The notes beneath the pieces were generated by a model. The model was not told the origin of the DNA and ran no database searches. It saw only the letters and a list, made by a program, of their open reading frames with translations. A stretch of 64,000 nucleotides of DNA from Andalucia godoyi And28 (taxonomy: Eukaryota > Protista > Jakobida), in NCBI GenBank assembly GCA_009859145.1, contig VRVR01000035.1, positions 99,978 through 163,977 on the forward strand. The letters are read 5' to 3'. The position numbers were made by a program, and so were the translations under genes. Below are positions 1 through 64,000 of this stretch, in pieces (position 1 is the stretch's first letter; the number at the start of each line of letters is the position of its first letter).

Positions 1-265
1 CACAGAACAGTAAAAAAATTCAAAAAAGAAAAAAAAAATTGGAAAGAAAACATATTCAACCGCAGAAGCCAGAAAAAACTGACGTACACGGAGAAGACGT
101 CGTCAATTGTCGACTGCTGCTCAAGAAGGAGGGGAAAGTGTGTGCGAAAAAATCCGTGTTCATGGCTGCGGTGTGCAGAGCGAGGCTCGTGTTGCGAGTG
201 ATTCTTGGCCATTAACCATTTTCTTCATGAGCGAGCGAGAGAGAGAACGAGAGAGGGCGAGAGAA

Positions 266-1335
266 ATGCAGTGTCCGAGTGCTCTGACGTCGATTCATGT
301 GAATCCAGTATCAAAGAGTAGTATTTTAGCGAGTTGTTCAGACGTGTGTGGAAACCACTGGATGGGGTGTCTGTTTGTGTTCAAGCCGACTGAAGACGGG
401 ATTTTCTTCGAGGAGCAGTTCTCAAGCGAGTTGCCTGTTGGTGTGTCTGTTTGTCGCTGGATCTCGGAATCACAGTGTGTTTTCGGGTTGGATGACGGAT
501 CCATCTGTGCTTCCAAAGCGCACAAACTGGACGACTTTTCGCTTGTGGCAGCACATGCAGCAGGCGTAACATCACTGCATGCTCTGAAGGGAAATAAAGT
601 GATATCCACGTCTGTGGACGGTTCCGTCATCTGCTCTGATCTTGATCTTGATGATTATCAGACGGTGTGGTCGATTCCACCATCTGTCGGTCACTGTGGA
701 TCCATCACGGCGAGTGCTGTTGTCGATTCGGTGCTGTTCACTGCGGGTTCAGATCGAAGGATCCGTGCGTGGAATGCCAAGGATGGGACACCTCTCGAGC
801 TTTGCGCAACGGCTGCTGAAGTGGTTTCCAAGATCACGGTCGTGTCGAATGAAGTCGTGGTTCTTGGAGATGTGACTGGCGCCGTTTCTCTTCTCAGGAG
901 AGATGATAACAGGTGGAAATACATTGAGGAATCCATCAAGGTTTGTTTTCTTCCTCTTTCTTTCTGTCTTCTTTCTTCCTCCCTCCCGCTTCCACACCAC
1001 CACCACCACCTCTTCCTGCTGTGATGTTTATCACTACGAGACTGGGTCTAAAAACTCACGCATATTGTTATTTTTTTAATTTTTTTCATTTTCCATGAAT
1101 GTACAATAAGAAGCTGCACTCGTCGCAAATCACAGACTTTGCGGTCGTGGACGGTTCGGCTGTTCTTTCTTCAGGTATAGATGGTCGCGTGGTCCTTTTT
1201 GAAATTGTCGGGAGCTCTGTCGCACCATCCAAAGTAGTGCATGCAGTCCATTGCGGAGTCCATGCGATTGCCTTTGGAAATGCAAAGGTATACATGGGAT
1301 GCTCTGATGGAAAATTGATCGCATTGCCAATGTGA
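266..1335 (+). CDS. WDR77: WD40 protein, methylosome protein 50 (WDR77/MEP50)-like; 2 exons (266-940, 1111-1335)
   Basis: SDVCGNHWMGCLFVFK resembles MEP50 SSLSGRCWAGSLWLFK, followed by WD repeats (AHAAGVTSL...STSVDGSV; GHCGSITAS...TAGSDRRIRAWN). A phase-0 intron, 941 GTTTGT...AATAAG 1110, joins ORF 107-1024 to ORF 1099-1335 in frame. The start could also be ATG 227. Confidence 0.65.
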
Positions 1336-1348
1336 TCGCACCTTCTAG

Positions 1349-2737
1349 CTACTGGTTTTTCTTGGCGCTGTCGGGCGCATCCGTCGTCGGCGTTTCCCTT
1401 TCTTTTTGTCCGACTCTTCTACTATGCCTCTCTGCTATCGTATTGTATGTCGCCATCAGAAAGATGCACACCATGGCAAACCACATGAGAAACGTGTTAT
1501 AGATAAAAGATGGATCCGGACGCAACCCGAGAATAGCAATTGGTGCGCTCCATCGACCCAAAAAGAATGCTGGGGGCTGCTCGAACCCGTGGTGAGCTTC
1601 CGGTCCATATTGCTCGACTGCAAGACTCCATTTTCGAAACGGGATTTCCACAGTCGCAGGGCGCACGCATTGCTGCAGACTAACGTAAATCAATAGTTTT
1701 CCGCTGGCTGAATTGTCAACTCTGTCGAACACTGCATCTCTCACGGCTATGCGATTCACATCTGTGTCATAGTCAATCGCTCCAAGCTTGGAAACAACCA
1801 AGGGGTATGACACGTTGAGACGAAAGTGTGGGGCCACAAAATATGGAGAACAGCGAATAAAGTACAACAACGACCCTGCAGGCTGTCCAGTCCCGGCAAC
1901 AGCAGCGGTAAGCAAAATGGGAGAATCCACGCGACGTTCCGACCGAGAGCGATCCCCGAAAGACCGTGCGATGTACTGCAGAGTGAACGTAACCGAACTC
2001 TGTGATGCAAGTACGTGAATGGACACATATGATGTGTCCATGGATTCAAACAGCGTGTCAGTGTTTGGGATGTCCGGGAATTCTGCGGATAGCGTCGCGG
2101 ACCGCAGCACTGCGCTGCACAGAACAAATCTCGCCATGAGACCTTGCACAGCGGTTTCATTAATGCTGTGAACAACCGTGCCAGAGTATGCAGAAACATG
2201 AGACATCGTATGCTCCTTGCGACCATGCACTGCATCCATCAGCGATCGATCGCCGCGGAAGCTTTGCATCAACGACGACTCCGCGATTGGAGTAATGAAC
2301 AACGACAATACAGTCGACAACGGGCTGGAAGGAACCTGCGCAACATAGCTTCCGGCAGGGTGCGAATTCGATGTCTCCATCAGTGAAAATGGCGCACCCG
2401 TAATCGAATCGACTGCATAAGCAAGCAAGTCCCACTGTGACAGATTCATGCTGCTGCCAGATGAGACTGCAGAAAGCCTCAATCCAGCAGGAACATGCAT
2501 GGATGGGTCTCCCCACAGTGAATAGAGCCACGGACCAGATGACACAGAGTATGTAATTGAATCCATCCCAAGCTTTGCACACAGCTTTGTGTACACTCTG
2601 TGCTGCAATTCACCACTTTTGAATTGCAACCGCACAGTTACAGCATCGACATCTCCGGAAACCGTCACCACGGACACCTTTGACAAACAGAGTGCACACA
2701 TCAAAGAAAGATGCACAAGCAAAACCATGCTCCTCAT
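1349..2737 (-). CDS. PIGT: GPI transamidase component PIG-T/GPI16
   Basis: N-terminal signal peptide; EQYGPEAHHGF resembles EYTPDPNHGF; LRPDPSFIYNT resembles PTPDFSMPYNV, followed by a TM helix; C-terminal KKNQ fits the KKxx ER-retrieval motif. Confidence 0.85.
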   Translation of the reverse strand: MRSMVLLVHLSLMCALCLSKVSVVTVSGDVDAVTVRLQFKSGELQHRVYTKLCAKLGMDSITYSVSSGPWLYSLWGDPSMHVPAGLRLSAVSSGSSMNLSQWDLLAYAVDSITGAPFSLMETSNSHPAGSYVAQVPSSPLSTVLSLFITPIAESSLMQSFRGDRSLMDAVHGRKEHTMSHVSAYSGTVVHSINETAVQGLMARFVLCSAVLRSATLSAEFPDIPNTDTLFESMDTSYVSIHVLASQSSVTFTLQYIARSFGDRSRSERRVDSPILLTAAVAGTGQPAGSLLYFIRCSPYFVAPHFRLNVSYPLVVSKLGAIDYDTDVNRIAVRDAVFDRVDNSASGKLLIYVSLQQCVRPATVEIPFRKWSLAVEQYGPEAHHGFEQPPAFFLGRWSAPIAILGLRPDPSFIYNTFLMWFAMVCIFLMATYNTIAERHSRRVGQKERETPTTDAPDSAKKNQ

Positions 2738-3050
2738 CGTCTGAACCGAGACTAAAAATGCTCTTCATATGTCGCTGCATAATCGAAAAATAAAGGAAAA
2801 CGATAAAATGGGCAAAAGATGGAAAGACCAGAAGGACGGATATCTGCATGGTGGAAATCTGCCGTCCGTACAGCCTCTGACTGTTCGGCTTGATGCTAGT
2901 GCGTGAGTCTGGATTGGGGCGGTATAAAAATGCTTGGTTTTGGTTCAGTTCGCTGAACCGTGTATTTGCTGTACTGGTTTTGTTGTACTATTTGTACTAT
3001 TTGTTGGTTTGGTCTGTATCTTTCATTGAGAACCGCCGCGGATTGTCACC

Positions 3051-3182
3051 ATGTTCATGTTCAACAAGCCTGCTCCACAGCCGTACGGAGCTGCCATGAA
3101 AGAGCTCCGAAACAATATCGTTGCATTTGCTGGCATTGTGACACTTTTCCGATTAATACCGCTTGTTGCATCGCGACTCTAG
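3051..3182 (+). CDS. 43-aa small ORF, TOM5-like mitochondrial import receptor small subunit
   Basis: MFMFNKPAPQPYGAAMKELRNNIVAFAGIVTLFRLIPLVASRL*; start context gtcaccATG. The single C-terminal hydrophobic helix IVAFAGIVTLFRLIPLV aligns by eye to TOMM5 IRNFLIYVALLRVTPFI. Below the 60-aa cutoff of the ORF track. Confidence 0.6.
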   Translation: MFMFNKPAPQPYGAAMKELRNNIVAFAGIVTLFRLIPLVASRL

Positions 3183-3197
3183 ACTGTACTCTCTGGA

Positions 3198-3225
3198 TGT
3201 GTGTGTGTGTGTGTGTGTGTGTGTG
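3198..3225. repeat. (TG)n microsatellite
   Basis: Perfect TG run, seen directly. Confidence 0.95.
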
Positions 3226-3415
3226 GCTGTCACTGTGTGCCGATGATGATCCAGGTTGAGGATACGCAAAGGACACGCAAAATCAAGTCCAAATTCATCC
3301 ATTCTATTTACTGCATGTTGGATCTGCACAACGACATCTGTACATGCAATTTCTCTGTCACCCACTTTTTCTCGCAGCCTTCCACACACGCAGACACGCC
3401 TTTTTCGCTTCTTCA

Positions 3416-6400
3416 TCATCGTAAACCTCCATGCTTTGCAAGGTACTTGTCGCACATTTGGACAACGGACTTTAGTCCTTTTGCATCGGATTGCTCACGA
3501 ACCATGAGAACATCTTCAATACGTCCATTCTCGATTGCCAAAAAGCACGCAGCCTTGTGTTTTTCGCAGATTAAACAGCAGAGAACCTTCCGACTGGGAT
3601 CCTTGACTTGTCCACACAGCCGCTCTGCCAGCTTATACTCCTGCAGTTCAAGCACCAAGGTATGGACGCAGGCCGTAAGCACCCCGTCCCAGTCGTCCAC
3701 GTCCACCAGACCCTTCATTTCAGTTATGAGCTCCAAAAGCTTGGCTGGCTGGTTTTGATGGATGAACGTCACGGCACACTTTCGATAAACATCTGCCGGA
3801 AGTCGCAAAGCATTCATCACCCGCACCGCCGTCCCGTACTCGCCAATCATCAGCAGCGTCTCTGCAACTCGGCACTGCTCATAAAGAGAGCCGAAGAGCG
3901 TCGTTCTAAACCCAACCATTCCGTTCTTGCGGCTCTCAACACCAGCATACGGAGAGCGCATCAAGTTTGGATCCGTCTTAAATGCAGGCAACTCTGAAAT
4001 CGTGGTGCCCGCCTCCGACATGTCGAGCAACTTCTTCAGTAACGATGTCTCCACATCACACATCAATGCATCACCGCCATATTTGCGAACCCGCGGAAGC
4101 AACTCGAGTTGTTCCAACAAGGTCTCGCACGACATGTATCCATCAAGACAACAAGACAACGCGACCTCGTTTTCACCCACGAGGGCATGGAACGAACTTG
4201 CCATCCGAAACGCACCCAGGTCTCGTAATGGCTTGGCAACCTGGTCGCGAATGCGGTTCGTAATCCCCACCTCAAACGTCTTGAATCGGTCATTCAGAAG
4301 CGCATACATTGTGGGAATCTGATTGGTCCGAAATGCACAGATCGTTAGCAAAGTCCAGTCCTCCAGGAAATCTAGCAACACATCGGCATGGCCTTGGGAT
4401 ACCAGTACCTCAACGGCAGCCACTGGAAACAGAGGACCGTTCGGAGCCTTCCGACTCTTACACGCAGTTAGCAGCTCGTCCCAGCCTTTTCCACAAAGGT
4501 CATCGGAAGTAGCCCAGATAACAGACTCCACGGCACAATCCAAGTTGTTCTTGTTGAGCAGCGGAACAGATCGATTCAGCAAATTCTTGGGCGTCGCTTC
4601 AATAGCGGCGGCCATGCTTAATCGGCTGTGTGCAGATCGAGATGCGGAGATGACAGACGCGGGGTCAATGCCAAAATACTGACACAACAACTCAGCGTAC
4701 GCAAAATGCCCACGAGAAGTCAAGTCGTCTTTCAGCAAGAGCAGTTGCTTGCTGTCGTCATTAATAATCAGTCGAATATATCGCGCCGGTAAAGACGGCT
4801 CTATCAACAGAATTTCATTGAGAACCTCAAGAACGCGCGAAGTCCTGTTCCACGGAAGAATGTGGCGTAGAGAGCCCTCCACGCGAAAGATGTCGAGAAA
4901 AAATGAAAACACCTTGCCCAGGGTGTCTGCAGGGACCGGATCTTGATAGGACTTCTCGAAGATTTCCAGGCAGACCGCCGACATCAGCTCTTGAATGAGA
5001 CTCCACGTCTGTTCCACCTTCCAGAAACACAGCACGTTAAAGGCAGTCAGATAGGCCTCCAAAGAATAGACCTTGTGCAAGCCTGTTCTTTGAATAAACG
5101 TCTTCGAAAGACTGTCTTTGTCCACAACAGCCAGCGGGAATATCTTGCGGCATAACCTGCTGAGAAGAGCCCTCGCAAACGGCATGGTCACACTCCACAT
5201 CGACTCGAAGGCGTCAACCAAAGTTGAGGAAGGGAAATGCAGCAACATTTCGCAAACCGACAATGAGATGTCGTCTGCGGATTGTATTCTTTCCAAACAC
5301 ATGTTTGCAAAGAGCAGCGCGATTCCGCACCAAGACTGACTGCAGCAAAACCGAAACGCAACAGCCAGGGAACTGGAATCTGAAGACAACTTGGCGCGCG
5401 CAGATTCATCAAACAATTCATCAAATTTGAAAATAGCATTGCGGCAAAGAGACTGCAGCCGCGAGGACATCCAAGCCGAAATGTACGTCGGAACGTCGGA
5501 CATATCCAAGAGGAATTGAATGAATGAAATGCACTCGTCGCGTGACAAGCAAACATTCAGAGGTGTATCGGCCATTTGAAACAATGAAAACAGATACTGC
5601 AAGATGACCTTGTCGTCCCGGGCAACTTCTCCTTTGTTGACAGAAGATGCTCTTGGTCGGACAAAGCGTCCATAGGGCGTGAAGGTTCGTGATGACACGG
5701 GGCCGTAGGCAAATTGAAGATCTGGAAGAAAAGTCTCGCCAGGTTTCCGAGTGACCATGCTTGCGCATATATGCAACACATCGTTATCGATTGTCGGACA
5801 TGAGTCTTTCATTTTGCGAGGAACTGCAAAGAAATACGGATCGGAAAGAATTTTGGGAGACAGGGAGCCGCCGGGTTGCAAGAATCCAGAAAATTGCAGA
5901 TCAGAGACCAGAGCTCGGAAATCGTCGTAACAGGCATCAGAAAGTTGCAGAAGCAAAACCACATCCTCGGTTCGTAGCTTGTTCAAGTGCATCATAATAT
6001 GGTTGGATCGACACTCGTGGTCATCGAGTTGCATCAGAGACCAGAACAGCTTTTGATGATCCTTCTTATCCTTTTCCTCAATGGCAAGGGTTAAAAATTT
6101 CGCAGGCAACAAGTACTCCAAATCGGATTCAATTGCTCTGGAGATAGCCACATACGGATCAACCCCGGAAGACAGCCACTGCAGGAACAATAAATTATAC
6201 ATTTCCTTTCGACGTGCATGAAGGGGGGCGGGCGTAGACGTCAAGGAAACAGCCCCGCCCATCAACTTCTGCAAGGAGATCATGTCATTCAGGAACAGTC
6301 GTATCTCTTGGATGAAGGCGTCCTGATTGCAGTGCTGTGTCAGCACTAACAGTCTCTCTGACGAAATAGAAGAAAAATCTAAAAAGGGGAACAGCGCAGC

Positions 6401-7768
6401 AATGACTGAAGAGCCCAGATTCCTAGATGCCTCCTCAACAACCTCGTAAGAACACACCAGCAGCGACTTTGCAAGCAAACTCAGGGTGAGAATCCGGAGT
6501 GATTGCAAGTCCCTTCGAATAGCATCCCAGACACTGCCACACTGCGAAATATCCGAAAGATGCGGAAGCAATGAAGCAGAAATGGAAGCTGCAAAAATCG
6601 GACCAAAATCTTGAGTAGACTGCAGACGTCCCGAAAACCGAAGCGCATCGGGCAAGATGTTTGCAGCCCAGTCCACAAAAGAAATCACGCTCTGCTCGGG
6701 AAAAAACCGAACATCTCCAACTCCGCAAATAAAACGGGACAGCTCCAGCCCGGGCGAATCATCAAGACAAATACATTGAAACTTTGCAAAATCACTACGC
6801 ATTGGTGAGAAGACGATGCTAGACAACGCGTCTGATGCCGCTGCTTGCGAATATGCCCCTTCTTCTAGATCCACGGGAGTGTGTTGGATTTCTGCTCCCA
6901 AAATTCTACCAGGGCTTCTACACAAAGAACTTCGATATCGCACTGCTAAAACGATCAACAGATACGCCGTCGATACGTCGGGTCGCAGTAGAACGGTTGG
7001 CAGATGAATTTGGCCTAGGACTTCTTCAAATAGTGGAAGCAGCCGTGCAATCGTCTTTAGAAAAGCAACGTATTCCGAAAGGAATGCACTTGTCGGATGG
7101 ACATTCAACAGAAACTGAGAAAAAAACAGCAACTCCGCGGTCATCTGGACCATATCTTTGGCATCAGGAAGGCTCGCTCGAATGCTTTGCAGGAGGGTAA
7201 TCATCACCGGCAGAAGGTCGTCTCCGATTTGAACGGTCTTGCATATGATGTACAGCTTCCGCAACAAAAGAGAGTCTCCGCTCGCCTGGATGTGCTGCAA
7301 CACCTCCTCACATGCGGAACATATGAGATCGTATCTGTAATCAAGCACCAGCTTGTCCACAAACCTCTCGGTGTTGTCCAAAAGAGACAAATTCAGCGAA
7401 TTCCTGATTTCGTACCACGACATACCCCTTTCTCTCATTTTCCAGATTTGGTTCACATTAGAAAGTGGGGAATGGCTCTGCAGCAGTTCAATGAATCGGC
7501 AATCGGATGAAAATCTCGTGAACGCATCCATCAGTTGATGATCCACAATCGAATGATCAAGAGAGTCAATGAACGCGGCATCTCGGCGAAGAAATGAAAA
7601 TACGACAGCCGCAGCTGGAAACTGCGAGGCAAAATCGTGCAGAAACTGCTTATCACGAGAGCTCAGCTCCTTTGAGCACAAGAAACTGTGAACGGAGTCC
7701 AAAAGAGTGTGGCGATTGTGCTCGAGAGATTCCAACGCGGCTTCATGAAGAGATATTCTCGGTAGCAT
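3416..7768 (-). CDS. ZFYVE26: Spastizin (ZFYVE26/SPG15)-like alpha-solenoid protein, 1450 aa
   Basis: C-terminus KVLCCLICEKHKAACFLAIE...VVQMCDKYL resembles spastizin KVRAYLICCKLRSAYLIAVK...VVQDICAQWL; the body is helical and Leu-rich. Confidence 0.7.
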   Translation of the reverse strand: MLPRISLHEAALESLEHNRHTLLDSVHSFLCSKELSSRDKQFLHDFASQFPAAAVVFSFLRRDAAFIDSLDHSIVDHQLMDAFTRFSSDCRFIELLQSHSPLSNVNQIWKMRERGMSWYEIRNSLNLSLLDNTERFVDKLVLDYRYDLICSACEEVLQHIQASGDSLLLRKLYIICKTVQIGDDLLPVMITLLQSIRASLPDAKDMVQMTAELLFFSQFLLNVHPTSAFLSEYVAFLKTIARLLPLFEEVLGQIHLPTVLLRPDVSTAYLLIVLAVRYRSSLCRSPGRILGAEIQHTPVDLEEGAYSQAAASDALSSIVFSPMRSDFAKFQCICLDDSPGLELSRFICGVGDVRFFPEQSVISFVDWAANILPDALRFSGRLQSTQDFGPIFAASISASLLPHLSDISQCGSVWDAIRRDLQSLRILTLSLLAKSLLVCSYEVVEEASRNLGSSVIAALFPFLDFSSISSERLLVLTQHCNQDAFIQEIRLFLNDMISLQKLMGGAVSLTSTPAPLHARRKEMYNLLFLQWLSSGVDPYVAISRAIESDLEYLLPAKFLTLAIEEKDKKDHQKLFWSLMQLDDHECRSNHIMMHLNKLRTEDVVLLLQLSDACYDDFRALVSDLQFSGFLQPGGSLSPKILSDPYFFAVPRKMKDSCPTIDNDVLHICASMVTRKPGETFLPDLQFAYGPVSSRTFTPYGRFVRPRASSVNKGEVARDDKVILQYLFSLFQMADTPLNVCLSRDECISFIQFLLDMSDVPTYISAWMSSRLQSLCRNAIFKFDELFDESARAKLSSDSSSLAVAFRFCCSQSWCGIALLFANMCLERIQSADDISLSVCEMLLHFPSSTLVDAFESMWSVTMPFARALLSRLCRKIFPLAVVDKDSLSKTFIQRTGLHKVYSLEAYLTAFNVLCFWKVEQTWSLIQELMSAVCLEIFEKSYQDPVPADTLGKVFSFFLDIFRVEGSLRHILPWNRTSRVLEVLNEILLIEPSLPARYIRLIINDDSKQLLLLKDDLTSRGHFAYAELLCQYFGIDPASVISASRSAHSRLSMAAAIEATPKNLLNRSVPLLNKNNLDCAVESVIWATSDDLCGKGWDELLTACKSRKAPNGPLFPVAAVEVLVSQGHADVLLDFLEDWTLLTICAFRTNQIPTMYALLNDRFKTFEVGITNRIRDQVAKPLRDLGAFRMASSFHALVGENEVALSCCLDGYMSCETLLEQLELLPRVRKYGGDALMCDVETSLLKKLLDMSEAGTTISELPAFKTDPNLMRSPYAGVESRKNGMVGFRTTLFGSLYEQCRVAETLLMIGEYGTAVRVMNALRLPADVYRKCAVTFIHQNQPAKLLELITEMKGLVDVDDWDGVLTACVHTLVLELQEYKLAERLCGQVKDPSRKVLCCLICEKHKAACFLAIENGRIEDVLMVREQSDAKGLKSVVQMCDKYLAKHGGLR

Positions 7769-8668
7769 GTCTTCTTTGGATACTCTCCGAAAGCGAGGAT
7801 AAATACCAGTTTAACAAAAATAGAAGTAGTAACTGTTGTTGTCGTTGTTATTGTAGTATTACAAAACGAATGGAAGAAGCAAATCGGGCGCGTCTGTGCA
7901 GTGCGCAGCAAGCGTGTTTTTTTTTTTTTTTCGATTGTCAAAAGATGCTTTCGGCGGAGAGCCTGTGTGGGTGGAAAGGAAAGAAGAATCAATGAAGAAG
8001 AAAACGCTCCGCCATATGGGGGAGGTGTTTCTGCACTAATTTTTTACAGCTGCGAGACCCTAGGTATAACTCTCCAACCCAAAACGTCTGGTGAACGGCT
8101 GTGAGGATCACCGGAGAGTATGGCTGAAGGTGTGCAGGTCGAGGCCCAGTGAGAGACACTGTCGAATACTGACAACCGATTCCTTGTAATCGATGATTCC
8201 TCCGCCGCGGCCTCTCCCTCTCCCTCTCTCTGTGCGTGGCGCACACCATTGCCGATCAACAATCAATGCAACATCCGCTCGATTGAAAACAGAGAATGGA
8301 AGATCCAGAGAGAATGAACAAGTGGATTAAAAATGCGGAATGGCAATAGATGAAGCTCGTTGAAACCCCTAGTTTCCCATGGTTTCCAGGGTCCAAACGG
8401 TTTCTGACGAATGCATTAATTGATCAATTCAAGAGCTCTGAACGAAAAATTAGGATGCCTCTGTCTTTTGGCGTACGCAGACACCCGGATGTCCCACTCA
8501 AAAAGAGGAACTCCTAAATAATCTGTTTGAGGCGCAGCATGCGAGACAAATGTTTGGAGAGGTTTTGGGCTGGAGGATAATACCTTATGGTAGGTAATAG
8601 GACGCGATCAACGGAAATTCGCAAACGTCAGAAAGGAATACCATCAGCGAAGAAAGAAAAAGAAGGAT

Positions 8669-9679
8669 TTACAATGTGCCCGGGGCCTGCAAAGTGTTTC
8701 TTTTGGTCTTTGACGACACATTCTTGTGCAACAGTACTTTTGCGTTGCCCGAGTTGAGACCTTCCAGCAGCTCGCAGGCTCGGCAAATTCCTTGAGACGA
8801 CACAAATCCGCACTTGGTGCAGGGCATTTGGACTTGCCGATTCTGCGGCTCGAGTTCTTCAAAATGGAAGCGCTCTGCAGAATGAATAATATCTAGAATT
8901 GCAGATGGTCGGATCCTCTCGAGATCCTTGACGAATTCACGGGCATATCCGCGATATGCGTTTGGAGAATAGATGCACTCTGTCGAAAAGTAGTCCAAAG
9001 ACCTGTGATATGCATACATTACAATTTCCTTTTCGTAGGCATACTTGAACGGCTTGCAACGGGGAATAGTAGAAACAGAATCTTCGGTAATGTCCGTAGT
9101 AATCGATACGCAGCGCTTCAATCGAGCGATATCTCCTCGAAGCAAGTTCATCAGTACCGTTTCAGCAACGTCGTCTGCATTATGACCAGTTGCAATCTGA
9201 TCGGCCTTGATCAGCGCTGCTCCTCTCTCAAGCGCTTGCCTTCTGAAAACTCCACAAAACGTACAGTTTGACTTCATCCCGATTTCTCGGACAATGTCAT
9301 CCATTGACCATCCATACAGATCCTTGTACGACAAAATGCTCAACGGCAAACCGTATACTGCTTGATTCCGTTTCACACACTCCAGGGAATCGTCCCTGTA
9401 GCCAGTAATTCCTTCATCGATGCTCACGAGAATCAGCTCGATTCCATACGAATGCTTCTGATTCAACAGATGCAGTACATGTGCAAGAACAGTAGAGTCC
9501 TTGCCGCCGGACGCACCAATAGCAACTCGCTCCCCTTTTCGGAACAACTGGTTCGAAGTAATAGTCTGGTGCACTTCTGCTTCAAATAAGTCGAAGAAGC
9601 ACTGTTTGCAAATGACCGAGCCCGTCTTTGGTCTTTTCAAAACCGCCTTTTCTTTAGAGCACCTCTCGCAAAGCCTCAT
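8669..9679 (-). CDS. CTU1: Cytoplasmic tRNA 2-thiolation protein 1
   Basis: N-terminal CxxC pairs, PP-loop [44 protein letters not shown]-terminal CTKCG and CRAC. Confidence 0.97.
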
Positions 9680-10152
9680 TATGCTCTCTTTTTTGACACT
9701 TCACAAATAAATCACGGAAACTTCGAAATGTCGTCGCGCGGTTTCAAGCAGATACCGGTGCACAGGACGACGATCGTGTTCGACTATCTGCAAACACTCG
9801 GAAGAAACGGAAAGACGAAAAACAAAGGTGTTGGCAAAGAGAAACGCGAGTCGGGGCCCTTCAGACTTGGACTTCAGAACGCATCGTGATCTGGGGAGTG
9901 AGCAGCAATGAGCAGGAAAGGTCCGGTGAACGGTGCCGCCATGCACTTTGCATCAAGCATCAAAGCATCCTCCAAGCCATGTTCGTCCACCAATACCGGT
10001 AGGGATTGAAAAAAGTCGAAGCGTTGCTGGATGCTGTTATTATTTTCGTCTGGGACTTTGGTGTCTTTCGTCCTCCTCTTTGTCAGATTCCTCTGCAGAA
10101 GCAAGGGCAAAGGCCGACGCTGACACAAAATAATAGTAATTATTATAATATC

Positions 10153-15223
<5,071 letters not shown>

Positions 15224-15232
15224 GTAAAGAAC

Positions 15233-16306
15233 TCATCGTTTACGCGAAGACCTTCGCAGATTTTGCGTCGGCTCTTGTTGTTGTTGTGTAGAAGACGAGC
15301 AGGAGGAGGAGGAGGAGGAATTCTCCATCGACGTTCCGTTGCGTTCTTCGAGACCGTTCGCAGAACTCACCGCAGTTGCCAGGAATTCAATACCCTCCGA
15401 TGGAGTATGAACTTTCTGCGCATTGTCAACTTTCGCAATGGGAGCGGCCAACAACGAGTGATACCCGGGCACTTCGTCGGCAGGACGTTGCTTCATCTCC
15501 ACGTACGCTCTGAAACCCCATTTCACCATCTCATCCTTTTCAGGGATGCGATCGATCGCAACATATCCCATTGACTGTGCCTCATCAAAGACGCTCTTAT
15601 CCTTTCCCTTGAAGTCAATTCCCAGAGTCGAAATGTGATTATGCAACATGGACAGCGGGATCTGCTTCTCTGTCGGGTTGCTTAGATCGATGATTGCAAG
15701 CGTCGTGAGCAGCATTCCGGAAAACCGAGCGTCCGACGGAGAATGGGAGTCATGTAAATTTCGCAGCGCATAGATCTTCCTCGAGGCATCTGGGACGATT
15801 TCGAATCCAAAGTGCCTGATGAGCCTGAAGTTCGCTTCCTTGAGTAACTGATTCGCGACGTTTTTTCTGCCCGAAAGATTGGAAAACGGCTTTAGGACAA
15901 GATCAACGATCATTTGCCGTTTGACCATGCTGCCATTGGACTGAGACACCAAGAACAACCGCACCAAGTGACGAACCAAAGATTCGAGCAAGTCAGACCC
16001 GATGCTCGCGTAATGCCCAGAATCTTCAGCATCGGCATTTGCGTCCTTTTCATCCGCTGCAGAACTAGCATTTTGCGACGACCCAGAAGCTGCCCGTTTG
16101 CTTTGAGTTGACCGCTGAATGTACCCTCCATCACTGTTGTCTCCACCGCCTTCGACGTCATCATCATCATCGTCGTCGTCGTCGTCGTCATCGTCATCGT
16201 CTAAGGCTCTCTTGCGGCTCACAGGCCGCTTTCGAATGTTGTCGTCGTCGCTACGGCTGCCACGGACCACTTCTCGGGAGCCTTGCTTTCTCGCTCGGTT
16301 TGACAT
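15233..16306 (-). CDS. NSMCE3: MAGE-domain protein, SMC5/6 subunit NSE3-like
   Basis: LVRHLVRLFL...VKRQMI...ANFRLIRHFGFEI...GMLLTTLAII...WGFRAYVE matches the MAGE winged-helix pattern; acidic N-terminal tail. Start taken at MSNRARK. Confidence 0.75.
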   Translation of the reverse strand: MSNRARKQGSREVVRGSRSDDDNIRKRPVSRKRALDDDDDDDDDDDDDDDVEGGGDNSDGGYIQRSTQSKRAASGSSQNASSAADEKDANADAEDSGHYASIGSDLLESLVRHLVRLFLVSQSNGSMVKRQMIVDLVLKPFSNLSGRKNVANQLLKEANFRLIRHFGFEIVPDASRKIYALRNLHDSHSPSDARFSGMLLTTLAIIDLSNPTEKQIPLSMLHNHISTLGIDFKGKDKSVFDEAQSMGYVAIDRIPEKDEMVKWGFRAYVEMKQRPADEVPGYHSLLAAPIAKVDNAQKVHTPSEGIEFLATAVSSANGLEERNGTSMENSSSSSSCSSSTQQQQEPTQNLRRSSRKR

Positions 16307-16784
16307 TCGATTCGTAATACAGCACTCTCTCGAAATATGCCAATCAATAACTTTCAAGAATGAAAGAGAAATCAAAATGAAGGAGAGAATAAGAACCAAT
16401 ATTTCTTTCAATGCTTTGTCTATTGGATTGCTGGTTTTCTGAGTTCAGAATTTGTGGAATAATAGGCAAAAATGGGGGAAAACTCCCGCCATTTGCTCAA
16501 TTGTGTCCAACTCTCGATGAGAGGAATGGCGGCATTCCCGCATTTTTATGTTGTTGTTTTGTTTTCTCTTGTCTTTTTGTTTCTTCGTTGGCTCTTGCAT
16601 TCTGTTTGCGCTTCATTAGTGATAGTCTGCATATTCTTTAGACTGCGATTGTTTCTGCCTCCGAATGTGCAAAGACATAACCAATCCACAGACAACGCAT
16701 TGTACGAAAAGCACCTGAACCCTGTCTTTGTGTGTGTTTGTGTGTCTGTGTGTGAGGGAGGGAGACAGAGAAACAGAGAAACAA

Positions 16785-18350
16785 ATGTCTGGAATTCCAG
16801 AGACTCTTCTGAAAAAGGAGTTCATCCGCCAAGCACAGATTAAAGGATTTAGCGTGCGACCCGAGGCGCTGACTTTTGTTCTGTCACACATGACAGATCG
16901 AGACCGTGCGTCTATTAATTCCGCTCGTTCTGTATTCCTTTCACTGCTTGATTTTTACGCACAGCGCTCTCGAGCCAATGCTGTCGAGCTTTCCGAGCTG
17001 GAACGGATATTTGCAGACACATTGAACACAGACGGCAGAGGAACGGCGCCCATTCAAGTTGTTTCGGCATTTCAGGTTCCCAAACTTGTGTACAATCCCG
17101 GCAGAAGTCTATTTTTCCCTGTTGCGACCGACGTTTCTAAGCCGCGCATTTTTGCATCTGCAGAATCCAAAGTTGCGCTTTGGAAGGACCGATACAATAT
17201 GATCCGACAGCGAGTCCTGCGATCGGTGTCTTTCGTGAAGGATTCGTTTCAAAAGGCTGCGCGCGAACTGACACCCATTCAAGCATTATTGGGGGACCTT
17301 GATCGAGCGAGAAGCAAGGTCGTCCTTGGAATGCTTGTCCATCTAGAAGGAGGGCCCTCAGAATGGTACTTGGAAGATGCGGGCTCCCATGTTCCTTTGG
17401 ACCTCACACGTGCGAATATGCAGATATCACGAGGTTTCTTTACAGAATCGTCGTTTGTCCTTTGCGAAGGAAAGTATGACGAAGGCATTTTTCGTGTTGA
17501 ATCAATGCTTCAGCCACCTGCAGAAGACAGAGAAACATCGTTGCGATGGATATCTGGAGATCATCTCGGTTTGTCTCTGGACAATTCATTATCGGATCTG
17601 GAAGATCCTAGGATGATTATTATGTCGGATGTTCACCTCGATGATCCACGCGTGGTGGAATTATTAGACTCTATGCTTTCAAAGTTGGAGGACTCAGGAC
17701 CCCCGACGGTCATTGTGTTGATGGGTGATTTTCTTTCTCATGCCTACGGATCGCGTCCTTCTGATCACGAGGAGCTGACTCAGTGCCTTGATTCATTCGG
17801 AAGTATGATCCTGAAGTATAAGAGTATTGCAAAAGAAACGTCTTTCGTGTTCGTTCCTGGTCCTGGAGATCCTTCTCTTGGTGGTTCCGCGCTGCCCCGG
17901 CCCCAGTTTCCTGCTTCCATCTCTCGTCTCTTCAAGGAAAGAATCGCTAATTCATACTTTTCCTCCAATCCATGCCGAATTCGAATAAGCGGGAAAGAGG
18001 TTTTTATTTGCCGGGAAAACATCCTGTCTAAAATGCGTCGCCATTGTGTTGTACAGCCTGATCTTTCGGAAGCTTCCGATCTCAGCGAGCATTTGGTCTC
18101 CACGATTCTTTCTCAAGGACACTTTTCCCCCGTTTCTCTCACATCACAACCCGTTTATTGGGAACTGGACCATGCTTTGCATTTGTTCCCGCTTCCTGAT
18201 GTACTTGTGCTTGGAGACACGTGTTCTGCTTTTCTGTGGCAGCATTATGGGTGTCATTGCATCCATCCCGGAGTTTTTTCGATTGAACACAAGTTCGGTA
18301 TCTATTCCCCCTCGGATGGATCTATTGATTTATACCAAGCACACTCATAA
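16785..18350 (+). CDS. POLE2: DNA polymerase epsilon subunit 2
   Basis: RYNMIRQRVLR, LEDAGSHVPLDL, GFFTESSFVLCEG, MSDVHLD, FVPGPGDP, NPCRI, HLFPLPD. Confidence 0.95.
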   Translation: MSGIPETLLKKEFIRQAQIKGFSVRPEALTFVLSHMTDRDRASINSARSVFLSLLDFYAQRSRANAVELSELERIFADTLNTDGRGTAPIQVVSAFQVPKLVYNPGRSLFFPVATDVSKPRIFASAESKVALWKDRYNMIRQRVLRSVSFVKDSFQKAARELTPIQALLGDLDRARSKVVLGMLVHLEGGPSEWYLEDAGSHVPLDLTRANMQISRGFFTESSFVLCEGKYDEGIFRVESMLQPPAEDRETSLRWISGDHLGLSLDNSLSDLEDPRMIIMSDVHLDDPRVVELLDSMLSKLEDSGPPTVIVLMGDFLSHAYGSRPSDHEELTQCLDSFGSMILKYKSIAKETSFVFVPGPGDPSLGGSALPRPQFPASISRLFKERIANSYFSSNPCRIRISGKEVFICRENILSKMRRHCVVQPDLSEASDLSEHLVSTILSQGHFSPVSLTSQPVYWELDHALHLFPLPDVLVLGDTCSAFLWQHYGCHCIHPGVFSIEHKFGIYSPSDGSIDLYQAHS

Positions 18351-18508
18351 AATTAGGTTATTCCAATTTCAGTACATGTTCTCAAGCGCCTTCTTGTGCA
18401 TTCTTTCTGTATTCTCCTATTCTTTTGTTTTTTGTTTTTTTGTTTTATTGTTTTTTACCGTTCTTTTATGATGGGCTAACACCCTTACACCTCACTGTCA
18501 TGACACAA

Positions 18509-19546
18509 CTAATCTCTCGGATCCGATACTCCGTCCTCGTAAATGGCAAACGTTGCTTCCGCCTCGGGCAAACACGGTGAATCGTACACTTTGCACACTC
18601 GCTGCTCTCCGCGCCCCTTTCTCAACGACAGTCGGGTTGTAGAAGCATGAGCCATGATATTACCGCCGATAGGTTTCTTGGGATCAGGATTGAACATTGC
18701 AGCTGCGCCGTCCACCTGCGCCACGACCTGATTCGTGATAACAACAGCAATGCCAAATTCGTCCGCAAGCCTCTGCAGTGTTCGTAGGAATCGAGCCAGA
18801 TGCATCTGCCTTGCTGAAAGTTCTCCACGACCAGAGAAATCAGTACGATACAAACCAGTCGCCGAGTCAACAATCAACAGTGCGTAGCGCGACTCTGACA
18901 TCAAAGCCGCTGCCTGAGAAAGGAGCTGCAGTTGGTGATCTGAATTGTACGCCCTTGCATAAGACACGTTCTCAAGAATGTCTTCGGGATCCAAACCAAA
19001 ACGCTGAGCAATGGAATTCAGTCTCTCTGGGCGAAACGTTCCCTCCGTATCAATGTACATTGCTTTGCCTTCTCCACCACCCTCGCTGAGCGGGAGTTGG
19101 CAAGTTACGCACAAGGTGTGGCAAATCTGGGACTTTCCTGTTCGGAACTCGCCAAAAATTTCCGTGACAGATCCTGTTTCAATTCCGCCATGCAGCAGCG
19201 TGTCGAGCTCCTTGGATCCTGAAGAGATCTGGATCACGTTCTCGCGAACTTTCGAGAAGTCCTTTGCGGATGTGAACCCCATTTGTACAAACTTCGCCGC
19301 AGCGTCGACGATCTTGTCGCACTTTGCTTCCGAAATTCCGCGAACGTTCAGCAGATTCCTTTTTTGGACATAGGCAACAGCTTCCACTGTGAAATATCCG
19401 GCTTCCTTCAGCTTTTTCACGTCTGCAGCTGCTATGCCTTGTTCTTCCAGCTTTTCGATGGGAGTCGGCCCAGTGGCCTCTTCAACTTCTACGGTGGTCT
19501 CCTCAACCACAGTCTCGGTGGGCTTTGCTCTCTGTCGCGACGCCAT
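18509..19546 (-). CDS. RAD51: DNA repair recombinase RAD51
   Basis: GEFRTGKSQ Walker [55 protein letters not shown]. Start taken at MASRQR. Confidence 0.98.
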
Positions 19547-19810
19547 TTTTGAAAGGAGTAGAGGTGAATGGGAAAGGTGAAATGCAAAAATGTTGAGAAG
19601 AAGAAGAAGAAAATCAAAAGGCATGAGGAAAGAACGAAACAACGAAAGAAGGATCGAATGAACACATAAAATGAGAAGAGAAATTCATTTGAGCCCGTCC
19701 AGGGTGAAATTCAGAGCCAAAAGCGTGAGTGATTGAGTCGCGCTTTTGCTATCCGCCAAATCGATAGAGCGCGGGAAAAACGACCATCTTTTACAGCAGA
19801 TTTTCCTCCA

Positions 19811-19920
19811 GACAGCGCCTACATTATCCACTGAACGTGCATATCTACGAATAGACATCCATATTCAGTCTTGCAATCCCGTTGCCGGGGAGCGGATAGG
19901 CCCCCAACACGCCTCACGGC
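19811..19920 (-). ncRNA. Candidate omegaRNA scaffold (to 19831) plus about 20-nt flanking guide
   Basis: Lies immediately 3' of the RuvC-III codons. Hairpin GTTGGGGG-CCTATCCGCT-CCCCGGCAAC (19908-19881); further short stems (TGCA/TGCA, AGAC/GTCT or GAATA/TATTC) before TTCAG. The structure is read by eye and expression is unknown. Confidence 0.4.
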
Positions 19921-20230
19921 ACTCTTCAGATAGATGTTCCGCGTTCCGTTCCAATCTCGATCAATCGGTGAGCTGCACGCGGGACATGCAAAACACTTTT
20001 TTGCTTCCGCCTAAGACGTGCATGGATCTCACCGCAGCGCCCGCACGTTTTGGACGTGCACTCCTCCGTCACGATGGCAACATGGCGCTCGCGATACTCG
20101 GTCGCCTTATGGAACAAGCGTTGCAAAAAGTGAAGCCAAAAAGCGAAACCAGCGAATGATAGACGGCTACGGATGTTGCGTTAAAGAGTGTCGAAAATGC
20201 GGAGCCTGTGTCACCGGCTGAATTTTGGCC
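19831..20230 (-). mobile_element. Truncated Fanzor2/IS607-type TnpB element relic (non-autonomous)
   Basis: Repairing two frameshifts gives RNIRS...FLQRLFHKATEYRERHVAIVTEECTSKTCGRCGEIHARL/GGSKKVF/ACPACSSPIDRDWNGTRNIYL, i.e. ExxTS + CxxC...CxxC zinc finger + RuvC-III DRDxN. Hairpins and a ...GCACGTTCAG end follow. The left boundary is uncertain. Confidence 0.8.
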
Positions 20231-20392
20231 GAGCGTGCGTAAGCACGAATTCCCTGTGAAGCAAACGTGCTAGTGTCGGCTAGTATTGACCGTGTCTGTT
20301 TATGCGTACTTCCGTGTGCATGACAATGTCGTGTAATTATTCAACGGTGAAAAAATGAACTCACAAAAAAGCACAGTGTGATCCCTTTTAAA

Positions 20393-21121
20393 TTATGACT
20401 GCAATGCACTGAGTCTGCTTCTCAATGACGAATCGACCTCGTTTGTCTTTTCCTCGTTCTCTTCGTCTTCTTCGTCCTCATCTTCTTCCTCATCTTCTTC
20501 TTCCTCGTCCTGATCTTCCTCGTCCTTCTCGGCACTCTTGGAGGCGGACTTGGACGCACCGGTGATCTTGGTCTTGGTAACGCGGGTAGGCTGCTTTCCA
20601 TTCAGAATCTCATCCAACACTTCGGCAACCTTGTCCTCCAGCTCCTCGTCCTCATCAATTCCAGAACCCATTGCATCGTCCATTGAGTCCGCGATCATTT
20701 CCTCCATGATTCCCGCCTTTTCAAATTCCTGGGCAACATTCCTCATCACCTGTGATATCTGCGGTACCTTGACGAGGTTGTGCATCACTTGCAGAATCTG
20801 AGATGACTTCTGCACAGTTCCGACAATCTTCGCCTGGCTCAACGTCTGCTGCAAACTCAGATCTGCAGAGCCAATCTGTGCCTTCACAGTATGCATGCGC
20901 GCTTGATTCGACCTGCACTTTGCAACATTCTTTGCATACATGCGCACAGTCATTTGATCTCCAGACTTTCGAGCAGCTTCCTTCGCAGACCGCAGAAGCT
21001 TCGTCTCCTCGCGCTTCATCTCTCGAATCTCACGATCAACTTTGCGCTGCTCCGCTCTTAACACCGTCCGCATCTCTCGAATGCGCTCCTCCGGTGACGG
21101 CTGCTTTGCAAATAATCCCAT
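20393..21121 (-). CDS. VPS24: ESCRT-III subunit VPS24/CHMP3 (VPS2/VPS24 family)
   Basis: MGLFAK...RKVDREIREMKREE...GTVQKSSQILQVMHNLVKVPQI...KAGIMEEM; acidic tail. Confidence 0.8.
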   Translation of the reverse strand: MGLFAKQPSPEERIREMRTVLRAEQRKVDREIREMKREETKLLRSAKEAARKSGDQMTVRMYAKNVAKCRSNQARMHTVKAQIGSADLSLQQTLSQAKIVGTVQKSSQILQVMHNLVKVPQISQVMRNVAQEFEKAGIMEEMIADSMDDAMGSGIDEDEELEDKVAEVLDEILNGKQPTRVTKTKITGASKSASKSAEKDEEDQDEEEEDEEEDEDEEDEENEEKTNEVDSSLRSRLSALQS

Positions 21122-21537
21122 ACTTGATTGTGCTTGCTCTTCTCGTCGTGATTAATTATTATTATTATTTTCTTTTTTGAATATGTACAACAATCGATCT
21201 GAATTCAGAACAAAACAAAACAAAAAAATTTAATTTAATGTAATATGATATTTATAAAAAAGAAATTGAAATTTGCTTCTCGTATTATTTTATTATTGCA
21301 GGATTCGAGATTCGACGTTCGAGAATCGTGGTGAAATGACGGGTTGCGGGTGGTTGACCAGCGCCGACCAATGTCAAACAAAAAAAAATGCCCAGTTTTT
21401 GTTTGCATCAATTGACTCTACTGCACGAAAACGAAACCCGAGTGCGTTCGTTCGTGCGTGCTTTCGGGTGTGTGAGCTTTGAGCACTGGGTCAACAACAG
21501 GAGGTCTAGGTGCTTTCTTGAGAGACTATCATTATTC

Positions 21538-21563
21538 TGTGTGTGTGTGTGTGTGTGTGTGTG
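21538..21563. repeat. (TG)n microsatellite just 5' of the PSD start codon
   Basis: Perfect TG run about 10 nt upstream of ATG 21574. Confidence 0.9.
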
Positions 21564-21573
21564 GTCGATCATC

Positions 21574-22602
21574 ATGGGGGCGCTTCGCAGGGTTTTAAAG
21601 TACACACTTGGAGCAGGTGCAGTTGCTGTTGGAGGAACAGCGGCGTTTTTGCAGTATTCGCACATGCAGATGGGCAAGCCAGGGTCGGAGTTTAAAGCAG
21701 GAGATTGGACCATTTTTGTGCCAACGCGAGGCCTTTCTCGTGCGTGGGGCACATTCACAAACACGGAGCTTCCAGAACTGATTCGTGTGCCTTTCCTAAA
21801 GACGTATGCCTGGATGTTCAACTGTAAGTTGAACGAATCCGAGCGCCCCATTGAATCGTATCCGACGCTTGCAAAATTCTTTACTCGCAACCTTGTGGAT
21901 GGGGCGCGACCGATTGATACGAAAGCTCCGTTGGTGTCGCCTGCAGACTCGAAGATAATGGCTCTCGGCCAGTGTGATACGACAGAAGAAGAGTCTAATT
22001 TGCTTGTTGAGCAAGTCAAGGGAGTTACGTACTCGGTCAAGTCTGTTCTGGCAAGGAAGACACCGGTGCCGATTTCGCCGCAGAAGCGATTGTACTATGC
22101 AGTGTTTTATCTTGCACCTGGGGACTATCACGGCTTCCATTCCCCGTCCGACGTCACATTCTCGGAGCGGATACATGTGTTTGGACAACTGTTGCCGGTG
22201 TGGACTGCGTTTGTACGCAACATTCCGGGACTGTTCGCATTGAATGAGAGAGTTGTTCTGCAAGGACGATGGGATCATGGGTATATGGGGTACATTGCTG
22301 TTGGAGCGACCAACGTTGGGTCCATTCGAATCAACTTTGATCCGGACTTGCGGACAAACGTCTTGTCACACGAGGTACAGCGCCAGATGAAGGATGTTGG
22401 GGTCAAGGGTGCAGATGAGATTGACGTCGTGGATGTGTCTTCTCTTCCAATGGTCAAGTGCAAAAAGGGAGAAAACGTCGGATTTTTTCATCTCGGGTCC
22501 ACAATCGTTCTACTGTTTGAAGCCCCGAAGGACTTCGTGTGGACTGTCAACGCTGGTGACACTGTGAAATACGGTCAAGCAATCATGGCAAAGCGAACTT
22601 GA
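21574..22602 (+). CDS. PSD1: Phosphatidylserine decarboxylase proenzyme (PSD1 type)
   Basis: SPADSK, QVKGVTYS, YLAPGDYHGFHSP, ALNERVVL, VGATNVGSI and the autocatalytic FHLGST motif. Confidence 0.95.
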   Translation: MGALRRVLKYTLGAGAVAVGGTAAFLQYSHMQMGKPGSEFKAGDWTIFVPTRGLSRAWGTFTNTELPELIRVPFLKTYAWMFNCKLNESERPIESYPTLAKFFTRNLVDGARPIDTKAPLVSPADSKIMALGQCDTTEEESNLLVEQVKGVTYSVKSVLARKTPVPISPQKRLYYAVFYLAPGDYHGFHSPSDVTFSERIHVFGQLLPVWTAFVRNIPGLFALNERVVLQGRWDHGYMGYIAVGATNVGSIRINFDPDLRTNVLSHEVQRQMKDVGVKGADEIDVVDVSSLPMVKCKKGENVGFFHLGSTIVLLFEAPKDFVWTVNAGDTVKYGQAIMAKRT

Positions 22603-22706
22603 TTCTCTTTCTCTGTTTTTCTTTTCTTTTCTTCGCCATTCCTGTACTTTGATCATGTTCTCACAGTGATGATTTCTTGGAGGTATGTGTAGATTCTGAA
22701 GCATTT

Positions 22707-23615
22707 TCACTTTTCTGCTTTCATCCAGCTTCTTGTTGCAATTGAAAAATCAGGGAGCACTCCCGCACTTGGTGCTGAGTAAACATGTAGCAACATGCTG
22801 AACAACAGCATATCACGATGACTTTCATGGCCGACACTCACTGTCAACAAAGCGCGAGGAACAACCTGCGACCACACAGAACCATCTGGCAGAACCGAAC
22901 AACTGCAATCTGTAACTGCAATCAGCAATCCTTGGAATTCGGGGTGGACTTCTGGAGAGAAGAAACGCCGAATTGTATCTGCCTTCATGGAAACCATGTT
23001 CGAAAAATCAATGCCAGGAGGAAGCGAGGAACAGCCATGCGTGAACACAACAACTGTCCACGGAACGCTACTGAAAGCTTGACAGATGAATCGATTGAAA
23101 AATGACAAAAACATCCGTACATCCATGAAACCAGCGCTCTGACGAAGTACGGGAGAATGGATGAAAAACACGATTTCAAATGGACACTGTGATTCGAAAG
23201 TCTCCAAGGTGGAGTCTAAAAGCTCGGCAAAATGGACGTGAATGACCGCTGTACTCAGTTCGACAACACTCAGACTGTCGTCGTGGTCATGGACAAATTG
23301 GGAACCATAAAGACCACGGACGAATGAATGCCGTCCCGAGGACTTGGCTCCAATGACCAGAACGTGAAAAATCCTCGCCTGGCGAAGCGAGACCAGATGC
23401 AACACAAGATCTGCGGCAGCATCGTACGGAAATAAACGACTCAGGACCGCACGCTCATCCTCGCAAACGTGGTTCATCACAAGCATCAAGAATAGTTCAT
23501 CTAAACAGATTGTGCAGACCGCTTTGCAAGCGAACGCAACCGACATCAGAGCCTCTTTCAGGGTGAAAAAGGAAAGAATGCGCACCACTTCTGCATATGG
23601 AAGAGACAAGATCAT
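22707..23615 (-). CDS. F-box protein fused to a degenerate Toc34/Toc159-like (AIG1-class) GTPase domain
   Basis: N-terminal LSLPYAEVVRILSFFTLKEALMSVAFACK is F-box-like; VLVIGAKSSGRHSFVRGLYG is a P-loop-like motif; VVVFTHGCSSLPPGIDF and VLPDGSVW resemble Toc34 IVALTHAQFSPPDGLPY and VLPNGIAW. Confidence 0.6.
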   Translation of the reverse strand: MILSLPYAEVVRILSFFTLKEALMSVAFACKAVCTICLDELFLMLVMNHVCEDERAVLSRLFPYDAAADLVLHLVSLRQARIFHVLVIGAKSSGRHSFVRGLYGSQFVHDHDDSLSVVELSTAVIHVHFAELLDSTLETFESQCPFEIVFFIHSPVLRQSAGFMDVRMFLSFFNRFICQAFSSVPWTVVVFTHGCSSLPPGIDFSNMVSMKADTIRRFFSPEVHPEFQGLLIAVTDCSCSVLPDGSVWSQVVPRALLTVSVGHESHRDMLLFSMLLHVYSAPSAGVLPDFSIATRSWMKAEK

Positions 23616-23849
23616 CTTACCGAATCACTGTACGAAACGAATAAGTACATTGAATAACCACTGTGTATCCTGCTAATACAATACAGAAATTGTGGACAAC
23701 AGGTGAGAGAGACCTGACACGGACACGCACACTCACTCTGTTCAATTTTGAATACAGCGTCACGTGACTTATTTCCTGTTTCAATTTGTTTACACCTATA
23801 ATACTTTCTGGAATTTCTTTCACTGATCATTGAAAGAGCTCTTCCAGTC

Positions 23850-24960
23850 AATACGGAGGGTCTTCCCGAACGAGTGCGGTTTGGGATTGGAGTTTCGTCA
23901 TTAACAACGTCATCGTCCTCCGTTCTTGAATGACGTCCGCGACAGACCTTCGCGATTCAAGCTCTGGACCAATTTCTTGGGCTCCAAGGTGCACTACCTC
24001 AGGATTGGCCCCGTTGCCTTGAACTGGTCCAGCATTGTGAACTGTTTCATCAGACTGACCAATGCGACCTTCATGATCTATCGTCAAAGAAGCATTCCGG
24101 GATACCATCACCAGGCAACAAACTGCAAAATATCCATATCAATCTGCACATCCGCAGAAGCAAGATTATGAAGATGACGGCAGTTCTCAGTCGTCAATCT
24201 AGACAGGCGATTGCTGCAGTTTGGATGCGGGCTTGTGTGAAACTGCAAGGCATCGAAGATGTAATGTCTCCATACCTTGAAACATATACCTTGAAACGAT
24301 GGACGTCTTGTCCGTTCCGGGCAAAAATCTAGAATCTCATTGACATTTTCAACAAAAGAAACGGACAATCTTCACAACCGTGACAGTTGATTACTTTTTC
24401 GAATTCTTGTTGAACTTCATGACGATCTGGCACTTTCCAAAAACGATAATGAAAATAATAGACATTCCCCAAATGTAACAGTATCTTTTGTTTTCGGTTC
24501 TCGTCACATCGAGCACCCGAACGGAACAGTCAAGGATGTCATTAAAATCATTTCAGATGGCGAATCAGGCTGGCTTCTTAACAGATTGATGCACTCATCG
24601 ATACGCTAGTCATAGTAGAATAGGACAAATCCAAAGCGCGTGGTCCAGAACACAAAGGATTCAGCACAGCCAGTGCACACCTGATAATTTCCCTAGAATT
24701 TCTATCATCTTCTTCCAAAGCCACTGGCCGCGCTTTGCTCGACATCAGTCACTTGAAACCGAAGATGCTGTAGACAATCCGCAAGGGATCCGTCCGCTTG
24801 GCAGTCATACCTAGCACAGACAACGAGAACAGCAGGCCAAGATCGGTGCTAGAAATTCGAGCGATACCGAGGTCGACTTCGTTGCGTCGAAGTTCAAAAC
24901 TACGCCAGGAGGGATTCAGAGCCTTGTCGACGCCGGTGAACACCACATCATGAAGCCAGA
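23850..24960 (-). pseudogene. Fragmented LRR-like pseudogene
   Basis: Successive minus-strand frames interrupted by stops and frameshifts give protein-like pieces: PRALDLSYSTMT, LDCSVRVLDVTRTE, RLSRLTTENCRHLHNL. Confidence 0.4.
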
Positions 24961-24997
24961 AACAGCGATCGGTGTTTGGGCGCAGGCGCGAGATTTG

Positions 24998-25840
24998 CTA
25001 GGGAAGATGCTGGGAAAAAAACTCGTAAAGCGTCAACGTCATCGCGCTCATTGGCACAAGACGGTAAAAGGAAGCAGAAAGTCCTCGATAAAACGTCAAA
25101 GGCCCCTCCTTACGAATAATCTGCTGGACGGCGTCGCGAAACCCACGATATGAATGGTCTGATGTGCTGCGAAAGTCTTGCAAACGCGTCTTCACGACCT
25201 GGAATGGATACGTGATAACCATGGCAAATGTCTTTGAAGCAACTCCCGCCGCAAAGTAAGAAAGATGGCTATCCGCATCGAAAAGTCTCTTGAGCTCGTC
25301 GTATGCCATGAACTGCAGAGAGCCATGAGAGACCAAAAACAGTGCAGGAACAATTCCTCGATACAAACCCGCGACGCCTTCTTCTCTAACAATAGTTTTG
25401 AACGCATGTGTCATTCCCGAATACCGGTGATTTGTTTTGTTCTGCAGCTGCAGTCGGGTCTTGATAAGCCAGATGGGATTTGTCATGAGAGTGGAGCAGA
25501 CTCCGGCTTGGACTCCCGATGAAAAACTGACGATCAAAGGATTCGAAATATGCGCTGCGTTCCAGGATTTGATCCGCGAATAAAGATAGAGATAGATGCC
25601 CCACGAAGCTGAATTACCAATCAATGACGGAACAAGACCGCTAAAAAGTGTGCGAATGCCTTGAGTTTTCGCAATATTACTTGCAGCTCCGAACGTTCCA
25701 AGTGCTCTGATTTCCTGCGAATTTACCGCTTGGAAACGCACCTTGATGAAATCGAGTGGATGCAGTGTCACTGTCGGAATGGCTCCCGCAAGGAAGCCGG
25801 CAAGCACGGAATTCTGTTTCTTAGGTGCATTATCTCCCAT
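24998..25840 (-). CDS. SLC25A32: Mitochondrial carrier, folate/FAD transporter-like
   Basis: Three carrier signatures (HPLDFIKVRFQ, NPIWLIKTRLQ, YPFQVVKTRLQ) and SHGSLQFMAYDELK. Confidence 0.85.
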   Translation of the reverse strand: MGDNAPKKQNSVLAGFLAGAIPTVTLHPLDFIKVRFQAVNSQEIRALGTFGAASNIAKTQGIRTLFSGLVPSLIGNSASWGIYLYLYSRIKSWNAAHISNPLIVSFSSGVQAGVCSTLMTNPIWLIKTRLQLQNKTNHRYSGMTHAFKTIVREEGVAGLYRGIVPALFLVSHGSLQFMAYDELKRLFDADSHLSYFAAGVASKTFAMVITYPFQVVKTRLQDFRSTSDHSYRGFRDAVQQIIRKEGPLTFYRGLSASFYRLVPMSAMTLTLYEFFSQHLP

Positions 25841-26369
25841 TACAGATCACACTTACAAACAACGAAACACGGGGGAGGAAGGGAAACCGCTTTTGGCACA
25901 GAAAAATCCACGTTGTCGTGAAAGGACGGCTGACATCGTTGTGTACCAGCATCGAACTTCAAACAATACAATGCTCCCACCGTAGTCAAGTCTTTTGAAT
26001 TTCTTATTTTTCTTCACCTTTTTATTCTTTCTATTTTTGTTCTGTTTGTTTGGTTTTTATCATCGAACCCTCAAGCGGCATCGCATCAGAGACAAAACAT
26101 CTCATGCTCCAAAGTGGGATCTTCCCAACGAACGCAAACCTGGCCATGCCCGAAGACACTGAGAACCAAGGAAAGCGTTGATTTCCCGGTTCAACTTGGC
26201 TAAAAAGAAAAGAAACTAGATTTTTAGAAAGGAAACTCGACAATCGTCGAACAGAGGTGTGCGCCAGACTTCGAAACCAACACCACTCCGGAAACCTTTT
26301 TGCGAGAGGAAAGAACAATTGTTTGGTGATAAAGGAAATAAGGTGAGGACGGTACCTCCGAACGACGGA

Positions 26370-26762
26370 ATGAGTTTCATATTCTTGGTGGTCGCAGCCG
26401 TTATGTGGGGTGCCACAAATCCGCTGATTCGAAAGGCATCTGTTAAGGGACTGCACAAGATCGAAGAGAAGAACTTGATGAAGCGCATGTTTCTGGAGCT
26501 TCGATGGATGCTGTCAAGACTGGACTACGTCATTCCGCTTTTCATTAACTTTTCTGGTTCCTTTGTGTTCGTGTACGGCCTCTCATCAGCCGCAGTTTCA
26601 GTGGCTGTTCCTGTTACAAATTCTTTGGCGTTTCTCTTTTCAACGGCAGTCTCGCTGTACCTGGGTGAGAAACCAGGCAGCAAGGGGACGTTTCTTGGTC
26701 TGTTCTTTATAATGTTGGGGTCTGCGATCTGCGTATACAGCAGCAACAGCAATTCAAAATAA
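26370..26762 (+). CDS. TMEM234: TMEM234-family small membrane protein
   Basis: VAAVMWGATNPLIRKAS...YVIPLFINFSGS...VAVPVTNSLAFLFS. Confidence 0.85.
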   Translation: MSFIFLVVAAVMWGATNPLIRKASVKGLHKIEEKNLMKRMFLELRWMLSRLDYVIPLFINFSGSFVFVYGLSSAAVSVAVPVTNSLAFLFSTAVSLYLGEKPGSKGTFLGLFFIMLGSAICVYSSNSNSK

Positions 26763-26958
26763 ACCCCTCCCGGCCTGCTCGAAGGTTTCTCTCAATCAGC
26801 AACGATGTATATATACAGAGAGACAGGCAAACAGACAAACATTCGACGGAACAGCAGCAGCTTTACAAACAAGAAAACAAAAACAAAAGGAAGGGGGGGA
26901 GAGAGAAATCTACTCTACAGCGAACGCACATCCAAACAGAAGTTCCTTCGTAGAAACG

Positions 26959-27906
26959 TCAAGCAAACGGCTCCAAAGATTGGAGAGCATCTTTCAAAAT
27001 TCTGACTGCCGTTGCAACATCGTCAAATTGTAATGCAGAAATGGCTTCTTTGCAGTTCTTTTGCGCTTTCGCTATGACTGCAACCGGCGCAGCGGCCTTA
27101 GATGGAACAACAGGCGGAACATTCGCCAATGTGCGGGATACCGGTGCCGCCGTAGGGGCGGAAACTGGTTGTCGCGGTGCAGGTTGCGGAGCAAAGGGGG
27201 TGGGTGGGTTCTGGCTATAAACAGGAACAGACGCATAGGAAGGGGGCGGCGCATTGTACAAGTTGTACAGCCCACCTGCTGGAAGTGTGTTGGTGGATGG
27301 ACCTGAAGACGTAGTGTAAGGAGGTGGAGGCGCTGATGGAACAGGGACAAACGATGCACTGGAAGCAACAGTGCTTGATTTATCCTCTTCCATATCGTCC
27401 CCAGCGACCGGCGGATCTGCGATGGGTGTTCCGCTTTTCAAGCCTTTGGCAATCTCCGCTGCTCTCCATTTGGAATATCGAATCTTTTCCTTCACCGCAG
27501 ATTCCACTGTTCCAAATAAACCGCAGACTTCAAAAAACGTGCTGGACGCAAAGAAACTCTTTGCAGTGCCCATCGTCCGTGTGCCTGCACGGTCCGCGTC
27601 ATCCGCTGCCATAAAGATCTTCATAGAGAACCCTTTGACATAAGCTAGCCCGTCGTCGGGGAGAATTCCAGCAGATGCGAGAGTTTCTTTCTCGGTCTCC
27701 AATTTTTCAAGAAGACGTCCCAAAAACGCAGCAACTTCTTTGTTTCCTCGATTGGACTGATGCAGCTCAACTCCAAGCTGAGCGGCATACTGCCGACAAA
27801 AGTATGCCATGCGAGGATCTCGGTTCTCAACTTCCTCGGCCCTGGAAAGAAATCCTTTCAGAGATCCAAGCGCAGCTGGACAGGAAGTTGATAATGCTGA
27901 GCTCAT
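26959..27906 (-). CDS. VTA1: VPS4 cofactor VTA1/LIP5
   Basis: MAYFCRQYAAQLG, KIRYSKWRA, Pro-rich linker, C-terminal VSL motif KAQKNCKEAISALQFDDVATA. Confidence 0.93.
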   Translation of the reverse strand: MSSALSTSCPAALGSLKGFLSRAEEVENRDPRMAYFCRQYAAQLGVELHQSNRGNKEVAAFLGRLLEKLETEKETLASAGILPDDGLAYVKGFSMKIFMAADDADRAGTRTMGTAKSFFASSTFFEVCGLFGTVESAVKEKIRYSKWRAAEIAKGLKSGTPIADPPVAGDDMEEDKSSTVASSASFVPVPSAPPPPYTTSSGPSTNTLPAGGLYNLYNAPPPSYASVPVYSQNPPTPFAPQPAPRQPVSAPTAAPVSRTLANVPPVVPSKAAAPVAVIAKAQKNCKEAISALQFDDVATAVRILKDALQSLEPFA

Positions 27907-27981
27907 AGAATGTATGCCTTTGCACTAGGATCAGCACCAGTAAGTTATGAAAGATATAATGATGAAACAAAACCTGCGAAC

Positions 27982-27986
<5 letters not shown>

Positions 27987-28044
<58 letters not shown>
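27987..28044. repeat. (GA)n microsatellite between divergent VTA1 and ArsB-like genes
   Basis: Perfect AG run, seen directly. Confidence 0.95.
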
Positions 28045-28047
<3 letters not shown>

Positions 28048-28311
28048 TCAACAAAGTGGAACAAACACAAAACTGGGAACTGAAGAAGCTGGGACGGAGG
28101 GGGGTTCGAATCCAGCATTCCAAAATGGATTCTGTGAAATGAACTCAAAGACTCAAGCACATTTTTCAGTGATCCCAGTGGCGAGCAATTTATTTATTTT
28201 ATTATATAATTATTATTATTTTTTTGGACTTTTTTGGAGAGCTGGTCTCCGAGACATTCACGTTCACGCGTTCTGCAGGTGGTGCAAACTAATAGGGACG
28301 AATCGAATCTC

Positions 28312-29709
28312 ATGGAAGAAGGCGTAGCACAGTGGGTTGTCCTGGTTGGATTCATCGTAGCACTTGCTTTGGTCATGGTTCCCGTTACCATTCCCGTGCC
28401 ACGGATGTCCAAAGGTCTGCGGCTGAACTATGTTTCAGCACCGTTGTTTGTTGTTGTGTGCCTCATGATAGTGACGGCAGTGCCACCGTTGATTCTTGCA
28501 GATTCGCTAGTGGGCGACAGTACCATCCGACCTTTTACAATTATAATTCTATTCTTCAGCTTAGCTTATGTGTGCACGTCACTGGATTCGACAAATGTCT
28601 TTGCATTCGCAGCAGTGAATGTAGTTCAAAGAGCTGGTAAATCCAGAACTCTGCTGTTTTTGTCTGTCTTCTTTTTTTCTTCAATTCTTACAGTGTGCTC
28701 GTCAAACGACATTGTGGTGTTGGTTTTGACCCCGATTATTTCCCATCTCTCTAAAATCAGCTCGACAGATCCGAAAGCGCTGTTCATTGCAGAATTTTTT
28801 GCTGCCAACATTTTGTCTGTCGTGTTAATTATCGGAAATCCAACGAATGTCATTGCTGGTGAAGCGTATGGTCTCACCTTCACAGAGTATCTTCAGTGGA
28901 TGGCTGTGCCTGGATTTGTCGCGTGCTTCCTGGCTGCTGCCGTGCTGTACCTTTATTTTAGGAAGAGTTTGAATGAAAAATCTGCTGAGGACAACGACGA
29001 GACGCACTTCAATCTCGACTTGTATCAAATTACATCCAAACCTCTGACGATATTCAAGTGCTCTTGCTTCTTTATATGTTTGATGTTGTTTTCGGTTTCA
29101 AACTTCCTGTCTCTGTCTCTGTGGGTGATGTGCCTCGGAGGCGGTGTGTTCTTCCTTATTGTGGATTGCATATTGGATGCGTCTGGTAAGCTCGGGAAAC
29201 ACGAATTATTGCCTGTTGTATGGTCCAACCTCAAACGACTGCCGTATTCTGTGGCACCCTTCATGCTGGGCATGTTTTCTTTAGTCAATGCGCTGGAAAC
29301 TGTGGGTTGGATTGGAAAGTTCGCGGAAATTCTTGGATCGTGGTCATCAAATGTGACGTTCACAGTACTGTTCTTAGGATTTTTGACTTGCTATTCGTGC
29401 TCTCTCGTCAACAACCAACCGATGACTATCCTTTTTACCAGGACTATTTTGCACCACCGATTTACTTCGGATCCGCTCATTCGGAAGGCTGCAATCTTCA
29501 GTCTGATTATCGCTTCCAATTTTGGCGCCAATTTTTCGTTCGTTGCTTCAATGGCGGGGCTGATGTTCAAGGGAATCATTTCCCGGTTTGGAATGTCGCT
29601 CCGGGGTTCGTATTTTTCAAAAGTTGGCGCGTTGACAATGAACATTGTGCTTTTGGTGGCGCTCGTAGTTCTCCGACTCGAGCTCTTAGTGGACTCTACG
29701 GCAGCTTGA
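28312..29709 (+). CDS. ArsB/NhaD-family ion transporter (arsenite/anion permease)
   Basis: Multiple TM helices; SSNDIVVLVLTP, IIGNPTNV, SLVNNQPM, IASNFGAN...SMAGL. Confidence 0.85.
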   Translation: MEEGVAQWVVLVGFIVALALVMVPVTIPVPRMSKGLRLNYVSAPLFVVVCLMIVTAVPPLILADSLVGDSTIRPFTIIILFFSLAYVCTSLDSTNVFAFAAVNVVQRAGKSRTLLFLSVFFFSSILTVCSSNDIVVLVLTPIISHLSKISSTDPKALFIAEFFAANILSVVLIIGNPTNVIAGEAYGLTFTEYLQWMAVPGFVACFLAAAVLYLYFRKSLNEKSAEDNDETHFNLDLYQITSKPLTIFKCSCFFICLMLFSVSNFLSLSLWVMCLGGGVFFLIVDCILDASGKLGKHELLPVVWSNLKRLPYSVAPFMLGMFSLVNALETVGWIGKFAEILGSWSSNVTFTVLFLGFLTCYSCSLVNNQPMTILFTRTILHHRFTSDPLIRKAAIFSLIIASNFGANFSFVASMAGLMFKGIISRFGMSLRGSYFSKVGALTMNIVLLVALVVLRLELLVDSTAA

Positions 29710-29890
29710 TTTTGGCTTTTGTGTTTGTTTGTTGTTGTTGTTGTTTTTTTTTGGGGGGGGGGGGGGTCTCAGGCTTATTCCTATTACTAGGAATTTGTCC
29801 AATTTCCAAATCTCCAAGAGCTGCATATTCTCTTCTTGCTACTCCCTTCTGTTTTGGAATCTACTTTTTTTTCCCAATCTTGTGGACGCA

Positions 29891-32800
29891 ATGGTGTTCA
29901 CTGCTTTTGAGAAGCTCCAGCTTTCAGCTTCGTTTCATGAAAAGAAGGTCTCTCATGATGTCGAGTATTTCATGTTCCACTCCTCTTTCGGAATGGTTTA
30001 CGATTCATTCCAAATATTGGCCTCCTTAGCATCGTGCTTCTTATATTGTGCGTACACTTACTATACTGAAGCTCCGAAATGGATGGCAACAACGGATTTG
30101 GCGCTGGCAACAGTATTTCTTTTCGATTTTATTCTTCAGTTGTACATGTCTCCGAACCGCCTGAAGCAGCTGCTTTCGTTCCAGACGCTCATCGACGTTG
30201 TAACTATTGTCCCAGTGTATTTGGATCTGTTCGGAATCGATGAATTTGGAAATGTCGCATTTCTTCGGGTGTTTCGCTTATTCAGAGTTTTCAGAGTTTT
30301 TAGATCTCACCGAAATGGCTCTCTGAGTTCTGAAGATTTAGGCCAAGATTCATTGCTGAAACTTGTGAGCAACCTTCTCCTTACCGTGTTTGTTTTAATT
30401 TTTGTTTCGTCCTCTATTTTTCAGCTCATCGAGGGTTCGGGAGGATATCCACTTGATTTCCATGACGCTGTGTACTTCATTGTTGTGAGCACCACGACAG
30501 TTGGATATGGCGATATTACGGTATGCGTCTGACTAGCATTTCTTTGTTTGCTTCATTTTCCATCGTTTACTTATTGATTTTCTGCAGCCAAAAACGTTTC
30601 TGGGCAAAATGTACATTGCAGCATTTTTGCTCTTCGCTATATCTCTAATTCCGTACCAAACGACGAAAATGGTCGAACTTTTGAGATTACGATCGCGATT
30701 TTCGTCCAATTTTGTATCTCCACGTGGAGCAAATTCGGTTCTTCTCATTGGGGATTTGTCAATTCCGCGCTTGAGATCAATCATATTCGAGATGTTCCAC
30801 CCTTGTCATGGAAACTCCAAGACGCACGTTGTTCTCCTCAGCCCTGGAGTTCCCGATTCAGACATGGAATTGTTTTTGAGAAACAAATTTTCTTGGGGAA
30901 GGCTATCATACGTTCAGGGCTCTGCATTGTCATCTTCCGATATTCGGAGAACAGATGTGGATCATCTTGTTGCCTGTTTGATCATTTCCGATAACACTGT
31001 TGCAAATGGTTTAGAGGAAGATCAAGAGACGGTTCTCCGATGTCTTGCAATTCGGAATGCTTGCAAAACAATTCCAATTATCGTCGAACTCGGAGATACC
31101 GATGAGAAACACCACGCCATTTCAGCAGGCGTGCATTATTTGATCGTGCGTAACGAAATGAAAGCCAACCTGCTCTCTCGTAGCATCATCGCTCCTGGTT
31201 CGTCAACGTTGATTGGCAATCTTCTTACGCGTGTTCCTCTGCTTGGGAAATCAGCATTGTCCGAAATCAAAGGAACGTGGATCGAAGAATATTACCACGG
31301 GGCGCAACATTCGATCTCGTCTTTCTCATTTCCTTCAATTTCTCGTCATTTTACGTTTCTGGATTTTTGTTTATTTGCATCTTCAAAGTACAACATCATT
31401 TGTGTGGGCTTACTACGAAGCTCAAGTCTTGACGGCGAAAGACCATCGCAGTCATTGGGGTTTTCGAATGTTGTCGAGGAGCGCCCGCATGTTGTCCTTT
31501 TTCCAAACGACAGGAATCCGCTTAGTCCCGGAGATGCGTTGTTCGCGATCACGAAAAACGATGGTGACTGCTTTTTTGTTGTTGAGGACTTGAAGCGTCA
31601 GTATCCGTATTCTTCAGGTGTGAGGGTCGGTGTTTCCAGCAATAACGACGACAAGGAATCAGGTGCAAGCAGTGTTGAATCGGATTCCAGCACTTCCACT
31701 CTCCAAACGAAGAATCCAACGTCTGTTAAGGTCGTCGAAAACACGACCGTGCATCCAACGTTACCAGATCATCTGTTCTCCGCAACTGTTGCTCACGTGA
31801 CAGCGGATCGTTTTCGACGACAGATTCACAGCAGAAATATGCATATGACAACAACCCGCAAGCATCAGGTTCGTATTTCGACTTGTTCAAATGCCATTGG
31901 CAGCCATTACTTAAAAAATGCTCTGCGCGGCAATGTTCAGGAAAGCGAAGGTGGACAACCGGCACCAGATGCAATGTATCACAAATGTTCCTCTCGAGCC
32001 ATCGAAGACTGTACAACCAACCAGATGCCACAGACAGTGAGCGGGCATATAGTAGTTTGTGGAAATATGCATGCCGTGGAACATTTTGTCGGACCCCTTC
32101 GTCGAACGGACCTCGGACCGCCTGTAGATATCGTGATTTTGACAGCCAAGCCAACGGATATCCATTGGACACGCATTGACATGTACCCAAATATCTGGAT
32201 TATAGAAGGAGAAGCGGATAACAGTGCGTCCTTGTCTCGCTGTCGCGTTGACAGCGCGTTGCACGTGGTGTACCTAGCCTCTGAACGACAGTTTTCGAAC
32301 TGCGAACCAGAATTTGTCGATTTTCAGGCAATTCTGCTCTACAATACGCTCTTCCATGAATACGGGAAAGTTCCTTGTATGTTGGAAATGGTATTCTCCG
32401 CAAACATGAGCTTTTTGCATCCGAAGCTGGACATGGACAGATTCAAGCAGCTGTCGTCAGTTCCTATGCATGCGATCTACGCCCCTCTTTTTGCATCAGG
32501 CACCGTGTTTGCCGACACATTCATCGACCAATTTGCTGCGCAATCGTATTTCAATCCCTTTGTCATTGACATCACAAATCAGTTGATCGGATCTTTGTCC
32601 GATTCACTTCATCCATCTGAACAAAAGCAACTGTTTAGAATGAAGATACCGTCAGTTGTCATTCAACGGCGGCTTCAGAAGAATGCAAGGAACGGAAGGA
32701 GCGGAAAGCCGTTAACATGGAAGTTTTGCTTCAAAACGATGGTAACGGACTTCAGCATTTTGCCAGTCGCATTGTATCGCACAACAGGGGCGTTTGAACC

Positions 32801-32903
32801 TTCTCCCCTGCCTTTTGTTTATACTTCACCTCCTCGACAGTGCATCGTCGACGAAACAGACGAGATTTTTTTTCTTGCCAATACGCCACCGACATTCAAA
32901 TGA
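29891..32903 (+). CDS. Slo/BK-family K+ channel with RCK domains; exons 29891-30520 and 30588-32903
   Basis: S4 FLRVFRLFRVFRVFR; filter TTVGYGD; the 67-nt intron GTATGC...CTGCAG gives GYGDIT|PKTFLGK in frame; RCK motifs (YVQGS, GHIVVCG, PLFASG). Confidence 0.92.
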
Positions 32904-32989
32904 TTTCTCGACGTAATTGCAGCTCACTTTGAACCTGGCATTTTGTAAATCATTCACTATGTTGAATTCTTGTCCACAAACAGAAGCTG

Positions 32990-34330
32990 ACCACTACACG
33001 ATAAAGTCTTGTGCTAACGTTCAAAAACTACAACAACCTATTGTCATCCCTTGAAGACTGTACTTGAGGAAGGAATACAACGAAGCTTGCAATTCTGAGA
33101 ACGATTCCTGGGGCAGCCGCATCTCCTGATGAGAAGAACAAGTATCAAAACAAAAAAATAGTCCAGTGAAGGAAGTAGCATATCTTAGCTGTCATGTTCC
33201 AGAATCGAAAAAAAGGAACCCCAAATTGCAAAATATAGTAATCAAAGAAAAACGGCCAGCTGACGGGAATCTCGCATTTGCTGAAACACATGCTGGAACG
33301 AAAAGCAACTTAGGAATCCAATCGTGTGCTGATGTCGGTGTTTCCTTTGAAAACGAATTTCAGCAAGAACACTGCAACAAAATCGACGGAGATGTCGGAA
33401 GTCTTAGAGAAGCAATGGATCGCAAGGGATCACCGGAAAGTCCGGATGAAAACTGAACACAATTAACTGTAATTGAGCACAGTTGCTCAACTTGCGAATA
33501 GAATCTCTCTGTTGATACGTGGGCTTTCGCATTAGGGTAAAGCAAATTTCCGATTTATTAAAGAAGGCTGCGATAGCTGTATTCTGGCGCACCACCTCTT
33601 CTGCTGAGCCGCAGCCCAGGAGGCTTTGTACATTTAATGTCAGAATTGCAGAACCGACGATCAGTTTGAATATGGAAGAAGTACTCACGCATGCCAGCTG
33701 CCTTGGGCACCGGTACGCAGCATTCTATCAAACTGTGATTGCGAACAATTGTTTTTGCATCAGCGTTTGTGATAGTGGCTCCTCGATGTGTCGCATCTCA
33801 CTGTCAGCGTTGCTCTTGGAACGCTGTGTTTTCCTCTTAGTTCCTCCGAATACCTGGGTGTTTTGCATGTGTGCCCTGCAGTTTTATTGTGGGCTGTTCT
33901 CTTTTTTTGCACAGTGATGTTTTCGGATTATCTCGATTTTGGTCTGCGCTGAGTATTTCTTTCGCTGTTGCAGCGAGTTATCGTTTGACAAATGTGTATC
34001 GCTGTCGATGCAGATACCGGAACATAGTGGTTGGAGGAGTTTTGCTGACGGTATCTGCACTGATTGTGATCGGAGATGTTGACGTTACAATCTTTAGAAT
34101 AGTCGTGTTGGTTTTGGGTTTCCGTGAACGCTTTTGTGCCCTGAAATACCTGTTTGCGCATCTAATTATGATTCACACAGCTTTGGTATCACCGGGCCAC
34201 GGCCCTGATTTTTCCAGATGCATTTTTCGCAGCCCTAACTCTCGTTGCAGTTATCGGCCGCTGCGCTGTGACGGGTGCCAGAATACCTGGAGCACCGAAA
34301 GTGCATTTCCAACAGCAACTGCATGTTGAC
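32990..34330 (-). pseudogene. Possible decayed coding sequence, unidentified
   Basis: 1.4-kb gap in an otherwise very compact region. Minus-strand frames give protein-like, weakly LRR-like stretches broken by stops (e.g. ORF 33404-33688, DPLRSIASLRL). No clear homology. Confidence 0.2.
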
Positions 34331-34353
34331 TGATATAGTTGGGAAAATAAGAT

Positions 34354-37300
34354 TTACGACTTCGTCGGTGGCACGCCAAGCGAGCCATTTTTGGATTCAT
34401 GTTTCAAGTATTGCAAAGCGTGTAGCCGTTTCGTTGGATCTGAAATGGCGTCAAACGGAAGAATACCCTTCACAATTGCACCCATAATGAGAAGATTGTC
34501 ATCTGCGGTCTCTTCCGTGAGTTCAATTTCCTTTTGCTTTTCCTCTTGTCTGTCACTGAAAGTCTTGAAAAGAGGAGACTCCTCCTTGTCATCTCGAAGC
34601 AACGGCTTCCAGTGCTGTGGTTTGTCGAAATCCAAACGGAACTGATCCGATGCGGCTTCCCCATAAGGCTTTCCATTTTCGATTTCATCAACCGTCAGTT
34701 CCAAGACTCGAGACTGTATCTCTCGAGCCTCGACGATATCTTCTCGTCGACGATTCCTCCAATCATCTGGGGTGTAGAAGTCCCAGTTTCGCCTTTCCAG
34801 CAATCTCCCGCGATTCACCAACGACGTAACGGATGAGGACAACGCTTCAAAACCAAACACAGATACGTCTCGTTGGAGTACCAAAATCAAATTGTATTTC
34901 TCCAATACGGTGAGACTCTGAATTGGGAAAATAGATCCTTGATCCAACTTGATGTTTTGAGAAACACGGATGACATCCAGTGTCATTCGGAGGCGGAGAT
35001 CCGGAAAAACGGATGTGTGTTGAGAAGTCGTTCGCACACGGCCTTTCACATCACTCATCGAAAATCGCAAATATCGAGCATCCACGCGGGAAACGCAAGG
35101 AATGTCCTGCAGAAACGTCTTAAGGTCAATTATTTTGATCCGTCCTTCCTCATCACCGACAACCAAACACCTTTCGCTCTTGACAAACACTAGAGACGTG
35201 ACAGACACAGGAATATCGGAAAGATCCAGCGAACCACCGGAAAACTCCGAGGATGGTGCTCCTTCCAGACTTAGTAACAATTCATTTCTGTTTGAAGCAG
35301 GATATGTTGCCCAAAAGTTGATTCTTCCAGAAGCGTCCGCTGCAACAAATAATGGGTACGGATCAAGAAAGCAAAGAGCGCAAACCTCGGAAGCATTGTT
35401 GACTACAGCACCACCCGAGCAGCGCAAATGTCCCAAAGGAGCTCCGCCAAAGCAATCGAATATCTTAATTGACCCATCGGAAAGTCCGACGGCTACCATG
35501 TTGAGACTGTCAGAAACGAAACCGCAAACGATGGTCGCATCCTCTTCTCCTCCACGAACCGAGACCTTGTGCTTCAGCTGATATCCTTCTTCCTCATCAT
35601 ACTCCGAAAAAAGCACTTGGCGGTCCCAAGAAGCAGACAAGAAAAATGCAGGATCCATAGCAGTGCAGGAGACGAACGTCACTTCGTCTTCATGCATTTC
35701 AAGATCCCTAATCTTGACCAAAGATGAGAAGTTAAATTCAGCGACATTTCCACTCGCATCTCCGAGATAAAACTTTCTCAAACCTTTCCCCATCGCAACT
35801 GCAGTAATGTCAGCAGGCATTGCATCTGGAGTCTTCAATGCCATTTGTCCAGTCAGAGCATCGTACAATGCCACGTGCCTCCCAAAAATTAGCAGCAACA
35901 TAAGATTGAGATCGTTGTACAAAATGAATGACACGGGGACATCTGTATCTGATCTGGAAGCCGCAATTTCGCGGACTTCACAATCAAAGCGAGACAAACT
36001 AAACGAAGATGAATAGATTCGAAAATCCTGAGAAAGTTTTGGAGCCCCGGACTGAACAGCTGTTCCTGCTTCTGAAGAGCAATTTGGAACATCGTCTGGA
36101 TCTTGAAAAGAATGAATCCTAGCGATTTTCTCGTTCAGTTCTCGATCTCTTTCGGCCAGCGACTGAAGCGTGGTGTCGGCAACCGTCTTAGTGCATGTCA
36201 CGAATCCATCCAACTGCGAAGCCTGCGAAGTTCTATCCACAAACGACGTCACCTGAGTCAAGTCCCGCAAATCCCAGACCTTGAATGTTCCACCCACATC
36301 AGCTGAAAACAAGTGGCAACCAGAGATGGAGAGTCCTACAAGAGGTCTTGAGTGACCAATCAGCCGAAACAGCAGAGCTCCCAACACTGCGTCCCAGACA
36401 TGCACTTCCCTATCGTAGCCTGCAGAAAACAGCAGACTCTGTTCGCCAGAAAACACAATTGATCTTACTCCCATTCGATGGCCCGCTAGAACGCGTTTGA
36501 CACGCCGCGTTGCAGTGTCCCATACTCGAATCGTCGTGTCCAAAGATGCTGAAACCAGAGCATCCAGGTACTCAATTTGAATAAGGTCTTCCACAACGTC
36601 GTGATGCCCATCTTCCACACTGAACGAATATGTGCCGGACTGCACAAACTTGCATTTTCGAGACCCATGGGCATACACAGGCAGTACTTGGGAACCACTC
36701 AAGGAGCCTCCCATCGACGCAGAATACAGTGTTTGCGACTGCGGAGACCACAGCAAAACATGTTGCGGCGTTTGCAGGGACGTAGAATCCAGAAGGGACC
36801 AATGCACCGCATCATATATATGAATCTTTCCGTCTCCAGTTGAAACAAATAGGCATCTGTGCATCTCATCGTATTCCAGTGCGCAAGGCGAAAACTGGAG
36901 CCCTGAAACATGAAGAGCAAACTGCCCCGTTTCGCTGTCATATATCTTAAAGCCGTGCGCCTCATCAATAAGAGCTATCTTCCAAAGATCAGGCATAAAG
37001 CACATTCGAGAAACCCGGTCAGGGTGTTTGGTTCGATCCACATAACCAGAATCCTGGGTAATTGTAAGAGACAGCTTCTCAAAAAATCCAGAAGAACGGT
37101 ACAAAAGTCCAGATTCCACAATATAAGACATTAACTCCGACCATTCGACAGTTTCATCGCCATTCGCATCAATTTGTCGAAACAATCCAGTCAACGAGTT
37201 TACCAGCACTGCACCCTTCAGCTCGAAATCAGAACCTCCCAAGCAATCCTGCATGACTTTCACAAACTCCTCCAAATTCAATGCATGCCCGGGGTGGACC

Positions 37301-37521
37301 TCCCAAACCTCTTGTAACCGGTAGAAATGGATAGGCCGTAATGCGCTCATGATGTAGGCTCCGTTCAAATTTGCGTTTGCCATGCTTTGCGGCCCTTTGG
37401 AAGACGACCGAGCCGTTCTCGCGGACCGCAGAGTGGTCGCAGACCGAGCGGATAGCGTGGGTACGGGAGAGGAGTTGGAAAACAAATCCGAATCCCTGGC
37501 TGTGACCGACATGATTGTCAA
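34354..37521 (-). CDS. EF-hand plus WD40-repeat protein (WDR49/WDR64/EFCAB8-like)
   Basis: LNLEEFV...LFRQIDANGDETVEWSEL EF-hand pair; many WD repeats (GHHDVVEDL...SASLDTTIRVWD; GHRMGV...SAGYDREVHVWD). Confidence 0.8.
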   Translation of the reverse strand: MTIMSVTARDSDLFSNSSPVPTLSARSATTLRSARTARSSSKGPQSMANANLNGAYIMSALRPIHFYRLQEVWEVHPGHALNLEEFVKVMQDCLGGSDFELKGAVLVNSLTGLFRQIDANGDETVEWSELMSYIVESGLLYRSSGFFEKLSLTITQDSGYVDRTKHPDRVSRMCFMPDLWKIALIDEAHGFKIYDSETGQFALHVSGLQFSPCALEYDEMHRCLFVSTGDGKIHIYDAVHWSLLDSTSLQTPQHVLLWSPQSQTLYSASMGGSLSGSQVLPVYAHGSRKCKFVQSGTYSFSVEDGHHDVVEDLIQIEYLDALVSASLDTTIRVWDTATRRVKRVLAGHRMGVRSIVFSGEQSLLFSAGYDREVHVWDAVLGALLFRLIGHSRPLVGLSISGCHLFSADVGGTFKVWDLRDLTQVTSFVDRTSQASQLDGFVTCTKTVADTTLQSLAERDRELNEKIARIHSFQDPDDVPNCSSEAGTAVQSGAPKLSQDFRIYSSSFSLSRFDCEVREIAASRSDTDVPVSFILYNDLNLMLLLIFGRHVALYDALTGQMALKTPDAMPADITAVAMGKGLRKFYLGDASGNVAEFNFSSLVKIRDLEMHEDEVTFVSCTAMDPAFFLSASWDRQVLFSEYDEEEGYQLKHKVSVRGGEEDATIVCGFVSDSLNMVAVGLSDGSIKIFDCFGGAPLGHLRCSGGAVVNNASEVCALCFLDPYPLFVAADASGRINFWATYPASNRNELLLSLEGAPSSEFSGGSLDLSDIPVSVTSLVFVKSERCLVVGDEEGRIKIIDLKTFLQDIPCVSRVDARYLRFSMSDVKGRVRTTSQHTSVFPDLRLRMTLDVIRVSQNIKLDQGSIFPIQSLTVLEKYNLILVLQRDVSVFGFEALSSSVTSLVNRGRLLERRNWDFYTPDDWRNRRREDIVEAREIQSRVLELTVDEIENGKPYGEAASDQFRLDFDKPQHWKPLLRDDKEESPLFKTFSDRQEEKQKEIELTEETADDNLLIMGAIVKGILPFDAISDPTKRLHALQYLKHESKNGSLGVPPTKS

Positions 37522-38163
37522 TTCCCTGTATCGTTGTCAAAAAAAATAAAAAAGCTTATTATAAAAAGCGAGTCACGATCATGATGACCGTTGGGAGCCG
37601 CCATGGAAGCGTCTGTCTTGCAATTTTCTCCGTCTGTGTGAAACGTGGATTCCCGTGAATCGCTTTGTCCTTTCGGCAGACGTCATCCACCATAGCGTTT
37701 GCTTTGCCTTTTTGCCTTTGCTTCGATGTGCATGCGAGGAGAATCGAGAGTCGAGACGTTTGCCAGTCGCCTTTGTGTTGACATGTGTCGACTTTATCAG
37801 TGTGCTAGGACGCTTCCATAAAATTTCAATTCAGAAATTCCAGCAGTTCCTCAAATCGGTCTTTCTTTTTTCCCCTTCCCGTTTCTCTCTTTTCCTTCCC
37901 TTTTGTCTGTTATCCGCTGTCTCTCGTCCTTTGGATTTTGTTTGCTGAACCCGTTCCCTTTTTCCTTTTTCCCTTTCTCCCGTTTCACCTTGGACTTCGT
38001 TGTGTCAAATAAAATATTGAATAAAGCACTGCTGCGTTCGTATTTTGATGTTTCACCGTTTTTATTTGGCACCACATCCTCCTCACACTTCGCCACACGC
38101 TGTCGCTTTGTCTGTTTCGTCGGTTTCATACTTGCACATTTGCGGAACCCGATGGTGCAGGTG

Positions 38164-38808
38164 GTGAAAGCTGCACTCCTGCTAAACCACTACCTCGCCC
38201 TTGTGTTGGAGAATGACCTGCCCTTTTCCGATTTCAAGGATTCGTTCTGTTGTAGCTGTCGCAGTGTTGTCGATAAAAATGTCGACAACGATACAGACTT
38301 GTCCGTTTATGTGTAACCGACGGTTTGTTTCGTTTATTCTTTTGTTCGTAAAATAAATCAGATAGGTTTTATTATTTTAGGTGACATAACAGCCGCCGAT
38401 TCCGCGGTCGTGTCAAGAAGCAGCAGGCGACGGCCAAGCTGCTGGGCCGTCTGGCTACCCGCGACCAGGTGGCACCCTTTTTTCGGTTCCACCAACACCC
38501 GAAGAGGGGTGCGCATGCGGATGCTCGAGAATCCGGTGTTGCGTCGTGAGCGCTTCGTGCCCCGGGGGTTGAGACACTGCACCACAGTGAACTGTCCATC
38601 TGACCGCCGGTGCGTGGGCCGCGATGCCAACGCCGCGATGCCAACGCCGCGATGAACATTCGTCAGTGCTGGCTCAGCCGATTCCCAGTGCAAGCGAGTT
38701 GGAGTCTCGCATGGGTCACTCATGAAGATTGAAAATGTCTGGTTCTGCCGGACATTTCACGCCTCCCGTCCCTGGAATCCCTTGCATTGATTTAAATGGG
38801 TGTGCCTA
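38164..38808 (+). mobile_element. Fanzor1-like TnpB relic (internally deleted, frameshifted) with candidate omegaRNA/right end
   Basis: Removing one 14-nt repeat unit at 38618-38654 restores VPRGLRHCTTVNCPSDRRCVGRDANAAMNIRQC (zinc finger + RuvC-III RDxNAAxNI). Upstream pieces: RRFRGRVKKQQATAKLLGRL and, less certainly, KAALLLNHYLALVLENDLP. Hairpin at 38733-38757. Ends are uncertain. Confidence 0.7.
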
Positions 38809-38896
38809 ATAATCAATAAAATGAATATTTAAAAATTAGAACAACCGACAAAAACAAAAGGAAAGGTACTTCATAATTGCACGTTCAGAGAAGGAT

Positions 38897-39646
38897 ATGC
38901 GGTCGTTTCTGTTGCATTCCTGCCGTGGCTACTCATTAAGGATCGTATTTGACGCTTCCAAATTTGCGGCTCAGTGTTCGGAAGGATGCGAAGCCTTTAT
39001 TGAGGCGCGGTGGCAGGAAAAGTTAAAGTCGAATCCTCGAATCTTCAACGGATCAAAGTTCAGGTTACACATGTTTCACATTGACGATGATGAGCGTGTC
39101 TGCACTCTGTTCCTCGGACTTTCCGACTACCGTTCATATCTCGGGACGAATGCTGCGGCGACAGTCGGATTTCCCTACGACGACCGCCACTTGTCCAATA
39201 TTTTGGGAGTGGAATGCATTGTCCGGACGTCGGATGACAGGCTAGTTGTTCTGAAAAGATCCTCTGAAGTTGCTGATTATCCAGGGGCATGCGTATTCCC
39301 TGGAGGCCACCCCGAACCATCCCGCGTGGCAAGCCACCTGAATGCAGAGTCGATTGCTGCCGAGATCCGAAGTGCAGCACTGCAGGAATTGCTGGAGGAA
39401 ACGGGAATTCCGCCGTCTTCCATTTCCGAGTATCAGCTGTGTGTGGTGCAACTGGATTCTCTGCGCATGAACAAGCCTGACATTGTCTTTTTCGGTCGGA
39501 CGTCACTGTCCAGCGAAGAGGTTCTCGAAGTGTACTCTACCGCTAAGGACGGGTTCGAGTCCACTTCCATTTTGTTCTTATCTAACGAGGACGTGGCCTC
39601 TGAAAAGTTTGTTCCTTCCCAGTTTCTTTCCGTCATTCCTCCTTGA
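38897..39646 (+). CDS. NUDT22: Nudix hydrolase, NUDT22-like
   Basis: IFNGSKFRL, LGLSDYRSYLGTN, LGVECIVRTSD, VFPGGHPEP, ELLEETGI. Confidence 0.8.
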   Translation: MRSFLLHSCRGYSLRIVFDASKFAAQCSEGCEAFIEARWQEKLKSNPRIFNGSKFRLHMFHIDDDERVCTLFLGLSDYRSYLGTNAAATVGFPYDDRHLSNILGVECIVRTSDDRLVVLKRSSEVADYPGACVFPGGHPEPSRVASHLNAESIAAEIRSAALQELLEETGIPPSSISEYQLCVVQLDSLRMNKPDIVFFGRTSLSSEEVLEVYSTAKDGFESTSILFLSNEDVASEKFVPSQFLSVIPP

Positions 39647-39680
39647 ATCCTCATTTGCCTCACCAGCATCCGCCTTTTTC

Positions 39681-41642
39681 ATGTCTGTTGAAATTAGACC
39701 CGGAGTCTTTCGAAGCGCACTCCATGATGTTGCATCATCATCTTCTGACGCACTTGGGGTGAGCACCATTTTTGATGCTGTGCATCGATCTTTTTCTGCT
39801 TTTCCTTCACGGTGTATGTTTGAGTATGAGAAAGGCCGACATGTAGATGGGCAGGATGTGGACAGTGGAGAGAAAAACGAGATTGCTCATCAATCATTCT
39901 CGGATGTTGAGCGTCGTGTCAGGGATATTGGATCAGGGTTGTTGCATGCAAAGGTACTCAGTAAGGGCGACTATGTCGGAATTATTTCTCGCACAATGTG
40001 CGAATGGCAGCTTGCAGCGTTTGCATCTGATTATTGTGGCGGGGTCCTTGTTCCCATGTACGACTCTTCTGCTGCTGACAAGATTCAATACATCCTTGAC
40101 AAGGTGCCCTTCTCCCTTTTGTTTTCGTCTGTTTCTAATTTGAAAAATCTCGCCGAAGCTCTCCAGGCCTCAGAGGCATCTCGTCAGAATTTGCGTTGTG
40201 TTGTGGTTCTTGAGGAACTGTATCACAACTTTCCCGAGTCGATGCGATCTCTGTTCCGTTCGTTCGACATCAAGCTGTTTTCTTTATCGGAGGTTGAACG
40301 GCTGGGCAGGGAAACCGGTGTCTTGGAAGCTACACCATTGGGCCCCACGGATGTGTGCACGATGATCCAGACTTCTGGCACGACAAAGAATCCTCGGTTG
40401 GTGCCCTTCACAGGACCGGGCATGCTGTCGGCAGTGAGTGGTGCGCTGCTGGCTCTCCAAGATAGCGGCTTTGTCTTCCAAGAGGATGATTCTTACTTGG
40501 CCTATCTTCCGCTGGCACACGTGTTTGAAAGAGCGGTTGAACTTGCTGCTGTATTGTCGGGAATTCGTGTGTCGTATTTTTCAGGAGACGTGAAGGACTT
40601 TGCAAGGAACGTTGCGCAATTTAAGCCGTCGTTGTTGTGTGGCGTCCCTCGTATATGGAATCGAGTCTACGAGCAGATCATGCGCGAAGCATCTTCCAAT
40701 CCTTTCCAGAAGTTCATCTTCGCTCAGATGTGTTCCCTGAATCGGCTTGCAAGGCGAACCAAATTGGACGCCATCTTTCCCAGTCGCTTGTTGTTTGGGA
40801 AAGCCCGCCGAGTATTTGGTGGACGCCTGAGACTCCTTATGTCTTCGTCGGCTTTGTTGAGACCGGAAGTGGCTTCCGTGTTGTCGATTGTGCTCGCTCC
40901 TCTGGTGCAAATTTACGGTTCTACTGAAACCGGAGGCGCCGGTTTGATTACGAGCGTGAAACGCAATCTCCACGATGCTTCTTCTTTGGGATTTCCGCTT
41001 CCTGGGTGCGAAGTATGTTTGCAGTCTGTACCGGATTTAGGGTACAGTGTCAGTTCCAATCCTCCGTCAGGAGAGCTTCTTGTTAGAGGCCCGTCGGTGA
41101 GCAAGGGCTATTTCCAAGATCCGAAATCGACTGCAGAAGACTTCCTTCCAGACGGCTGGTTTAGGACAGGTGACATCTTTCATAAGAACCGAGATGGGAG
41201 CTTCAGCATAATTGACCGACGCAAGAACTTTGTGAAGACTTCGCACGGAGAATTTGTTGCTCTTGAGCATGTTGAAAGTGTTCTTGTGAAATCGGACCTG
41301 GTCGAGAACATTTGGGTGCACGTAGACTCATCCCAACCATTTTCGGTTGCCATTGTGCTAGCGGATGAATCTCGACTGCAGAAGGCGGTCTCCAGTTCTG
41401 GCAGCTTGAGTGACAAATCGTCTTCAGAGGACGTTGCAGCCGATACGGTTCTAAAAGATATCGAGAGAGTCGGACGAGAACACGGTCTTCGCGGTTTTGA
41501 AATTCCAAAGAAAGTCTACGTTGAGACGAAGGTGAAGTGGTCTTCCGAAAACGATTTCTTGACGCCAACCATGAAGAAGAAGCGCACCAAGTTTCGAGAT
41601 GCGTATGGTTCCACCATTCGTGAAATGTATTCGGAGGCATAA
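39681..41642 (+). CDS. Long-chain acyl-CoA synthetase (ACSL/LACS)
   Basis: TSGTTKNP, YLAYLPLAHVFER, GVPRIW, YGSTET, GELLVRGP, DGWFRTGDI, IIDRRKN. Confidence 0.92.
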   Translation: MSVEIRPGVFRSALHDVASSSSDALGVSTIFDAVHRSFSAFPSRCMFEYEKGRHVDGQDVDSGEKNEIAHQSFSDVERRVRDIGSGLLHAKVLSKGDYVGIISRTMCEWQLAAFASDYCGGVLVPMYDSSAADKIQYILDKVPFSLLFSSVSNLKNLAEALQASEASRQNLRCVVVLEELYHNFPESMRSLFRSFDIKLFSLSEVERLGRETGVLEATPLGPTDVCTMIQTSGTTKNPRLVPFTGPGMLSAVSGALLALQDSGFVFQEDDSYLAYLPLAHVFERAVELAAVLSGIRVSYFSGDVKDFARNVAQFKPSLLCGVPRIWNRVYEQIMREASSNPFQKFIFAQMCSLNRLARRTKLDAIFPSRLLFGKARRVFGGRLRLLMSSSALLRPEVASVLSIVLAPLVQIYGSTETGGAGLITSVKRNLHDASSLGFPLPGCEVCLQSVPDLGYSVSSNPPSGELLVRGPSVSKGYFQDPKSTAEDFLPDGWFRTGDIFHKNRDGSFSIIDRRKNFVKTSHGEFVALEHVESVLVKSDLVENIWVHVDSSQPFSVAIVLADESRLQKAVSSSGSLSDKSSSEDVAADTVLKDIERVGREHGLRGFEIPKKVYVETKVKWSSENDFLTPTMKKKRTKFRDAYGSTIREMYSEA

Positions 41643-41723
41643 AAAAGGAATACTGTTAAAAGAGTTACCCAGTTTTGCCAAGACTCGCGTGGATGTTTTT
41701 AAATTTTTTTAAATAACATGAAA

Positions 41724-44700
41724 TCAATCCGAATAGTAATCATCATCATCGTCGTCGTCGTCGATTTCTTCAAACACTTCTTCGTCGTCACCGTCGGACT
41801 CAGTGTCGACAATCTTTTTTGAGGCAGCAACGGCTTTCCGAACGGGACGAGTCCTGCTCGGCAGGGGTTTCGGAGGGAGCTCCACGCTACCGTCAGAATC
41901 CACATCAATCACGCTAACTGCTGCCTTAGACTTTGCAGTTTTCCTTGTTTCTGCAGTTGTTGCATCTTTAGCAACTGCCCTTGCGCGGGTTTTTTTTGGC
42001 ACATCTGCATTGGCAATAACGGGCGGAGGCTTCGACAAAGCAGATTTCACGGTGGGATTTCCGCTGTTAACGCGCCCTAACAGTCGGGCAAACATCCCAT
42101 CCGTTGAGACAGAGGGTAGCGAAGCGGCCATCGAAGAAACTTCCTCCTTCTTTGTCGAACGACCCTTTTTGGCAGGCGGAACAGCTGCGACGTCTTCCTC
42201 ATCTTCACCGACAGTTGCTCGTTTTCGTGCAACGGGCTTTTTCGCGGCATTTAGCTCCACAGCAGTTGCAGCTTGCAGCGCAACTTTCATTTGTAGAGCC
42301 TTCCGCTTGACATCTGCGTCAGCATCGGCACTAGTCTCACGCTGTTTAGGCCGTGATTTCACAGGAGTCGGCGAATCTTCCAAAGCAAACGAATCATTCT
42401 TCGGATGTTCACTGCGATCTCCGTCGCTATCCTCACTTTCGTTACCAAGAACCAATGGCTCATTTTCATCGGACTCTGAAAACACAAACTTATCCTTCTT
42501 CACCGTCTTTTTCGGTTTTGCAACTGGATCAAGCTCAAATTCCAGAATTCTTTCCACATCCACAACGGAGTTACCTTTGCTAGTTGGTTTCCGTTTTGGA
42601 AGAACATCCAATGCGATTTCCTCGCCGCCCAATTCCACGGGGACAGCCAGAGGTTCATTCTTGCTCTTTTTCGCTTTCGTCTTTTTTGAAGCCTTTGCGT
42701 AATCATCATCATCCGAGTCATTGTTCATTTCGAAGGAATCATCGGCCTTCTTTGACTTCCTTTTCGGTTTCGCATCTCGCGGTGCGTTTTCTTCTGCAGG
42801 CAATAATTCACTTTCATATTCATCGAGTCCCTTTTCCAAAGCGTCCAGATCTTGAATCCACATCTGTCGATGATCCGTTCGTATCAGTTGCTGCAGCGAG
42901 CGTTCTTTTTCTTCTCGCTGGATTTTCAACTGCTGGACCTTCTCAAACGTCAGTGAAGAAAGGGGCATGGAAAACAAGTATTCATATCCCTTCTCCACGC
43001 TAGACATTGGCTGATCATCATTATTTTCGCTCTCATCCACTTTCTTGGAATCATCAAAGACATCATATTTTTGACGCACAAGATCTTGCACAATATCCGC
43101 TTTCTTTCTGTTGTGGATCTTCAGTTCACCAGACAACACCGCAAGAATGAATTTCATTCTGTTGTCCAACCGTTTGAACTCCTTGCTCAACTCCTCAACC
43201 ATGTACTTTTTCCGCATGGCATAAAATTTCATTCGAACACGGAAGAATTCATCAACAATCGAAGTCACATCCGTGTATCTCTTGATGTGTCCAGCCTCAT
43301 CAAAAAGGATCATGTTGGATAAAGTAACAGACGTTGCAAGGCGCAGGATTTTCGCCACTTGCGCTGCTCCGCCTGCCAGAAGCTCTGAAAGAATACCATC
43401 AGAGACAAAGTACACGAGAAATCGGACCGAAGTGTCAGAATGATAGTCCTTGTAATCGCGGATCAGCTTGCCTTCTGTTACCTTCTCCTCCAGAAATTCT
43501 TTGTATTTCTGTGTCCAAAACCCGATAGGTAGTTCAGTAATTTCCACACAGTCCGAGGCAACCTTGGAGATTCTTCCAGTAACGTAGAAACTGGAGCCTT
43601 CATCATCAGTAGGCGTTACAACGCCGTTGAATCCACGGAACCACGGGATCAGCTCTACGTCTTCGAGAATATTCTTCTGGGGGGTGTTTCGCATTTCTGA
43701 AGACCCGGTGGACATGTCTCTTTGCAACCGGGTTCGGAGAGCATGAATCAAATCCTTCGGATTGAATGTCGGAACCTCTGTTGACCAGCCAGTTCCGATT
43801 CCCTTGGCACCATTCACTAAGACCATCGGAATGATTGGAACATAGTAGGTAGGCTCAATCTTTTGACCATCATCCTCGAGATACGACAACAAAGGATCAT
43901 CATCTTCCGGAAACAGCAATCTCGTAATCAACGACAGCCTGGTAAAAATGTAACGAGCGGAAGCAGCATCCGACCCACCCGCAATCCTGGTTCCGAATTG
44001 CCCGGACGGAAACAGCAGATTGATGTTATTGGACCCTACAAAATTCTGCGCCATTCCTACAATTGTCGAGGCCAGACTCTGCTCTCCATGATGGTAGGCG
44101 GAATGTTCTGCAACATACCCTGCAAGCTGTGCAACCTTGATCTCCTGTTTTAGCTTCCTCTTAAAACAAGCGAAGAGTACTTTTCTATGCCCAGGTTTGA
44201 AGCCATCCATCACGGACGGTATGGAACGCTGGTTGTCCATTACCGAGAAAAGAATCAACTCCTTGTTGATGAACTCCGAATAGTTGATCAAACTTTGCGA
44301 GTGGTCCAAAAATGTGCCGGGCTCAAATCGCGCCAGCCAGGCCTTTCTCTCATCGGCCTTCTTTTTCGAGAAGGCGAGCTCAATGTCTGCGTCAGTTGCA
44401 GGGCCGTACGAGAACGCCTTTTCATGCAAAGGAAGATTACGAAAATACTCCCTCGCCTCTGCCGCTGTCGAAGTTCCCAGACCCTTGTAGTACTTGATGC
44501 TCCAGCCACGAAGCTCATTTTTTTGCATGATCGACTTGTACCACGATTCATATTCTGGAATAGTGAAAAATACCTCGGCAACTTTTCCTTTGATGCACTT
44601 GACGATAGGGGTAACGAATTCCATCAGAAAGCCCGGATGCTTAAGAAGAGAAGGCCAATAGCAATGCAAGAAATTAATGATGAGCCCTTTGATGTGGGAA

Positions 44701-46268
44701 CCGTCGTGATCCTGATCCGTCATGATCATCATATGCCCATACCGTAGTTCCTTGAGCTCTTTCTCCGTATCATAGGACTTCCCCTGCTTCAAGCCGAGAA
44801 TCTGCTTCAGTGCAGTAATTTCCGCATTGTCCGCGATTTGCTTGGGAGAAGCTTCACGCACATTCAACAGCTTTCCACGCAAAGGAAAAACACCGTAATA
44901 ATCACGACCAACGACTGACAAACCGGAAACAGCCAACGCCTTCGCCGAGTCTCCTTCTGTCAATATCAAAGTGCATTTCAACGAATTCCGGCCACCAGCT
45001 TCGTTTGCATCGTCCAATTTTGGGATTCCAGATAGCCTCGTCTTTTTGGATCCATCTGTTTTCTTGAGTTCTGTGGAGGCTTTGAAGTTGGACCACTGGG
45101 CGACTTTGTCAACAATTCCAAGTTTGATGAAGGATTTCACGAACTTTTCCGAGACCTTTGCAGCTGATCCAAAGTTCTGATGTTTTGTCGTTAGCGTCTC
45201 CTTGGTTTGAGAGTCAAAGGAGGGATTTTCGATCAGAGCATTGAGAAAGATCCATATGAAATTCTTCACCATATGCGGCTTGACGTCTGCAGATTTCGCC
45301 TTCTTCTTCACTGGATCCAGCAGTTCACTCACGATCTGATCAGCTATGTATGATACGTGCGATCCACCGTTAGTTGTTGCGATTGCGTTAACGAAGGACA
45401 CACTTTGAAATTGGCCATCTGACACACAGACAGCATATTCCCAGCGATCACCTGCCTTTTCATACGCAAGCTCGCCAGAGACCGGATACAACCGCACGTA
45501 TTCCAAAAAATTCTTGATGCGGATTGGAAGTCCGTTAAGTTGCACAGTGACTCCGCCATTGACGCATCCCGCCAAATCATAGGCTCGCTTCGTGAACAGA
45601 GCCACAATGTCGGAATCAAGATGTGACATCCTGAATCTCCGCAAATCCGGGAAAAACGTAACCCGTGTGAACGACTTCTCGACTCTCAATTGCTTTTCAG
45701 TCAGACACGTCAATTGCGGCTGTTCAATGACGGAGAGATTATCACGGAATTCCTGACGATACTTGAGTTTTCGATCCGGATCAAGAGTCTCGATGATAAA
45801 CTTTGTAGAAAATATGTTCGCCAGTTTTGCACCATACCCATTTCTTCCTCCAGTCGTCTTTTTCTCAACATCATCATAGTTCGATCCGGTGAGCAGATGG
45901 CCGAAAATCAATTCTGGAACATAGACCTTGTGTTCCTGGTGCACAACCACCGGAATGCCGGAGCCGTTGTTCATAATTGAAATGGAGCCGGCTTCCACAT
46001 CAATTTGAATGTCAACAAGATTCATTGACGGATCCCGCTGCTTGTTGTCCGCAGCGTTGACAAGAATTTCATCGAAGATCTTATACAAGCCAGGAACATA
46101 CGTAATGGTTCTGTTTTCGAAGCGAGCAGTCTCAGGGTTGACCACCCACATGGGTAGCGTTGCAGAATCCAGTGATCCAACATACGTGTCAGGACGAAGC
46201 AAGATGTGTTCAAGCTGAGTCTTCTTTTGATACGTCTGTTCAATGCTTTTTGAGGACTGACTCATCAT
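41724..46268 (-). CDS. TOP2: DNA topoisomerase II
   Basis: EHILLRPDTY, GGRNGYGAKL, LILTEGDSA, PLRGKLLN, DQDHDGSH, YYKGLGTS, catalytic ASARY; acidic/basic C-terminal tail. Confidence 0.99.
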   Translation of the reverse strand: MMSQSSKSIEQTYQKKTQLEHILLRPDTYVGSLDSATLPMWVVNPETARFENRTITYVPGLYKIFDEILVNAADNKQRDPSMNLVDIQIDVEAGSISIMNNGSGIPVVVHQEHKVYVPELIFGHLLTGSNYDDVEKKTTGGRNGYGAKLANIFSTKFIIETLDPDRKLKYRQEFRDNLSVIEQPQLTCLTEKQLRVEKSFTRVTFFPDLRRFRMSHLDSDIVALFTKRAYDLAGCVNGGVTVQLNGLPIRIKNFLEYVRLYPVSGELAYEKAGDRWEYAVCVSDGQFQSVSFVNAIATTNGGSHVSYIADQIVSELLDPVKKKAKSADVKPHMVKNFIWIFLNALIENPSFDSQTKETLTTKHQNFGSAAKVSEKFVKSFIKLGIVDKVAQWSNFKASTELKKTDGSKKTRLSGIPKLDDANEAGGRNSLKCTLILTEGDSAKALAVSGLSVVGRDYYGVFPLRGKLLNVREASPKQIADNAEITALKQILGLKQGKSYDTEKELKELRYGHMMIMTDQDHDGSHIKGLIINFLHCYWPSLLKHPGFLMEFVTPIVKCIKGKVAEVFFTIPEYESWYKSIMQKNELRGWSIKYYKGLGTSTAAEAREYFRNLPLHEKAFSYGPATDADIELAFSKKKADERKAWLARFEPGTFLDHSQSLINYSEFINKELILFSVMDNQRSIPSVMDGFKPGHRKVLFACFKRKLKQEIKVAQLAGYVAEHSAYHHGEQSLASTIVGMAQNFVGSNNINLLFPSGQFGTRIAGGSDAASARYIFTRLSLITRLLFPEDDDPLLSYLEDDGQKIEPTYYVPIIPMVLVNGAKGIGTGWSTEVPTFNPKDLIHALRTRLQRDMSTGSSEMRNTPQKNILEDVELIPWFRGFNGVVTPTDDEGSSFYVTGRISKVASDCVEITELPIGFWTQKYKEFLEEKVTEGKLIRDYKDYHSDTSVRFLVYFVSDGILSELLAGGAAQVAKILRLATSVTLSNMILFDEAGHIKRYTDVTSIVDEFFRVRMKFYAMRKKYMVEELSKEFKRLDNRMKFILAVLSGELKIHNRKKADIVQDLVRQKYDVFDDSKKVDESENNDDQPMSSVEKGYEYLFSMPLSSLTFEKVQQLKIQREEKERSLQQLIRTDHRQMWIQDLDALEKGLDEYESELLPAEENAPRDAKPKRKSKKADDSFEMNNDSDDDDYAKASKKTKAKKSKNEPLAVPVELGGEEIALDVLPKRKPTSKGNSVVDVERILEFELDPVAKPKKTVKKDKFVFSESDENEPLVLGNESEDSDGDRSEHPKNDSFALEDSPTPVKSRPKQRETSADADADVKRKALQMKVALQAATAVELNAAKKPVARKRATVGEDEEDVAAVPPAKKGRSTKKEEVSSMAASLPSVSTDGMFARLLGRVNSGNPTVKSALSKPPPVIANADVPKKTRARAVAKDATTAETRKTAKSKAAVSVIDVDSDGSVELPPKPLPSRTRPVRKAVAASKKIVDTESDGDDEEVFEEIDDDDDDDDYYSD

Positions 46269-46674
46269 GAAATCCGCGGCCACAAAAAGTGCAGGACGGC
46301 ACAACGAAATTCCAAAAATACCTGACACGAAAAAAATAAACAAACACACAAACAAACAAGTAAACCGAACCGTGAACGAAAAACTTAACGATCCTCGTTC
46401 TTAAAGAATTTCGAATTTCAACCCATGGCTGGGCCCCCAAGGTTTCGCGCGGGAAATGGTCTTTCACGGACTTTTGCTATGTATGTCCGGTACGGTATTG
46501 TTTTCCTTTTGTTTTGCTGTCCTTTGATGCTGGATGCTACATGCTTTCGAGAAATAAAATAATCAAGTGCTTGTGCTTTGCCACGCCGCAGATTTTTTCC
46601 GTCGTTCCGGGCTGCTCTGGTTTTGTATGAAGACTGGAGAACGTGGTTCCGGCATAAATTCCGAGTTCGCATTC

Positions 46675-47034
46675 ATGGAGTTTTTCAAATCTCTTCTGGG
46701 GTTCAAAGATGCTCCAGTACAATATACGTATGTGATCCTTGGGATTGAACAGTGTCCGTCTTGCACAGCGGCAAAGTGCCTCGCAGCGGAAGTTCAGAAG
46801 TCGGTGCCGGGAATTCGCTGCGACATCTCTACGATCCCAGTGTCTGAATTCAGACAGACAATTCAGAATGCAAAGGAGATTCTTGGCCCTTCTGCACAGA
46901 GACACCGAACTGCACCATTTATTTACCGAGTGGATGCCGAGAAGGGGCAGAAGATGTTCATCGGGGGGTTCGACAGCTTCAAGGATTTTGTCAAAGAAAA
47001 CCATCATTTCGAAGCGCTGCAGTGCAGATACTAG
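46675..47034 (+). CDS. Glutaredoxin-like protein (CPSC), resembling the MDH1B N-terminal domain
   Basis: YVILGIEQCPSCTAAK...HRTAPFIY...MFIGGFDSF has the thioredoxin-fold hallmarks (CxxC, cis-Pro region, GG). Confidence 0.7.
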   Translation: MEFFKSLLGFKDAPVQYTYVILGIEQCPSCTAAKCLAAEVQKSVPGIRCDISTIPVSEFRQTIQNAKEILGPSAQRHRTAPFIYRVDAEKGQKMFIGGFDSFKDFVKENHHFEALQCRY

Positions 47035-47137
47035 AGGTGCGTATTTTGCAGCACCAGCAGCAATAATAATTTAATTAAATAAAAAATAGACATCGTAGTA
47101 ATTCGTTGCCTGACCTCAGATATCGGAGTGTTGTTCG

Positions 47138-48742
47138 TCAGCGAGCTTTTGCGGCCAATGATTCGGCAAAAACCTGTGCACGCGCAATTTGATTCGATTG
47201 AACGTTGTTCACAGCCGCGCTGATCGACGCGAATACCGTCTGAGAAACGTTTGCATCGAGACACCGAGCTTTCAAATCACGAAACTCTCCAGAGAGTTTT
47301 TCGACGGCCTTCACAAACTCCCTGAGTCGTGGCTGCTGGTTTTGAGAAACCACCGCCAAATGCCCGAATGTATGCCAAAAATGTGTCAAAATCTCGTTCA
47401 GGGACAGAAACAAACTCTTGAGCTTGTCCACAAATTCAGACTGTGTGCCACCTTTGCCTTGTCCGGATTGTCCAATGAAGGGCGCGTCTTCCTTCAACAC
47501 GGTCGAAGAAGCGTCAGCAATTTCTTCAAAAATACTCAAAGGAGTCGTGGGAAACATGGACAAGCCATTTCGGCGCTCTGCGACAAGTTTCGCATCACCG
47601 GCACTCAGGGACTTCTCAAAGTACGTGTCATAGTCACGTACTGACAGCGGGACCAGCCTCTTTTTCTTTGAGGCTCGCAACTCCGGAAGGTCATCCACTA
47701 CATTATCCGCAACCAACGAAACACGGTCCACAACAAGTTCAGAATGGCGATTGATTTTCCGAAATAGCGCAATACGAGGATCTGAAGCATGGTCAAGCGG
47801 TGCATCATCTGTTCGCAGACCATGAAACGCATCCGACTCTTCATTTCGAGAAAGATTATTTCTGCCGGTAATATGCTTCAGATCCGAAATGAGGTCCTCC
47901 CAAGACGTATCTCCCGCATCTTCAGCCTGAAGAGACTTGAGTTTCTCCAATATCTTACGTGATCTGTCTGCAGACTTGCTGTCCTCTTTGGAAGCCGATT
48001 CCGTTGCATCATCCTCATCTACTCTGTGGAAATATGCCGATCGCAAAATAATGGACCAAAATTCTTTCTCTGTGCAGTCCAAAGGAACCATTCGCTTGTA
48101 GGCTCTGCGAATCGACACGTGATTCTGCAATATCGCGTGCTTGTCCCGAGCAGTCAAGGTGACTTTCTTGGTTGCAGAAGATGTAATTGGCTGTTCGGCG
48201 GAAAGCTTGTTCTCTACACCACTTTCCATGGCCAGGAATCGCGCATGGATCGCTTCATTCCGACGATCCCAAAATTCTGTGTCGGTAAGCATTTTTCGGT
48301 TGACAACCAATTCTTGATGAAGCGACTTCATTTGAGGATTCATTTCCAACACAGTTTTTCGAAGGCGAAGAGTCTCCTCCACAGCTGCTGGATCGTCGTC
48401 CTTTGGGGGATTGGCTTTCCAATGCTGCAGAATGTCCCGCACCATATCTCTTGATTCAGACGCATTCGCAGTTCCTGAAAAGTCCAACACGTAAGAATCG
48501 TCTTTGGAAGCTTCTTTTGAAGCAAACGAAATCTGAAGCAAGACTCTGCCTTTGGCGTTTGTTGCATTCGCTTTCACAGCCGATATGCTCTGAATTGCCA
48601 GCACCAGCGTTGGCTTCTTCGAAACCGAGCCAACTTCATGCTCCTTGTGGAAAATCAACTTGCGCGAGCTGATCGAAACGATTCCAATGACGTTCTTGAT
48701 GGAACAAGGAGCGCTAAACAGCACCTTCTCCGATTCAGACAT
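47138..48742 (-). CDS. GTF2H1: TFIIH subunit p62/TFB1
   Basis: N-terminal PH-like domain (VLLQIS...VLDF...RDMVRDIL); two BSD motifs (LTDTEFW; TEKEFWSIILRSAYFHR); FRKINRHSELVV. Confidence 0.85.
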   Translation of the reverse strand: MSESEKVLFSAPCSIKNVIGIVSISSRKLIFHKEHEVGSVSKKPTLVLAIQSISAVKANATNAKGRVLLQISFASKEASKDDSYVLDFSGTANASESRDMVRDILQHWKANPPKDDDPAAVEETLRLRKTVLEMNPQMKSLHQELVVNRKMLTDTEFWDRRNEAIHARFLAMESGVENKLSAEQPITSSATKKVTLTARDKHAILQNHVSIRRAYKRMVPLDCTEKEFWSIILRSAYFHRVDEDDATESASKEDSKSADRSRKILEKLKSLQAEDAGDTSWEDLISDLKHITGRNNLSRNEESDAFHGLRTDDAPLDHASDPRIALFRKINRHSELVVDRVSLVADNVVDDLPELRASKKKRLVPLSVRDYDTYFEKSLSAGDAKLVAERRNGLSMFPTTPLSIFEEIADASSTVLKEDAPFIGQSGQGKGGTQSEFVDKLKSLFLSLNEILTHFWHTFGHLAVVSQNQQPRLREFVKAVEKLSGEFRDLKARCLDANVSQTVFASISAAVNNVQSNQIARAQVFAESLAAKAR

Positions 48743-49200
48743 CACGCCATACCGATTCCTTCGCGAACGAGGCCCAGAGTCAGAAGCAACGAACAACGAG
48801 AACGCAGACGTTTTCGATGATTCTTCTTTTTCTTTTGAATTTGTGAGAGCGTCTTTGCGGGTCGAAGGAAAGCTAAAAGAGAGGGAGGGGGGGGGGGGGG
48901 GTTGTGTGAGATGAGACTTGAGACTTGAGCCTATTGGTTTTTTCGCGCCTGAGGAGAATCGATTCGGATGTTTTTTTGCCCGGGAAAAGGGAACCTTGCC
49001 GCCTGCTGTAATGGCCCTCGTTCGCCACTCCAGGATCCCCCGAGGGACAGAAGAAAATGCTGCTGCTGCTCCTCGGTCCTGTTTCGAAATTGAGCATTCA
49101 CTCTTGCTCCATTTTTCGTTCATTCCGTTTTCGTTTTCGGTATTTTTTTTTTGTCACTCACTCTTTAATTTATCTCTTGTATTCCGGCCATCTGGCGTTG

Positions 49201-50010
49201 ATGAAGCTTCCCCTCCCCGTTTCTGTGGACTTCGGGGCACATTGTCTTGCCGACTCGGACCTTTTCTGTCGGCAGCGGGGTCGCGGGACATTGTCCTTCG
49301 AAAGCGCAGACGTCCAATGCGCAACTTTCACTCTCGCCGTGGAGTTTTTTGTCCCACTTCCGGATTCCGTGTCTCCGACGTTATTTGTCGAGTCATGCCA
49401 GACCGTTCTTGCAAAGCCAGTGAAACACCCCCACTCGTCGTCTTCGTCGTCATGGAGTGATTCTGAAACGGATTTGAGCAGTTCATCGAATGCCTTTGCC
49501 GATTCCTTGCATGAAAATGGCCTTTGGTCGCCTGTGGATGCCATCATGATCCACAACATCAAGTGTCATCTTGTACCTGCGACATCGGATGGAGACGTTT
49601 CGACGGTATATCAATTTCGCTTCAGTGTTTCTCGTTTTGCACCCTTTTTTGCGACGGCCTTGTCGACAGAGGACATGGTCACACTTTATCGATTCAAGAT
49701 TAGCGGTGACAAGTGTTGCTCCTGGTCTTCCCGAGATTTTTCATTTATTCAAGAACTTTTTGGACCGATTTCTAATGTGCGTTCCGTGGATTTGGACTTG
49801 CAGCTTCCCAGTTGTTCTGTTTGTCTTGACACAGGTTCGACCTTAGTGCTATCGGCTCCGCAATCTCCCGCATTCCCGTCGTCAACTTATCAGAATGGTA
49901 CCTCATTTAGCGTCTCGCCCCGTGTGGTTCTGAAACCCAGGCCACGTTATGCCTTCCCGTCTCCTCGCCTCGTTGCGTTGTACTTTGGTGTTCGGAAATT
50001 GCCTCTGTAA
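49201..50010 (+). CDS. Hypothetical protein
   Basis: About 270-aa open frame with globular-like composition filling the gap between known genes; no family recognised. Confidence 0.5.
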   Translation: MKLPLPVSVDFGAHCLADSDLFCRQRGRGTLSFESADVQCATFTLAVEFFVPLPDSVSPTLFVESCQTVLAKPVKHPHSSSSSSWSDSETDLSSSSNAFADSLHENGLWSPVDAIMIHNIKCHLVPATSDGDVSTVYQFRFSVSRFAPFFATALSTEDMVTLYRFKISGDKCCSWSSRDFSFIQELFGPISNVRSVDLDLQLPSCSVCLDTGSTLVLSAPQSPAFPSSTYQNGTSFSVSPRVVLKPRPRYAFPSPRLVALYFGVRKLPL

Positions 50011-50378
50011 CGACTGTTACTCCAGGGTGTATGCTTTTCGTTGCTGTCCCTCTGCGAAATTTGTATCTGAACTTTTCCTCGTGCTTTTATTTGTTTATCT
50101 TCTTTTGTTTATTTTGTGTTGTCTGGAAATTTGTTTCGATCTGTGACTACCTGCAGACAGTCAATCATGTCTCTGCTGTTGTTTCGGAATTCGTTTTTTC
50201 CGCGTGCTCACACTTGTGACTTGGTGCAGCATGTTTTCCGCATTGTCGGGCGTCGTGGTGTAATTTTCTTGTTTTGCTGTTTTGTTTTTGTTCTGTATTT
50301 GGTGTTGTATTATCGTTAAATGTGATTTCTGTTTCATTGATGGGCGTACTCATTGTGTTTTGTACAAGGCGAGTCTTT

Positions 50379-51785
50379 TTACTTTAAATTCTGTACAGCA
50401 AAAGTCAAAAGATCGGAAGCTTGACGGTATAGTCCAACAAGCCAATCCACAACGCTCGTTGGCCAAGTTGCGGAATAGAATATTCTAAACGGCGCTCCGA
50501 GAATCTTGCGAGACAGCTTCCCTTCTGGAAACAGCGCATCCATCGTCGACTTGGCAGCTCGCCGAACCTCCACATCGGCACATAGGCCAGCGCCTGATAT
50601 CCTAAGCGAGTACAGCGTTTTGTGCAGTCGAACTCGGGTTTCCTCTAAAAATGGAATCTTGCGAGTGTACGCCAATCCGCTCAAGTATCGAAGCAGCACG
50701 TTCTTGTTTCGAATATGATGCAACTGCAATAGAGATTCGCGCATAAACAACTCCGAAGCGTTGACAATTTTCAAAGGAACATCGGACGGTGCAGCTACTG
50801 CACCCGAGTCTCCATCGCCAGCAGACGCCGAATCCTTGGAGTCATCGTCCGTCAAGACCGAGCCTACGGGAAAGATGGGAGAGGCGGAAATTGCACAAGA
50901 CGTCTCGCTCTCAGAATCCAAAACCACCCCCACAGTATCGTCATCATCCTGCTGAAGAGCATCCACCATCGAGTCATCAAAGAAGGACTTTGTCTTTGAA
51001 AATTTGGGAACGCAATGCCCCTGTTCTTGCAATTCCGACGCATTCATGCAGGCAGCAGTGATGACTCGCTGTAGAGACTGCACAAAAGCATAGCACTTGT
51101 GAGATTCATCGTAGTAAAAGAAGAAGCGGCAAGTAAGGGCTGCAACATCCGTCCTGCATGACCATGCCATTGTGCACATTCCTTGTTCCCCAATTTCAAA
51201 GCAAACCATTCTCAAGTAGCGATAAATGGGCTCAAACGTACGGCACTCCTTATCCAAATCTGCAAAAAAGAGCTTGCCCGCGCCGCGGAGCCAGACGTTG
51301 CAGCGCGAAGTCGACATGCCTTGGTTCAAGAAGCGATAGAATAAGAGAGCATAGAGAGGAGCGGAAAGACTATGGCCAAGAAGTACACGAAATAATTCCT
51401 GAACTTCATCTGCAAGCGAAAGACGCCCGGAATAATAATCAGCGAGAATCTGATAGTAGAACACACCAGAAGACGTTTCGGTCTGAGTCTGTAACAATGA
51501 ACGAGTCGACTTATTTGGTGGAGAAGCGTCGCGCAAAGAGGACACCGCTTCGAAATCGAGATGGGGTTCTGACTCCCGCATCTTCTGCAACACCGACAGT
51601 GACACTGGTGCACAAAGGGAAGATAGCAGGTCTTCCAATAGTCGCATCCGTTCAGAGCCCGACGATTCGCATGCCCTCTGCAAATCTCTCAGCACTTCTT
51701 TTGAAATATTTTCGGCAACGGCAATGGATCTATGATCATGTACCACGGACATTGCAGAAAAAGTAGCAAATGCACGCAACAACAA
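50379..51785 (-). CDS. Conserved uncharacterised protein (C-terminus resembles a plant/algal uncharacterised family)
   Basis: PLYALLFYRFL; RVRLHKTLYSL...VRRAAKSTMDALFPEGKLSRKIL...FRIFY recalls a family with VRHAAWDALDxLFPxG (from memory, unverified). Confidence 0.6.
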   Translation of the reverse strand: MLLRAFATFSAMSVVHDHRSIAVAENISKEVLRDLQRACESSGSERMRLLEDLLSSLCAPVSLSVLQKMRESEPHLDFEAVSSLRDASPPNKSTRSLLQTQTETSSGVFYYQILADYYSGRLSLADEVQELFRVLLGHSLSAPLYALLFYRFLNQGMSTSRCNVWLRGAGKLFFADLDKECRTFEPIYRYLRMVCFEIGEQGMCTMAWSCRTDVAALTCRFFFYYDESHKCYAFVQSLQRVITAACMNASELQEQGHCVPKFSKTKSFFDDSMVDALQQDDDDTVGVVLDSESETSCAISASPIFPVGSVLTDDDSKDSASAGDGDSGAVAAPSDVPLKIVNASELFMRESLLQLHHIRNKNVLLRYLSGLAYTRKIPFLEETRVRLHKTLYSLRISGAGLCADVEVRRAAKSTMDALFPEGKLSRKILGAPFRIFYSATWPTSVVDWLVGLYRQASDLLTFAVQNLK

Positions 51786-52145
51786 CGGTTGACTTCAAAC
51801 TTCAATATGCACACTCAAGATCGCGAAGCACCAATACAAAGGAACAGAACGCACATCACTGCGCAGTGTGTTGGAGATGCTGACAAAAAATTGAAATGCT
51901 GAAAACCTTTTCCCCCGCTCTCCGTTTCTCCGTTTCCTCAACAAGTCGAGTTTCGTCGAGTCTGCCTGTCTGTGATTACTTGACACGGTACCAATGCAGT
52001 CCCCGTCCCTACTCGGTGTTTGTGGACCCGTTCCAAACCAATGCTCAGCTTCGCTTTGCTTTGCTTCGCGTTGCTTTGCTTTGCTTTTGAATTCCCTTCT
52101 TGATATGTACATTGCACTGACTCCAGTACTTGTTTATTATTGCGC

Positions 52146-55100
52146 ATGAAGCTAATTGCAATATCAAAGGTATTGCCAAGTGGTCCGAGTTACAATGCAA
52201 AGCTCTCAACGTATGTCATCGCAATGATGCACACACCTCACGCTGCTCAACGTGCTGCATTCTGTCCATCCATACGTCCAATGCTGAACTAACCCCTCTC
52301 TTTCCCACTCCATTGGTCCGCCCTGATCCCAGAAAACCTCTTTGTTGTTCATGGAACAACATGATTGCAGTTGCCACAACCGACGATTTTCCTATGCTGT
52401 ATGTTTTGAACTGGGAGGTTCTTTCTGTTCCGTTTTTTCTCGGCTATTCCTGTTACATTTTATTGTTGTTGCTGTTTGTTACGATGTACTGATTTTCTGT
52501 TTTGCGTTGCTGCGTTTCTGTTCTGTGTTTTCCATTCGCTCAGATCCACGGGACGAAATGTCATCCACATAATCGATTCGAATCTTCCGACCTCTGCGTT
52601 TTCATTTGCAACAGGTATGTTTTCGGCATTTTATTGATGCGTGTTTTTTTGTTTTGTTTTGTTTGTTGACTGTTATTTCATTCCGTGCGAGTTCGTGAGC
52701 TGATCGTTTTCCCTTTCTTAAAATGGATTTATTGTGCGCAGAGCATGCATCGGCCATTCAATTCTTGGATTTTTCGCGAGCGGCAGAGGGAACCATGCTG
52801 GTCGCTGCAGATGATTCAGGCTACATTTCTGTGCACTCGTCACGAGGTCGTGCCATCAACCAGTATGAGTCCGTTTTCAGTGACCAATTGTCGGGAAAGT
52901 TGGAGCTTGTGAAGTGGATTTCGTACTCCAACACTCTAGTGTTTAGCACAGATGACGCAAAAGTGAGCGACATTGTCAAAGTGAATGACAAGATCAGATT
53001 CTCAAACTTCCATTCCCACCAGTTTTTGCAGGGGACTCCGGTCCTTGTTGCGGTGGAGTCATCCAGTGCAGCGCATATTTACTATTTTGATGTTCCGGAT
53101 GAGGCTCCATGCAGGATCGACTTCAATTTGCCTGTTTCCGGTGTCGAGTCCGTGGACGTTGCTGTACGAGCAAGTGGCAAGATCTCAATGATTATTTTGG
53201 AAAGTGTGCACGCATCTCATCTTCTGATTGTCGACATCTCCGTGAATGTCTGTTCAGAAGCGTGCGTGTGCACCGTCGATTCGTATATTCCCCTGCAACC
53301 GTCCGTTTCCATGTCTTCGCAACTGCTTAGTGTATTTTACACGCCAGTGTCTCAGGGATTGCAAGCATTCTTGTTGACGCGCGAGGCATCTGAAAACGTC
53401 TCCTTGCTGTCTGTTGGTGCGAGTCTGCCACCGCAAAACGTCGGAGCTTCTGAAGGTGATGTTTTCTTGACTCTTGGTTGTTCTTCTTGGAAACCTTTAG
53501 AAAAGTTCGAGTTCGCTCCTGAAAAGATCGTTCCTTTTCCCGCAGGGTCTTTGAATCTCCCATCCTTCATTTCTCGCGAATCTCTGCTCGACGATGCGCA
53601 TTCTTCGGAAGGGCATCGAATACTGTCTCTTGAAACATTGACGTGCTATTGCATTTCGTCGGATTGTCGGTTCCTGGCTTTTGGATACAGCGATGGGCTT
53701 GTCTTACTCTGCGATGGGGCGAGATTACATGTTGTTGATAGTTTTCGTTTCTCCGTTGCGAAACATTCTGTGGGTAACGGCTCCGGCTTGGTGGAGTCCG
53801 CAAGTGGCGACGACTGGATCGATTCCATTTGTGCTGATCCTGACGAGTCTTCATTGTCGGTTGTCGGTCTGTCTTTTTCTCCGTCTTGTTTGCTGTTGTA
53901 TGTGTTCCTTTCTGATGGTCGTTTAGCAATCATCGATGTCATCCAAGATATCCTTTTGGAGCTGTCGAAACCGGCAGTGTCGCAGCTTTTTGCAGACTAC
54001 ATTTTCCCATGTTTCTATCTGGGCAATGATATGTTCGACGTAATCTTGCCACTCCGTTTTACCATTGAAAGCAAATTTACGGACTTGCAAGACAAGAATG
54101 ATTTTGCGCGGACTGTCCATCAGGTTGCGGCAAGTGCATCCAAAGCGGATCCGAAAGGTTTTGATGGTTCCAAGATGAAGCCTTTTGAACGCTTTATCCA
54201 TTTCAGCTCGGATCCGACTGCATGGTCGTTTTTTGGACACGATGTTCAAATTATCTTTTCAACCATCAATGATTTGTGCCGTCGAACCTTTGGACCTCTG
54301 TTCAAATTCATCCACGACGACTATTTGAGTTTTACAAAATGGAAAAAGTACACTGAAGAATCATTTCGACTGGACATTACCGGTCTTCGTGACAAGTATT
54401 CCATGCATCACTTCGTTTCCTTGGTTCTTGGATTTTGCCGTCTTGCAAAAGAGTATGGCAAGAAAGGAATCAATATTCTGATGAAGGATTCTGATCTGCT
54501 CATGCTGTGGCCACTTGTTCGATGGTTCTACATGTATTGTCGCTATGCATCTTTGGCCGTCCGTTCTGTGGCGTCGAGGATACGAAAGGGTGAAAGGGAT
54601 CGCATCGCGAGCTTCCATCTCGAGTATCCCGGGCTGGATTTCCTGCTTCGGTCGGGAACAAACGCAATTCACGTCAAGCAGTCCTTTGAGATTTGCGCTA
54701 CTGTAATGTGCATCTTGTTTTCTGTTTCTCGAGTTCGACGCATAATGTTCAAGGTCATCCTCGAGAGTGCAGACGACAAGGTGAAGGAGGAAATCGCCGA
54801 AGCCATTCGGCTGTTTGACTCGGATCTTTTCAAAGAAAATGCGAATGTTGGATACCGCGTCTACGCTTCGTATGAAGATCTGGAAATCGCAGAGTTCTTT
54901 TCGTTGTTCTTGTGTGCCGCGATGAAAAACGTTGATCCTACCTCGCAAAGATCTTTGGATCCCAACGATCCCAACTCCAAGCTGTCTGTTGTGAGTCAGT
55001 TCTATTTATTCAATCCGGCTTCCTTCCCGTTGCGATCGAAGGCGTTTTCACCGGATTGCGACCCTTCTCTGGACGTTTTTGACATGTCCAAGGCAGCGAT

Positions 55101-55431
55101 GGCGTGCCGCAAGTTTTTCGACAGCCTTAATTTGCGAATCAACTTTCGTGATTCGCTCTTGGCTTCCTGCTTTCCAGAGGCAACGTCGAGCTCTGGTGTC
55201 GCAAATGACATTCTTCCCTCGTCACTCTTGCCGCCCGCCGAGCAGTTCGACTGTTTCACAGACTCGGTATTTTCTCTGATGTCGGCACACAGGAAATGCT
55301 CCCGGTGTCTCCGACTCTCGTCCATCAGACTCGCCACTTCAGGCGGCTGGTGGTATTTCCACGAACTGCAAACAGCCTGTGTGTTTTGCCACGGAGCATT
55401 GTTGTACATTCCCAGCAAAGAATCAAATTGA
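52146..55431 (+). CDS. MED16: Mediator subunit 16-like; exons 52146-52210, 52333-52398, 52544-52614, 52742-55431
   Basis: Three GTATGT...CAG introns splice in frame to give STKPLCCSWNNMIAVAT...NVIHIIDSNLP...EHASAIQFLDF, resembling MED16 PLACAWSCRNLIAF/MIHILDTEHP/EHHEAITCLEW. C-terminal RKCSRC...ACVFCHG zinc motif. Confidence 0.75.
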
Positions 55432-55579
55432 TGATTATGTCAAATTGGAGTGTTTTGCTGCCCCAGTACTGTTGCGATGGGTAGAACAAAAGAAGAAAGC
55501 AAATAATAATAATAATAATAATAAATAAATAAATAAACAAACAAAAATCATAAGAGACTACTGGCAAGAATGCACTCTC

Positions 55580-55580
<1 letters not shown>

Positions 55581-55610
<30 letters not shown>
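55581..55610. repeat. (CTGT)n tetranucleotide repeat, near (AAT)n/(AAAT)n runs at about 55500-55535
   Basis: Seen directly between the convergent 3' ends. Confidence 0.85.
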
Positions 55611-55612
<2 letters not shown>

Positions 55613-55858
55613 TTATAACCGCAAAACCAAAAACCAACTACTCTTCAACCCGGACGGCAACGAATCTGGATCCACAGAGAACAAAACAACTGAAAAATTA
55701 ACCAACTATCAGGATCAAAATCAAAAAAAAAAAAAAAAGAAGAAAGAAACCTGTTCCTGCTTGTCTTCCTCATCGTCATGATCAAGAACAACTACCATTA
55801 CTGCATCAGCAAGTACCACTTAACCAACCCTACAAAAAGGACACAGGCGCACCAATCA

Positions 55859-57148
55859 CTATACGGAAGGGCCGAACAAGAAAGGCGCATGCGTCTTGAT
55901 CGGACTTCGTCGGATATTGTCCGAGATGGGCGGCGTTCCATAAATGGTTTCGCCTGGTCTGTCAGACCGTTCAGTGGACCGGTTTGGGGCAGCTCCTGCC
56001 AAGGTACGAGCTCCTGGAACAGTTGAGGGGCCTCTTCGAACGTGCACAGGAGGCGAGGCTGCGGCTGCATTTGGAGTGCCATTGGGGACATGGGTGTTCA
56101 TCGTTGCGGATCCATTCGAAAGAAAGAACAGCACAGGATCGATTTTCAGCTCCGCTTCTGGCTTCGTATATGGTTTTCGGGACGGTGACATGTTCATTGT
56201 GTCCATATCACCGTCGATCTCTGCGGGGTCAAACAACAGTGGTGAGAATTTGTGAAATGAGCTTCCCGGTCTCGAATCCGGAGAGTTCCCAGCAGAGCAA
56301 ATGGATCCTGAAGACGGGCGACCCGGAATACGGTAGGATGGCCCATATGCGACATGGGGCAACTGAGGCTGAGCAGCTCTGGAATTTTCCAAGATGGCAG
56401 ACACATGGAGTTCCTGCTCGGACCGATGGACCAGAGGTTCTTTTGTGCCGCTGGACGGTGGTGAAGAATATGACCCGATTGGCGAAGCCTGGTCCGGAGA
56501 GCGGGTCGACAGTGATGAAAACGACGTCGAGTTCGGGTTTGGCAAAAGAAATGATCCGTCCGGAAACATTGTTTCAGATGCAGAAACAGACAAGTTGGAT
56601 CGACTTCCAAGCACTCTTCTGTTGTGAAGATGCGTCGGTGTTGCGGGTTTTGCGGAAGAGGGTGACGATCCCGCCGACGACGGCACTGGGTTGCCGCCCG
56701 CCGTCGAGGCCCTCCACTGTCGCGCAGGAGATCCCGCTTCCTGGTGAAGCACTGTTGACGATGAGCGCCGGGGTGACGACGACTCCGATGCGCCGCCATC
56801 CCGTGATGCAAGCGTTGAAGAGGAAGCTGGCCGAATGCGGTTTACACGTGTCGACGCATGGGGAGAATCCAACGGCGAGTGATGCTGCACTTGATGATGC
56901 TGCGTCGCAGAATGGGCCGTGTCGATCGATGACGACGTGGTCGCTCGCCGGCTCTTGCGCAGCGATGAACTGAGTGATGCATAGTCTGAGGCGGGAGACT
57001 GTGGAGGTGAAGACGAGTGGGACTGGAAAGATGGCGACAGCGACGATCCACGTTCCCGGACTCGGCGTCCTCCACCACCAACGCTGCCGCCAGCGCTCGG
57101 GCTATTGGAGGACGGATCGTCATGAAAGTAGAAGAATCCACCCGACAT
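55859..57148 (-). CDS. Ser/Pro-rich low-complexity hypothetical protein
   Basis: About 430-aa ORF starting MSGGFFYFHDD; disordered composition; no domain recognised. Confidence 0.55.
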   Translation of the reverse strand: MSGGFFYFHDDPSSNSPSAGGSVGGGGRRVRERGSSLSPSFQSHSSSPPQSPASDYASLSSSLRKSRRATTSSSIDTAHSATQHHQVQHHSPLDSPHASTRVNRIRPASSSTLASRDGGASESSSPRRSSSTVLHQEAGSPARQWRASTAGGNPVPSSAGSSPSSAKPATPTHLHNRRVLGSRSNLSVSASETMFPDGSFLLPNPNSTSFSSLSTRSPDQASPIGSYSSPPSSGTKEPLVHRSEQELHVSAILENSRAAQPQLPHVAYGPSYRIPGRPSSGSICSAGNSPDSRPGSSFHKFSPLLFDPAEIDGDMDTMNMSPSRKPYTKPEAELKIDPVLFFLSNGSATMNTHVPNGTPNAAAASPPVHVRRGPSTVPGARTLAGAAPNRSTERSDRPGETIYGTPPISDNIRRSPIKTHAPFLFGPSV

Positions 57149-57573
57149 TTGTTTTGCGCTCGTCCTCTCTTTTTTCCTTCTGCAAAATAATAATCCAAAC
57201 AAACAAGGCTTCAATCGCAAAAAAGAACGAATCTGCCAGTGGCTACGGAATCCAGGAATAGAGAAGGTTTCGTTAAAGACAATGTGAGACTTTTTTTTTT
57301 CTCTGTGACGTTCTGTATTCTAAAGTTTTTCTGAGAACTCCTTTTGTTTTGGTCGTTGGAACGATCCTTTTTGCAAAGGGAAGGGATCGAGTCCGATCGG
57401 GAGGGGCGTTTGCATGGGCACAATGTACAGCAGGCAGACGAGAGAAGTGGAGAAACGGAAAAGGAAAAACGAAAAACGGAGAAAAAAAAGCTTCAAGGTC
57501 AAAGGACCGTAGTGCTGCTCATTTGGATGAGAGAAGCAGAGAGGCGAGGCTTAATGAATTTTGTTACCGCCCC

Positions 57574-57668
57574 AACCCTAGGGTTCGGAAACCTCCAATT
57601 TGTTCAATTGCCATCATTTTTATTGAAAAGGAGGTGGCTTTCTTCTCGTGCTGCAGACCTAACCCTAC
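57574..57668. promoter_or_regulatory. Telo-box-like motifs upstream of RPLP1
   Basis: Palindrome AACCCTAGGGTT (57574-57585) and CCTAACCCTA (57658-57667), about 180-275 nt upstream of a ribosomal protein start codon. Confidence 0.4.
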
Positions 57669-57848
57669 TTGTCATAAGCGCTTTGTTGGACGGCGTCGAT
57701 TTCCCTCTCTCTGTGTGTCTCTCTCTTCTCGTTGTCTTTTCCTCTTCTCTTCTTTTCCTCTTCTCTTCTCTTCTCTTCTCTCTCCTTGTAGTTCGCCGCC
57801 CCCAGCAAATCTGTCCCTGTCTTTTCCTGGTTAAATTTGGTACGAATC

Positions 57849-58184
57849 ATGTCGAACGCCGAGCTTGCTTGCACTTATGCCGTTCTTGCCCTCCATGACG
57901 ATGGAATTGCAATCACTGCCGACAAGATCAAGTCGCTTTTGGATGCAGCCGGTGTCAAGTATGATGCCTTCTGGCCCAAGATGTTCGCCCGCTTCTGCGA
58001 GGGTCGCAACATCAACGACCTTTTGACCGTTCAGGCCGCCCCTGCTGCCGCCGCCGCTGCCCCTGCCGCCGCTGCTGCTGCCGCCCCTGCCGCTGCCGCC
58101 GGAAAGGACGACAAGAAAGGAAAGAAGGAGGAGAAGAAGGAGGAAGAAGAAGATGGTGATATGGGATTCGGTCTCTTTGACTAA
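57849..58184 (+). CDS. RPLP1: 60S acidic ribosomal protein P1
   Basis: [20 protein letters not shown], Ala-rich hinge, C-terminal [14 protein letters not shown]. Confidence 0.97.
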
Positions 58185-58480
58185 ATCGTTCTCTATTCCA
58201 ATTCGGGATCGTGATGATGCTTTTAAAAGAAGAAAAACGTGTGTGCTACAGCGAACCATTGGTGATGTCACAGGATTCGGAATTCCAGTCGGTACTTTGT
58301 GTGTCTCTTGTTTCTAGTTTTGTGAAATTATCATGATTCATATATGTATATTTTTCGTTTCCTTTTCTCTGACATCTTTCTTTTCCCACGCTCACATCCG
58401 CCGGTCGCTCGAAAAGATGTCGTCTCTACGACCCGCAGGTTACACAGTACGCAGTTCGACAACACGCACGACACGCACAA

Positions 58481-60070
58481 TCACAACGATTTCCCGCCAG
58501 TCTCGGCTCCCTTTGCGGAGGCACCAGTGCGCTGTGGATGCGCGCCTTTATTGTCTGGCGCATCTCCTCCATTGGCATTGGGACCACCGTACGTTCGCGC
58601 TCCCCCAATGACAGCGAAGGGCGCCTGGGTTCGCTTCTGCACAGACTCGAGCAGCGCCATGGACGCCGGCTCTGCGTGCGATCCAGACTTTTCACGGAGT
58701 TCCTTCTGGTGCTGCACAAGACGTTTTTCCTGTTTGTTGCGCGACATTTTCCCGCCATGAAACGCCCGACTATGGATCTTGTAGGCTTCCTTGAGCGACA
58801 CGGGACGACCAAACTCGTCATGATACGTGAGGACAACATCGTCACGACTGTCCAAGTTGCCATGCCCTTGAGTTCCAAATGCCGTTGTGGGTGCCGTGGA
58901 CTGCAACTCGCCGGTCTCTCGCAAATACGAGAGGATGGACGCCGTGCCTCGTTCGCCAGACGCCAACTGTTCTCTTTCAAGCTCTGTGGCTCGCGGGAAA
59001 AGAACTCCGGCGGTTGTTTCTCTGTGTTCTTCAAGGGTGTGTGATCGCTCAGCGGGACTGTCAAGTGCTGTCTCGACGCTATCTTCTACTAATTCAACTT
59101 GTTGGCGATGATCTTGAGATTTGGATTGGTGTTGCAGCTTGGACTCGAGAAGTCGAAAGTGCTCGTCAACCGTGTCGATCACGATGGTCTGCTGGGGCGA
59201 TCCATAGATATGCTCGCCTCGATCATGGCCACCCTCGCGAATGGCGGTTTCCGTCTTGTTCAGCACAGAATGACGGGCCGCATACGACGGATCAAGAACA
59301 CGGCGACTCTCGTCATCGAGCTGCTTGCGTCGTTCAAAAATACGCCTGTGGTCCTCTTCCTGACGCTTCCAAATCTGCATGGCCTCCGAATCCCCTCCAC
59401 CACGAACAGCACTCTCGGCGCTGCGATTGTTTCCCATAATGGTACTACCACCATTCCTGCCCGGCATCGACCTCGTCACAAAATGACGATCATCAACATT
59501 CCCACGATCATCGTCGACGACCGTGGACAGCGTCGATCGAGCAAGAGCCATTTTCGGCCGCCTTTTCAACTCCGCGCTCGGCGGCGGCAGTACAGCAAAT
59601 GACGATGGAGCAGAGGCCAATTTTTTTGCAGCAGAGAATGATGACGAGGTTGGAACGGTCGGCACAGGAACTTCATCGTCATTTCCCAAGGAGTACACAG
59701 TAAACGCACCGCGGTTTTCATACCGACGCATCATTTCAGCAAGACGCTTGCGCTTGCGCTGAGGATCATTGATTGCAAAACTGTTTCGCTCCTGCGCTGG
59801 CTCACGATCCCGGTCTTGGTCTAGGTCGCCGCCATTCTCCATGTCGTGGTCATCGTCGGCCATTCGTTTTCGAGACTGAGATTTTCGCTTTTCCGCCTGC
59901 GCAATCTCGCTGTTTTCCAAGAAAATTGCATCGTCTGGTTGCACATCCAAAACGTGAGTGTCGGCAAGATGAAGCTCCACAGTGCTGCCCGGGACTATGC
60001 TGTCAAACCGATGCGCCACTCGGATATTCGGCTCATCACCTCGTGGATGCTGTTTCGCAGATGGATCCAT
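58481..60070 (-). CDS. SART1: U4/U6.U5 tri-snRNP protein SART1/Snu66
   Basis: VAHRFDSIVPGSTVELHLADTHVL; DVVLTYHDEFGRPVSLKEAYKIHSRAFHG. Confidence 0.85.
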   Translation of the reverse strand: MDPSAKQHPRGDEPNIRVAHRFDSIVPGSTVELHLADTHVLDVQPDDAIFLENSEIAQAEKRKSQSRKRMADDDHDMENGGDLDQDRDREPAQERNSFAINDPQRKRKRLAEMMRRYENRGAFTVYSLGNDDEVPVPTVPTSSSFSAAKKLASAPSSFAVLPPPSAELKRRPKMALARSTLSTVVDDDRGNVDDRHFVTRSMPGRNGGSTIMGNNRSAESAVRGGGDSEAMQIWKRQEEDHRRIFERRKQLDDESRRVLDPSYAARHSVLNKTETAIREGGHDRGEHIYGSPQQTIVIDTVDEHFRLLESKLQHQSKSQDHRQQVELVEDSVETALDSPAERSHTLEEHRETTAGVLFPRATELEREQLASGERGTASILSYLRETGELQSTAPTTAFGTQGHGNLDSRDDVVLTYHDEFGRPVSLKEAYKIHSRAFHGGKMSRNKQEKRLVQHQKELREKSGSHAEPASMALLESVQKRTQAPFAVIGGARTYGGPNANGGDAPDNKGAHPQRTGASAKGAETGGKSL

Positions 60071-60664
60071 TCATCCGCTTCCCACAATTCTTGCTCGTCT
60101 TTTTTCTGGGAAAAAACTGCAAAACGGAAATCACCAGGTGATCGCACAAAGACAGGTGTTGCCAGAAAGAAACAAAACACAAAAATAAAAGAATGGTCTA
60201 AATGAAATGAAATGAAATGAAAAAAAAAAGAGGATAAATAATATCAAAACTAAAAATTAAAACAATAATTACGCAAAGAGGAATGATACGTCTTTCACTC
60301 TTCAAACAGACGACTTTTGTCCTTTAGGTCTCCAAAACAACAGCTGCTTTTTATTGCGATCTTTGTTGTCAATTCTGCGAACAGTTCCGTGCTTTGACAT
60401 TTTCTCAGTCCGTACGATTCATATCCACGGATTGGTATTAGTGTGAGTTTTGGAAAGTAAGTGGCGTCTGCCTGAGTTGTGGTGACTGGTGTGTGACGGT
60501 TATCTTTTGTTTTGTTTTGTTTTGATTTGATTTTTTTTTTTTTTTGATTTTTTTTTTGTTGGTTTGTTTGATCGAACGAGTAGACCAGCACCGGCGACGG
60601 GAAGGGAGGAAAAAAAAAACAAAAACAAACCGCAGACAAGGAAGAGGAGAAGAGAGACGAGTGC

Positions 60665-61249
60665 GTGATGAGTAGTAGTCGTAATGTCGCTGCAAAGTCT
60701 GCGCTGAGCTTGAGAGCGCTGGGTCGGATGGCTATTGAGTTCGCGGCGGTTTCCTGTGTCTACGTTGCAGTGACAGAAAACATCGTTGGAGTTGGCGACA
60801 TCAAAGGTGCTTCGATGCAGCCCACTTTGAATCCGCCGCCGGCCCATCCCGATGAATCACCCACGCGAGATTATGTGCTGATAGACAAGCTGTCGCTGCG
60901 AATGAGGGACGTGCAACGCGGGGAAGTCGTTATGGTTCGATCGCCATTGGAGCGCAATAGGTGGCTTGTCAAACGGGTGCTTGCTGTCCCAGGAGACCTG
61001 GTCAAGCCTGTGAACAATCCGAATCGATATTTTCGAATTCCAAAGGGCCACTGTTGGATCGAGGGCGATAACGTAGTCAATTCGCAAGACTCGAATGATT
61101 ACGGTCCCGTAAGTATGTCGCTCGTCGAAGGAGTCGTCAAACGAATTGTGTGGCCTCCTTCGCGAATTGGCCCAATTCCAGAACACCAAATCCAAGAAGG
61201 AAGAGTATCGATCCCAGACACTCCAGCTGAATCCTTTGGTGAAAGCTGA
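60665..61249 (+). CDS. IMMP2L: Mitochondrial inner membrane peptidase subunit (IMP2-like, peptidase S26)
   Basis: GASMQPTLNP (catalytic Ser), LVKRV (Lys), PKGHCWIEGDN, DSNDYGPV. Confidence 0.85.
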   Translation: MMSSSRNVAAKSALSLRALGRMAIEFAAVSCVYVAVTENIVGVGDIKGASMQPTLNPPPAHPDESPTRDYVLIDKLSLRMRDVQRGEVVMVRSPLERNRWLVKRVLAVPGDLVKPVNNPNRYFRIPKGHCWIEGDNVVNSQDSNDYGPVSMSLVEGVVKRIVWPPSRIGPIPEHQIQEGRVSIPDTPAESFGES

Positions 61250-61396
61250 GAACAGATAGGGTCGGTGCTGTTGGTTGGGAAGAAGTTATGAAACGTCCCG
61301 GACCATAAGTGGCAATGAAAAAGAAGAAGAAGAAAAAACACAGGAGAAACACAGCAGAGAAGGAAGAAAGAATGGTTCGTGTATTTTACAGTGTTG

Positions 61397-61439
<43 letters not shown>

Positions 61440-61544
61440 CGACGACGGTTGGTCCGATATTTACAAGTTATAGAAGGATAAAAACGAATGATGAAGCTTG
61501 AACAGAGAGGAATGAGCAGCGGAAGGAGTATGCGCAAGTTGGTT

Positions 61545-63998
61545 TCAGCGGGAGGTGTAGAATCCAGATCGCGCAGACTGGGCGCGTTTTCGGGCAGTCC
61601 CGATCTTCGACTGCAGTAATTTCTCCCATTCGTTCGTGTCCAGTTTGAATGGTGCAGCAGTAGCAGGAGCAGCAGTGCTGCTGTCGCGACGGGCAGTGCT
61701 GGACGAAGGATTGCTGCTGTACTTGTCCAGAATCGAACGCACAGACTTGATCGATTTTAGATCCAGCGAAGGGACAGAAGGAGCCTTCGAAAGGATCCCG
61801 GAGGGCGGGTGGATGGCTTGAGAATCTGCATTTCCGCTTCCGAGAAAATGCTGCTGCTGAGGATGATGGACTACGTGGTTGTGAGCATGGCTGCCGTCAT
61901 GTACCCATGCAGCTGACTGCGGTTGCCCGGGCAATGTGTTAGCCGACTGTGCTCTCTTGAAGGACAGGGGAACAGTGGAAAGTTTCATCAGACTTTGCAC
62001 AGACTCGACTTTCTCAGAATACGTCTGCCGAGAATTTTGCCGAAGCAGACGTGGAGGTTGCGCGGACACTTCTTCCGCCCGTCGGCGCTCAAGTGCGGGT
62101 CCCAAGTACAGTTTGGGTTCTTCCTTTCTCTGCATCTCGTAGGCTTCCTTGCGAACAACACCCGACGTTGAAGGCCGTCTTCGAGAAAACGACCATCCTT
62201 TCTCATCCGGATCAGCAGCAGCACGACCATGCACGAGAATGGAAGCAGAGTCAGGAAGCGGTGCGACCGCCACTGATTGTCCTGCAGTTGACGGCCGAAA
62301 TCGCGCCGACTGTGGTGGAGACGTAATCGTATTTCTCCGTGACTTAAGCAGCTTTTCGGCTGCGCTTGTGACGTTTGCATGGGAAGACCGTGACCGTGCG
62401 GATCGTGGAGATCCAGAAATACCTGCATTAACCGACAGATCCGAGACAGGAACGATGCCATCTGAGGAAAACACACGCTCCATCAGCTGCAGGTCGGGAA
62501 CTGGCTGCCGAGGAGCCGTGAATGGACGCGTTGCGGAAGCACGGGGACTGCCTAGCGATCCCGTTGCAGATGATTCAAATCCAGTTGCAGAGTCAGAAGA
62601 GTTCTGGCGCGCTGCATGTCCAGAAGAAGGGCGCTGAACGGGGGCTGCAGAATGGCTGTTCGTGGAGTTGGAGCGGGGAGATGCCACAGAAGAGGATGCA
62701 GAAGACGAGGACTTTGGTCGCAACTTGATTTTCTCTTCCGCATTTGGGTTCGGATTGGTGAGCTGACTAAAAGAAGCAGCTTCAATGGAGCCCATCTCCG
62801 AGTCAACATGGTACCGATGACCCGGTTCATCCGATTGATCTGCTAGCGCGGTGATTGCTTTTCTTTCAAGATCATTGTCCACACACCCATTTCGTTGCCC
62901 CTCCATTGAAAATGGTGCAAGATCAGACCGACGTTGCAGAGACTCCCTCTCCACTTCTCTCGTTAAAATGGGCTCGTCACTCCCACTTGCTGCCTCCTGT
63001 TCTGGAAGTAAAGGTCGATTCAAATCCAGCATGATCCCTTTCATTTGGCCAAGCGACAACTTTGAATGAGTTGACGGGTCCGAGCGATGGGAGACAAAAC
63101 TAGCCGTCAACGGGTCGCCCGTGGGTGCATGTCTGGAATCACGCCGTGGCACATGAAGAGAAGAGGTATACGAAACATCCGGAGAGCTGACTACGAAGCT
63201 ATCCGAATCACTGTTGTCGTCGCCATGTCGACTTGGGAAACGACGCTGCGGGGAGACGTCAATTTGCTCATCCTCCGAGGCAGAGTCGCTTTCGGAGTCA
63301 TCAAAATTGTGAAACCGATCCAAAATGTTCTTGCGCTCACGATCTCTTGCTGTTTCAGATCCTTCCGTGCACTTCAAAACATCGGACATGATGGTTAGTG
63401 ACTTGGGAAGATGCGGACTATGATGACTCTTCATCAGGGCATCTTCTTGCTGCCTCCGTGCCAAGATACTCTCCACATTGCTCGGCGTATTCTGCAATGA
63501 TGGTTCAAGACTGGATCTGTTCGAGAAACTCAAAGGATTCTTCAATCGGCGACTGAATGGAGAGAGCGGATCTGTAAAATCAAACGATGCCGAACGCGCG
63601 CCGGTAATCGCATGAACCGGTAGTTCATCTGGTCTTTTTCGCTTGTGCTCTTTGTGTTTGTGTTGAAGAAATTCTTCCTCATCAGTGGAATACGCAGCGT
63701 CCACTCTACTCTTGCTGTTCTTGCGAACCGGTGACGCAGATGCATTTTGGCTCGTCATACTGCGTTTGCGCAAAACGTCATTAACCTTGCCTTTGAACTG
63801 CGAATACGAGTCGTGGGACAAGCTGAGCGAGCGCGACCTTGGAGGAGTCGACGAACTTTTCCCTTGGATGCGCAGCAGATTTAACGCAGACTCGGCACGA
63901 CCACGACCACGACCAAGACCGAATGCAGACGGCGGAGATTCGCGGGAGTCGAGAGACTCGGCATTCAGAGTTGCTCTAGACAAAGAAAGTGTGCTCAA
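61545..63998 (-). CDS. Ser/Arg-rich low-complexity protein, probably 5'-truncated by the window edge
   Basis: 817-aa open frame running to the end of the window; no domain recognised. Confidence 0.65.
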   Translation of the reverse strand: MSTLSLSRATLNAESLDSRESPPSAFGLGRGRGRAESALNLLRIQGKSSSTPPRSRSLSLSHDSYSQFKGKVNDVLRKRSMTSQNASASPVRKNSKSRVDAAYSTDEEEFLQHKHKEHKRKRPDELPVHAITGARSASFDFTDPLSPFSRRLKNPLSFSNRSSLEPSLQNTPSNVESILARRQQEDALMKSHHSPHLPKSLTIMSDVLKCTEGSETARDRERKNILDRFHNFDDSESDSASEDEQIDVSPQRRFPSRHGDDNSDSDSFVVSSPDVSYTSSLHVPRRDSRHAPTGDPLTASFVSHRSDPSTHSKLSLGQMKGIMLDLNRPLLPEQEAASGSDEPILTREVERESLQRRSDLAPFSMEGQRNGCVDNDLERKAITALADQSDEPGHRYHVDSEMGSIEAASFSQLTNPNPNAEEKIKLRPKSSSSASSSVASPRSNSTNSHSAAPVQRPSSGHAARQNSSDSATGFESSATGSLGSPRASATRPFTAPRQPVPDLQLMERVFSSDGIVPVSDLSVNAGISGSPRSARSRSSHANVTSAAEKLLKSRRNTITSPPQSARFRPSTAGQSVAVAPLPDSASILVHGRAAADPDEKGWSFSRRRPSTSGVVRKEAYEMQRKEEPKLYLGPALERRRAEEVSAQPPRLLRQNSRQTYSEKVESVQSLMKLSTVPLSFKRAQSANTLPGQPQSAAWVHDGSHAHNHVVHHPQQQHFLGSGNADSQAIHPPSGILSKAPSVPSLDLKSIKSVRSILDKYSSNPSSSTARRDSSTAAPATAAPFKLDTNEWEKLLQSKIGTARKRAQSARSGFYTSR

Positions 63999-64000
63999 GG

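Follow-up and report, generated by a model that had tools for sequence, protein, structure and literature searches.

The open reading frame (ORF) at positions 22,707–23,615, on the minus strand of a 64,000-nucleotide stretch of Andalucia godoyi DNA (the whole stretch analysed, hereafter the window), raises the question of whether a single gene joins an F-box to a dead relative of a chloroplast import receptor, and what such a protein might do in a cell without chloroplasts. TOC34 is a paraseptin/AIG1-related GTPase that serves as a chloroplast import receptor in plants. The first-pass annotation of the window had read the ORF as an F-box fused to a Toc34/Toc159-like pseudo-GTPase, and had added that such a domain would stand out if the host lacked a plastid. 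This is the case, as A. godoyi is a free-living, deep-branching, heterotrophic jakobid that is plastid-free.

The ORF is real and coding. It is complete, with 302 codons and a stop codon, and M1 is preceded, three codons upstream, by an in-frame stop. Its in-frame codon-usage score (−4.03) falls within the range of the neighbouring genes (−3.89 to −4.05), compared with −4.26 to −4.37 for the five remaining frames; in the sliding codon score, the final ~45 codons carry a weaker coding signal. The exact 302-residue product is contained in EukProt. The ORF is missing from the NCBI gene calls on the contig; because other neighbours are likewise present only in EukProt, the NCBI record appears to annotate chiefly curated mitochondrial proteins. 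A longer gene with upstream exons is ruled out by the absence of coding signal at 23,616–24,997 in the sliding codon score, and RNA genes near the ORF were checked and rejected. The window holds neither a paralogue of the ORF nor a Skp1 gene. The product is predicted to be a soluble protein.

An exhaustive phmmer search of 1.84 billion proteins finds one relative, P0003, a truncated metagenomic fragment with an open frame. It shares 29% identity with the A. godoyi protein (pairwise E 4e-12; library-wide E 1.2e-4), which implies long-term constraint on the sequence. P0003 lacks the N-terminus and has no counterpart to the protein beyond about residue 283. The protein is thus a near-orphan in a family of two known members, and the F-box fusion is observed only once; because P0003 is truncated, the fusion is unconfirmed in a second species. 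Word-indexed searches, whether started from the protein or from the two-sequence profile, return only the protein itself and P0003. A phmmer match in 24 stretches to a repetitive bacterial surface protein of 4103 residues is a spurious repeat artefact. A DNA-pattern scan of metagenomes gives zero matches, and a second metagenome scan with a TOC profile gives only three plant-like or alga-like loci, none of them useful to widen the profile.

Residues 2–42 (LSLPYAEVVRILSFFTLKEALMSVAFACKAV...; 23,490–23,612, minus strand, as are all features below) resemble an F-box. When the N-terminus is searched in isolation, PF12937 (F-box-like; E 0.0026–0.0086) and PF00646 (F-box; E 0.019–0.034) are the sole Pfam families matched, both from model position 1, and six shuffled N-termini give zero matches. 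However, the scores (14.5–17.9 bits) are below the gathering cut-offs of 20.5 and 24.3, and a Pfam search with the whole protein calls no F-box. Against an eight-sequence F-box profile, which itself retrieves 45 PDB chains, every one an F-box protein, hhalign gives a probability of 54–62% (score 22.9–24.4) for an alignment that spans only about 30 residues. The corresponding nulls reach 16.4 at most for 150 shuffles and 14.5 for 42 natural N-termini, with probabilities of 7.7% or less. Compared with the consensus LPxE(I/L)xxxI(L/F)...L......V(C/S)KxW, the protein has L5-P6, E9, I13-L14, L19/L23 and C30-K31, and V33 occupies the position of the conserved Trp. The annotated F-box N-terminus therefore stands as a similarity above the nulls but falls short of a curated family call and lacks the Trp. 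We regard residues 2–42 as a divergent F-box with only moderate confidence.

The remainder of the protein is where the resemblance to TOC GTPases lies. The strings on which the annotation was based are all present, namely LVLHLVSLRQ-ARI-FHVLVIGAKSSGRHSFVRGLYG at residues 70–104, VVVFTHGCSSLPPGIDF at 188–204 and VLPDGSVW at 241–248, and the Toc34 string set beside them matches pea Toc34 (PDB 1H65). The putative TOC34-like pseudo-GTPase domain as a whole covers residues 61–259 (22,839–23,435). It opens with a helix at residues 61–79 (LFPYDAAADLVLHLVSLRQ; 23,379–23,435), located by hhalign and HMMER, which aligns to the TOC34 N-terminal helix QFPxATQxKLLELLGKLKQ and is not significant alone. A degenerate P-loop at residues 83–104 (FHVLVIGAKSSGRHSFVRGLYG; 23,304–23,369), identified by reading and alignment, has a strand, a Gly-rich loop and a helix, and is colinear with ILVMGKGGVGKSSTVNSIIG. 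The remaining elements were placed by alignment. A hydrophobic strand and loop at residues 146–159 (FEIVFFIHSPVLRQ; 23,139–23,180) align to the TOC IDVLLYVDRLD box, of which P0003 keeps MDLVFYVQDPLVRQ. A strand followed by TH...PPG at residues 188–204 (23,004–23,054) lies at the TOC G4 region LVVLTHAQxSPPDGLxY, where P0003 keeps VVVWTHGNSPTAPGITF; the same residues also align locally, over a short stretch, with malate dehydrogenase. VLPDGSVW (22,872–22,895) aligns to TOC ILPNGxAWIPNL, and the complementary part in P0003 is FLANRSAWRPQL.

Compared with the TOC34-type motifs TH-x4-PPDG-x2-Y and LPNGxxWIPxL, the A. godoyi protein has THGCSSLPPGIDF and VLPDGSVW, and P0003 has THGNSPTAPGITF and FLANRSAWRPQL, with the spacing off by one residue. 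The annotated THxxxxPPxG motif needs a small correction: TH and PPG are present but are spaced as TH-x5-PPG, and of the TOC PPDG, hhalign matches no more than a single Pro and the Gly in its ungapped alignment. The T, H, one P, G, F/Y, L, P, G and W of the two proteins fall on invariant TOC columns, and together the two proteins retain complementary parts of LPxGxxWxPxL. Overall, TOC-matching residues make up 20% of TOC-invariant columns and 16% of variable ones; this enrichment is too weak and is set aside as evidence.

The losses in this domain can be read directly. As the annotation had noted, the Walker A Lys is replaced by Arg: the loop reads G89-AKSS-G94-R95-H96, in which His96 also replaces the following Ser/Thr. 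G3 is lost as well, since the protein contains no DxxG and hhalign sets TOC IIDTPGL opposite a gap. The G3 DTPG is absolutely conserved across AIG1 domains (PMC12845241). GxxxxGK[ST], [NT]KxD and DxxG have zero occurrences in the whole protein, so that the G1, G3 and G4 (NKxD) motifs are missing, and so is the G5 (ENS) motif. Consistent with the annotation, there is no C-terminal anchor. Kyte-Doolittle windows exceed 1.6 only at residues 35–42, and this hydropathy profile rules out a transmembrane anchor or signal-anchor. By hydropathy, codon score and alignment, residues 260–302 (22,710–22,838) form a C-terminal tail with a weaker coding signal and no transmembrane anchor.

Profile comparisons support a TOC-like domain, though only moderately. 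When a two-sequence profile of the protein and P0003 is searched against 177,635 PDB sequences, Arabidopsis Toc33 ranks 1–3 (E 0.14–0.29) with two colinear segments and Chlamydomonas Toc34 ranks sixth, and GIMAP, septin and Ras are absent from the matches. In pairwise hhalign, a set of 38 Toc33/34 sequences yields 78% (E 1.8e-5), with residues 61–259 aligned on TOC 22–249, and smaller or extended TOC sets give 85–86%; the overall range is E 5e-6 to 2e-5 over 188–193 columns, and these E-values are pairwise, for a locus that was picked in the first place for its TOC resemblance. Single atToc33 gives 63% and single psToc34 55%. Nulls are much lower, with a maximum score of 23 (2.3%) for 200 column shuffles and of 21.2 for the 42 other ORFs of the window, and the controls GIMAP, Rad51 and malate dehydrogenase give 1.1%, 0.2% and 3%, respectively. 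Among 43 ORFs compared with the TOC profile, the target scores highest (29.7; runner-up 20.4). Among 81 sequences compared with a TOC HMM, it ranks first, with only 5.6 bits, and P0003 ranks second. P0003 alone aligns onto the same TOC region as the A. godoyi protein.

The signal is uneven along the domain and is not seen by every method. Most of it comes from the C-terminal half; on its own, the P-loop half scores no better than background. When the profile is restricted to the C-terminal half, five malate dehydrogenases come first in PDB (E 0.56, 55 residues) and zero TOC proteins appear at E<=10. Neither the whole protein nor residues 66–302 match any Pfam family at E<=10, including AIG1 (PF04548), which all 120 listed Toc33/34 proteins carry. 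PDB searches started from a single sequence, be it the whole protein, its N-terminus or P0003, return nothing relevant. Identity to TOC proteins is about 20–23%. The annotated TOC-like domain is therefore moderately supported by hhalign and by the top rank of Toc33 in PDB but not by Pfam or by the P-loop half. In each null run the resemblances of the protein are above chance, yet they are below curated thresholds, and the TOC resemblance is a weak, twilight-zone similarity.

AlphaFold2 models reach a pLDDT of 38.5 from the single sequence and 42.4 for the domain with P0003, neither at usable confidence, and the Foldseek matches of these models (TM <0.23) are meaningless and were discarded. Those of the second model are mostly RecA/KaiC-type P-loop proteins, but the Rad51 encoded in the window itself scores no better than background in hhalign (0.2%). 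For the better-scoring part, residues 147–234, the predicted strand-helix order fits strand 4, helix 3, strand 5, helix 4 and strand 6 of the TOC alignment.

Among the closest known systems are Toc33/Toc34 (Arabidopsis Toc33, PDB 3BB3/2J3E; pea Toc34, PDB 1H65/3BB1), and the order of their elements is colinear with that of the A. godoyi protein. Shared elements are, in order, an FP...L[KR]Q helix, a strand with a Gly-rich loop and a helix, a hydrophobic strand (IDVLLYV in TOC, FEIVFFI here), a helix ending in Trp, a strand followed by TH...PPxG..[YF], and LPxGxxW. Unlike Toc33/34, the protein lacks the Walker A Lys/Ser, DTPG, ENS and the C-terminal membrane anchor, has about 17 fewer residues separating the P-loop from the hydrophobic strand, has lost a 9-residue loop before LPxG, carries an extra F-box-like N-terminus and escapes the Pfam AIG1 model. 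Nor would the receptor role of TOC proteins, exerted with Toc75 at the plastid outer envelope, be available in a plastid-free host. Toc159 proteins belong to the same superfamily as Toc34, and P0003 has W-R-P-Q-L where Toc90/120 have W-K-Q-Q-L. However, the family profile gives only 0.7%, a background value, against the Chlamydomonas Toc90/Toc120 G domain (PDB 7VCF chain F), and the protein has neither the acidic nor the membrane domain of the Toc159 family. A Toc159-type identity is thereby ruled out. The likeness to AIG1/GIMAP/IAN proteins goes no further than a short hydrophobic strand with T-H/R after it (VVVFTH compared with ILFT[RH]K). The G domains of human GIMAP1, 2, 4, 5 and 7, with the conserved box between G3 and G4 included, give 1.1% over 11 columns with the protein, compared with 97.9% for GIMAP with TOC, and a GIMAP/AIG1 identity is ruled out by this value together with the unmatched PF04548. 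Such background scores to Toc90/120 and GIMAPs are unexpected in a bona fide AIG1-clan member.

These background scores bear on a rather unlikely but substantial alternative, in which the protein, with or without an F-box at its N-terminus, is a lineage-restricted alpha/beta protein unrelated to TOC GTPases, and TH...PPG, LPxGxxW and the Gly-rich loop arose by chance or by convergence in nucleotide-binding-like folds. The missing Pfam match, a PDB HMMER E of only 0.14, the preference of the C-half profile for malate dehydrogenase at a similar noise level, the N-half without significance, a TOC identity of about 20% that is alike in conserved and variable columns, the low-confidence AlphaFold2 models and the selection of the locus for resemblance are all compatible with it. 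Chance does not readily account for an hhalign probability of 78–86% over ~190 colinear columns when nulls stay at 3% or less, for Toc33 at the top of an unbiased PDB search, or for two relatives at 29% identity that align to the same TOC region with complementary motif halves. The malate dehydrogenase matches themselves would be explained by a degenerate Rossmann-type (LDH/MDH-like) dinucleotide-binding domain, with VLVIGAKSSG as a decayed GxGxxG and VVVFTHG...PGI.F..M resembling the VVVTSGAPRKPGMSREDL loop of malate dehydrogenases. The similarity to Chloroflexus malate dehydrogenase (PDB 1GUY/1UXH) is a local one of 43–55 residues around VVVTSGAPRKPGMSREDL, and five such enzymes are the best matches of the C-half profile. 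This reading is highly improbable, as hhalign with malate dehydrogenase gives a score of 23.8 (3%, 43 columns) compared with 37.5 (63%, 167 columns) for single Toc33, the spacing from the Gly-rich loop to the strand is ~100 residues in the protein, ~68 in malate dehydrogenase and ~115 in TOC, other elements do not fit, and Pfam Ldh is unmatched.

The TOC34-like/paraseptin G domain could also be a true but degenerate one while the N-terminus of the protein is no working F-box but a helical extension, in which case the protein would be a soluble pseudo-GTPase with a scaffolding or regulatory role and without a link to ubiquitination. The F-box scores (15–18 bits against gathering cut-offs of 20.5 and 24.3), the absent Trp, the ~30-residue hhalign alignment and the truncation of P0003 speak for this possibility. 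We consider it unlikely, given that Pfam matches nothing but two F-box models, both from model position 1, that scores are clearly lower for shuffles and for 42 natural N-termini, and that LP, E, I/L and CK stand at consensus positions. Finally, a non-functional ORF, whether spurious or the remnant of a decaying gene such as a transferred algal Toc34, might seem to explain the missing NCBI gene call, the lost catalytic motifs and the weaker coding signal of the final ~45 codons. It is scarcely credible for 302 intact codons with a frame-specific codon usage equal to that of the neighbours and with an open-framed relative at 29% identity, and the NCBI record apparently covers mainly curated mitochondrial proteins in any case.

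We therefore favour, tentatively, a soluble SCF (Skp1-Cullin-F-box) substrate receptor whose core is a dead TOC34-like domain. The divergent F-box at residues 2–42 would dock on Skp1 in an SCF ubiquitin ligase, and residues 61–259 would be a strongly degenerate TOC34-type G domain. Because this domain has lost both Walker A residues (Lys and Ser), switch II (DxxG), the G5 ENS and the membrane anchor, GTPase or membrane-receptor activity would be impossible. Most probably it would act independently of nucleotides, as a protein-binding module through which the ligase selects its substrate. By analogy with TOC G domains, candidate partners may be another G-domain protein, engaged through pseudo-dimerisation, or an N-terminal targeting peptide. 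We infer the fold, Skp1 binding, the loss of nucleotide binding and the substrate-receptor role from the sequence.

Such a layout has parallels among two known classes. With the FBXO class, in which an F-box is combined with a substrate-binding domain that is neither WD40 nor LRR, the protein shares an LPxE..IL...L......CK N-terminus of about 40 residues followed by a distinct C-terminal domain; unlike FBXO proteins, it has sub-gathering Pfam scores and a replaced Trp. Pseudo-GTPases are G-domain folds that have lost nucleotide binding, such as CENP-M and the pG domains of p190RhoGAP. With these, the protein would share a G-domain-like scaffold with degenerate G1–G5 and presumed protein-protein contacts, and it would differ from them in its putative TOC34-type scaffold. 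A literature search found no paper with both F-box and pseudoGTPase, and judged by titles none was evidently on a fusion of an F-box with an AIG1/GTPase domain as an SCF substrate receptor. The gene probably joins an F-box to a degenerate chloroplast-receptor GTPase domain, a combination that was not reported in the literature searched.

The invention of TOC receptor GTPases is ascribed to Archaeplastida; they are thought to be host-derived and AIG1/septin-related, and their origin is still debated (PMC12845241; bioRxiv 10.64898/2026.03.28.715002). If the resemblance is spurious, what remains is an orphan gene restricted to its lineage, F-box-like and of little broader interest. If it is true, a TOC34-like domain in a plastid-free, deep-branching heterotroph would bear directly on this debate, since the TOC module would either predate plastids or have moved between lineages, and a concrete protein would be available for testing the origin of TOC. 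A more specific scenario, which we hold to be doubtful, is that this plastid-free discobid has a TOC34-type domain with the hallmark TH...PPxG and LPxGxxWxPxL motifs, that the receptor module descends from a cytosolic family which predates the primary plastid or arose independently of it, and that jakobids kept it as a nucleotide-dead F-box recognition domain. A jakobid F-box protein of this kind might target a partner G protein for ubiquitination, or else organellar precursors that were not imported, which it would recognise by their N-terminal targeting peptides. Whatever the origin of TOC, the combination of an F-box with a dead G domain would represent a new type of substrate-recognition module for SCF ligases and a further case of enzymes recycled as binding domains.

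The ORF at 22707-23615 (-), which encodes 302 residues, is coding. In frame, it has a codon-usage log-likelihood of -4.03 per codon, compared with -3.89 to -4.05 for 15 neighbouring genes and -4.26 to -4.37 for its other five frames. A stop codon in the same frame precedes the first Met by three codons, the coding signal begins at this ATG, and EukProt holds the exact 302-aa product. That the ORF is non-functional is hardly credible beside these values. It is missing among the NCBI gene calls of contig VRVR01000035.1, which is uninformative because several other neighbours are also found only in EukProt; the NCBI record seems to consist mainly of curated mitochondrial proteins. The first-pass annotation read the ORF as an F-box fused to a dead Toc34/Toc159-like G domain; all strings that it quoted occur in the protein, at residues 70-104, 188-204 and 241-248, and its Toc34 string is that of pea Toc34 (PDB sequence). 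A spacer of 1.38 kb (23616-24997), unusually long for a compact genome, separates the start of the ORF from the mitochondrial carrier gene; it carries no convincing coding signal, Rfam family or tRNA, and its two longest small ORFs have no Pfam match.

Scanned alone, the N-terminal 45-65 residues match two Pfam families and no other: F-box-like PF12937 at 16.3-17.9 bits (E 0.0026-0.0086; gathering cut-off 24.3) and F-box PF00646 at 14.5-15.3 bits (E 0.019-0.034; gathering cut-off 20.5). Both matches place model position 1 at residue 2 and end at about residue 42, and six shuffles of these residues give no Pfam match at E<=10. Consistently, hhalign against a profile of eight F-box segments (Skp2, beta-TrCP, Fbw7, Cdc4, TIR1, cyclin F, Fbxo2 and Fbxl3) gives 54-62% over residues 1-31 (score 22.9-24.4, pairwise E ~1e-4), compared with scores of at most 16.4 (7.7%) for 150 shuffles and at most 14.5 for the N-termini of 42 other ORFs in the window. 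In the PDB, this profile finds 45 chains at E<=0.001, each an F-box protein, with the intended proteins at the top. L5-P6, E9, I13-L14 and C30-K31 occupy F-box consensus positions, and the usual Trp is replaced by Val. The proposed F-box gains from the exclusive match to F-box families and from hhalign, but both Pfam matches lie below gathering and the Trp is missing. The N-terminus is probably a divergent F-box that scores below the curated thresholds.

The whole protein has no Pfam match, even at E<=10, and no phmmer match in the PDB, and among 5.8 billion proteins word-indexed searches recover nothing but the protein itself. Exhaustive phmmer against 1.84 billion cluster representatives retrieves two other entries. 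One (P0002), a repetitive bacterial surface protein of 4103 aa with 24 matching stretches, was dismissed as a repeat artefact: its E of 1.4e-27 to residues 17-71 (23403-23567) arises from adding up 24 weak repeat matches, a caution that scores summed over a highly repetitive protein can mimic significance. The other (P0003) is the 134-aa product of a 1320-bp contig (L001) of JGI metagenome sample 3300042934, 29% identical over residues 146-280 (pairwise E 4e-12). Its frame is cut by the contig's 5' end, and so its N-terminal part is absent. The gene downstream of it, at 783-1319 (+) of that contig, encodes an NAD-dependent epimerase/dehydratase (PF01370). Neither a profile of the two sequences nor a DNA-pattern scan of metagenome contigs finds further relatives, and the window holds no paralogue. 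The family has two known members, which limits every downstream inference.

In the PDB (177,635 distinct sequences), the two-sequence profile ranks Arabidopsis Toc33 first to third (3BB3, 2J3E and 3BB4; E 0.14-0.29) and Chlamydomonas Toc34 sixth (7VCF chain G), and no GIMAP, septin, Ras or Era protein appears at E<=10. The Toc33 match is in two colinear parts: residues 62-109 align with Toc33 14-63, and residues 176-263 with Toc33 141-244. Toc33 and Toc34 G-domain sequences were taken from the PDB, and 120 Toc33/34 proteins were collected, 38 of which were aligned. Against these 38, hhalign of the two-sequence profile gives 78% (score 43.6) over 193 columns, residues 61-259 on TOC 22-249, with an E-value of 1.8e-5 that is pairwise and concerns a locus chosen for its TOC resemblance. 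The values are 85% (45.8; 188 columns) against five TOC sequences, 86% (46.5; 192 columns) when Toc90/120 is added to the 38, and 63% (37.5) and 55% (36.0) against single atToc33 and psToc34, each over 167 columns. The corresponding nulls are at most 2.3% (23.0) for 200 column shuffles, 0.5% (18.1) for the reversed profile and at most 1.0% (21.2) for 42 other window ORFs, and the Rad51 of the window gives 0.2% (15.8). Five human GIMAP G domains reach 1.1% (19.4), whereas GIMAP against TOC gives 97.9%. In the reverse direction, a TOC profile places the protein top among the 43 ORFs in the window that reach 150 aa or more (29.7; runner-up 20.4). An HMM of the TOC alignment ranks it first and its metagenomic relative second among 81 sequences, and the relative by itself aligns with the same TOC region.

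The alignment makes structural sense. The helix FP...LRQ falls on FP...LKQ of TOC, FHVLVIG-AKSSGRHS-FVRGLYG on LTILVMG-KGGVGKSS-TVNSIIG, FEIVFFI on IDVLLYV, a helix with a terminal Trp on one that likewise has it, VVVFTH...PPG..F on LVVLTH...PPDG..Y, and VLPDGSVW on ILPNGxAW, and the deletions are located in loops. The TOC motif LPNGxxWIPxL is split between the relatives: A. godoyi keeps L-P-x-G-x-x-W, the metagenomic protein W-x-P-x-L.

It is somewhat unlikely that this resemblance arose by chance in a lineage-restricted alpha/beta orphan. Pfam AIG1 does not detect the domain, though it matches every listed TOC protein, and HMMER yields noise-level values (E 0.14 for the PDB, 5.6 bits with the TOC HMM). 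Identities to the TOC consensus are barely commoner at TOC-invariant columns (20%) than elsewhere (16%), and the hhalign score comes mostly from the C-terminal half: the part from the TH strand onward gives 76% alone, the helix plus P-loop half 0.6%. Against chance stand the shuffled and reversed nulls. A Rossmann-type relic is very improbable: when the profile is confined to the stretch that the two sequences share, its best PDB matches are five malate dehydrogenases (E 0.56; VVVFTHGCSSLPPGIDFSNM vs VIVVTSGAPRKPGMSREDL), with no TOC protein at E<=10, but on an equal footing hhalign gives that malate dehydrogenase 3% over 43 columns and single Toc33 63-74%. This rival is weak, yet it exposes the thinness of the HMMER signal. 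The Foldseek check proposed by the first-pass annotation gives uninformative matches (TM <0.23) on two AlphaFold2 models of low confidence, from the single sequence and from the domain plus its relative (pLDDT 38.5 and 42.4); the GIMAP check, as noted, favours TOC. The better-scoring residues 147-234 of the second model form the strand-helix-strand-helix-strand order that the TOC alignment predicts, a weak consistency check. The likeness to Toc159 falls away, as the G domain of Chlamydomonas Toc90/120 by itself scores no better than background (0.7%), which makes the similarity specific to the Toc33/34 type rather than to the whole superfamily. The TOC34 part is favoured by hhalign at 78-86% and by Toc33 at the top of the PDB ranking, but Pfam AIG1 misses it and its HMMER values are those of noise; true homology to a TOC34-type G domain is likely.

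If the alignment is right, the domain cannot act as a GTPase or as a membrane receptor of the TOC kind. At G1, GKGGVGKS of TOC is replaced by GAKSSGRH, confirming the reported exchange of the Walker A Lys for Arg and adding His for Ser. G3 (DTPG) lies opposite a gap, DxxG occurring nowhere in the protein, as had been stated; at G4, THAQ reads THGC, without NKxD, and G5 (ENS) falls within a deletion. Opposite the Toc33/34 arginine finger (YRVD) stand M164-D165 and, in the relative, F-R-E, so that its conservation is ambiguous. The reported lack of a C-terminal anchor also holds, with no membrane anchor in the protein. The domain lies outside the TOC GTPases and would be at most a degenerate derivative of their fold.

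The best-supported model, tentative as it is, is a soluble F-box protein whose N-terminus would dock on Skp1-Cullin and whose dead TOC34-like domain would choose the substrate; each functional step is inferred. TOC G domains pair across the nucleotide pocket and also bind transit peptides, and by analogy the ligand may be a second G-domain protein or an N-terminal targeting peptide. A genuine TOC-like pseudo-GTPase without a functional F-box, to which the subthreshold Pfam scores and the missing Trp would be suited and the F-box hhalign score less so, is rather unlikely.

The contig belongs to the draft nuclear assembly of Andalucia godoyi, a jakobid (GCA_009859145.1), whose genome is compact (~20 Mb) with few introns (PMC7050145). 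The genes around the ORF are ordinary eukaryotic housekeeping ones (Rad51, DNA polymerase subunit B, Snf7/ESCRT-III, phosphatidylserine decarboxylase, a mitochondrial carrier, Vta1, topoisomerase II and TFIIH p62), and their order gives no functional clue. The mechanical ORF of phosphatidylserine decarboxylase (21388-22602, +) has 404 aa and contains a perfect (TG)13 microsatellite (21538-21563) translated as CVCVCVCV; since the annotated product has 342 aa, the true start lies downstream and the repeat in the 5' leader. Two adjoining ORFs at 29729-32903 (+) resemble a single Slowpoke/BK-type potassium channel gene, one with Ion_trans and Ion_trans_2 (29729-30532, +), the other with Slo-like RCK, BK_channel_a and Slowpoke_C (30609-32903, +); the ~75 bp gap is probably a short intron or frame change. 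A NUDIX-domain ORF (38897-39646, +) and an AMP-binding (acyl/aryl-CoA ligase-like) ORF (39483-41642, +) overlap in different frames at the start of the latter; they could be a single gene interrupted by an intron or frameshift, or the overlap could come from a wrong extension to a TTG start. A 1450-aa protein with ZFYVE26/spastizin-like TPR at its C-terminus (3416-7768, -) and a 392-aa protein with a MAGE homology domain (Nse3-like; 15233-16411, -) are conserved eukaryotic factors found in A. godoyi.

A. godoyi is an aerobic free-living heterotroph (PMC7050145) and hence has no plastid, the circumstance under which the first-pass annotation considered TOC-like domains notable. TOC GTPases are described from Archaeplastida only and viewed as host-derived kin of AIG1 proteins and septins (PMC12845241; bioRxiv 10.64898/2026.03.28.715002). 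A literature search found no paper combining 'F-box' and 'pseudoGTPase', and among five titles returned on F-box, AIG1 GTPase domains and SCF substrate receptors none evidently concerns such a fusion. If not confirmed, the gene would be an orphan F-box-like one. If confirmed, the FBXO type would gain a member with a new recognition domain, and TOC34-like domains would be known for the first time from outside plastid-bearing lineages, with a concrete protein on which the origin of chloroplast import receptors could be tested.
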